A stretch of 51,515 bases of DNA, filler included, from Sphacelaria rigidula (taxonomy: Eukaryota), in assembly GCA_964200075.2 (NCBI GenBank). It is 4 parts of 4 records of this genome, joined end to end, with 100 filler letters (N's around TTAATTAATTAA, not from the genome) between each part and the next. Parts side by side here need not be neighbours in the genome. Positions count along the whole stretch, not along the records: positions 25,812 to 38,613 come from CAXNAA020003406.1; 3 more parts are not named here. One strand, 5' to 3'. Below are positions 1 to 51,515 of this stretch, in pieces. Position 1 is the first letter of the stretch. The number at the start of each line of letters is the position of its first letter. Below the pieces are notes generated by a model. The model did no database searches. It was given only the letters and a program-made list of their open reading frames with translations, and was not told the DNA's origin. The position numbers and the translations under genes were made by a program.

Positions 1-3000
1 GACCATTGACCACGCATCCCTTTCGAGACGGAGCACCGTTCCTACTCCTGATAGAGACACCTCCAACATATGGGAGGGGGGGAGGGGGCAAGCAAAAGCT
101 ACCTCCAGGATACGTATGTGTGGTTACATGCCCTTCATTTCCGGCACGTGCGATTTGTTTTCCCATATCTCGTGGATGACCCAAACAACAATATTTTCGT
201 GAGATTGAGAGTAGAGGACACGATTGAGAGTAAAAAGGTGTCAATTTGTGAGTGAATCGTTCCAGGTCCGAAATGCCTCCCCACGAGGCCCAATATGCTT
301 TGTGTAATAGCTGGGGAGGCCCTTGATATCCCTGAGTAGGATATCGACGTGTAGCTGTAAGCACACGCAAGTGATTCAGGCAAACAAAACCACACACGGG
401 ATACAAAAATGGCCAAGTTAAAGCGAATGATCGAAGCCACTCTCAATCAGCGCTCTACTCTCAATCTCACGATGACGTTGTTGAACGTGGATGGCCAGTT
501 GGAACCGAATGAGGTCATTTTCCTTCAGGGACACCTTCAATATATTAAAATCTCGCAGTGTCAAGAGCAACCGGCGTACCTCCTATTTTTCATCATGATG
601 GCACAACAGGGTCATCATTCGCATGATAGACGTACCCCAACTCGAGCAACAAGAGCACCGTACCACGGGGAACAAAAACAGCGAACGGTCTTACGCCGTG
701 CATGAAAACGATGTTAGCTGTTTCGCTGCCAGGCCCGCCTCCGCCATATCCTTGCCCATCTTTATTCATGCCCCCCGACCCCCCCCGCCCTTCCGAACAT
801 TTGCTACGGGGCTTCCAAGTGCATTACCAAAATACAATGTCTACCTATTGACGCGATGACATTTACCTGCTGTCCTTCCCACCACACCCTACCCGACACC
901 AGTGTGTGCGCACCTGTCCAGGAGGAGAACCGTATAATCTAACTACCACCCCTTAAAAAAACCGTGCTAGACATTAATTTACGTATTTCTTTTTCTTTTC
1001 CAAAGAGGTCCCTGCACAAAAGGCATACACGTATGCCCGACTAAAGTGTATACTCGTTCCTACGGACCACACTGAGATCGAGAGTTCTCGACAGACCATG
1101 TGATGGAAAGGTTTTCGACTGCATAGACACAACAAAATTAAACGTTGAAAAAAAAACGCAATATAAACTTTACACGGCAGCGCCCTCTCCTGCTGAGCAC
1201 AGGCCCGCGGACAAGCACAAACCTCCACTCCCCCCCTCGACGCTGCCTCACCCCCATGAATTTTCGTATTTAATTCATATTTCACGTACTGCTGTAAAGA
1301 CCTCACAGAAAAATCAACTCCTCGTTCCTGAATGCCTTCCAGCTCTTGAGCTTACATCTAGAGAAAAAAAAATGAACGACACGGAACTCCGAACAAAAAG
1401 TCAACAACAAACACTCCCCTCCACGGAAAAGAAATCGAACAACACCCAACAACCCACCCTCCTCTCCTACTCACATCGCTGTACCCCTGGAAATGGACAC
1501 CAACAAAAAGATGATGGAGGCGTTTCGCTCCCGAAAAGCATCGAATCGCGTGCTTCTGCACACTCACCGCAGCTATAGCAGCAATGCTTGCGTGAACAAG
1601 GGCTGAAACCATACCCTCACGGTAATTTACGCACCCCATAAAGTAAAACCGCGTATTTTTATACACGCAAAGCGCGTAAGAGTCAAGTACAACTGGGCCA
1701 TCGACTTCGATGGCGCCTCCATTGCTCTACCGTGCCCATTTGAGACAGCCGCTCACTGATTATTTTGTCATGTCAAGACGCTCGATTGCTCTAGGCACTA
1801 CTGCAAGAACTGCTTCAAATGCCAAGCCAGACAGAAGTAAGTACCACGCACTACTGCAAGAATTTCTTGGAACGCCAACACGGTCAGCAGTACCACCGAA
1901 TAACGGCAAGATCGACACTCCCCACCTTTGCAATCGCCAACCCACTCTTACGACATGGGCTAAAAAATCCCCCCCGGGGATCAACGGATGAGCCCGGGCC
2001 AAAGCAAAACATGGAGCGATTGTGTCGCATGTGTACCCACTGCAGATCCCATCCACGCTCCGAAACCAAGTACATGGAATAAAATAGAGCTCAAACAAAA
2101 ATACAATGCCCCCGTTCTTGAGGGGCAGACTCGGACACGGAAAATGCTCTGGGCAGACTGAAAATACGTTGGCTCGGCTGGGTGCATTTCAGATGCACCG
2201 TTCCCTATACCTTGCCCCCCCCCCCTCCCCGTCCCGTTCCTGTTACCGTCATCCGTCGCTCCTTTTTTTTCACCAAAAGCTGCGAAGTAAACAAACATGC
2301 GGGCCTCGATCGGTTTCAACAGAGAGGGCCGCCTACAAAACAACAATTGCATTTCCTCTTTGAAAAAAAGGAAACAAAAGCCATCATTACGACAAAAATC
2401 AAAGCACTTGGAGTCAGCAGAGCCATCCGAAAGCGAGCGGCCGTGACACGCTCCCCCTCTTGCAACACATCTCACGGAAACACGTACTTGAAACAAGTGC
2501 AACATTCAATGCATGGCACTCCTGCCCTCCACACTCTCACCACACACGCACACGCATCACACACGCACACGTGCAGGTATCACATGTAAATATGTAAAAA
2601 TATACCCCACTCAACTGCGCCATCACTTTTGAGCTTCCACGAAGTCCCCGAGCACAAAGTTGGTGCTAATTGGCATGACGTGCATACCTCACGCAACACA
2701 CACAAGCACACACAAAGTGCACGACGTTTACACACTGAAGGTGGGCACTCGATCGAAGCCACTTCGGTACCCCACACAGGACGAAGATGCCCCGAGAGGA
2801 AGAAAAAAAAAGACATGCACACAAGCCAAAAAATATGAAAAAAAAAATCAAAATCGTCTGTCTATACACCTCAAAAGATATCCTAGAAGCCCAATAAAAG
2901 ATAATAACACGAAAAACAGCGGACACGAAACACAAAATAAAAAAATGGAAACGACAAAATGACGAAAGAAATGAACGATACAGAGTCCTTCTCTTTTTTT

Positions 3001-3731
3001 CATGTGGTACATGCAGCAACGCGTGTCTGTCGCATACAATACAAGACAGAAATCAGCAAATGAATGTCATCTTACAAGTAAAAGCATTCCCACCCGCCGG
3101 CCCTCTTTGTTCACCATAACACCGTGTCTATTTGTCACGCCCGGAGCCCCCAACAGCACCCTCTTTCTCCCACCCATCTTTCCTCGGCAAGAAACACCAC
3201 TTTGTATTCGGAGTTTCATGACAATTCTGAAACAAAATCACATCAGCGCCCCCCCTCCCAACTACTTCTTCACGCGCTGTAAACGGTAGACATCCTCCAC
3301 CGCCTCCGTTCCCAACGGTGCTCCCACTCACAGTGTAGACCATGTACACGCAGGTCACACATTTTCTACTCTCCGACATCTCGACAGCCCGGACGGCTAC
3401 AAAAGTTCAATCCCCCGGATTCAACAAGGGGTCCAACCGAAAGCAAAAGCCAATGCGGACAAAAAAAATCGAAAGAAATAAAAAATACAGTTCAGCTCAT
3501 CAAAGAGTATTTTTGTGACTTTTTCTGCACTCCTGGACACTCATCTACCGATTCTGCACAATTTTCACTGCTAGTAACGCTAAAAATATGTTCAATCAAG
3601 GCCTAGTTCACCCAGGGTCGTCCGCTACTCGGGGCATATAGCCATGCTACACCCTCCACTACACTCCCCGTTCCCACAAGAACAAACGCTCCGTGGCTCC
3701 CAATCATCAACGCCCTAGCCGCTCCGATGAA

Positions 3732-6050
3732 TTATCGCTTGTTCTCGTGGAACTGCGTGCGGTGCTTGCCGCAGTGCGTGGATCGCCTCGACCCGGGCAG
3801 CCCGTACGACGGCTGATGCGTGCAGTTGGGATAGGCGCAGCGGGGTGCAAACACGTTAACCATCCCTTCCAGCTTGTGGCTAGCGCAGTAGTAAGCCTTC
3901 TTCTCTGGCGGGTGCCCGAACACGGGTCGGTGGATGCAGCCCTCGTGGTGGCACCGGCGGGTCACGAGATCCACGTCACCCTCCCTCCTGTGCGTGGCGC
4001 AAAAGCTTGCCTTGCGCTCACCCGGTCTGCCGAAAGACGGGCAAACCATGCACCCGGGAAACTTGCACCGAGGCGCCGCCACGTTCACCATGCCGGGCGT
4101 CTTATGCGTGGCGCACCGCACCGCTCTCGATCCCTCCATGGCGAACGACGGCTGGTGCTTGCACCCCTCGACCTCGCACCTCCGACACAGCACGTTGGTC
4201 ATGCCGGGAGCCTTGTGCTGCGAGCAAAATATCGCCTGCTTCGTGCCCTCGATGCCGAATAAGGGTCGCTGCTGGCAACCGTCGGCAGTGCACGTGGGCC
4301 GACTACGGTTCCGCCGGGGGGTGTCCGTACCGCTCCCGCCCAGTTTTCTACCATTATCTCGGCTATTTTTCCTAGTATGCCCGGTCGGTTTGGCCGCACG
4401 TCCGCTTACACCCCCGACACTGCCGCCAGAAAATGACACGCCCGCGCCAGAGGGCGATCCCAAGAAAATTGCGGTAAGCGGGGCTAGAGCACCACCCCCG
4501 CCACCTCCCATCCCCATGCCGCCATCAAAATCTGAGGGGTTCCCGCCGGCGCCACTTGGCGCCGTCATGGACCCGGCCGTCATCGCCTGGAACACGCCGC
4601 CTGAGCTACTGAAGGATGGCCGTCGGGCGGCGGCGAAAGCGGCGTTTGCGGCGGCGGCGGCGGCCGCGACCGCAGCATTGGCAGCTTCTGCCTCCGGTGT
4701 CAGGGCCGAACCGGGGCCCGCACCTAGCAGGCCATGCCCCGACATTGGCAAAAAGTTGTAAGAATGAGGAAACACGCCAGTGCCGGCTGCGGCAGAAGAG
4801 ACCGCAAGACCTCCTGAGGATGGATTATGCAGGGCGCCGCTGGCGCCAGCGGAAGCGGTCGGACCAGACATGAAAGAAGACATGCCGGTACTGCCGCTAC
4901 CACTGCCCCCGACACCGCCGCCCCCGACACCTCCTCTACCACCGCCAACATACCCGCCGGACACTGGCATTTGCAATTGCGTCGACGACGGCGAGGTGCC
5001 CATGATGGACGTTGAGGAAGTGTTCATCGTGGTGGCCGTCGACAAAGGGAAGGAAGAAATTGGGGTGGGCGTTATTCCGACAGCCCCTGCAGTGCTGACC
5101 ATTGGTGTACCTGAACCACCACTACGAAATGCCCCATTCTCACGCATTCCTCCACTCAAGAACTCTCCCGAGGAAAGGGAGTGCGCGTTTGGAAAACTCA
5201 CAAAGCCAGCGTCATCTACACCATGTACTCCGCCTCCCTCACCACCGCCACCAGTGACTCGACCGTCCCCACCGCCGCGCCGCCTTCGATTCTCAAGAGT
5301 AAACTCGCCACCATCGCTACCGCCACTACCACCACCACCACCATTAACGCCTCCGCCACCATCGATGCCGTCGGTCATCACTCCCGAGGACACTACTGGA
5401 TGGACAGATACCTGCCCCGCTTGAGACACTTGCATCATCCCGTCCGTAAATGAACTGCTGTTGTTGCTTCCGCCGCCGCTGCCGGCGCGGGACGCGGCCC
5501 GCGCTGCCGCTTGCACAGCCTCCGCTTCCTGTAATTCCCGCGCGCGTCGTTTTCTTAAAGGACCCTCAGCAGGTCCGAGATTTGGCGGCAATCCGTCGGG
5601 CGCCTGGGCGCCTGTCGCTAATTCAGCGGCCGCAGTGGCCCTCGTCCCCACTTCGTCCGCGCGTCGCTTCATTCCAGAAGGGTCGTCTTGTGGCGGAGTC
5701 GTGTTTGACGGCGGCGGGGGTATATCGTCGCAAAATCGTGGTGTGACATCGTTTTCGTTTTCGAAGCTGTTCCTCCCACCATTATTGGTGCCCTGGCTAT
5801 GAGTGTGGTGATTACCTGCTGCTCCCGCCGGCCCTAGTCCTAGCGTGGTGTTATGTTCTATTCGATATTTGTCGAAGCCTGCCCCCATTATCCCGCCCCC
5901 ACCGCCGCCCAAGGTCCGGTCGTCCGGATCAGGCTTGATGCTATGGTCTGAATATCGACCTGTCCTGCTCGCCTGACCCGCCAAAGGGCGGTGGGATTGC
6001 GGGTGCCGAAGCACATCCGGGTTCAAGGGCGCCGAGCTTGTTGTTCCCAT
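3732..6050 (-). CDS. EsV-1-7 cysteine-rich repeat protein (about 772 aa; IMM-like architecture), single coding exon
   Basis: Uninterrupted ORF 3732..6092. The likely ATG at 6050 (MGTTSS...) lies 8 nt after a pyrimidine-rich AG acceptor at 6059-6060. The C-terminus (3732-4292) has five ~37-38 aa repeats C-x4-C-x15/16-C-x2-H...GM(V/T)NV, e.g. CKFPGCMVCPSFGRPGERKASFCATH. The N-terminus is G/S/A-rich with basic clusters (PLRKRRAR, NRRRRGG). Confidence 0.9.
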   Translation of the reverse strand: MGTTSSAPLNPDVLRHPQSHRPLAGQASRTGRYSDHSIKPDPDDRTLGGGGGGIMGAGFDKYRIEHNTTLGLGPAGAAGNHHTHSQGTNNGGRNSFENENDVTPRFCDDIPPPPSNTTPPQDDPSGMKRRADEVGTRATAAAELATGAQAPDGLPPNLGPAEGPLRKRRARELQEAEAVQAAARAASRAGSGGGSNNSSSFTDGMMQVSQAGQVSVHPVVSSGVMTDGIDGGGGVNGGGGGSGGSDGGEFTLENRRRRGGGDGRVTGGGGEGGGVHGVDDAGFVSFPNAHSLSSGEFLSGGMRENGAFRSGGSGTPMVSTAGAVGITPTPISSFPLSTATTMNTSSTSIMGTSPSSTQLQMPVSGGYVGGGRGGVGGGGVGGSGSGSTGMSSFMSGPTASAGASGALHNPSSGGLAVSSAAAGTGVFPHSYNFLPMSGHGLLGAGPGSALTPEAEAANAAVAAAAAAANAAFAAARRPSFSSSGGVFQAMTAGSMTAPSGAGGNPSDFDGGMGMGGGGGGALAPLTAIFLGSPSGAGVSFSGGSVGGVSGRAAKPTGHTRKNSRDNGRKLGGSGTDTPRRNRSRPTCTADGCQQRPLFGIEGTKQAIFCSQHKAPGMTNVLCRRCEVEGCKHQPSFAMEGSRAVRCATHKTPGMVNVAAPRCKFPGCMVCPSFGRPGERKASFCATHRREGDVDLVTRRCHHEGCIHRPVFGHPPEKKAYYCASHKLEGMVNVFAPRCAYPNCTHQPSYGLPGSRRSTHCGKHRTQFHENKR

Positions 6051-9000
6051 AGCGGTGGCTAATGCATTGCAACAGGAGACGCAAACGAACACATGTCAGG
6101 GTATTCACGCGGTCGTCAGCGAAAGGGTGGGGTAGTGTGCTGGCATTATAGGCGTAGATACTGTGAAGTTTGTGGGCCGTAGGCAGTAGTTATGGCTTCG
6201 CTCGTCAGATCGTGGCCGGCCCTGGCGACACCGACTTGCGCACTGTTCCATGACCTCAAGACAAGTCAGCATAGCACGTGTTCTCCAAGTAGAATCGAAG
6301 GCTCACGAGTTTTCCACTGCAGTTTTGCGGTGCACTCAGTCGGCGCAGATTTCTGGCACAACAGTGCACTAGTACTATCCCGAGGGCAAGGGGTACAAGC
6401 TGTCCGCAGATGGGAGTTCGGAACAGCTCCAGGAGTAGTTTCAACTTTTGTTTTCCTCTGGTACTTGAGACAGATGCCGTTTGCCGTTTACAATTAGAGC
6501 CGCTACAAGCCTCAAACGTCAACATACCCGATCCGGCTGTGTCTTCATTGAAGCGGGCCGAGAAAATTATGGGTTAAAGCTCGAGTTGTCCAGGAGAAAT
6601 GTACCCCTCCATGAAAACACACCACAACCTCGTTGGGCCTTCAGACTAGAACATCTCCATCAGATTCAAAGTACGCAGCACAAGAATATCTGTGACGTGA
6701 GGGCGCACGAGGGCCCCTTCATCATTCACCAGATGCAGTCAGTATTCCGACGAAACACTCTCAACACGAGACCTTCAGCACAACGCCAACAAATCTACGG
6801 CATCCCCAAGTATTGTTAATGGTTGTTAACGCTGAAAATCAGTGTGGAAGTTGACGCACATCATCTCAGTGTGGAGTCGTGCTGCTGTACTTTGCGTCGC
6901 ACACAGATGGGAAGGGGAAGGGGGGGTCATGACACACAGGCGGGTTTAATGAGAGCTGCACTGACAGCATGATTCGCAGAAGGACAGCCCCGAAACAATC
7001 CGACCGCTCTGTGTGCTGTTGTAGATGTCGTGATACGTGACCTGTAGGCGAACGTAAAATGCGTATGAGGGCCAGCGTCGGTACTTGATCCCAAGCATGC
7101 CTGCTTGCTACAGCCTGCGCAAGACTTGCACCAACGCGGTGGGTTTGTTGTTCAGGTGTGTGTACCCCCGTCGCCACCCTAACTGTCCAACCGTCCAACC
7201 TTCTGGGGTGACAGCTTCCAGTTCGAAGAGCTCCGGAAATTCCGAGGCTGCATGTGGAACGCAGCAGGTGAATCATCGCATCAACTTCACGTGCGCCAGC
7301 TGAAAAGAGACAAAACTCGCCATCCTAGCTCCCTACAATGTACTGCAGGATCGACGTTTTACAGCACTCTGCCTCGAGATTTTTATCGTCATGGTGCCGC
7401 TTGCCGCCTGTGAGGTATTGACTGTACTGCACCGCCAGTGCCTGGAATGATTTAGCGACAAAAGCAGTGGAGTCACTATCGTTGAACACGTACGGAGTAA
7501 CCTGCCCAACCATTTATAGCGACCAGCGGCAGATGATACCGTGCCGTATTAGCCGGTGTGCAGGCGTTTTTGACGAGGGATCAAGTCGGAGAAACTGGAC
7601 AGCACTGCCCAACTTTCCCGCACCCGTACGGTACGATACGGTAGAGCGACAGAGTCCATATCTTTCCGAAGACCCCAAAATTTCGTGGAAACGTACGAAG
7701 TTCAGGGCTCGTGGCGCAGACGTTACGGTATGGGGATGGGGGCAGATGGACAGCGATCGAGATAGTCCACGTCCCGAAGCAAGGACGAGGAGACAGCAGC
7801 CTGCATGCAGGGCCACGGAGAGTGAAGGCAACACGTCCGCGCAGCACTCGAAATCATGTCTAGAGAACAACGATGGTGTTTTACCATGATTCTATACATA
7901 CGTGCTTCCATTCTTTTCTTGTTTGGAGTCAGCTATGCATCGCAACATATGTGAGCACAGTCACTACAACAGTCCTGCAATGTGTTTGTTGCTGCGGATT
8001 GCCAGACTAATGAAGGACGTTAGAAGGTGGGTATGCGGCATGCATACAAAACAGACAAAAGTGTGTGTTGCACGCAGAGAAACATCGGCACGATAGAAGA
8101 GAACAAGATGCATCAGCTGGTGCAAAATTCTGGCGGGAGAGTACTGTATTTGTAGTTCACGGCACACAACCGGAAAGAATGCACTTCACTGAAAAATCTT
8201 TGCAGGCAAAAAAAGTTGAACGGTCTCGAAACGACACGAGCGTTCATCAAATAACCCGCCCCACCCTTTCCCGCAGGTCATGGAGAATAGGAGTAGCGAT
8301 CTCGAACGGTCACGCACTGGACAAACACACCGGCATCAACAGGAGAAAACATGAGTCGTGCGTTCCCGCCGCACATCATGCGATTCTCACTGAAACGCGC
8401 TGTTCCGAACCAGGCATAACGAAACACAGAAAGCTAGCCGGCTGGAGCCCCTTGCGTGTCATCATGCACGTACGTTGATTTTACGCAAATATTTGAGAAA
8501 ATTGTGGGTGAGGTTTCTTCGTTGCCAGGGCTTTTGTGCGTGCGCACCGATCGGCAGATTTCGTCAGGTGACATGGACGTTGAATGAAACTTGAAGGGAA
8601 CGGACGGCGGACGCTTGGGTACGTTCTGGTGTGTCTTGTTTGCTTGTGAGAAAAAAATAACACTAGAAGGGACCTTGGTGTGTGCCGCACCAACAGGACA
8701 TTTGAATTGAAGAAAATGAGCTCCTACTGCCGGTGAAACTGCAGAACCGCACCCTACAGTTACAACAGGGTAAAGCACTACAGTTACTGTACCGTCCTGC
8801 ATCGGATCAGAGCTCCCCGACCGCCATATGCGTGCGTTTGCACAAAAAATACATGTTTTGTGCAAAAAAATACATGTGCATCAAAGAGGAGAAAAAGTCA
8901 GCCAAGGTGTTGCCGGCACGGATGAAAATAATAGCGCAACCAAACGAAGCCTCACAACCAACATCGTTGCTTGCTTCGACAGAGGTCATAGATAGAAAAT

Positions 9001-9549
9001 GGTGACTTCATACTTTCTGGGGGCAGTGCCGGGCGGGGGATGAGCGAAGGACATGAAGAGCTACAGTGAAACTGCTCGTCTAACGCACTAACAAAGGAAG
9101 GTACGCAGGGGATCGTGCGGACATTTTGCACTAAGCGATCATGACGGACACACATACAGTAGTACTCTAAAAACGACACAGACAACATGACGAGGATTGT
9201 GTGCCCAACAGATCGACGGTACACCTCGATATCATAGACGCACCGTACCGCAGTGGCCAAGAAGCACTGGCGGAACGACCGACAGTTACTGCCTATGGTT
9301 CACTTGATGGATTAGATCGTTTCATGAGCTTGCAGGTGCCGACAGAGGGTTTCTCTTGTCAACAGCGTAAACGCTCTGTGCGAGGAAAATGGTCCGCGCT
9401 CAGACACCAGCACTACTACAAGAGTCGTGAGAGCACCGTAGCTACACGCAACACAGACAGCACCTCCAGAGTTTCGATAAGCAAGCACACATGAAGGGCG
9501 CAGCCCTGAAACGCCGCGTTCATCTACATGGAAAATCACACCCACTCAC

Positions 9550-9720
9550 GTAGTACGCCTCCCGCCCCACGGCAAAAAGCTCCCGAATCCGCCTCACGCG
9601 CCCGTCTTCTGTATTATTGCAGCAGGTGCGCGGTAAAACGCGCGCGCTACCGCGCTCCTACGCAGGTCTAAAGCGTAGGCCATGCAGTGGTCCAAACACT
9701 AGCAAAACAACGAAAGTGAC
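9550..9720 (-). other. Candidate upstream 5'UTR exon of the EsV-1-7 gene
   Basis: GC-rich stretch ending in a strong minus-strand donor TAC|GTGAGT at 9549. It could pair with the acceptor at 6059 (about 3.5-kb intron). The 5' boundary is unknown. Confidence 0.3.
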
Positions 9721-10454
9721 CAAGCAGTCGTTGGTCAAGCAGTGGTCGAAGAAAAGACACGCGTATATTTGTCATTTTCCGTCTTTCCCAAAACGAGGGG
9801 AGCGATCCTTGAGTCATCTGTTCTTTCATTTTGCGCTACCCTGAAGGTATCGTTGAACCTACACTGCTATGATGAGAGTAAATTTTCTCGCGTTTTGGTT
9901 GAATGGGGGGGAAAGAGACAGTAGACTAAAGAAACCCCGCAATTGCTGTACTGGATATATACATAATCAAATTGCAGGGTTACTTTAATCAGCAATGATC
10001 CTCGAATACAGGCTAATGTGGTGATCTAAAAACAATACAAACGGCGCCTAGCAGACTGCACAACAACAGGCAACAGAATTCTTCCGCGTGTAGCGTGGGC
10101 CATAACGCTCATAAGGTATGTGGATATCAAATTCCCGTGTATTCAAGGAGGGATTAAACCCTTCAAAGAGTATTTCGTGCATGTGGAGACGCGGGGCATG
10201 ATGCACATCGCTTTTGTTGTGCTGTAAGCTGCTCGTCATTCAATGCTTTGACGGTGCATAACACCCCCCGATGACAGCGTTTCAATGTTTCTTGTCTCTC
10301 GTTTTCGAAACATACGGCAATGCACTGCCTGCGCTAGTGACACCGAAGATGGTGTCTATAGAAATACCTCGCTGGACATGTATAGCTGTGCCTAACCCTC
10401 TCATGAGAAAGCCAAGCGTGCAGTGATTCACCAGCCGGGTGTTACGCTACTTGA

Positions 10455-10661
10455 CCCTTCCCACCGCCTGGGTGGGCCATTTGTTGAACCGGCACCAATT
10501 TTCATTTTTTAAATGAGTACAGAAGACCCAGACAACCCACCCTAGCGGTTGGAAGTTTAGCCCTTTGACGGCCAGGGTGGGCCATCTGAGTCTCGCAGTT
10601 ACTTCCTTTCCAAGCGAAAATGATGCAAATGCAACAGATGACCCACCTAGTCTTGAAGGGG
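10455..10661. mobile_element. Tandem pair of ~100-bp piggyBac-like MITEs
   Basis: Units 10455-10556 and 10561-10661 each have imperfect TIRs (CCCTT...GGGTGGGCCAT / ATGACCCACC...AAGGGG). They are bounded by TTGA, TTAG and TTAA tetramers. Confidence 0.55.
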
Positions 10662-12806
10662 TTAACCATTTGACCTGGAACTCCCCGCACATGAGCTCGG
10701 ATTAGTTGAGCTCGGATTAGTTGCGCCACATTTGGGGCTCAAAACAGGCACTGGGCCCACAGATGGGGACAAGAATTATGAGTTGCAAGGTTTCTCGACC
10801 AATCAGAGTCTTCAAATATACCAAACTGCGGCGACCTTCTTCAAATAGATGAGAGATACGAGAGGGAGGTATATCAAAAAGCAGCTTTGATTGGCCTACA
10901 CATTGCGCCGCTTCGGCACAGACAGTTGCTACCGCCAATAAACGAGGATACAGCAGCTCCGTGCTGGCTCAGTTTGTTTGTCCCAACCTGCACGCACCCG
11001 CCTGGCGTATCTTCCCCGATCACAGCCCCCGACTATAACTGAAGTAGCAGAGAAGACTCAACAGACAGCTGTACAGCCGTCACGTGACGATTGTTTCAAC
11101 CTTTCTTTGTTTCGGCAGCACCTTGATCCCACCCCAATTATCTTCAGCCCGAAACACGGCATGCAGCAGTGCAACTGCTCAGGCACCGTCCAATGCACAT
11201 CGCACCGTGATCGTCGAAGAGTGTTTGGATGCCTGACAGCACAGCGAGAACTACAGCATAGAGGTGATGGGCATGCTATGAACGTTTTAGCGGTGTGTCG
11301 AGAGCACTGCGTGCCGACAATATTATTTTTCATAGAGACGAACGGAATTACAATATAAAGTAACTCAGGCACTCCCAGCGGAGATCAAATCGTCTCCACG
11401 AAGGTCTGAAGTCGCCACAGCGCAGCGACAGCTACAGCACACAAGACAGGGCATGAGTGTGTTTGTGCTGCAGCACAGTAGTACAGGACATGTCCCATTC
11501 GATAGTTATTCCCCTGATTTCGGGCGGGTCCTCGATTTTTGCCCAATGGCGATTTTCAAACGCTCGGCCATAATCGCGCTTCGCGCGAAGGTATTTTACT
11601 TCACTGTGAGTTACCCTTATCTGTGGGAGGTGGGCCTCAAAACGGCCATTTTTCCAAAAGATAAAACGCCTTTGTCATGAATACGTGGATCTTGGGCGTA
11701 TATCTAAAAGTAGTAAGCTCAGTACGGGAGAACCCCTCACCCCGCAACGGTTTCAATCCGCAAGGTAAGTGCATGCAAAGCTATTAGTATGTATGTCTTC
11801 GCTGAGCTGTCTTCAATTTCGTGGGTGTACATGCTCTAGGCTTGCAGGTGGACCAAGCTGGCAGCCGCCACCGCTGCCGCACTATATACGCAACCGACAC
11901 CCATCCTCTCTTCCTGCCTGTGCGTTCGGAGCAGTCCTGGATTCTCGGGGCAGGGCTGACACACCTCGAGCGTGTTTCGATTCGTCACACATGTCAAATG
12001 GTCTCAACTTCACTCTCCCTTTGTTGTCTGTGCTGTTGCCACCCTACCGTATACACATGCGATCTGATTTCATTAGCGACTGAGTACAACAGCACGATAC
12101 CGTGAGCGTGCCGTTGCTCTCCACTGGACACAGTCTTCTGGACGCTGCTTATATATCTGCCCACGTAGTGTTGCACAAAAACACTCGTAAAGACAGTTTT
12201 GAGCCAATGTTCCCAATACAAGAGGGGTCAGACAGACGGCTAAGACTACGAGCAGAGTCAATACCACCCCCTTCGCCCATGTTTTCGATTATTGAATGGT
12301 CGTTACCCAAATGATCAAATACTGCTTCGCTGCGAGGTGTTCCTCTTGCACCTTGATTCTGGCGTAGAATTCTTGCGGGAAACTTCGTGAGCTCTCCGGC
12401 TGTTGTGCGAACAGGCACCCGCCCCCTCCCCGCACGCCCCGTGGAAACTCCTGAAAGCTCCTGGATGTCCCTCGACTGTCAGTCGGCGAATCTGTTCCAA
12501 GGCGACCCTTGCGTTAACCCCTACGGCGCAATACCCATTCAAAATGACCCGAAAACGACGATGCATGTAAAAGGAGGTTAGAGTTCAACATACTTGATGT
12601 TACAACGTCTGTCCTCTGATGTATGTGGAATCCCGGCGTTAAGCCTTAGACTTCGAGCCCCGCCTCAGGACAGTTTCGCCACCTAACAGTCCAGAGGCGT
12701 CCAGGGTTTTCCAGCGAACGCGGGGGGGGGGGGGGGGGGGCCAGTTGTTTGTGTGGCTTTTTCGGTGCCGTCCTTGTTGCCCCACACCCTGTACAGGGCA
12801 GCGCCC

Positions 12807-12906
12807 NNNNNNNNNNNNNNNNNNNNNNNNNNNNNNNNNNNNNNNNNNNNTTAATTAATTAANNNNNNNNNNNNNNNNNNNNNNNNNNNNNNNNNNNNNN
12901 NNNNNN
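12807..12906. other. Artificial contig linker N44-TTAATTAATTAA-N44
   Basis: Exactly 100 bp with a six-frame stop cassette; identical to the other two gaps. Confidence 0.98.
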
Positions 12907-12944
12907 GACACTTTTCCAGGTTTTTATTTTTGCCTATTATAAGA

Positions 12945-13350
12945 AGCGGCCTAAAAGAGAGCTAGGCGGATTCTGACACCTTGGAATGCCTTGCTGTACT
13001 CGTTGAGTCGGTTCCAGCCCATCTGTGCGTTTGTCCAGTGGCTGCAGTTTGTTTCTTGCCCGGATCTGCATTTTTCTCGGCGACCGGTGAGTCCACAAAA
13101 AATCCTTTTTTTTTTTTCTGGACTTGGAAAACCACTCCTTATGGCCAAAAATAAGAATCTGGAAAAGTGACTTTTCGGAACTTAGGCGTCGTTTTACGCC
13201 CTGAAAGAGAGCTACAGTAGGCGGATTCAGACACGTTGGAGTGTATTGCTGTACTTGTTGAGACGGTTCCTGCACACCTGTGCGATTTTCCCGGTGGCCG
13301 CATCATGTTTCTTGCCCAAACTTGCATTTTATCGGCGACCGGTCAAGTGC
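12945..13350. repeat. Degenerate direct repeat, period about 250 bp
   Basis: AAAGAGAGCTA..GGCGGATTC.GACAC.TTGGA...TTGCTGTACT.GTTGAG.CGGTTCC...TGTTTCTTGCCC...TCGGCGACCGGT occurs at ~12950-13095 and ~13200-13350. Confidence 0.75.
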
Positions 13351-16158
13351 ATCTCTCACACATCACTCACGAGCGTTCCCGGACCTCCAACAGCTACAAC
13401 CTTCCTGCCCCTCCCCAACAAGTCTACAGGTGTACACACACCGCAGCGACGATAATACTGACGGTAGTGCGTCCTTTTCGCATAGGATTACCCAAATATA
13501 TACGTGCAAGACAGCAAGATACATTGCGGCAAATTGTGATACCGAGTTCATAGATGGGTGTGTGTTGTGTGTTGTGTTGTCACCCCATATATTCTGCCCG
13601 CCCGTCTACACAGGAGGAGGTTCCAACGGAGTTGTTCAATTTTTTTCTTCTTTTGGTATGGATACAGGTTTAATATTCGTGCGGCGCTCAAGCTCTATCT
13701 GCCACCGAGAGCTCAGCAAGATTGCACTCATTGCGTATTCGTTGTCCGGGCCTGGTCGGGGCTTCATTTCCCTTTGTTTGACCTTTCTATATACAGCCGA
13801 GGATAACGGTAGCAGCAATAGTCTCGAAAAATATGTATGCGTCCAGCGTCGTCGATCGTTTTTTCACTACATAGCGCCAAGTCCTGGAACAAGCGTACTA
13901 TGTATACCTTGGAAAGAACGCGATACCCTGTCACACGGAGTCGCACACACAAGACGAATCAATGTTCGTGAGTAGCTGTCTGATGCCCCATGTAGAGTGC
14001 TTGGTTGTCTCCATTGTTACATCTCGGAAACGCTCTAACGCGGTACCGACTCCACTATGTGCACCGCGAGATGCGCCAGTGGGGGCCAGTAAGCGCCGTA
14101 TGTTTGCTGTCTGTGCGGCGTCGATCGACACGAGCAATTTCAGAGCAAGAGCACGGCAGCCGACAAAAAAGGGAGCCAGCAGCATTGACGCGTGTACAGT
14201 GTTTTTCTCGGAGTATGTACCATCCGGTCAGCATGAAACGACACACAACGACGACGATAGAACGGTATTTTCTCTGACCCCGTATCCAAAGCTGTGCCGA
14301 ATGCAGCAGCAAGCTAAGCCCAAGTGGAGACTGCAACGCCAACCGCGGCCACCGCAATCGTGCGGCGGGTACGGCGACGCCCGAAGTGAATGTTCGGCAC
14401 AATATCCCGCATATTAAAATACGAAGCACCGCTTGTGAGGCTGGTGGAGTCCTAGATATTATTCCGCCACCGCACTGTACTGTACTGCGGCTGCCGGTCC
14501 CCAAAGGCCAGCAAGAACATGTGTGACGACGTGCATACTAAAATTTTTGCTATACAGTATGCGTTGTAGTGTAGTGGGACTGGTCAATTTTCCGAATTGA
14601 GTTGCTTGAAGTAAGTGTTTCTTCTACATGAAGTTGACCCGTACCTATGAAACCGCCGCCGAAGTTAGGGCAGGTTCACACAACATACGTTTTTCGCTTT
14701 TCACATCCTTCACATCATTCCGTGCTGTCGACTGCACCTACCCGTGGTCACCGTTGCCTTGCAGCTATGCGTGAGGTTATCGCACCAAGTGCAGAGGCTG
14801 GAGCATTTTCCGCAGCAGTCGAGCAGCGCCCACCACCTGCAGCGGCTTGTGAGGGTTCATGTCGATACATTTCAGGTACCAGTCAACATACTGTCTGACC
14901 TAGAGCACATCATTACAGGGCGTGCTGTGCTGTAGGCTGCAGGTGAACTGTACTGATCGTCAATGCGGCGACGAATCTCAACTCTTTCGAGACTGGGCCT
15001 CCAGGACGACCAATGAGGCTGATGAGGAATGACGTGTCTGGCGTCGACACGAAACAGTGACTTCATGTTGCTGAAAACCCAATATGCAACCGCAGCGTTA
15101 GGAGGAAGACTGAAAGTTTCATCCAATCTATTTTCAGGTGCAGGTACAAACTGTAGTTCGGGTGTTGTGCGCATCAGGTAATGTACAGATGTGTCAAGCA
15201 GGGTGGGTCGCCGTAGATAGCTTTGAACGGGATGTGGCGACCGGCGGGCCGCCCGCCACTTGTGGCTTCGGATGATATTTTTCTCCCCATCACCTTTTTC
15301 CAGAAAGCCCTTTGTGATTGGGGTGGGCTGCGATTTCCCTCTTTGTTGCAAGTGGCAAATTCTCTTCGAAGGGCATGGGTATTGCTGCTCACATATAGTA
15401 CAGTACAGTACGCCTCTCCGACTGCAGCAGCAGCTGCCGCTGCATACTCCGTTACACGTTCTGGGCAGTTCTCCGCGACGGAGATCAGCTGCCTATACAC
15501 AGCTTGTTCGTTCCCGTCGACTAGATACGACCTCACTGCATGTTGTCCCGCCTCAGTACAGGGATACGCAGAAGTCATGCCTCTAGCTCCGTCTCTCGTT
15601 CCATGGCGTTGCTAGATTCAGTCGCCTTGTGAACATGACCACATACTGTATTTCGTACGGTACGCTGTTCCCGAATTTCTCCCGAACACCCTGTGATAGT
15701 GTAATAACTACGTTTTACTATAGGATGGTGGCCCCAAAAAATCGGGGGAGTGGACGTCGGACCTATATAAAATGCAAATAAATAATAAAAAAATCGGGAA
15801 AGCGAGCTCCGACCATCGCGGCTTTGTTTTGCTTCCAAGGCTTTTTTGTGGGCCAGGGACAGGGTACATACAAACTTGGCAGTGACATAACTCCGGACGA
15901 TAGCCCCCCCCCCTCCACTGGTCGATAAATGTCGCCTCGCTGTGATTGGACAGGTCGCTCCTAGACTTGTTTATTATTATTTTACCAATACATAGTGAAC
16001 CCCTTGTTACTGAAGATCAGTCCCAAAAGGGTCAACCTCATCATTGCTCTGTTGTTTTTTTCGGTGGAAGAACTAAAAGCGCGCGTGTGCGTGTCTGTTT
16101 GTGTCCGTGTGTGTATCTTTGTGAAAAACAAAACAAAACAAACGAAACGCCTCTGCAG

Positions 16159-16299
16159 GAGTTGCACAGCATGGGACACATCGTCAATCGCATCGTCACT
16201 GGATCAAGGGAACATTCGCTCACCACCCAGGGGTGCGATCCGCTAGACGACTTTCGACGATGTATCGACGCTATCAACAACCGCCACGCTGCGAACGTG
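16159..16299 (+). CDS. Internal coding exon (47 aa) of an unidentified multi-exon gene
   Basis: CTGCAG| acceptor after an A/C-rich tract, |GTGAGC donor, 141 nt, phase 0-0. Open frame ELHSMGHIVNRIV...DAINNRHAANV. Confidence 0.65.
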
Positions 16300-16705
16300 G
16301 TGAGCTTGGTGTTTTTTTGTTTCCTATTATAGTGATATTTTTACCTCCCTCTCCCCTTCTCCTCGGGACGAGTGTATAGTCTCGAGAAATCACTCTTTTT
16401 TCCCTCTGGGTACCTGCCGAACATATTGATGACCCGTTGACCTTCAGCATCATTTCGGAACAGTTTCACCTGCTGACAGTCCAGGGATTCAATATTTTTG
16501 ACGAGAACGGGCGGGAGGGGGGGGCAGGGTCCTCCATGATCAGCGAATGCTTCCCAGATCAACCATACGTACGTGTTCCCGGAAACATCTAGGCCGGGCA
16601 GCAGGCCTGAGGGGGGCGCGTAGTGACCATTTAGATAGCTCTGACTGGTCGAATGATCCTCTATGTTCCCCTACAAATCGCCCTAGTGGGGGTGGCGCTA
16701 CATTC

Positions 16706-19055
16706 CAGGGCTGCTCACGGGATGATGGGACGGGTACGTCTCCTGTTGCCTAATAAACGATGGGACGGGCGGGACGGGATGGGAGGTGTGCCCCCCATAA
16801 ATCGTCGGGGCGGGACGGACATTTTCAGGGTTCTACACGTTTCACGTTCCACTTACGTTACGTTTTGGCCGAAACATAGCGTGAGCGTTAAATTTTCAAA
16901 TGAAACGTTAACGTAACCTTAGAATTTTTCAACGTTCCAAACAAAACGTAACGTGTAGAGTCATAAACACGTTACATGAAGCGGTGCACACTTCAAGTTT
17001 GCGATGAATTTTAAAAACCTAGAAGATTATGCTTCAATAAATCAGGGCTCTACACGTTACACATGCCACGACGTTACACGTTACGTTTCGGCTAAAACGT
17101 AACGTGAATGTTATTTTTTTTCGTGGTGTACGTAACGTAACTTAAACGTTAATGTTGAAGATGAAAAAAAAATAGTAGTCTGTGTACATTAAAACAAAAG
17201 CTTGTCAAGCTAGATAAATGCATTGTTTGCCTGGACCGCCTTGTAAACCTGTTCTACATATATGCATACATACGTGCGCCTGCCTTTGACGCCCGTGATG
17301 AACAATCTTACTTGTCCGTGTAAACATGTTTGCACATATATAGAACCATGGATACCCGATATAGTTTTGTCTGCGAGATGCCAGGACGCTTCAAGCTGGC
17401 GTTCAATCATGTTCACGATCTGTTGTGTGTACAGTGTGTGCTATCGTGTGAATGACAGAGCATCTGAAAGTTGAAGATTGAAAACAAAAAGATGAAAAGA
17501 AAAGAGGAGATATTAAAGACTTACGGTCCTTAACGAATGAACGATACACCGTAGAGAAGGTAACGTTACACAATCAGATAATGCGCCTACGTTCAAACAC
17601 ACGACGGGCCACCGTCAGCATCACGTACACGGTAACGTCACGCGTTACACGACACGTTACAACGCTTCATCCCTGTGGGAGCCCACTCCTCCCGTCTCCG
17701 GTCCAGACGCCTCACTATTTCAAGCGCTGACAAAGGAGAAGAGATGAGAAAAGAAGATACCTACATCAACCATTTTTACGGCGGAAGGCCACAGAAGAAT
17801 TCAATTACATACGTCATGCTCGCCAACAATAATGTCGCCCCAGTGCGGTCGGGTTAGTTTTGACGAATGAGGGGACACAACGGGTCAAGTATGCTCAACT
17901 TTGTGCACAGAGCAAAAACCAGCACCGCGGCCTCTAAATTTCATACAACAAGAATCAGCACCATCTGTATATTTTCTATATATTTAGTCCCATGTTGCAC
18001 TGCGGCACAATTTTATATAGGTGACGCACCCCACCGGAGTATTGTTGTGCTGCAGTCCGGAGGTCGTACCCGCCCAACACTTGGCAAGCGTGCTAAGCCA
18101 CATCACAGAAACAAAGCAGTGTGGCCGAGCACACAGAAACCTCCTCACCACACGTGGAAGGATTGAGATGGGATACAGTATTCACGCGATTCACCGCCAG
18201 TTGGAAGCGGTCGCTGGTCTGAAAAACATGTCTTGGGCAAAATAGTGGTCCTTGGAAGCTGCAAACAATCAACCATATGTTGTCCGAAAAACAGCACCTC
18301 GAAATCAGCACTTTTTCATTGCCAGAGTCAAAATGGTTGAACACTGATGAATGGGCTGCAACATACACATAATGAAACGTTACCTTCTATCGTTACACGC
18401 ATCAATGAAACGTTATATTAGACGTTACACGTCCCTTGAAACGTTTCATATCACGTTACATGTAACGAAACGTTAACGTAACGTTAATTTTCTAACGTGC
18501 CAAACGAAACGTGAACCTAACGTTAAATTTCCAAATGAAACGTTAACGTAACGTTAATTTTTTCTAACGTGCCAAACAAAACGTAACGTGAACGTGGACG
18601 TGTAAGGTGTAGACCCCTGGGTATCTTTCCCGTTGCCTGAAAAAGCGACCAGAAATGACGACACTTTCTACGATACCCCCCCCCCCCCCAAAAGTGCATG
18701 GTTGTGGGAGGCAAAATCTTCACGTAAATCGAAATGAGAAAAGCCGAGCACAACGAGAAGGTGGGAATCCCCACGCTTGGGTACGTTCTGGCCAATGTCG
18801 CCAATGTGAGGCGCTTCATGCAGCCTGAACCCGAACATCTGGCGCTGTATGGCATTTTTTTCGTGACACTTTTAGCTGGGTTTTTGTTGGGGGGGGGTAT
18901 CGTAGAAAGTGTCGGACAGGCACTTCCCTCGTTCCCCGAAAAATCAAGCGATGGGACGGGTGCTTTTAGGAATTTACTTGGAACGGGACGGGCAAGTGCG
19001 TATAAACAATAATACGAAACCCTGTCCCGTGAGATCCCGTCTCGTCCTCGCGGCA
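16706..19055. mobile_element. Non-autonomous hAT-like element with GGGACGGG subterminal motifs (host of the nested element)
   Basis: The left end CAGGGCTGCTCACGGGA matches the reverse complement of the end of the copy at 22242 (CAGGGTCTTTCACGGGA). GGGACGGG/CCCGT motifs occur at 16715-16825 and resume at 18950-19050. The right end is degenerate. Confidence 0.55.
16826..18619 (+). mobile_element. Degenerate hAT transposon with ACGT/AACGT-rich subterminal repeats and transposase relics
   Basis: TIRs CAGGGTTCTACAC / GTGTAGACCCCTG. Dense ACGTTA/TAACGT arrays at both ends, and a second left end at 17043. The 8-bp flanks GACATTTT and GGTATCTT match at 5/8. Weak internal peptide relics (GHNGSSML, VPCC, LRWDT, LNTDEW) fall in hAT transposase order. 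Confidence 0.7.
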
Positions 19056-19859
19056 TATGTTGCGTATCAACAACAACCGCTTGAGACCGGAACGTTCTAA
19101 AGAACGTGGTGGCATTGATTCTTTCGGCGCAAAAACAAAGCACCCAACAACAGTTTTTACACGAAAATGGACCCCAACAGCGTTTTCAATCACAAGAATG
19201 CAAGAGCAATCGCTGCGGATACGGTGGAACTTTGTTAGGCACCGAAAGCAGCCAGTATCCCATCACCATTGCGATATTTTTCGGCTGGCGGATCAGCTTG
19301 TTGGGTTTCAGCAAATGTCTCACCCCGATATCCGACGCGTATTCGTCATGATCATGATGGTTCTTGTCGGCGCTGCACTGTACTGTACATGATCGCTACG
19401 AGCTGGGCCAGCTGTAAACCCCGCATTCCTCGAGCACGCGGTAACTTTTTCAGTTTTCCGAATCAGCCTGATGTTCAAGTATGTCGCTGTGAACTGCAGA
19501 CCACCCTAGTGATGCCCGGCTCTGCCCGCTGTTCGATTGGCGCACTTTTGGCGATGACATTATTGGACCGCATTGAGTACCAGGTTCGTCTCACATCGTG
19601 GCGTGAAACCGTGGTTGAACGTTTCGTGTTTTTACTCATGTGTTGTCCCATCTATTCTGGACGCCAGTCTCCACGTTTCGATATCGTATGTAGGCGCATC
19701 AGACGGGGTAATACGGGAGGAAGGCCAAGATTTTTTTTTTTTTTGTACTCCGCGTTTCTGCGGCGGTGCTTGCCTTCTGTTTATCGCGAGTGAAGTTCAG
19801 CAGTCTCTTTCCCTCGTCGACCGTGGAGTCGAATTATGCGTACTCGCAATGTAGTCGTT

Positions 19860-19983
19860 CTCGACTGTTGGGCATCGTGTGAGAAAAAAATCTCAGATCG
19901 TGTGTCTGCACCAAGATTCGAACCCACGACCCATCCATCAGAAGGAATCAAGGTCACCAACTGAGCCACCGAGGCGACGGGCC
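19860..19983 (-). mobile_element. tRNA-derived SINE head (Pol III A and B boxes)
   Basis: Minus strand has TGGCTCAGTTGG (A box, 19957-19968) and GGTTCGAATC (B box, 19915-19924). There is no convincing acceptor or anticodon stem, so this is not a tRNA gene. The 3' extent is unknown. Confidence 0.65.
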
Positions 19984-21359
19984 ACTAATCGCGGCGGAAG
20001 TACAAAACAAAATTGCGCCGCACCGGGCATACAACAAGTCTGACACACACCGAAGAGCGCACTGGTACTGCTGCGAGATGGCATCAAGCTTGTCAGCAGC
20101 TCCAACGTGGGAGAGGACCTGCGAGATTATTTTCACATACAACGAGCACAGGCACAAGTACTATGTGAAACTGCAGCATATCCGCCCCCAAAAACAAGAC
20201 CGTCAACGAAAATATCCAAGGCCTTTGAATCTCAAGAGGGGGCACAAGCAGAAGCTCATCTTCTGCAGCTGGGCCTCCAGCGAAGCAGAAAAGTGCTGTG
20301 GATAGATGGGCACTGGGGAAAAGGCCAACCCACACTGAGGAGAGAAATCCTAGTTTCTCGCATTTTGGGGGGGCAGAAGGTCGTGCGAAAGTTCTGAAAT
20401 CATCTTGTTCAACTGAAACAAAAATATTCTGCGTGAGAAATTACGTCAACAACGGGAACCAGATTCTACTGGTGACAATGTATCTGTCAAGATTCAAACT
20501 CGTGACCTCCGCAACTGGAGTGTGCTGTACCACATGGACCACCATGGCCGCAGCGGTGTCACACAAAATGTGGGACGCCCCGCCCAATTTTGATAGTTTT
20601 GAGCAGAAATTTCTCAAAGGACCTTATGGACGGGAGATTTTTTTTTCGTTCACGGAAGAAAGAAGAGCCGTTATATTTCGGGTTATGACTTCATTTTTTT
20701 TCTTCAAGAAGGTCAAATCGCTTTGACTTTCTGGTTTTTTATTATTATGATCATGATTCTTTGCTTTGCCTGCTTTCCGCGCAATTATTATATAAATGTC
20801 GTGTTGAAACTCAAGCTCGTGACTCGTAAAATTCAGCAGGGCATAACTACTCAACCCCCAACAGGAAATGTTGGCCGGCCCAGTTCGTGTAGACTGGAGA
20901 GCTGAAAAGGGTATGCGGTTTTTGTATGGGGGTGTATCTCACGTCGAAGCAAATGCAAGTGACATATGATATCTCGCAGTCGATGACCGAAAAGAGCATA
21001 TTGCCATGCATACTCCTCCGGTAACGGATCGAGACCATCGCAGCAGCTGATGATGATACTTCGACAACTTGTTCATGTTACAGTAGTCATAAGTATGCAG
21101 AAATCGTAATTTCTTAGTTCCTCAAAAAAATTCTGGATTCGTTTCGCTTGCCACCGCTCATCACAGTGACTGTTGGATGCCAAAAAATGGGCATCTATAT
21201 CTACGATCAATATTGAGTGACTTACGGGCTCGACCGATCTTCGGGGGTGCTGCGAAAGTGCAACCCCAGATTCTAGCTTTTCGGTATTTTCGGTGGACCG
21301 ACTCCATCCCGATCATATAAGTGAAGACCCAAAAATGATCATTTTTTTCAACTCAACCT

Positions 21360-21860
21360 ATTCACGGCGCTAAAGCCGGAAAACTATGTTTGTTGGGCCA
21401 TTTACGGTCAATAACACCCTCCTGAAAACGGGGACTTTACTCCGTATCGCCCCCTCAACACCAACTTGGGCATTGTGACTTGAGCACGGTCTGCTTATTT
21501 TGCCAAAACTATCGACACCAGCACTTTCGAGTGCTCATGGAAAATGTTACGCGAAAAAAACGAAAAGAGGCCATCCGCAGAAAATGCTAGACTGTGGTCT
21601 GTGCAGTATAGGTGGGAGGGAAACATGATCTCGATCGTTATGGTGAAAAAATATCCACGTATTCATTCATCTGAATATTTACGGTTTCGTTGCGGAGGAG
21701 CTGGAAAACTCCTGTAATTGGACCGAAAACGGTCAGTAACACCTTCCTGATGAACGGGGTATCTAGTCCGTATCGCTCCAAAAACACCAACCTGGGCACT
21801 GCAGCTTGAGCGCGGCCCACACTTTCCCCCTAAATCTACCGGCGCTAGCACTTTAAAGTA
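21360..21860. repeat. Degenerate direct repeat, period about 330 bp
   Basis: ACGGTCA.TAACACC.TCCTGA..ACGGG...TCCGTATCGC...AACACCAAC.TGGGCA...CTTGAGC.CGG...AGCACTTT occurs at ~21400-21530 and ~21730-21855. Confidence 0.7.
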
Positions 21861-22029
21861 GTAGTGAAGAATAGTACTAGAGAACTACGAATTCTGAAAA
21901 CTTCTGATGCTGACTACTATACAGTGCAGTATTGACTACTGTACAGATCGAGGCCAATATGACAGCTGGTGGTACTCCGACAGGATGTTGATATTCTAGC
22001 ACAGTACTGTCTACTGTACTGTACCCCAC

Positions 22030-22242
22030 CATGTCCCGCTCACATTTGACAGGAATCCGATCCCGGTTTACGGGATGCCCCGAAAGGACCGGGCGGGAAG
22101 TCCGTGTCCCGTGGTATACGATGGGAAAATATTGGGGTCGTCTCATGGGAACGGGACGGAACCGGAAATTATTAGAAAGACGGGCCATCCCGTCCCGTCC
22201 CGATGATCGTCCCGTGACATTCCCGTCCCGTGAAAGACCCTG
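22030..22242. mobile_element. Second fragment (right end) of the GGGACGGG hAT-like family
   Basis: CCCGT/ACGGG motif array ending TCCCGTGAAAGACCCTG. Confidence 0.6.
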
Positions 22243-23021
22243 CTGTCTTTTACCCTTCGAGCAACGGCCAATCAACCATCAAAGCACACACGAAATGAGG
22301 TACTTTGTGCTCTCTACGCAGTCTTTCTGCCACGTTCCTACCCCCTCAATTGGACGTTGCGAAGCGCTGCGCACTGTTGTTGTGTGATAAACACTGAAAA
22401 TCGATAGAGCCAACGTGTACTCGTGAATGTGTGATTGTTTAGTTTTTTCTCTTCTTCCATGTTTAGTCCGTCCTCACCACTCCCGACGAGTCTGCGCGCA
22501 GCATAATATTTTATCGCTCGAGTCATCTTCCAGTCTCGACGTCCGAGTACGCCCGCCAAACTTTTTTTCAAAGGGTTGTGAGTACCCCTGGCCGCCCCCC
22601 TCCCCCCCTTATGGGCTAAAATGGAATTTTGGAGTTCAAGAGAGGGGGTTTGTGTCGGATTTAAGACATGTGCCAGGGAGGAATGGTGTCTTATTTTAGC
22701 GTTACGGTGACAGTAGCGATTCCATATCGAGTTCCCTCTTGTATTTGTGCGTCCGCCATCGCCCACTCTTGTGCGCAATGAAGTCTTCCGCATGTGTCAC
22801 GGCATCCACTTCGCCACGGGGGAGGGGGGGGAGGGGTAGTTGCTCCCGCCAGAGGACGTGGTACGCGTTTTAAACTTTTTCTATTATGTCGTATGTACTC
22901 TAGGCTTTGGTCTCTAGTTACTAGAGACTCGCAGGTCTAAGCGATTGGGCTCGTAACGCGTTATTCTTGAAAGCCAGGTGCGGATGCTGCTGCTGCCGTC
23001 TCTCCCATTTTTTTTTTGCAG

Positions 23022-23120
23022 GAAACTCTGATGGAGGCGAAGCGGGAAGCGTCGAAGGTGATGGAGCGGAGCGCCGAAGCAGAGGATCGGTTACAGAGCC
23101 TCATCGACGACTTTTTACAG
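23022..23120 (+). CDS. Internal coding exon (33 aa, coiled-coil-like)
   Basis: Poly-T GCAG| acceptor, CAG|GTGGGT donor, 99 nt, phase 0-0. Encodes ETLMEAKREASKVMERSAEAEDRLQSLIDDFLQ. Confidence 0.75.
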
Positions 23121-23404
23121 GTGGGTCGGTCACTGGGTCGCCGCTCAGGAGCACAGAACACACCCGGCCGTCCACACCTTGTCTGTTTCGATCACATCAA
23201 AGACGAGCTGTGTATTGCGCGCTCGCTAGCTTCAGGTCGCGGGTTAATTCGCTGATTGATCCGTTGACGGATTCGATCACCGTCGCGCTTTAACTGCCCC
23301 GCTTCGAATCCAGCCTTGGTGTCACAGATAGACGTATCTATCCAACATTATTACAGGGAAAATGCTCGCTCAGGGAAAATTGAGAAAAAAGGGGCAATGT
23401 CATC

Positions 23405-23650
23405 GATTGATTTGATTTGATTTGATTTGATTTGATTTGATTTGATTTGATTTGATTTGATTTGATTTGATTTGATTTGATTTGATTTGATTTGATTTGA
23501 TTTGATTTGATTTGATTTGATTTGATTTGATTTGATTCGATTCGATTCGATTCGATTCGATTCGATTCGATTCGATTCGATTTGATTTGATTTGATTTGA
23601 TTTGATTTGATTTGATTTGATTCGATTTGATTCGATTTGATTCGATTGAT
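23405..23650. repeat. Compound pentanucleotide microsatellite (GATTT)n/(GATTC)n
   Basis: Directly visible, about 245 bp, with a central block of GATTC units. Confidence 0.97.
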
Positions 23651-24791
23651 TGTCGCACTTCATCTGACCCACGAGGGATCCAGCGGTGGTCACAAGACAG
23701 ACGTACCCGAGACAAGACAAAGCTGAAACACTCGCTCAAGAAAACACATATGTGTTTCTTCGACAAAAATGCCAGTTCGGCCGTGTCCATGCTGGTGGTG
23801 CACGGCATGTCTCGAATTGCCACAAGAGATATTACATGAAACGAAGTCAACCCCGTGCTGGATAACAAGAAAGTTCACATACCGCATCGCCGTTGATTAC
23901 TTCAAGCGCATATTTTACTCCCCGCTGCCGTTTGCGTGCAGTACTGTTTCTCGGACCTTATTTGCTCACGGAGTAAATTTGGTCGGATAAATTTACGCGG
24001 TAAGCTTCACCGAACGGTTCCGGTTTGTCGACGTATGAGTCAGTACAAATCAATGTTGGGGCGACGCATGGAATGTACAAAGTTACAGAAACACACGTTT
24101 TTTCAGAGGAATGATGTTCCCACCTTAGAGTCATGCTACGATAAGGGTGGGGGGAGGGGAGAGGGAGGTATTTCGGGCCGTTTTCTTTCACGAAATTCTA
24201 TTTCAATCGTCGTTGAAAGCAGCAACGGTTCTTTGGACGCGCATGACACCGCTCTCAACCAAATACAAGCGCACCGCGAGTGTGTTAGGTCGTCTGACGC
24301 ACCTATGAGCCCATTTTTCGTGGAATCGACCCCCCTCCCCCTATCGTAGCATGACTCCTTACAACAACACTCCCCTTGTTGCACTTGATGATGTGCCCTT
24401 AGTGACTGAGCAATGTTCAAGCGCTGCGCCTTGTCCATATTTGTACTTGGTTTGTGCTGTTGTACTTTCTATACATCGCTTTTCGTTTCGTGATCTAGCG
24501 GCGCCTGCCTGTATCAGCGTTTCCGTGGGCATTCATATTTAACGGACATCTAATGAAAAGATGTGACTTGTTGTGAAAGTAACTTGTTGTCCCCAGACAG
24601 CCTGGTCTGGTCGTCTGCGAACAACGTGCACACGAAATAGTTTGATGCAAGAGTAGCAATACTCTCTCATTGATATTGGTAGCACACATGCACAAGATGA
24701 ATTTTAGTAAAACGCATTTTATTCATTTATTTGTTCACTTACTCGTTTTTTTTCAACTCCTTATTATTACTATCATTTTCTCGTATCTCAG

Positions 24792-24857
24792 GATGATCGC
24801 GGCGCGACGTTGAGAGGAGGCGAACCGGTGGGAGATTTGGAAGCTGGGGGTGCCCTG
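24792..24857 (+). CDS. Internal coding exon (22 aa)
   Basis: TCTCAG| acceptor, CTG|GTGAGT donor, 66 nt, phase 0-0. Encodes DDRGATLRGGEPVGDLEAGGAL. Confidence 0.65.
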
Positions 24858-24958
24858 GTGAGTTTTTCTGCGTTTATTTTCCGCGTTCTCTTATCCTGTC
24901 CATTTTTGTGCTGTCGTTCGTGAAATATATGGCCATCTTTCTTCTCGGCCTTGATCAG

Positions 24959-25071
24959 ACGTTCCCCTCTTGTGAACATCTGCACAGGAGACGTTTGGAT
25001 TCCTCTGTCAGCGACGGTATGGATGCGGAAGTCGCTGTTTTTGGTGTCCCCAGCCTGGGGCCTCGTCCATG
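24959..25071 (+). CDS. Possible next coding exon
   Basis: GATCAG| acceptor and a phase-0 open frame TFPSCEHLHRRRLDSSVSDGMDAEV... The donor position is uncertain. Confidence 0.4.
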
Positions 25072-25711
25072 GTACCCATACTTTCTTTGGTAGCAATGCG
25101 CCATTTGCGTGAATGATCGTTGCTTGATTCATTCCTGCGCTGCTTTCAAGACCCCTACCTTAACCTCGACCTTGATGGCACGTCATTGCTCCTACTTCTC
25201 TACCCCTAAATCAACGCCAAATTCACACGTCTGGGCTTGTAGCCCGTATCTTCCACAAATATATCCCCCCAACACATGAGGAATCTTTGTTCTTCCAAGC
25301 TTAGGGAGTGGTCCATGTAACCCACGGAGATTCAGAACCCGATCTCGATTTTCGGTGTAGACCAGGCGAGGCCCTGCACTGTCACAACATTCCGTGAAGC
25401 GAAGGTTATCGACGAGGATTTTCCAACTGCGCATGTTTCGGTCCAGAGAATCAGGGGTAGGGATTGCCTATCGCTCCGACTTTTAATGTCTGCACCTTGC
25501 CTTATATGTTTGTTGGTGCTGTCAGGCCATTTTACTGTGAGTAGTAGTCGTGATTCTGGCTGTGATGATGCTTTGTGTTTGCTTGATCTGTCTTACAGGT
25601 CGTTTTTTTTTTCTTTCCCTCCCCCCCCCCCCCCCTGCCTCTGTGGGGGGGCCTTCCCCGGGCCGGAGGTAGCGCTCGGACTCGTCTGGTTGGGGGGGCG
25701 CACCCAACCAA

Positions 25712-25811
25712 NNNNNNNNNNNNNNNNNNNNNNNNNNNNNNNNNNNNNNNNNNNNTTAATTAATTAANNNNNNNNNNNNNNNNNNNNNNNNNNNNNNNNN
25801 NNNNNNNNNNN
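25712..25811. other. Artificial contig linker
   Basis: N44-TTAATTAATTAA-N44. Confidence 0.98.
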
Positions 25812-25975
25812 AAGGGTCGCAACCGCAAAGAACCCATGATTTCCGTCGCTCAGCGGGTTGGAATGGAACCCCAAGTGACAGCGACTCAGGTGGTGCGCCA
25901 AGAGCGTGACCTAGGTTCGACTGTCCAAGAACTCATTTCAATAGCTCCTGGAGCCGCCGACCCTTTCGTGTGCTA
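25812..25975 (+). repeat. Terminal direct repeat copy 1 (internal gag/pol sequence)
   Basis: Matches 38450-38613 with 3 substitutions. Confidence 0.95.
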
Positions 25976-26061
25976 CACGCGTCACCAGAGCCGGGCCACT
26001 CCAGAGACAAGTCGATAACCCTGATGTAGCAAGCGCACGGGAACTCCACGGAGGATATTGC

Positions 26062-27324
26062 GTGCGGGCTCAGACAGATAAAAACCTTACAGTGGAACAG
26101 GCCGGTACTCCCCAGGTTTGGAATAGATCGTTACTGCTCCCTGACCACCCCGCGTGCAGTACGTTAGAACTCATTTCCGATGAAGCGTTGCCGTCTGTAG
26201 GTACAGAGACTTCGCCGACTCGTGGACGTTCGCATCCTAGTCATAAAGGCACCTCAATCGCGTGTTCGTCACCAGGCAAACAAAGTGTTACGCAAGACGA
26301 ATCGTCTCCTAACTCGCCCACGTTGGCCCCTTCAATAGGCGCCGGGCTGAACAGCACAGCTTTACCAACCCCGGGTCCTGACGAATCGTCTCCGAAACCT
26401 CCCATGTTGGCCCCAACTAGTGATGGTATTAAGTTGATTGACGTATCAAACTCAACACCGCGCCCCGATGAATCGTCCCCTGTTCCGACCAAGCTGGATA
26501 ATGTAATTGATCCCGCTTTGTACATTGACGATTTACCCTCTCTGTTGGCCAATAAGGGTGGAACACCACGCACAGATCAGTTGTCGGGTTCAACCACGAC
26601 AACTGCCCTTCCCCGGCACCGCCCCTCCTTTGCAGTGTATGAGATTCAACCCTCGACTGATGAGATAAATATTCCAGGCACAAACACTAACACTCCATGC
26701 ACGCACCATCCTTCCGACCAAAAGCTTGTCCCACAGGATCATCAACGGGTGTATTGTAGCACCTTCGTTCAAACCGCTAAGCAGGATGTGTCAGATGTCA
26801 TTCCCGAATTCGGGCTCGATCTCGTCAGTGGTACTGTCACTCTGGATGATGCTTCTTTCACGACCAAAATAGGTTTACATAGTGGAGCGCGTGCAAACTG
26901 TCATTTGATAGCTCTGGCACTACCAGACTCTGGTTCGCCTTAAAGGCTCATCACAGCCAGCTGCTGGCAACAGATGATCAACGCGGGCGCGACGGATGAG
27001 CATTGTCTGTCCACCGTGCACCCCCGTGTTTTCGGTGGCTTTGGTTCCTCCACATTTCCTACGGTCAATCAATCGGTTAGACCAAGTGTACAATTCTACC
27101 AGGATACTACTCCCACTGCTCGGTTGTGCGTATTGGCACAAATTGTGCCCGACGGCTCCATGTCTTTTGATGTTGTGTTGGGTCGAGATAGTTGGCTTCG
27201 TGTTTCCACACATACGTATGCGACGGACACACCTGTCCCGAACCGTCCAGTCACAGGCAAACTGTCTCTGGGTCACTTCGACACTGATTCGGAAGCTCAT
27301 GCATATGAGGATGACCCCACGTAA
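26062..27324 (+). pseudogene. Gag-pol linker and aspartic protease, disrupted
   Basis: GLHSGA (decayed LDSGA) near 26875 and FDVVLGRDSW near 27165-27195. In-frame stops. Three DESSP repeats at 26295-26480. Confidence 0.75.
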
Positions 27325-27399
27325 ACAGGTGATGCTTTCCGTCTGTACTATGTTGGTGAACCTGTAGTCTCGCTTTCCCGTGAACTCCAACTAATACAA

Positions 27400-29454
27400 G
27401 TGAACCTCGTGAGGCGCAATGGATCGCCCGCCCTCACAGGACATTATTTGGTCGAGTTGCTCAAACCTGACCAAGCACAGGTTGGTCCGTTTGAACAAAC
27501 CGAAGTCTTTGTCCATGAAAGTAGGCAGGCCATTTACCTCACGTCCCCTGCATGTTCCGATATGCTCAACGATCAGTTGTTGGGTTATGCTCAAGCGCCT
27601 CCCATTCAAACTGCCCTGTCAGATGTGTGCCCCCCGGCGAACAGCAACTCGCCGACCGATCCCCCGAAATCCACGGTTCCCCCTCCGCTACACATGCCTG
27701 ATCCCATGGTGGTGACAAATCCACCGGATGCGCCCGACCCTCAACCCCCAACTGCATTACTGGATAGATTTTCTCCAAAACAACGCGCCAGTTTTCAAAG
27801 GTTGTGGGATGACATTCTCCCTCACTTACGGCATATTGTTTTTGATCTATCTGGCGATGGTTGGACACCCACTGTAATCGATGGATCGAGATCAATCTTG
27901 ATCAGATACTCTGAACGGTTTTCTACTGCACCCTTGGACTTAGATCGATGTACCACGACACCGTTTAAGATCAAGATTCCTGATGGCACTCCGCCTATCG
28001 CTATGTGTCCGTACCGTACGAACCCCCTCTTAGCGGATAAGATCCAGGTAATTCTCGATGGTTACTTATCTGCCGGTTTGATTCGGCACTCGGCGTCTCC
28101 GTGGGCCTCGCCTTTAGTAGTCGTCCGTAAAAAGAATGGTAAAATCAGACTGACGGTCAATTATCAACGATTGAACGCTGTTACCAAAATAGCCCGTCTG
28201 CCACTTCCACGGATTGATGAAATTATTGACTCTCTTGGCGGGGGTAAAGTATTTTCGAACTTTGACATGCAGTCCGGCTACCACCAGCTCGTGATGGATC
28301 CCAATTCCATTGAACTGACAGCGTTTTGCACGCCATCAGGTTTGTACGAGTGGTTGGTTACACCACAAGGTGCCGCCGGAGCTCCAGGTGCGTTTCAACG
28401 TGTAATGTTCCGTGTAACTGATGGATTGCCCAAATGCCATATGTACCTTGATGATGCGGTGTGCCACGACTCCACACCGGCTGAACACGTCGAACAGTTG
28501 GCATCATTCTTCAATCGGTTTGAACAACACAACTTGAAACTCGCACCCTCCAAATCCCGCTTTGGCGCCACAAAGATTGAGTTCTTGGGTCATTGCATCG
28601 CCCCCGAAGGTCGTAGCCCAAACCTCGACAACGTCGCCGCACTCTCCGGTATGCCCATGCCACGGGACATTTCTCAACTGCGTTCCTTCTTGGGAGGTCT
28701 GAGCTACTACAGACAGTACTTGCCAAACCTTGCCCAAAAGCTAAACCCCCTCACCACCCTCCTCAAAAAAAGGGTGAAATTTGTGTTCACATCGGGCATA
28801 AAAAAACCCGTCTGCGGCCTCCTTGACACCCTTACGCGCCCGCCGATTCTCGTCCTCACCGACTGGTCGGCCGCGGAACAGGGTTCCCGCCCTTTCCGGC
28901 TCCACACAGATTCTTCCAAAATTGGGTTTGGTTGCACAATAGAACAGGAGCAAGTCGATGCTACTGTTCGTCCCATTGTCTACCTGAGTCGCACCACTTT
29001 TCCGAATGAACAGAATCGGTTTGTCATGGAACAGTAGGCCGGCGCAGTTGTTTGGGGCGTGCGACGTCTGCGTCAGTATTTGTATGACATCCCGTTTTTG
29101 ATTTATACCGATCACAAGTCGTTGGAAAGCCTTGCCAAAATGGCGGAACACAACGCTAGGGTTCAACGCTGGTTCGAAATCCTGTCGTCTTACCGCTCCC
29201 AACTGAAGTACCGCACAGGTCCCCAGAATGCAAGCGCCGACGTTCTGTCACGCTTGCCCACACCAGCTCAACCTATCGATGAATCCACCATGGGACGTAT
29301 CACCGATCCCACCGAAGACATTGTATATTTCATAAGCAGGAATGGACATAGAGGTCTCTACACACCACGTTCACTGAGTGAAACGCCGGCTTCAGGCATG
29401 GGTGGGCTGATGACCACAGCCCACGCATCAGCTCTAGGCAGCTTGCAACCTTGA
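27400..29454 (+). pseudogene. Reverse transcriptase-RNase H (Ty3/Gypsy)
   Basis: SPWASPLVVVRKKNGKIRL, FDMQSGYHQ, TAFCTP, YLDD, IEFLGH, LRSFLG, LHTDSS, YTDHKSL, NASADVLSR. In-frame TAG at 29035-29037. Confidence 0.95.
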
Positions 29455-29989
29455 TCGTTGTGCTCAGTTTGGAATGGACTGTCTATGAATACTGTTGGCT
29501 ATGATCATTTTCGTGCAACTGGCCAGCGCATGGTTTTCGCAGCAGGTGTAGAACCGTCTTTTACTGACTCCGTCTTACCAGTTCAAGTTTGAGATTTGAT
29601 TTCGAGTAGGACTCGTGGACGGCGAACCGCCGAAACGGCCACCAAATTAGCCGTATCTGGTCCTGACCTTCCCCTCCCTGCTCCCACCCCGGTCCCCGAT
29701 AGCTTCCTTGCACAACCGCAGCCTCCGAGAGGCAAGGCCCCCCGAAAATCGACCCCGACCGTGCCGCCCCTGCCAACCATAGCCGAAACCACGGCTGTGC
29801 CCCCCTCCCTTGGTGATGATATTGCAAACACCACCACAAACACCCTCCACGCTAATCGACGCAGGAGTATACGTTAACGTCCCGTCTGAGAGTGCACCAA
29901 CTGGTAGGCTCACCCTTGATCCCGAAATCACCGCTTCGTGCCAACCCCGCCCCGAACCGATCCCACACGAAGTCGATGCTTCAACAGAT

Positions 29990-31440
29990 GGTGTATTCAA
30001 GGAACGTTTGACTCTCTTCTCTCACGCCGATTGGGCCCGGGGACAACAGGCAGAACCTGCTTGTAAATCAGCTATCCATTATCTATCGAAAGGTTGCCCA
30101 TGTCCGTTCTCAGAAACCGAATTCCTTTTGCCAGTCGGGAATCTCAAAGCGCCCACACAGGATAAAGTTACTGAACTTTCCAGGAAAGGTATGCTACATA
30201 CGGATGATGATGGTATAGTTCTGTTAGTTCGCCGGCCACCAGCAGCCCTCTCCAGGGGGAAGCCTACAAGTCGACATGCCCGCTTGCTACGTGATGAACC
30301 CATCCGCATCTATGTCCCGATGCTCCTGCGCCCATGGGTTCTACATGAATGCCATTCACAGGCATCGACTCATTTAGGCGCCATTAGGACCTCCCAGATG
30401 TTGGAACGTTTTTATTGGTGGATTTGTATGGATCAGTGTTGTCGTTGGTGGGTGAGGCGTTGTCTTTTATCTCAGGCGCGAAAAACTTCTCGTCAAACAG
30501 TTCGTTGCCCGATTGTTTCCATGCCACTCCCAAACGGGCCTGGTAAAGTAGTGTCGTGGGACCATTTTGGTCCTTTGCCCCTGACGGATAGTGGAAATAG
30601 GTACATTTTGTTGTTTACGGATAGATTTAGTCGACATACGGTGATGCACGCCGTCCCCCCAGTAGTGATACCGCAGAAGGTACCGCCAACATTCTTGTCT
30701 ACATGTACATCCTACTGTGGGGTGTGCCCAAACGCTTACTGTCTGACAACGGCCCGCGTTTTTCAGGCAAACTTTCAGCTGCCGTCAGTGATCTTTTGGG
30801 TGCCCATCGCACTTTCACTAGTTCACATCACCCCTCCACCAATGGTGGAACGGAACGAGTGAACCATACGATGGCACAGATGCTTACTGCTGTAGCAAAT
30901 GAGATACAGATGGACTAGGATCTACATCTACCCCTTGTCCAGATGAACTACAACAATTCAGCCAATATCGCTAAGGGATTGTCGCCGAATGAAATTCGTA
31001 TTGGACGCCTTGACGGTATTCGAACGCAAAAATACAGGTGGACATCAGAGTCTGGATCGTGATGTTGCAGAGTATCATTTGTCGGTTAGCAATTGTCTTC
31101 GTCTTGCATATGAAGTGGTATGAGAACAAAACCAAATCAATTTGGCCGGGGTGGCCTCGATGTTGGATGATGTGGTGCATAACCGCCCGGTGTGGAAAGT
31201 AGGCCAATGGGCATGTGTGTATAACGATGTGAAGACCACCAATCAAGGGGCTAGCTCGAAATGATCATTTTTGGATAAAGTGTTGAAGGCGAAACTACCC
31301 TTGAATTGGACTGTTCCTTGGGAAATTTTAGCTGTTGGTCCGAGCTCTACCGCACCCAACAAAAGTCCGGTGGGGCGAACCTTTGTATTTTAAATTTCCC
31401 ACAGATGAACCTGGTTTGAAACCGTAAAAATCGCGTCTCG
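29990..31440 (+). pseudogene. Integrase (HHCC, DDE core, GPY/F-like), frameshifted
   Basis: HECHSQASTHLG...FYWW, WDHFGPLP, LFTDRFS, LLSDNGPRF, HHPSTNGGTERVNH, and KAKLPLNWTVPW near 31290-31320. Confidence 0.92.
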
Positions 31441-32172
31441 ATGCTACGATGCAAACCGTGTATGCCCCCTCATGACTCCTCCGACATGCCCAATCAACTG
31501 CCGGTAGGACTTAACCAGTATGTGTTGACCAAGTATGCGATCAAAACTCCGCCGTATCATATGACGGTCGAGGATGCGGACGCACCCCTGGAACGTGTTG
31601 GGGTAGATCGGATTCCGGGTCATCAACTGGTTCGTGGTCGTGGAGGTAAGATAGCGGTAATGTATCAAACACATTGGAAGGATATCATGCGTGTTACATG
31701 GGAGCGTGAGGTTGATTTGCGTCATTTTCGTCGGGAAATATTGCTGTGCTGGGTAGGAGATACCGTCCAACACCGCCCGTTGAATCAGAGATATCGGTCG
31801 ATGCGCAAGGGAGCTGCCGCTCGGGAACTGGCACGTGAACACTCAGCGCGGTTTGTTGTGAAAGGATATAGCCTTCTTTCGCGTTCACAATACATGCAGT
31901 GCTTTCACGGGAAACGATTGCCGAACGGGGCGTATTTTTGGTATAAGGCCTCGGATTCACTGTGGTGGTTGGGTGAAATTCATTTGGTCGATCCTGCATC
32001 TGACCAGTCCTACTTTATCCGTTTCCTTGATGAGCCGAGCCCCCATAAGATTCGCTTGGATGATGCGTACTACACCGAGGAGCCGACCGCTCGGAGGGGA
32101 TCCTGGTGCCTCTAACGACACGACCAAGGCGAACCCGAAACAGCCGTTCTACGGAACACGGACACCGCTTAG
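31441..32172 (+). pseudogene. Integrase C-terminal extension: chromodomain plus Tudor/PWWP-like module
   Basis: VDRIPGHQLVRGRGGKIAVMYQTHWKDIMRVTWEREVDL (31597-31752) fits the chromodomain pattern. LPNGAYFWYKASDSLWWLGEI...YFIRFLD starts at 31918. The TAA at 32113-32115 may be a decayed CAA, with the frame continuing to TAG at 32172. Confidence 0.7.
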
Positions 32173-34573
32173 GATGCAGATGACTCATGATGCGGCATCC
32201 GAGTCTGCTTCCCTATTCACCTTGCGTAGTGTACCGCGTTCGAGTCGCTTGTCTTGCACAGTAGCGTCGTTGGAAAACCATGTGCTCCCCCCCCTCCCTC
32301 CCTTCGTTTGTGTTTCGTACTAACTAGCCCCGTGCTTGTAGTGGTTGATGTTGTGTTTTGTAATTGGTATGTGGTCTTTAGTTTTTGTATCTTGATTTTT
32401 TTTTCTGGTGTGTTTTGTTTTTGTTGCTTTGGACCTGATTTTGTGTTTCGATTTTCTTTGCCCTTGCGTCAATTGTTTTGATTTGTTTTTGTCTTCTTTT
32501 CTTCTCTTTTTGCCTTGTGCTATGTTTTCGATTTTTGTGTTCAATGGGTAATTTTCTTGGTTAATCCTGGGTTCATCTGGCAAAGTACAAGTGACGACCG
32601 TTCCATTCCTGACCCCGAGTCTGGAACCTTGAACCTCCGTCCTCCGCGCCGTGCATTCACAACCATTCCTTCTACTGGAACAGTTGCCACAAGTTATTTC
32701 TTTCTTTATTTTTTTCCCATTGTACGCACATCTTGTCTTGCTTTGTTTTTTGCATGTTTTTTTTTTTTTTATCGAAGAGTTTCCGGAGCAAGCGCTAGCC
32801 ATACCTGATTCCACGATCTGGAATATTTGCATTCTTGTTCGATCGCTCCGCACGCGAGTGCCGCCTCCCTCTTCGGGATCGGTCGTGACGTGTCCCTTTT
32901 TTTTGTGTGCGTACCACGCTGAGTTTTGTATTAACATGGGTGATAGTAGCCGAAGCCGAATGCCTGAAATGTTTACATCTCTTAATTGGAAATTTTGACT
33001 CTGCTGGCTTCATACACACGATAACCGCTCCCGTTTACAAGGACGGTTGCCACGTGTTGTTTTTCTACTTTATGTTACAGATTTTCGTTTTCGCTGTTGC
33101 CCAGCGTGCCCCTCGTTTTGTATTTATTTTCTTTTTGGTTTCTGCGTCTATGTCGGAAATTTCACCTAGAGTGTTCCAACGTTCCTGACTCTCGAATCTA
33201 GAACACTTGGCCTATTGTTTTGCGAGTCCTGCCGCATGTGACCGACCTCGTTTATAGGAGGGTCACGGGTGATGCGACGCGATGATTCATACTTTTTTGG
33301 TGATTGTTAAGTTACAACGAGGCCACCACTAGCCGCGTCGTACATAGCGGTGTTGAAGAACTGTTATTGAAGTCGCGGTGAGATCGGTTGCAAACGTCTC
33401 CTGCTACAGGACCATCAGGTATCATGATGAGGTAGATCGCTTTTTCGGGACTGTCCGTTCCGCCATGTCCATTCTCGACCGTTGGTACAGCCTACAGGCT
33501 CAGAGTCTGCCACTGGTTACTTTTTTCTGTCACTTTTACCAGTTTTTGCGTACAGTTACCCGCCCCTGAAATTGGTCGGTGGTGTTTTGTTTTTATCAGG
33601 GATTATTGGATGAAGTAACGTGACGGTACGACCGTCTGTGGGTTTTACTCCAGTTTGTGTTCGGACCAGTCTCGTTCAGTCCGAACGGGCAAATGCTGTG
33701 AGGAGTGGGCTGCGTTGGTCCTCTCTGTCCTGTATATTTGTCGTGGTTCAGACATGTGTTGGGCGATCCGCCTCGGAACTACGTAGTAGGCCCGAAGGTT
33801 GTGTATTGTCCACCACGGCCCCTTTGACCTGTACAGACACCTGACCTCACAAACCAGTCGGTTGTTTTCGTATCGTCGTGTGAAAAAAACGCAATGCTGT
33901 ACGACTGGATCATCAACCAGGCGTCCCAAGCAAGTCGTTGTTCTCACAAACATGTACCGACAATTAACTCACGTCAAACGGGTTGAATTGTCCGTATCAT
34001 TCTATTTTTATATCAGCGTATGGTTTTCGCGAGAAACTACCATTTCCGCGACGACATCGGCTGTACGTTGTTAGCTTTTGCTGATTGACTGGGACGAGTG
34101 ATTAGCATGAACTTGGTTATCGAAGTGATATAATGCCTTGGCGGGCATGCTTGTTTTTCTACCAATGACCTAAAACAAATCGGATATCCGGAGAAGAGCG
34201 AACTATTTATTCATGATATACTTATGGCAGGGTAGAATAATCGTTTTAATGATTGGTCTCTGATTTCCTGTGTTCCACCCGGAAATGCTTACGACATTCT
34301 GGAGACACTGCATTTTGTGGTATATGGTTTGATAATTGATTTCGGGTCTGTATTATTATTTTGTTTTGGATTTCCCATGACCCCGTCTGAAGAACTCACG
34401 GAACATCAGGACACCGAATCATTGTATCGGTTCGATTGTTTTTTTTCTCTTTGCTTTGTGCTTGTGTTTGTATTTTATGGGTTTTTTTTGTGTTGATCAC
34501 CCCTTCCCGTTCCCCGTACCCAAGAGGACTCGCTCTCCAAATTGAGTCTCAATTTTTTGTGGTGTGGGAGAGC

Positions 34574-36284
34574 TGTGGCTCGATGCAAGTTCGTCCCTTC
34601 TGAAAAGTGACTGCACTTGAACGACCCAGGACGGGCTACTGTGATGGTAAATGACTGTGTCTGAATTTGAACCAGTTCTTTGGGATTCGCGGAGATCCCC
34701 AGAGACGACAGGCGGGTATGAAAAGATTCTAGGCGAATGTGTACTTTGTAAAGTAGATATGTGTGTCTTGGATCTTTGATTGAGGAACCTGTAGACTGGT
34801 CTGTGCATTACGGCCGGGCAATTACGCACGTTACTCCGGGCGCTTTGATTGGCCACAGCACGGCATGTCAGGCTGATTTTGTAGTTTGATTGACTGTATC
34901 CGGTTGGCTGTATGGGGCACACACCCACCCGAGGCACGCGCCTTCATGACGGTATTATGGCAAATTGTAAGCGAGGCAGGAGGTGTCGGGAAAACTGTGG
35001 ATATAGCCCTGCTCCCCACCTCCCGCCACTTGCGAACCACAGCCAGAAACGGCTACAGTAGAACTAATCACAAGAAGGACCATCAGCTTTTCATCTGCTC
35101 TGCTCGACGTCTCACCCTCTGCCGGCAAGCCGTGACAAGCTAACAACGAGTAAGTCACGAGTGACATAATCCCTCGGTGTCAATTGGTGTTTCTTTTTTT
35201 CGAAAGAGCTCGATGCTTACTTTCAATAACAGCTGTCTGCTGTTGACGAGTGCAGTGTGCGAGTGAAACCTACTGTTTGAGATAACGAGTCGAAAACAGG
35301 ACCAGTGGATCACATATTCACCCATCTTGGGTTGTGGCTTGCTCTGCTAACGAATACTTCGACATTCATGGGGCTTCAAAGTTAGCTTGTTTCGTTCAAG
35401 CGGTAGGGTTTCTCTCTCACCGGCGGCTGTGCACGCATCCGTCGAACACAAGCTTACTTTTCTTTTTTCAAGCTCTTGTGATTTCAGTTGTTGTTTTCGC
35501 TTGATATTTGTGTACACGATCATCGGTGTAACACGCGCGGGTAATTAGACAGCTTCTTGGGCAGCTGTTTTCTCTTTTACTCGGAGTTTGACAGACATCC
35601 CGACTCAAGTTAGCTTCAAGGAGTCGATGTGTCATACAGTACCCAAGTTGGTTTCAGGCAGTGGCGACCGAACCATGAGGCGCTTCAGGTACGAGCGCAC
35701 ACGCAAGCCCTCTTTTGCTGCACAAGCATATTCCCCGCAACCTGCAGGTCGTATCGACGGTTCAAGCCAACCCACTGTGGCGGATGCGCTCTCTCTCTGG
35801 TAACGTTATACACTGCACAGAGAACGCATAGCGATTTCATGCACACTCGATCTGAAGTTCCGTGTCCTTTTTCACCCACAGGCGGTTCTCGGATAATAAA
35901 GCCGCTCACACATTCCTTGTGTAGATACGCCCCTCACGGACCCGTAGCTTTGTCAACGCCCCCCCAACCACCTGCCCCCGCAAGCGCCCCTGCTCACAGT
36001 CTGTCGATTCTGTATCAACCGAATCGACTGACATGTGTCCCAACACACGCCGATTCATGCTCGCAGGTAGGGAGTTCGCGGACTATTTCAATCGCCGCCC
36101 GCTGTACATACGACTTTTCTTGCCCAAACACGGAACGTTGAGCCACCATGCGCACCGAAGTATATCGATGCGACATGATGGACCAGGATTGAGAATGTTG
36201 TCTGTCCACGAGCATGATTGAACACGGCGAGGCGTGAGGCTCATGTTACTTGTTCACTTTCACACGGCACCAGGGTACACTACA
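34574..36284 (+). repeat. Candidate single LTR of the contig 3 element
   Basis: Preceded by GAGGAC...TTTTTTG and a decayed purine tract (GGTGTGGGAGAGC). Starts TGTGG; a candidate end is GGGTACACTACA. The 5' part is homologous to 46160-46460. The 3' boundary is tentative. Confidence 0.5.
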
Positions 36285-37337
36285 GTTTGATTGCCACCCC
36301 ACCACCACGCACTATAGTACATACTTGATCGTCCAGAAGGCCACGTACCTTTCCCGTTGAAATATTGTTCCGAATTGAAGTACAGACAACAGTACAGCAC
36401 CGTTTGAATTACAAGTGGTCCCAGCGGGTAATATCTTGCCGACGGTGAGGTGCCGTGCTGGAGCATACGTTGGTACTGCTGCACTATCTGAACGGAATCA
36501 TCTACATTGCATCGTAGATATGAACATGGCGAGGATATAGCGGGTGTAGGGTGTTCTTCGTGCAATACGAACGAATTGACGTCGGTACAGCACCATCGAC
36601 CCGACCCTCCGCTACCCCACGCGAAGATCATATGTACTGTAGTTTGCCACCGTGCATTTTGTGATCTGGTGCTTGGTACGCTGCTGTTGTACTGCACTAC
36701 ATATTTGTATTACGGTTGTGCTTGTACATTTATAGACTGTTTACCTGCACGATGATACGTCATAATCCACCCCCGACTCGGCTATTTTCAGCGAACTACG
36801 AGGTACTGTAATGAATATCGCCAGCTGCGCTGGTATTCCCTCTGGAAACACAACATCCGGTAGTTATTTTTTCCTCTGCCTCAACGTGTTCTCAAAATAA
36901 AACTGAGCGGTTTGACGTTGCTGTTCGCTGCATCCCACACGTCTATTCCTTCGTGCCATGCAGGTTTGTTCATGCGCTGTTGCGCTGGTGACAGACACTG
37001 TATGTCTGTTAATTGTGACAACCTTCATTTTCTTGTCTCTTGCTATTACAATATACTCCAACACACACACACATACGGTTTGTTATTTGCCTTCAATATA
37101 TATTTTTTCCTTTCGTCTGCGCCTGATTGAAAAGGTGGTAGACGTCATATATGTGCGGAGTGCGCGGAACTACATGTCGACCGACTGTCGACAGTACCCT
37201 GCCACTCTATCCCTTTCATTTTGTTCACTCCGCCTCAGTCCTCAACAGCTATGCTGTCTCCCACAACGAAAAGTTCACTTTTCAACCCCCGCATCCCTAC
37301 GTCAACGATCTGGCGCAATTGCGTAGGTGTACAAGCT

Positions 37338-38613
37338 ATGTCGGATATTAACCGCCCTCCGACTTCATCGGAGCACGATGTCACGAAGGACGGGTCGCTC
37401 CCTACAGACCATGGTAAACAACCGTACAAATCCACCACGCGTAGTGAGACGAGTGACAAAAATGAACCAGAACGTTGTGACGTTGATGATAGCGTTGTTG
37501 CAGGACGTATTATCAGGGACATGAGTGTGGATGAAGACAATTCTCCTCCACATGCTCACCCTGACCCCGTTGGTGCCCACTCCCCTGCACACCGACCAGC
37601 CACTCAAAGCGCTGACGGTGTTCCCACTCTTCTTTCTAAGATGGCATCGCTCCACGTGAGCCCTAATGCTACGAAAACCTTTACTGACGATAACCTCCTC
37701 ACCCCACCAGGGCGGTACCCACACAGCACTGATGCTCACCTCACAACTTGACAACCTCTTGGGAACGTTTTACAAGTTGCGGAGATTCCAAATAGCATAG
37801 AGTGGGGTAACCCAGGACGCGTTGCTTAGCTCAAAAGCCACGCCCCGCCACCTACCTGTTTATTTTTCTACTTCTGTGCGTCATTTCTCATAGGTTGGTA
37901 CAACCCCACAATTAGAAATAAACAACGATCGGTAATTCACTGTGGAAGTACGCAACAATTTATGACAACCATTTCTTTCGCTCGGCCAGGTCACACACAT
38001 CACACGTACGAATCGGCGGTGGCCACCGCGGGTTTAACCATGTGGTGTGGGTTCCCTGGATATGCTAACACTGCCTTGAAGGGTTCCAAGACAGTCGAAG
38101 CCCGTGCACTGTTGCATGACTATCAGTTGAGCAGTGACCAACTCAACGTTTTAACCCTGGATTTGATCACCCAGTTTTACATTCATCAGGTACTAATCAT
38201 ATTCAATCGAATCCCCTCCCTTCGAAGGAGAGGATGTCATGTAGTGCAGTTTCTCACGCATCAGGAGCCGAAATATCTTTTGGTACGATAGACACTGCTG
38301 CTCCGACCGTTCATCGGTGAACACAAAACTCAAAGCCACACACTCAAGCACCCCCCAACTGCTCAAGTGCCCGGCTAACCACCCTACCGAGTTCCGCAAA
38401 AACTAAGGTACCCGGTTCCCTTTCATTTGATGAGCGTGATTATTCCTTGAAGGGTCGTAACCGCAAAGAACCCATGATTTCCGTCGCTCAGCGGGTTGGA
38501 ATGGAACCCCAAGTGACAGCGACTCAGGTGGTGCGCCAAGAGCGTGACCTAGGTTCGACTGTCCAAGAACTCATTTCAATAGCTCCTGGAGCCGCCGATC
38601 CTTTCGTGCGCTA
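37338..38613 (+). pseudogene. Gag region, disrupted
   Basis: Starts MSDINRPPTSS..., followed by broken ORFs. A decayed zinc knuckle near 38360-38400 (C..KCPANHPTEF, then CGC for TGC) runs into the terminal repeat that continues at 25812. Confidence 0.55.
38450..38613 (+). repeat. Terminal direct repeat copy 2
   Basis: 164 bp, 161/164 identical to 25812-25975. Confidence 0.95.
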
Positions 38614-38713
38614 NNNNNNNNNNNNNNNNNNNNNNNNNNNNNNNNNNNNNNNNNNNNTTAATTAATTAANNNNNNNNNNNNNNNNNNNNNNNNNNNNNNN
38701 NNNNNNNNNNNNN
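38614..38713. other. Artificial contig linker
   Basis: N44-TTAATTAATTAA-N44. Confidence 0.98.
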
Positions 38714-39199
38714 CTTGCATTCAGATGACAGCCAACTATGAGTGGCTTTATTTTCTGGTATCGCCACTTGCAGAGACAGCCACTGCTTATACACTGCCTC
38801 ATGGGTGTCTAAACGATGTGATCGGGGGCTCCAAAAGCAAGGTCTGCTTTCAGCCACCTGCACAGATGCGTCACCACATCGGCTCTAAATTCCTTTCTTC
38901 CGTCACTGCGGATTTTCTGAGGCAGCGGCTACGCTCAGCAAGTCCATCTCCAGCTCTTTCCATGGGAATCCTGCTCGTTCAGGGGTCATTAAAGCCTTGC
39001 GGCTACTAGCCTTCTTTCTCCTCTACAGCTGCAAGATAACAAGTATTGACTGGTATCCTTGATAATCGACGGCCAGAAAAAATGGTCGGGCATCAAAGAC
39101 AACGTGGCGCCTACTCCAGTATGGCCATGTAAGGTGTGTACCAGCGCCGAGATGTCGGGTACCATAGCAAAGGGGGTGGGTAACAACGGTTTCTTAGTG

Positions 39200-39420
39200 T
39201 CTTTCATAATCCACGCCACCTTCATCGTCCAGACTGTATTTGTGTGCAACGTCGTCACTCACCGTACTCTTGACGTTATTTTTTGTACTGGGCACCTCCT
39301 CCCCCCCTTGCACCTCGTCGGCACTTACCACACTCTCGCAGTCTGCATCACTCGTATTGGGCACCTCTTCTCCCCCCTGCACCTCGTCGGCACTCACTGT
39401 ACTCTCGTCATCTTTGTCAC
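39200..39420 (-). repeat. Coding 60-bp tandem repeat (about 3 units) between RNase H and integrase
   Basis: ESTVSADEVQGGEEVPNT / ESVVSADEVQGGEEVPST / KSTVSDDV in ORF 39194..39916. Confidence 0.85.
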
Positions 39421-40928
39421 TCGCACCGTGCGCCTTCCCTCCCCCCAGAATCGATCTAACCTGCCCTAAGAAGGCGTCCTCCTCCTGTTGGCGTTTCAGC
39501 CCGGGTGCGGCCATCAACATCTGTATCGCCTTCGCGAATGCTGACGTGTCTACCGCGGTTTTCGCCAAAGTCCAAGGGCAATCCTCCCCAGCCGTGAGCA
39601 CTTCTTCCACTTTCAGCCGCTCGCTGATTGGGACGGGGGTGATGGGGGTAGGCTCCATCGTAGGAACTTCAATAGGCGTGAGACCTACCGGCGGCTGAAG
39701 ACTCATTTGGACATCTGTGGGCACGGTACGTATGCGAGCAGCGCCGGGGAACTGTAAACGCGCGGATGGTTGGCGAATTCTGGGGGAACTACGGGATAGT
39801 TCGTCTTCTATTGACGCGCAGTCAGCAAAAGGGAGTGTTCGCGAGGTGCCTAGGTATCTCGTCTCGGCTACATCTATCTGGTCTAACTTGAAACCATAGG
39901 CTGACAATTTTGACAACCATTCCCCATCCAGTTGTGGACCGCGGAACCGTCCGGCTTCCGACGGTGTGCCAGAGGTGGAATCGTCGGGAAATGAGTCGTC
40001 TATGCCGTTTCAGGGTTTCTGTTGATGCGGGAGACGGGACATGGCGTCAATTAACACGTGTTGGGTTCCCTCCCGCCATCAAAGTTTCATGTTGTACTCC
40101 ATGAGTCGAAGCACCCACCTGTGTAGCTTGCGACACAGATCACGACTACGAACCAACCATGTCAGCGCGGAACAGTCGGTGACTAATCTACACTTCCTGC
40201 CCGCTAGGTACGGTCTGAAGTGTTGGACTCCCCGTATTACAGCCATACATTCCCTTTCCGCGGGTGCTCGGCGCGACTTTGTACGTGAAACCCGATGACT
40301 GGCAAATGCGATGATGCAAGACTCGTCCTCCACTGGCTGTAAGAGAGTGTCTCCCGCATTCACTGTGCTGGTATCCGTCTGCACTTGGAAGGTGCTGTTC
40401 AAGCCGGGAAAAGCGAGTATCGTTGACGATGCTAGGGAAGACTTGAGTATCTGGAACGCTGCTCCCTCGTCATCACCCCACGGAATGGTCAACTTTCGTA
40501 CACGGCGTAAGGCAAATTATTTGCTGCGAAGAATGTTGGTCAACGGGGCGGCTATTATGCTGTACTTCTCGACAAACTGTCTGAGGTACCCGGTGAGTCC
40601 GAGAGACAAACGGAGTTCCTCAACAGTGCGTGGACGTGACATCTTAGCTACTGATGTGAGTTTGGACGGGGCCAGTTGTATGCCTGTACTGTCGATCAAC
40701 ATGCCAAGGAACTCCTGGGACGGTGCTGCAGAGCTGCATTTGGCAAAGTTCACCGAGAATCCTGCAGTCGACAGTCGTTACAACTTCATGGTGAGTAGAG
40801 CGAAGTGCTCGTCCCACGAGGGGCTGGCTATGAGGATGTCATCTAGCCAGCTGTGTACGCCAGTCAGGTTGCCTATCGTTAACTTCACTCTACGAGTAAA
40901 CGCCGCCGGGAGTACTGTCAGTCCAAAA

Positions 40929-41780
40929 GAAACCTTGCGGCCGTTGTACGGCATCTCCAGCGCCAGTACAGGAACAACACGACCATCGACGATGACATAT
41001 TCCTGCGCCTCATTCATTTCGGTCAGCAGTACAGCACTCCGCACCGCCTTTTTGAAAAACGAAGTAGCCTCCCGCTCACAGGAACAACAACTCTCCCCTT
41101 ACACCGAGACGCGCTGTATCACCTTACAACGACAATGGCCACAGCGCCACTTCCTCACGCAGGTCTCACCACGTGTTTGAAGTCCTTAGGCTCCTCTTCC
41201 TGGCCGTACCTGGTCAAGCGTGGAACAAGAAACTCTCGCTGGCTCCACCAGGCAGTAATTTCGCCGCTTTTCTGGGACGATGTTGGGCTCGCCAGCTGTC
41301 GATCGACCGCTCGCACCTCACGCACGAGCGCTACCATAACCCGCCCTAGCACTACCTCAGAACCTCCTCGGCTCTACTTGTCCAACTTCTCGCAACGTTA
41401 ACACGCCTTGAGCTGGTCTTGTTTGCTGCAAATTGATCAGGCCTGCAGACTTCCCTACCTTGAAGTGTCAGCTTCTTTTTCAGCGGACCTACCGCCTTTC
41501 AGCGGACTTAATGAACGTTCATTATAGACTTCTGTCACTCAAGATTAGAGTGCCATGTGGACTCCTCCCATCACGGGCACATGGACTGCAGCAGCTTTAG
41601 TTATTCATGTATTAGACCTTAGCATATACAGGAGAACAGGACAATAGCCTCTCTCCACCAGAGTGGCAAAAGCAAGCCTCAAGTCATGGAGGTCACCCAT
41701 CACAGAGTCCGGCAATCAGACCCGCAACTCCACCTACAAATGTCCCTAAATTTAGATAACCATGGTGGCTAGAGTCTATA
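40929..41780 (-). mobile_element. About 850-bp insertion splitting RT
   Basis: RT reads FEFTRAGF up to ~41781 and resumes FGLTVLPAAF at ~40928. GGTTTCT (minus strand) occurs at both junctions. Confidence 0.75.
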
Positions 41781-44700
41781 GAAACCCGCCCTGGTGAACT
41801 CGAAGAGTAGGCCGTCTGCATCTCTGAACGCCGCTTTGTGGCGGTCTTTCTCAGTAATATCAATTTCGTGGAATCCTGAGGCGAGATCTAGTTGCGTGAA
41901 ATACCTCTTGCCTTCGAGACCATCAAATATAGACTGCATGCCACTCAGTCCACCGCTATCAGACACTAAAAGCGTGTCCAGAGCACGCCAGCCAATGCAC
42001 AGGCGCAAGGTACCATCTTTCTTTTTGCCACAAAGACATTGCGCGGCCTAGAGGGAAGTTAAGGGGCGGGTAACGTCGCGATCAAGAAGCTTGTGGATTT
42101 CTCCTCTGATCATTCGGCCTTCCGGCGAGAAACGGCGTTGTTTCGCGGCAAAGGGTGTGCTAGCCTCGTCAATCAATGGCAATTCTAGCTTACCATTGAT
42201 GCAGGCTGGCACCCGCTTGGGATCTGTAGGAAACAACCCTGCTTCCACGAAATCCCGTGCGAGGCGCCCAAGTCCCGTCTTGTCTGCTTCCCAAGTTGTC
42301 CCATGTTTGCATCCCATACCCGGATCTGGCTGGGTTCCGAGGGTAGTTGGTCACTCTCGAGATACAAAGGGGGTGTGGGCAAGGTAGGTTGGTCTACTGT
42401 TGACGGCGTGTCGTCGAAACGTGAGTGGAAGCGAGCAGGGTCGCGCACGTCGAAAGATATCATGCGCGCGATCGTCCCGGAGGTCTTCACTTCGGCCCTA
42501 CCTTCACCTCTGTTTACCAACTTACAGTAAACGGGAAACCCTGGTGCACACCACAACACTCTTTTGGCTATCCCTACCAACGCTTCATCGTCCAGATCGT
42601 ACTTAGCCAAGGGCATCATCAGAATTAGCCGCTTGTCCTGCGGTTGGGGTCCCATAGTCACCGTTTCCACCGCCATGCTCTCAAACACATCGATGGAGAC
42701 GGAACGCTCGGCCAGCCTCACGCTCCATTCCCTCGTGCTGTCGTCTTCCCAGGCAACGTCACTGTGACTGGGGAACTTACAGGGCGAGGGGGAAGGCGTG
42801 ACTAGCGAACGGGCTTTCTTGAGCGGGTCCGGGGCAGAGAGTATATACTCGGCGGTAAGTCGGGGGCTATCATTATTCAAAAACGGAATCCACGGTGCGG
42901 ACGGGGTAGGGCGAAACCCTCATGTTGCTTTGAATTCCAGACTGCTATGATTTGCCCTGGAAACCTCGGCCCCCAAAATGAGCCCGTACGGTAGGGCCTC
43001 TACCACTCTGACTTCCACTTCACGAACGCGATCATCTTGAGTGAACAAGAGGGGTATCACGACTGATCCAACTATAAACATCGGGGGTACCTTGCTCTGC
43101 GAGGGGCTGGCGGCGCGAACAGCGCTAGCGTTGTTCGTATCTAGCCTGGCCTGTATTACTTCTGCTTTCATCAGGCAACGCAACAAAAACCCAGACAGGG
43201 AATTGCCCCCATCTGCCCCGGTATCCAACAGTACCTCGAGTGGCAACACCTCCGAGCCCGGCCCTGGTGCCAGATCTCTCCCGCCACCCACAATTGGTCT
43301 CCGCGGCGGCACTAGATGGCTGCCAACTCCTTCTCTAGCAGGTTCTTCAGGTTGAAAATACCTGAGGCATCCCCTCATTTGTCGCCGTTGCCTGCAGAGG
43401 ACGACTCTTCGTGCCTGTCGTCTTCTTCCTCCTTTCCACCATCGCTACCTTCGTTGATCAGTCCCACGTCGATCGCGGCTAAGTATTGGGCTTCCGTGAG
43501 GGCCGCGAGTCGCTTATGGGGGATGGCGGCTCTACGGAGGGCTTTGACGTTGCTGTAATAAGCCGGCGTGATGATACCGTGTGTATACGGACAGCGAGTG
43601 CCATCGCGGCGGCGGCACGCACTCGTGAAAGCGTGGTCGAAAGAGATCTTGTTCCTGCGGAGGTAATCGATTACCTCTTCTCGGCCCCGCGTCGGGGAGG
43701 GGGCGGCTTGCTGATCACGGGTGCTTACAGCCAAGGATGAACTCGTTGGCGGGATGGGTGCAGCAGACGAAGAAGACCCTTATTTCGCGGCCGCTGTCCA
43801 CCCTTGATTCTGCACGTCTCTGGCGGACAGTTGTTTCTGTTCCACGAACGGAACACCGTGCTGTCCCGGGATTGTCTCTGGTGTGTTGTTGAACGCTGCA
43901 ACTAGGGCCGGTGTCTGCTGCTGAGCGTATTCGCCCGATTGCGGTTGCGCGTACTCCATCTGCTGTAGGATCCTGGGAGCAGACGCATGGGCTTCGGCAA
44001 CACGGGGCATCAAACCTTCATTTTCGCCCCGGAACGTGGCGAATTGTGCGGAGGACATTCGCCTAATACCATCTAGCGAAAAAACACGGCCTGGTTCTAC
44101 CGTGCGACTTGCTTTCTTCTGAACTGGCTTCCTGTATTGCTTCCAGGGGCGTGGGGTGAGAACTCTGATGAACTCGTCGTACAAGCCTTGAGCTACTTCA
44201 CGGCGGCAGCGCATGGCTCCCCCCCCTCATTGGGTTTTGAAACTCCTCTGCAATGTAGGCGAACTTGGTGTCCGCCACGCTCATCTTCTCGTGCAGAAGT
44301 GATCGTAGGTTATCCCTGAGAACTTCATCGGGCAAGACGACTCAAACGACGCATTTGTACAATTTATTCAGCTGCACCATCGTTATGAAACACCAGAAAA
44401 GATCAGTCTCAGTGTTATGCGGACGGCTTGCGCTAGGTAGGGTGGCTTTGTAAGCCAACGAAACTCGTTGACAAGATTCACCTTTTTTCAGGGTGATCTT
44501 CTTCAATGCTTCGCGTGCATTGTCGGCGGAATCACTATTGAGGGCTTGTTTTCGAATTAAAAGACGCAATCAGTCGGTAGCCGTGATCTGATCGAGGCGG
44601 ATGAGTTCGATCCGCCTGAGATGCGATATACTCTAACATGAACGCCTGGCAGTAGCGCTGTGGCAGTTGCGCCACCACCCGCAAGCAAGTCTAAGAGTAA

Positions 44701-45486
44701 ATCACGACGGCGGGGCGAGTATTTATTGACCTTTGTCACCCACCTTCCTCCAGCCTGCAGACCCCCACCCGAAATCGTAGTTTCAATTGTTTTGCCGCGC
44801 CTATGGGGCAATGGAGGTATTTTTACATCCCGATCCCCTCTCTCAATCCCTCGTATATCTTCAGGTATTCTTCCTTGTCTACCTTGCGTTTGGGCGCTCA
44901 TTTCCCCCCTATATGTATCATGCCTTTTACTTTTGACTTGTATCCCGCGCCTTCACCTATGGACATTATTTCGTCTTGATTTCCTCCTATCTACTTCCAT
45001 GATTTCTCGAGTTCTCTATCTCACCTTGTTCCATCATTCCCTTCCGTATTTTTCTTCCATACAGCCTTATCAACTATAGCTGGCAATCTCTTTCTCTGGG
45101 TGTTCTCAACGCTATATTACCACCTCAATTTCTTCATGTCTCTCTGTGTTTGAAGTGAGTGTTCCAGATTTGATGGTCATTTTCCAGTCGAGTAGACTCG
45201 TATATCGTACTTTTGCTGTGCTTAGTCCGACAAGTCATGTGCCATTTTTGAGTCTGTGTGACTTCTGGTAAAGAGCTGACCCCCGGGCTTTCATGGTCTA
45301 TTTTGTGAACTCATCTCAGGCCACGTTAGCAGCTACTAGCCCGTTCGCCGATAATACAAGAAGTATCTACGCCACCTACGGACTGCGATATCAGAGGTGT
45401 CTCTAGTCTTACTCTAGTGTAAGCCTGACTTTCCTGCAACGGATGTTGTTCTAACATTCCCGCTGGCCGGGTGTATACCAACCTAC

Positions 45487-45797
45487 TGTATGAACATCAG
45501 TTGACTCCATGAAGTGTAAGTCGAACTCAAACGAATCGATACCCTTGAATGTGGATGAGCACGACTGCGCGGGTGCCCACAGACTGGCACCGTTCACCCC
45601 TAGACGGCAACCGTCGATTCGTGACATGGTACCAAATCTGTATTTGCTTGCGTGCTCGTGTAGAGTCAACCCCGGCATGCTCCCAACACAAATGTTGGAA
45701 GGGCAGGGTTTTGGCGTGCAAGTTTGATCTAGTGACACTTTACTTCATTTATATAGAGTAAACGGTGTGCCTATTCACAGTTTGCTTGTTCACAACA
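45487..45797 (-). repeat. Candidate 5' LTR of the minus-strand element
   Basis: Imperfect inverted termini TGTTGTGAAC / GTTCATACA, a TATATAAA at 45748-45755 on the minus strand, and TGGTATAC... a few bases inside the element. No second LTR is available to confirm. Confidence 0.35.
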
Positions 45798-46059
45798 GAG
45801 TGTCACGCATATCTTAGCTGCAATATCGCTTTATTTAATGTGAAGTATACAGAGTGCTATTTCACAGCTGAGTATCACTGATGTGTTCTAAGAGCGAGAA
45901 CATTGCACCATAGCACGCCGCCTTCAGTTATCTACACGTTGTTTTTGGGTTGTTTGAACATGATAGTACGCTGAGCAGTGAAAGTAAGCATAGGCTAGGT
46001 AGGCTGCTTTGCCCCGTCGGTGTCCCGCGTTGCACCGTTTTCCCGCCCGTGTTGCACTA

Positions 46060-47969
46060 TGTTACAATCATCCTCAAACAGAGCGCCACCGTCGGCTTTA
46101 TGCCCGAGTGACTTGTCAACACTTGCTCTTGCGACAACGCAGTGTCGCGCTCTACGATACGTGTAATGGTATATGACCGCGTGCGGGAATTGAACTAGTA
46201 CCCTGGATATGACGATCGTTCTCACAAACGACCGGCGAGTAAGAGAAGAGGATGCTGGTCGAATGTGTGCTCATGTAAAGTAGAAATATGGTTGATCCAA
46301 CAGAACAACTGCTGCCGTTACACTTTTGTTCAAGTTTGAAGATGGGATACGATCTATACATGATTAGCTGTATGGGCACGTTGCTACTAAAGCTTTGATT
46401 GGTCAAAAGCGCGACGCGTCAGGCTGATTTTGTAATATCGTAGCTGTACGCGTGGCTACGAAAGAGGTTTTTGCCGAGGTTCTCACTCCCCCAGCTGCTT
46501 ACTTGTGTTCACCGACTCAACAACCGACATTTTATATGGTTACAGGAGAAAAGCTAATTCAAGAAGAGCGTTCAAACATCGCTTGCCCCGCTGATCTTTC
46601 CAATTGTACTGGATCTTCAAGTCCGCGGATTGACGACGTGAGTTGTTCGAGCCGCGTGTAATCTATCATTTTTGTACGTTTTATTCTCAACCTTCGATCT
46701 TTGATTATAAAGGCCTGGTCACTGAACCCCTCGAACAGTCGTTACTGATTGTGTGCTCTTCGAGAGGGATTACCTGCAGCGTGTTAACGCGTCGAATTCA
46801 GGACAAGCTGGCCAACCTCCCTTTCTTGAGGGTGCGACTTATTGTACTATTGCACTTTTTGTTTTCCTCACACTTTGAACCCCTTCCCTTCCTCGGGATG
46901 AGTCCGTCGTCTCAAGGGATCAACCCATCTCTCCCCCAGTACATGCTTTTCATTTTGATCTCGCGGATTGGATCAGCACTCCCGCACCGCGTCAACTCAC
47001 GTCATACAAACCCAGTCGACTACTTTTGTTCACTCACGTTCTCACGCTTTCCACGGTGGAATTCATACTTTATGGGAAGAAAAAAAAACGAATCGGGAAT
47101 CGAACACCAGTTCTCCCCACCCTGATGGCGACAATCGGTCCATTACCCCACCGGGGCGCGGCGGCATTGCATATACTTCTACATATGACGGAGAGAACCA
47201 AACCTCCAATTTACAGTTGACCTAGCCACCATAAATTGAATGAAGGGCATTCACGGTCGCGAGCGTGAACGAGCTCATCGGAACGAGCTCATCTGAACGT
47301 GCTACAACGTTTCATCTCAACGGATGTGTCATTCTACTTCGGGTGCCTCACTTCAGGGCTTTTCGAGGCAGCTGTTCCACGCCGCGGCTGTGCTAGGGTT
47401 TTTTTCGCCGCGCGATGGTGCTGCTGTTTTTCTGTCTGCATTGCGTTGCCACGTTGTTGTGCCGTTGCTATTTGTTATTGCTATGCTTTCGCCTGACGGC
47501 TGTGCTGTCGCTTGTTGCTGCCGTGCCACTGCCGTTCTGCTGGTGCCGTGTTGCCCTCTGCTGTTGTTATTGTTTGTTGTTATTGTCTGTTGCTTTTGTT
47601 GCTGCTGCTATCAGCGTTGCTATTGCTGTTGCTGCTACTGTTTCCGCTGTGCTTTCCGCTATGTCCTGTTTTGCTGTTGCTACCCCGCTTGTTGTGTTGT
47701 AGTCTTCGCGTCTGCCGCCTACTGTCAGTTGTACTTTTCTCGATTGCTATCGCATCGCATGTTGGCATATGCACGCTTATTTTCCGCCCTAATGTTCCCA
47801 TCATACATTTTGTACCCTGCTCCACTTTAACCGCACGGGTTTTGCTCGCGAATGATTGTCATTATCACACATGCCCCAATTGTCACGAATGAGGCTTCCA
47901 CGTTCCTTTTCTCCTGACATACACGTCCGCATGTTGATGAGACTGTGTTCGCCACTTTACCTACTTACA
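46060..47969 (+). repeat. LTR-like sequence (possible solo LTR) related to the contig 3 LTR
   Basis: 46160-46460 aligns by eye with 34640-34910. Starts TGTTACA; a candidate end CTTACA at 47969 has CACTA on both flanks. The right boundary is uncertain. Confidence 0.5.
47400..47710. repeat. Low-complexity (GTT/GCT)-rich tract
   Basis: Degenerate TGT/TGC trinucleotide run; it explains the spurious Cys/Leu/Val-rich ORFs here. Confidence 0.8.
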
Positions 47970-50799
47970 CACTATAGTGGCTTCGCCTGTATTGCGTCAC
48001 CTTCATCTTACCTGTTACTAATTGTTGTTTGTTGGTCGTTTGGGCGTTTGTTTTGAGGCCCCTGTTGTCCGTATTGTTTGTCATTATGGTCATTACGGTT
48101 TGATGCGGCCGTCCTTTCTGTTGCTGGCCATTCTGAACAAGACTCTGCCCCGCGAGGTCGCTTTTAATACATTACCGCCCTGCGTTATGATCCAGCGGAA
48201 AACAGGCTACATAGCCCATGCTCAACGTTACGTCGAATGAAATTGAAAGCAGTACACCTCTTCATTTTGTACAGGCATTGCAAAGGCAGATCAAATTACA
48301 GAGCCTCAAAATTCAGCACACCGTGACATGCAATACAGGCGGTGCAGAATTTTCACGAGCGGCAGTTTACGGGCTCACTCTTTATTCTATCCAAAACAGA
48401 AATGTCACATTATAACACCTAAAACACTCTTCGCTCGTGCGTTTTCGTAAAACGCCAACAGTCCTTGACCGCTGACTATCATTGAAAACACGTACTAATC
48501 AATGCGACTCTCTTACGTTCTTCCCCCTCCTACCCTGTCTGAGTCCTTTTCCCGCTCCCTGCTGTTGTTTCTTTTCTTTTCTTCTTCATTTTCCGTCGAT
48601 CGGTCCCTTTTTGTCGATATTGAATTGGGGCAAACAATAACCGTGTCGCTTCGCATCTTGTTTTCCTGGGTTGACTAATGCCGAGATAGCCCCCCCACAA
48701 AACGTGCACCGGCACCATCCAACGAACCGGCTGCGATCCCACTATTGGGCCCGTTTGCAGCAACTTCGCCCCCACATGAGAGGCGTGTAGCAGTCCGGAA
48801 TCAGCTATAATGCCCAAATCAGTCGCGTCGTGCAGCGCGAAGCCACTTTAACGGCAGTTATGATCATCGCCTTTGTGCACATTTTTGGCCGGTTTTGGGG
48901 GGGGCTACCTCGGCAGCAGTCGGTTACACTTTTGTATGACCATGGGTGATTGGTGAAATACACGTTTCTCACCGCCGATGCTTCATGCTATACTAGTTGG
49001 TAAGTGCAGCATATCCGAAGCACCGAAAAATGTCCGGCAGGGATGCTAAACGCCGCGAGGGATGAGGAAGGCGTGGCGATAGACGCCGCTCCGATTCCAG
49101 ATTTCCCTCGGCCCGTTGAAACCGTTCCGATCCCCGTGACTCCCGCTCCCGTTCTCGTTTTCATAGCCGCCGCTCTACATCGCAGGACTCCTGTAGTTTC
49201 CGCCGCCCCTCGCGCTCTCGCTCCGCATTCCCTCGCCGCACTCTGTCCCGTGTGAGATACCGCTCCACGAGCCGTTCCAGAACCAACCGTGACAATCCGT
49301 CACGCCAGGATGGGCACGACACCGAGGAAAGTAGCAAGAAACGTGACGAACGGGTCGACGAATCCGAAGCCAACCAGCAGGCTGAGGTACATGAGCGGGT
49401 GCGTAGGCGCACTGCAGACACCTCCGCGACACCAGTATACAGAGGAACCGCACCAGGTAAGCTTACCATAGCAAACAGGACTTGTTCCGGCGTCGCCACA
49501 TGTCACCGACCCACCTCGATCAGTCACTGGCTTTGCCTTGGTCTACTCTGGGCCATCACTACGCTCTGCTCCTATGGCTGCGCCGCGGCTGTACTGAGGT
49601 AGAGAATTGCTTGGAGATATAATATGATGCTGTGAAACACGTGAGTTCCTAGCCAGCAGTCTACATTTAGATGAGCCTATGTGTGACTGTTCATGATGAA
49701 TATCCATAACATAGGACGTACGATGTGCCCATGTGAGAGCTTGGTTTAGCTGGAACCAATGGTTTCTCCTGGTCCTCGTACTGAGAGGCCTCAGCCAATG
49801 CATCAGCTATCCCATCATTATAACAATTAGCATCGATGAACGGACTTTGTTCTGCTTGGTTAGGAGGTCTTTGTTTTGCTTGGCGTTGTGTTTTTCTGCT
49901 CAAGCTGTAGTCAGTAACTCGCTTTAGTTTTTCTGCGTGTTTTACTTGTTTTTAGTGAGGCGCCCCTGTGCTGTTCTGATTGTCGTGGGCGTCAGCTTAC
50001 TCTTGGTTCGGTTGCATTGTACAATAGCAGTAAAGACTGCTGTACGTTGCCCCCGCTTCGCGTATTAATGATACGTATCTGCCCTCCCCGTTGGTACACT
50101 GCTTGTAGCTGCTGAGCGATTTGCTGTAGCTGCCCTTCGCTTCTGTTCTCGCCTGTTTACATCCGCGTAAGTGCCATGGTGACGCACTTCGTTGGTTTAC
50201 TGACTACGCGTAGATCTGGCCGGAACTGCGTTCTACTGCCGCCTTGTGCGTGTAGTCAACCATAACTCTGTCTCACTACAGTGTCTTCCCTCTGCTTTCG
50301 AACAGGGTATTGCACGTGCCACTGTGCCACGTGCAAACTGTGTGCCCGCCGATCAGTATTACATTGGTGGTGGTTCATAGTTTGTTTTAACGGCTAATAC
50401 TGTATTAGCATATGGTTGATTCGCCTTGTGCCGAATTGAAACGCCCCCCCCCTGTACCTCGGCGAGCACGCCAGATGTTAGTAGATGCGCAACCCCCCCC
50501 TTCCCTCCCGGGCACCCTTTTGCGTGTTCCGGTACCCCACCGCGCTGCATGATTCTGAGGTGTGGGAAGCTAACCGTCCGTCGTGGAAACAGTAGCTTCC
50601 CCCTGTGACGGCACACGCATGAAATACCGGACGTCGCGTCGTCGACGTTGGCACAATTGATTCGAGTCTGCCGTAGTTGATTTCCGCCATTCTGGGACAA
50701 CGCCGCCTCACCGATTTCCTTGTCATGGTGTATGTTTGATTTCCGTAAACAGTACTACAAGTCGAGCCTACTTTCCGGACTCGCCTGGCAATTCACGAA

Positions 50800-51040
50800 T
50801 TGTGGTTTTAGTGACAAAATTTGGCTTCGGATGTAAGCCCACGAGTTTTGCGTGACCACCCCCCGATGTTTGCCCACATCACTTCAGTCAGGCCTGATCG
50901 ACCTTTTCCTGTATTTATAGATGACTCCCGTCGGGACTACCGTGGGTTTAGCGGCAAAATGTTCCCTCGGATGGAGGCCCACAAGTTTTGCGTGACCGCC
51001 CCATGATGTTTGACATCACTTCAGTCCGACCCGATTGAGC
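50800..51040. repeat. Degenerate ~140-bp tandem repeat
   Basis: GTGG.TTTAG.G.CAAAAT...TCGGATG...GCCCAC.AGTTTTGCGTGACC.CCCC..GATGTTTG...CATCACTTCAGTC occurs twice. A second pair (ATCTGGTCA.ATATCA.ATCGTA.CCCCC) lies at ~51282 and ~51427. Confidence 0.75.
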
Positions 51041-51515
51041 TTCTTCCTTGTGGTATCAGATGGTCCCCGCCCCTCGTTAAGGAAAGACAAATGGCCCCGT
51101 AACCGCACCGGTTTTTCTAGCGTACCGTGTCCCCCATTATCAGTCCAAAGTATAACATTTTGCTGTATTGTAAAAATATTACCTGAACTCGAACATTTTC
51201 CCTTGGAGAGCCGCCTTCGGACACAGCCCACGTGCCCGTTCCATATGTCGCTGCCCTGGCTGCTTCCCAGCACCCCCCCTTATCTGGTCATATATCAGAT
51301 CGTACCCCCCGAACACCGGTTGTATCGTAAGCCTATACTTGAGTTGCTACGACACACCGCTTGCATCCCTCGGCGATGCGGGGAGCGATGAGCTCACCTT
51401 GACGGATTTCAGAACCCCCGAATCCGATCTGGTCAGATATCAAATCGTAGCCCCCCCCCCAGCTTGCTCCGTCTCGAAAGGGATGCGTGGTCAATGGTCA
51501 AACGACTAAGGCAAG

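Follow-up and report, generated by a model that had tools for sequence, protein, structure and literature searches.

The choice of landing sites by a transposon is seen most clearly in fusions between an integrase and a chromatin reader: integration is biased by the chromodomain of MAGGY, which targets H3K9me, and, for HIV, by the PWWP domain of the host protein LEDGF. All of the well-studied integrase-reader fusions that we know of carry a single chromodomain. In chromoviruses and in the oomycete element Chronos the chromodomain is described as following directly after the integrase of a Ty3/gypsy element (PMC5348765), and in a survey of reader-transposon fusions Chromo and PHD are listed as the readers that commonly occur (bioRxiv 10.1101/2021.11.30.470311). 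From the brown alga Ectocarpus four Gypsy lineages have been described, three with putative C-terminal chromodomains, one of which has in addition an N-terminal NADAR domain (e.g., Gypsy-12_Ec32), and a fourth, Gypsy-10_Ec32, with a C-terminal Tudor domain, described there as the first of its kind to be reported from a transposable element (PMC12477816, Genome Biol 2025). The supplementary table of that paper agrees, giving each lineage either a chromodomain or a Tudor domain, and its reverse transcriptase phylogeny places the chromodomain lineages of brown algae apart from chromoviruses and from Chronos alike (PMC12477816). A chromodomain and a Tudor domain within one integrase was not found in the literature, including the text and supplementary table of PMC12477816; the FASTA libraries and domain-alignment PDF of that paper, which lie outside this coverage, may show the tandem. 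Here we describe a Ty3/gypsy family in which a predicted Tudor domain is added behind the chromodomain with which chromoviruses and Chronos end. We conclude that the feature is real, and we consider that the chromodomain-Tudor tandem probably steers the landing of new copies.

The window, by which we mean the whole stretch of 51,515 nucleotides from Sphacelaria rigidula that was analyzed (GenBank assembly GCA_964200075.2), consists of four contigs of 12,802-12,806 nt each, with 100-nt spacers (N44-TTAATTAATTAA-N44) between them. The third contig carries a broken Ty3/gypsy pol with the following features:

25812-38613, plus strand, contig carrying the element (third of the four contigs)
28123-28593, plus strand, reverse transcriptase domain (RVT_1) of the degraded Ty3/gypsy pol (Pfam, E = 9e-26)
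28879-29193, plus strand, RNase H domain, interrupted by an in-frame stop at 29035-29037
29972-31390, plus strand, integrase, from ungapped tblastn with intact relatives, with frame changes and three in-frame stops
30314-30487, plus strand, integrase H2C2 zinc domain (Pfam)
30658-30834, plus strand, fragment of the integrase rve core (Pfam)
31307-31342, plus strand, GPY/F-like motif WTVPWEILAVGP of the C-terminal integrase part, in a frame other than that of the 231-codon module
31450-31476, plus strand, conserved C-x2-C-x3-H-D motif CKPCMPPHD upstream of the chromodomain, with low model confidence
31588-31761, plus strand, module 1, predicted chromodomain fold in which three strands are followed by a C-terminal helix (residues 57-114 of the 231-aa frame)
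31762-31914, plus strand, linker with two confidently predicted helices (aa 123-140 and 155-162), including the basic NQRYRSMRKGAAARELAR
31915-32112, plus strand, module 2, predicted Tudor-type barrel closest to the Tudor domains of PHF1, PHF19, and MTF2 (aa 166-231)
32113-32187, plus strand, remnant of a C-terminal tail with private stops at 32113-32115 and 32170-32172, which aligns to the intact paralog P0156

The frames with Pfam matches are 27325-29037 and 29038-29454 (RVT_1 and RNase H), 29783-30862 (H2C2), and, in a different frame, 30631-30918 (the rve fragment). Ungapped tblastn places frame changes in this copy near 30655-30670, 31010, 31385, and 31425, and in-frame stops at 30916, 31121, 31262, 32113, and 32170; the window copy is a pseudogene, the dead relic of an element. 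Over about 1000 residues its pol is 40-42% identical to two metagenome loci, L001 and L002, which are described below. Downstream of pol (32160-38450) no Pfam family was found in nine frames of at least 110 aa, and no NADAR domain is detectable in the window's own contig. The 164 nt at each end of this contig are 98% identical to one another, and no other long repeat was found within it; because this sole long repeat abuts the assembly spacers, the LTRs, the TSD, and the element length are undefined. A search for an LTR pair in L001 and L002 also found none. Elsewhere in the window, an ORF on the minus strand (3732-6095) has EsV-1-7 cysteine-rich repeats (E = 3.6e-60), in keeping with a brown-algal source.

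The broken pol ends in 231 open codons (31420-32112, plus strand). Translation of 31420-32322 contains VDRIPGHQLVRGRGGKIAVMYQTHWKDIMRVTWEREVDL, followed by the linker and then by LPNGAYFWYKASDSLWWLGEIHLVDPASDQSYFIRFLDEP running on to GSWCL, after which comes a TAA at 32113-32115. These are exactly the strings that the initial annotation had quoted for a chromodomain pattern, a basic linker, and a second pattern, and the number of relatives found by phmmer (665, see below) rules out that the pattern is due to chance. The same annotation had placed this segment after a GPY/F-like motif, which does lie upstream, although in the window copy it is in another frame, and had proposed reading through the TAA. 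The readthrough is borne out: homologs extend about 25-45 residues past the window's first stop, and a paralog from S. rigidula, P0156 (324 aa, 89% identical to the window module), has neither of the two terminal stops. At positions 32113 and 32171 nearly all of the depth in each of the four sequencing runs has another letter than the assembly. Given these differences and the readthrough of P0156, the terminal stops at 32113 and 32170 are private to the window copy. A zinc clasp joining three upstream residues (C79, C82, and H86) to two at the end of the Tudor domain (C298 and H302; P0156 numbering, 51-84% conserved) was also considered and was set aside as unsupported, the upstream segment having a pLDDT below 50.

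Searching 1.84 billion cluster representatives with phmmer identified 665 proteins at E ≤ 1e-3, 296 at E ≤ 1e-10, and 32 at E ≤ 1e-30, many of which cover residues 2-231 of the query in a single stretch. In addition to P0156, named members come from Nemacystus decipiens (P0124) and Laminaria digitata (P0183, in the cluster of P0153); no longer named relatives of the distant member P0112 were found. The initial annotation required that the segment be in frame with integrase in other copies, and this was found in several long relatives. Pfam H2C2 and rve domains are followed by the whole module in P0152 (779 aa, 59% identical to the window) and P0154 (799 aa, 52% identical), and in P0180 (1315 aa) RNase H, H2C2, and rve precede the module, which lies at residues 1056-1281 and is 52% identical to that of the window. 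The metagenome locus L001 has an uninterrupted frame of 2386 codons that encodes, in order, NADAR, RVT_1, RNase H, H2C2, rve, chromodomain, and Tudor, and in L002 a NADAR frame precedes a pol of 1636 codons that ends as L001 does, in chromodomain and Tudor. The NADAR domain (YbiA-family) upstream of the reverse transcriptase was identified with E = 1.9e-45 in L001 and E = 1.8e-52 in L002. Because the tandem occurs in these two NADAR-bearing loci, the NADAR lineage that was published as chromodomain-bearing appears to carry a Tudor domain as well, behind the chromodomain. The likeness to the Ectocarpus elements extends to the brown-algal host, the class of element, the position of the reader at the integrase C-terminus, and, for L001 and L002, the NADAR domain; they differ, in a comparison with the published descriptions only, in that each Ectocarpus lineage has one reader where this family has a tandem, and in that the window contig has no detectable NADAR (PMC12477816).

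Synonymous sites are saturated between L001 and L002 (pS 0.63-0.86), for which reason pN and pS are given here instead of dN/dS. The values of pN are 0.10 for the chromodomain and 0.24 for the Tudor domain, and 0.23 for the reverse transcriptase and 0.11 for the integrase core; with pN this low at saturated pS, both modules are therefore kept by selection, and the purifying selection on them is about as tight as that on the enzymes. Copy number is very high in the sequenced organism, as 1523, 1727, 63, and 61 contigs of the four sequencing runs align to a 1-kb stretch of the element. High-depth family contigs occur in two runs guessed to be RNA, an observation that counts as no evidence of expression. 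With coverage of at least 80%, 177 proteins divided into 38 with both modules, 91 with the chromodomain only, 28 with the Tudor domain only, and 20 with neither. Neither the presence nor the absence of a true chromodomain-only form follows from these counts, because each of the 40 chromodomain-only proteins listed ends no more than 135 residues past the chromodomain; in three of these 40 proteins (P0102, P0043, and P0106) the 86-123 residues past it show no alignment with the Tudor part.

Detection of the two domains by sequence profiles is at the margin, and at the Pfam curated cut-offs neither is called. The window ORF has no Pfam family at E ≤ 1, P0156 reaches 18.1 bits for Chromo (PF00385), below the curated cut-off of 25.1, and among 80 members there are, at E ≤ 1, eight matches to Chromo (the best at 1.7e-4), eight to an SH3 family, three to Agenet, and one each to PWWP (E = 0.12) and Tudor_2 (E = 0.14). 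When a profile of the 80 members, built from sequence alone and thus independent of the models, was compared with 177,635 PDB sequences, weak matches were obtained to the chromodomains of Swi6 (E = 0.027) and MPP8 (E = 0.12) and to the Tudor domains of PHF19 (E = 0.014-0.017) and PHF1 (E = 1.7-2.3). All leads in the ESM Atlas were below 0.9, the whole ORF leading to Chromo clusters at 0.77-0.78 and the Tudor part to KIF2A-like, Spin/Ssty, Tudor-knot, PTM_DIR17_Tudor, and Agenet clusters at 0.79-0.83. The chromo-box motif Y-x-x-x-W-x-G, as defined in PMC3350952, is present, with Y82 in 78%, W86 in 82%, and G at position 88 in 75% of the aligned members.

Two AlphaFold2 models were produced, the first from the window ORF heading an alignment of 80 sequences and the second from the intact paralog P0156 with 148 sequences, and across the module the pLDDT exceeds 90 in both. 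The model of the window ORF has a mean pLDDT of 84.5 and a pTM of 0.73, with pLDDT of at least 90 in 165 of the 231 residues and averages of 91-98 in 10-residue blocks from about residue 60 to residue 231. Its chromodomain part is predicted to have strands at 62-72, 78-86, and 92-96 and a helix at 97-112, i.e., a three-stranded antiparallel sheet packed on a C-terminal helix at pLDDT >90; helices at 123-140 and 155-162 and strands at 172-176, 182-190, 197-202, and 208-212 follow. The model of P0156 has the same fold with the addition of a fifth strand at 297-302 and a tail that is ordered to about residue 315, so that its Tudor part is a five-stranded antiparallel barrel (strands 240-244, 250-258, 265-270, 273-280, and 297-302).

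The window model was compared exhaustively with 48,161 PDB representatives, and a second comparison used the P0156 model. Residues 57-114 of the window model matched Chp1 (3g7l, Z 7.0, rmsd 1.7, 53 of 55 residues), HP1 (6mha, Z 6.5, rmsd 1.7, 51 of 53), and Polycomb (1pdq, Z 5.9), and the chromodomain of the P0156 model matched Chp1 and CDY1 (Z 7.3) and HP1 (1kna, Z 6.7, rmsd 1.2, 50 of 52 residues, 30% identity); the rmsd to Chp1 3g7l was 1.6-1.7 across the models. The fold search likewise matched module 1 to the chromodomains of HP1, Chp1, and MPP8. For residues 160-231 the best match was RDM15 (Z 5.9), followed by TDRD3, PHF20L1, MTF2 (5.5), SMN, and PHF19 (5.3), and the many Tudor rows included a single PWWP domain (6kco, Z 5.7), in complex with ssDNA. 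With both models the top Foldseek rows were the Tudor domains of PHF19, PHF1, and MTF2 at a probability of 1.00. Local matches over 47-51 columns had a TM of 0.62-0.67 on the target, rmsd of 1.8-2.6, and 26-32% identity, and the P0156 model gave longer matches to PHF19 (73-74 columns, TM 0.66-0.71, rmsd 3.9-4.2). Owing to the small size of the domains, these Tudor matches reach E-values of only 0.012-0.07. Taken singly, every match is borderline (E about 0.01 in Foldseek, Z below 8, and Z below 8 is common in such structural comparisons), and the weight of the fold assignment comes from the agreement between methods. The BFVD viral structures yielded neither a row at E ≤ 0.001 nor a coherent set of matches.

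On the strength of these models we assign module 1 to the chromodomain fold and module 2 to the Tudor-type Royal-family barrels. The initial annotation had staked its reading beforehand on an SH3-like/Royal-family barrel for module 2, which is what AlphaFold2 and Foldseek predict. Of its two candidates for that module, PWWP and Tudor, the Tudor fold of PHF1 and PHF19 is the closest, and PWWP is represented by one of 80 members in Pfam and one structural row. The resemblance to the Tudor domains of PHF1, PHF19, and MTF2, which are readers of H3K36me3, comprises the five-stranded barrel, the identity over 47-51 columns noted above, and a shared stretch of D-G-L-aromatic-aromatic-L-G-K-I. The differences are that the family has no aromatic equivalents of Trp41 and Phe71, that PHD fingers and a winged helix are absent, the domain being part of a pol polyprotein alongside RNase H, integrase, and chromodomain, and that its hosts are described as lacking PRC2 (PMC13076208).

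The methyl-lysine cages of the two modules were assessed by alignment to Swi6 and PHF19. The cage of the HP1 chromodomain is formed by Y24, W45, and Y48, of which W45 alone persists in shadow chromodomains and in the group II chromodomains of retrotransposons (PMC3350952). At the three corresponding positions, as aligned to Swi6, the family has L, V, or I (55, 8, and 8%), the tryptophan W86 (82% of members), and L, I, or F (62, 6, and 6%). The first of these rests on placing HP1 Y24 on the Swi6 Tyr, to which it presumably corresponds. As judged by this alignment the chromodomain cage is incomplete, with one of three aromatics, and its make-up is similar to that of the group II and shadow chromodomains, in which W45 is kept and Y24 and Y48 are lost (PMC3350952). 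In PHF1 the Tudor cage consists of W41, Y47, F65, and F71; the substitutions W41A, Y47A, and F65A disrupt or strongly reduce binding, and MTF2, which does not have the fourth cage aromatic, binds much more weakly (PMC7492083). The alignment to PHF19 is anchored by the shared D-G-L-aromatic-aromatic-L-G-K-I stretch. By this alignment the position of PHF1 W41 is occupied in the family by A, S, G, or T (39, 21, 14, and 8%, together 82%), that of Y47 by W183 (Trp in 70%), that of F65 by F202 (Phe in 77%), and that of F71, if the HMM alignment is extended without gaps by two residues, by Pro (83%), so that the Tudor cage would also be incomplete, with two of four aromatics. Four further aromatics that are conserved in the barrel (W174, Y175, W182, and W229) are near this cage and might supply an alternative pocket, and beside the cage is a conserved acidic residue, D204 (69%).

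The reading that we favor, and to which we give somewhat better than even weight, is that the chromodomain-linker-Tudor unit tethers the integration complex to chromatin and biases insertion, that its recognition is non-canonical, and that the window copy is a dead member of the family. Such a function is probable by analogy, given an architecture that parallels the chromovirus and Chronos fusions and the guidance of HIV by LEDGF. In HIV-1 a Royal-family barrel, the PWWP domain of LEDGF/p75 that reads H3K36me3, couples integrase to chromatin, as the Tudor barrel may do here; the difference is that LEDGF is a host protein bound non-covalently, whereas the window family would encode two readers in cis. 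Behind the integrase core and GPY/F region lies one compact unit, made up of the chromodomain, the two-helix linker, the PHF1/PHF19-type Tudor, and a short ordered tail, that would tether the integration complex and thereby bias where new copies insert. The Tudor barrel would be the likelier part to contact histones, and the chromodomain may be akin to the group II chromodomains of plant elements, which are likewise poor in cage residues.

Brown algae are described as being without H3K27 methylation and PRC2 and largely without H3K9 and DNA methylation; H3K36me3 marks the bodies of their expressed genes, and H3K79me2 and H4K20me3 mark chromatin that is repressed or rich in repeats (PMC13076208, PMC12477816). 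Non-canonical recognition would be expected because both cages appear incomplete and because brown algae do not have H3K9 and H3K27 methylation. The LTR elements of Ectocarpus are mostly in intergenic-distal sequence (PMC12477816), which argues against the gene-body target (H3K36me3) that the Tudor relatives suggest, unless selection has reshaped the pattern. As candidate targets we would put chromatin that is rich in repeats and poor in genes (H3K79me2 or H4K20me3) in first place, ahead of H3K36me3 in second. A more specific proposal, which we hold with little confidence, is that a fixed two-reader unit in cis recognizes a chromatin state specific to brown algae: for instance, the Tudor domain might read H4K20me3, H3K79me2, or H3K36me3 and the chromodomain add a non-methyl contact, and the Tudor domain might descend from a Polycomb-like gene that was taken from the host before PRC2 was lost. 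If this were true, the element would be the first transposon shown to have a combinatorial chromatin reader, and a probe for how heterochromatin is defined in brown algae.

The main rival to a histone-mark target is a non-histone partner or nucleic acid, the unit binding a host chromatin protein, DNA, or RNA and targeting integration by that means. We judge this to be unlikely, though not far-fetched, as the linker is strongly basic and conserved (R129 in 82%, R135 in 83%, and R139 in 80%), one of the structural matches is the ssDNA-bound PWWP (6kco), DNA binding has been reported for a Tudor domain (PMC13285377), and the cage-poor group II plant chromodomains localize to heterochromatin without a known histone ligand (PMC3350952). 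However, no partner is known, and the likeness to PHF1 and PHF19 includes the β1-β2 stretch DGL-aromatic-aromatic-LGKI that lines their peptide site.

The bivalent histone-mark targeting that was proposed in the initial annotation is weakened by the composition of the cages, with one of three and two of four aromatics. In its strict form, with each module binding its own methylated lysine by an aromatic cage and the pair reading a two-mark state, it seems to us improbable: H3K9me and H3K27me, to which chromodomains usually bind, are missing or almost missing from brown algae (PMC13076208, PMC12477816), and the loss of one cage residue already goes with much weaker binding in MTF2 (PMC7492083). 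Two reader folds with a confidently predicted linker, in a model whose pTM is compatible with a fixed arrangement, are nevertheless what such a reader would look like, the closest relatives of both modules are methyl-lysine readers, and D204 is conserved next to the Tudor cage.

We also doubt strongly that the unit has an internal role, i.e., that it regulates integrase activity or intasome assembly without choosing target sites. The C-terminal domains of retroviral integrases are SH3-like barrels with many roles (PMC9316232), and Foldseek returned rows to the RSV and MMTV integrases, but only at probabilities of 0.14-0.38 and an rmsd of about 20 Å; the element moreover retains its own GPY/F C-terminal region upstream, and the best matches are chromatin readers. 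That the module has no function, having arisen as an open frame by chance or as a piece of host sequence acquired by the window copy alone, is extremely improbable, for although this copy is a pseudogene and Pfam is empty on its ORF, there are 665 relatives, intact long frames, high-confidence folds, and amino acids conserved at saturated synonymous divergence.

What is undescribed here is therefore narrower than first proposed, since chromodomain and Tudor Gypsy elements are both in print (PMC12477816), and consists in the tandem within one integrase. A tandem of two different reader folds, abundant in at least three brown-algal genera, would extend the integrase-reader principle. The published picture from Ectocarpus would be amended in that the Tudor fold occurs beyond one Gypsy family, behind the chromodomain in NADAR-bearing elements. 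As the Pfam thresholds miss both domains, comparable tandems may be overlooked elsewhere. Finally, the repressive chromatin of brown algae is not built on the usual marks, and the ligand of this unit could therefore point to the marks of safe or silent chromatin in these organisms.

The reader unit is flanked by conserved Cys and His residues, arranged as C-x2-C-x3-H on the upstream side and as C-x3-H where the Tudor barrel ends. Conservation of these residues is 51-84%, and they occur at the following positions, given also for P0156, the intact S. rigidula paralogue:

31450-31476, upstream Cys/His motif (P0156 residues 79-86)
32107-32124, Cys/His motif at the barrel end (P0156 residues 298-302)

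It could be that these residues form a metal site, an idea against which the low model confidence of the upstream part (pLDDT <50) counts.

In both intact relatives from metagenomes, a NADAR domain precedes the RT (L001 973-1422; L002 2039-2488), and one Ectocarpus Gypsy lineage has been published with NADAR upstream of RT (PMC12477816). NADAR was not detected in the window's copy when its contig was searched; homology to L001 restarts there inside the last 45 residues of the NADAR position. In L002, the frame that precedes the NADAR frame contains four to five 78-nt tandem units (886-1272). Further along the pol, a proline-rich spacer, unusually long at several hundred residues, separates the RNase H from the zinc domain of the integrase; no recognisable domain was found in this spacer:

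about 29454-30300, proline-rich spacer (residues 193-676 of P0180, the 1315-residue protein relative)

Likewise, no recognisable domain was identified between the pol end and the terminal repeat (32160-38450, ~6.3 kb), where nine frames of at least 110 aa were examined. That repeat consists of the same 164 nt at both ends of the element's contig (25812-25975 and 38450-38613, 98% identical). Either the contig starts and stops within both LTRs of one element, with a period of 12,638 nt, or a collapsed repeat gave rise to an assembly overlap.

Coding sequences were also identified on other contigs of the window:

3732-6095, minus strand, open frame of 787 codons in which the EsV-1-7 cysteine-rich motif (PF19114, E=3.6e-60) occurs five times
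40028-40996, minus strand, fourth contig, second Ty3/gypsy remnant, unrelated to the first

Members of the EsV-1-7 family are known in brown algae as well as in their phaeoviruses, and this frame sits in a G+C-rich stretch (60-65%). The second Ty3/gypsy remnant includes a frame with an RNase H domain (40079-40516, E=3e-25), and its RT has only 26% identity to the L001 pol.

The window itself looks like unplaced contigs, sorted by size (12,806, 12,805, 12,802, and 12,802 nt) and put end to end with three spacers:

12807-12906, 25712-25811 and 38614-38713, spacers of 100 nt each, N44-TTAATTAATTAA-N44

As such contigs are merely strung together, neighbourhood across the spacers is without meaning. 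A tandem array of ~36 units with a period of 10 nt lies at 23337-23696.

The reader module was also found in predicted proteins with unrelated N-terminal parts preceding it, namely P0124, from a gene model of Nemacystus decipiens, and the 626-residue P0066, and the alignment of its members includes one with a Pfam WSC hit and one with a TIMP hit. Such proteins are either chimeric gene models spanning transposon remnants or domesticated copies.
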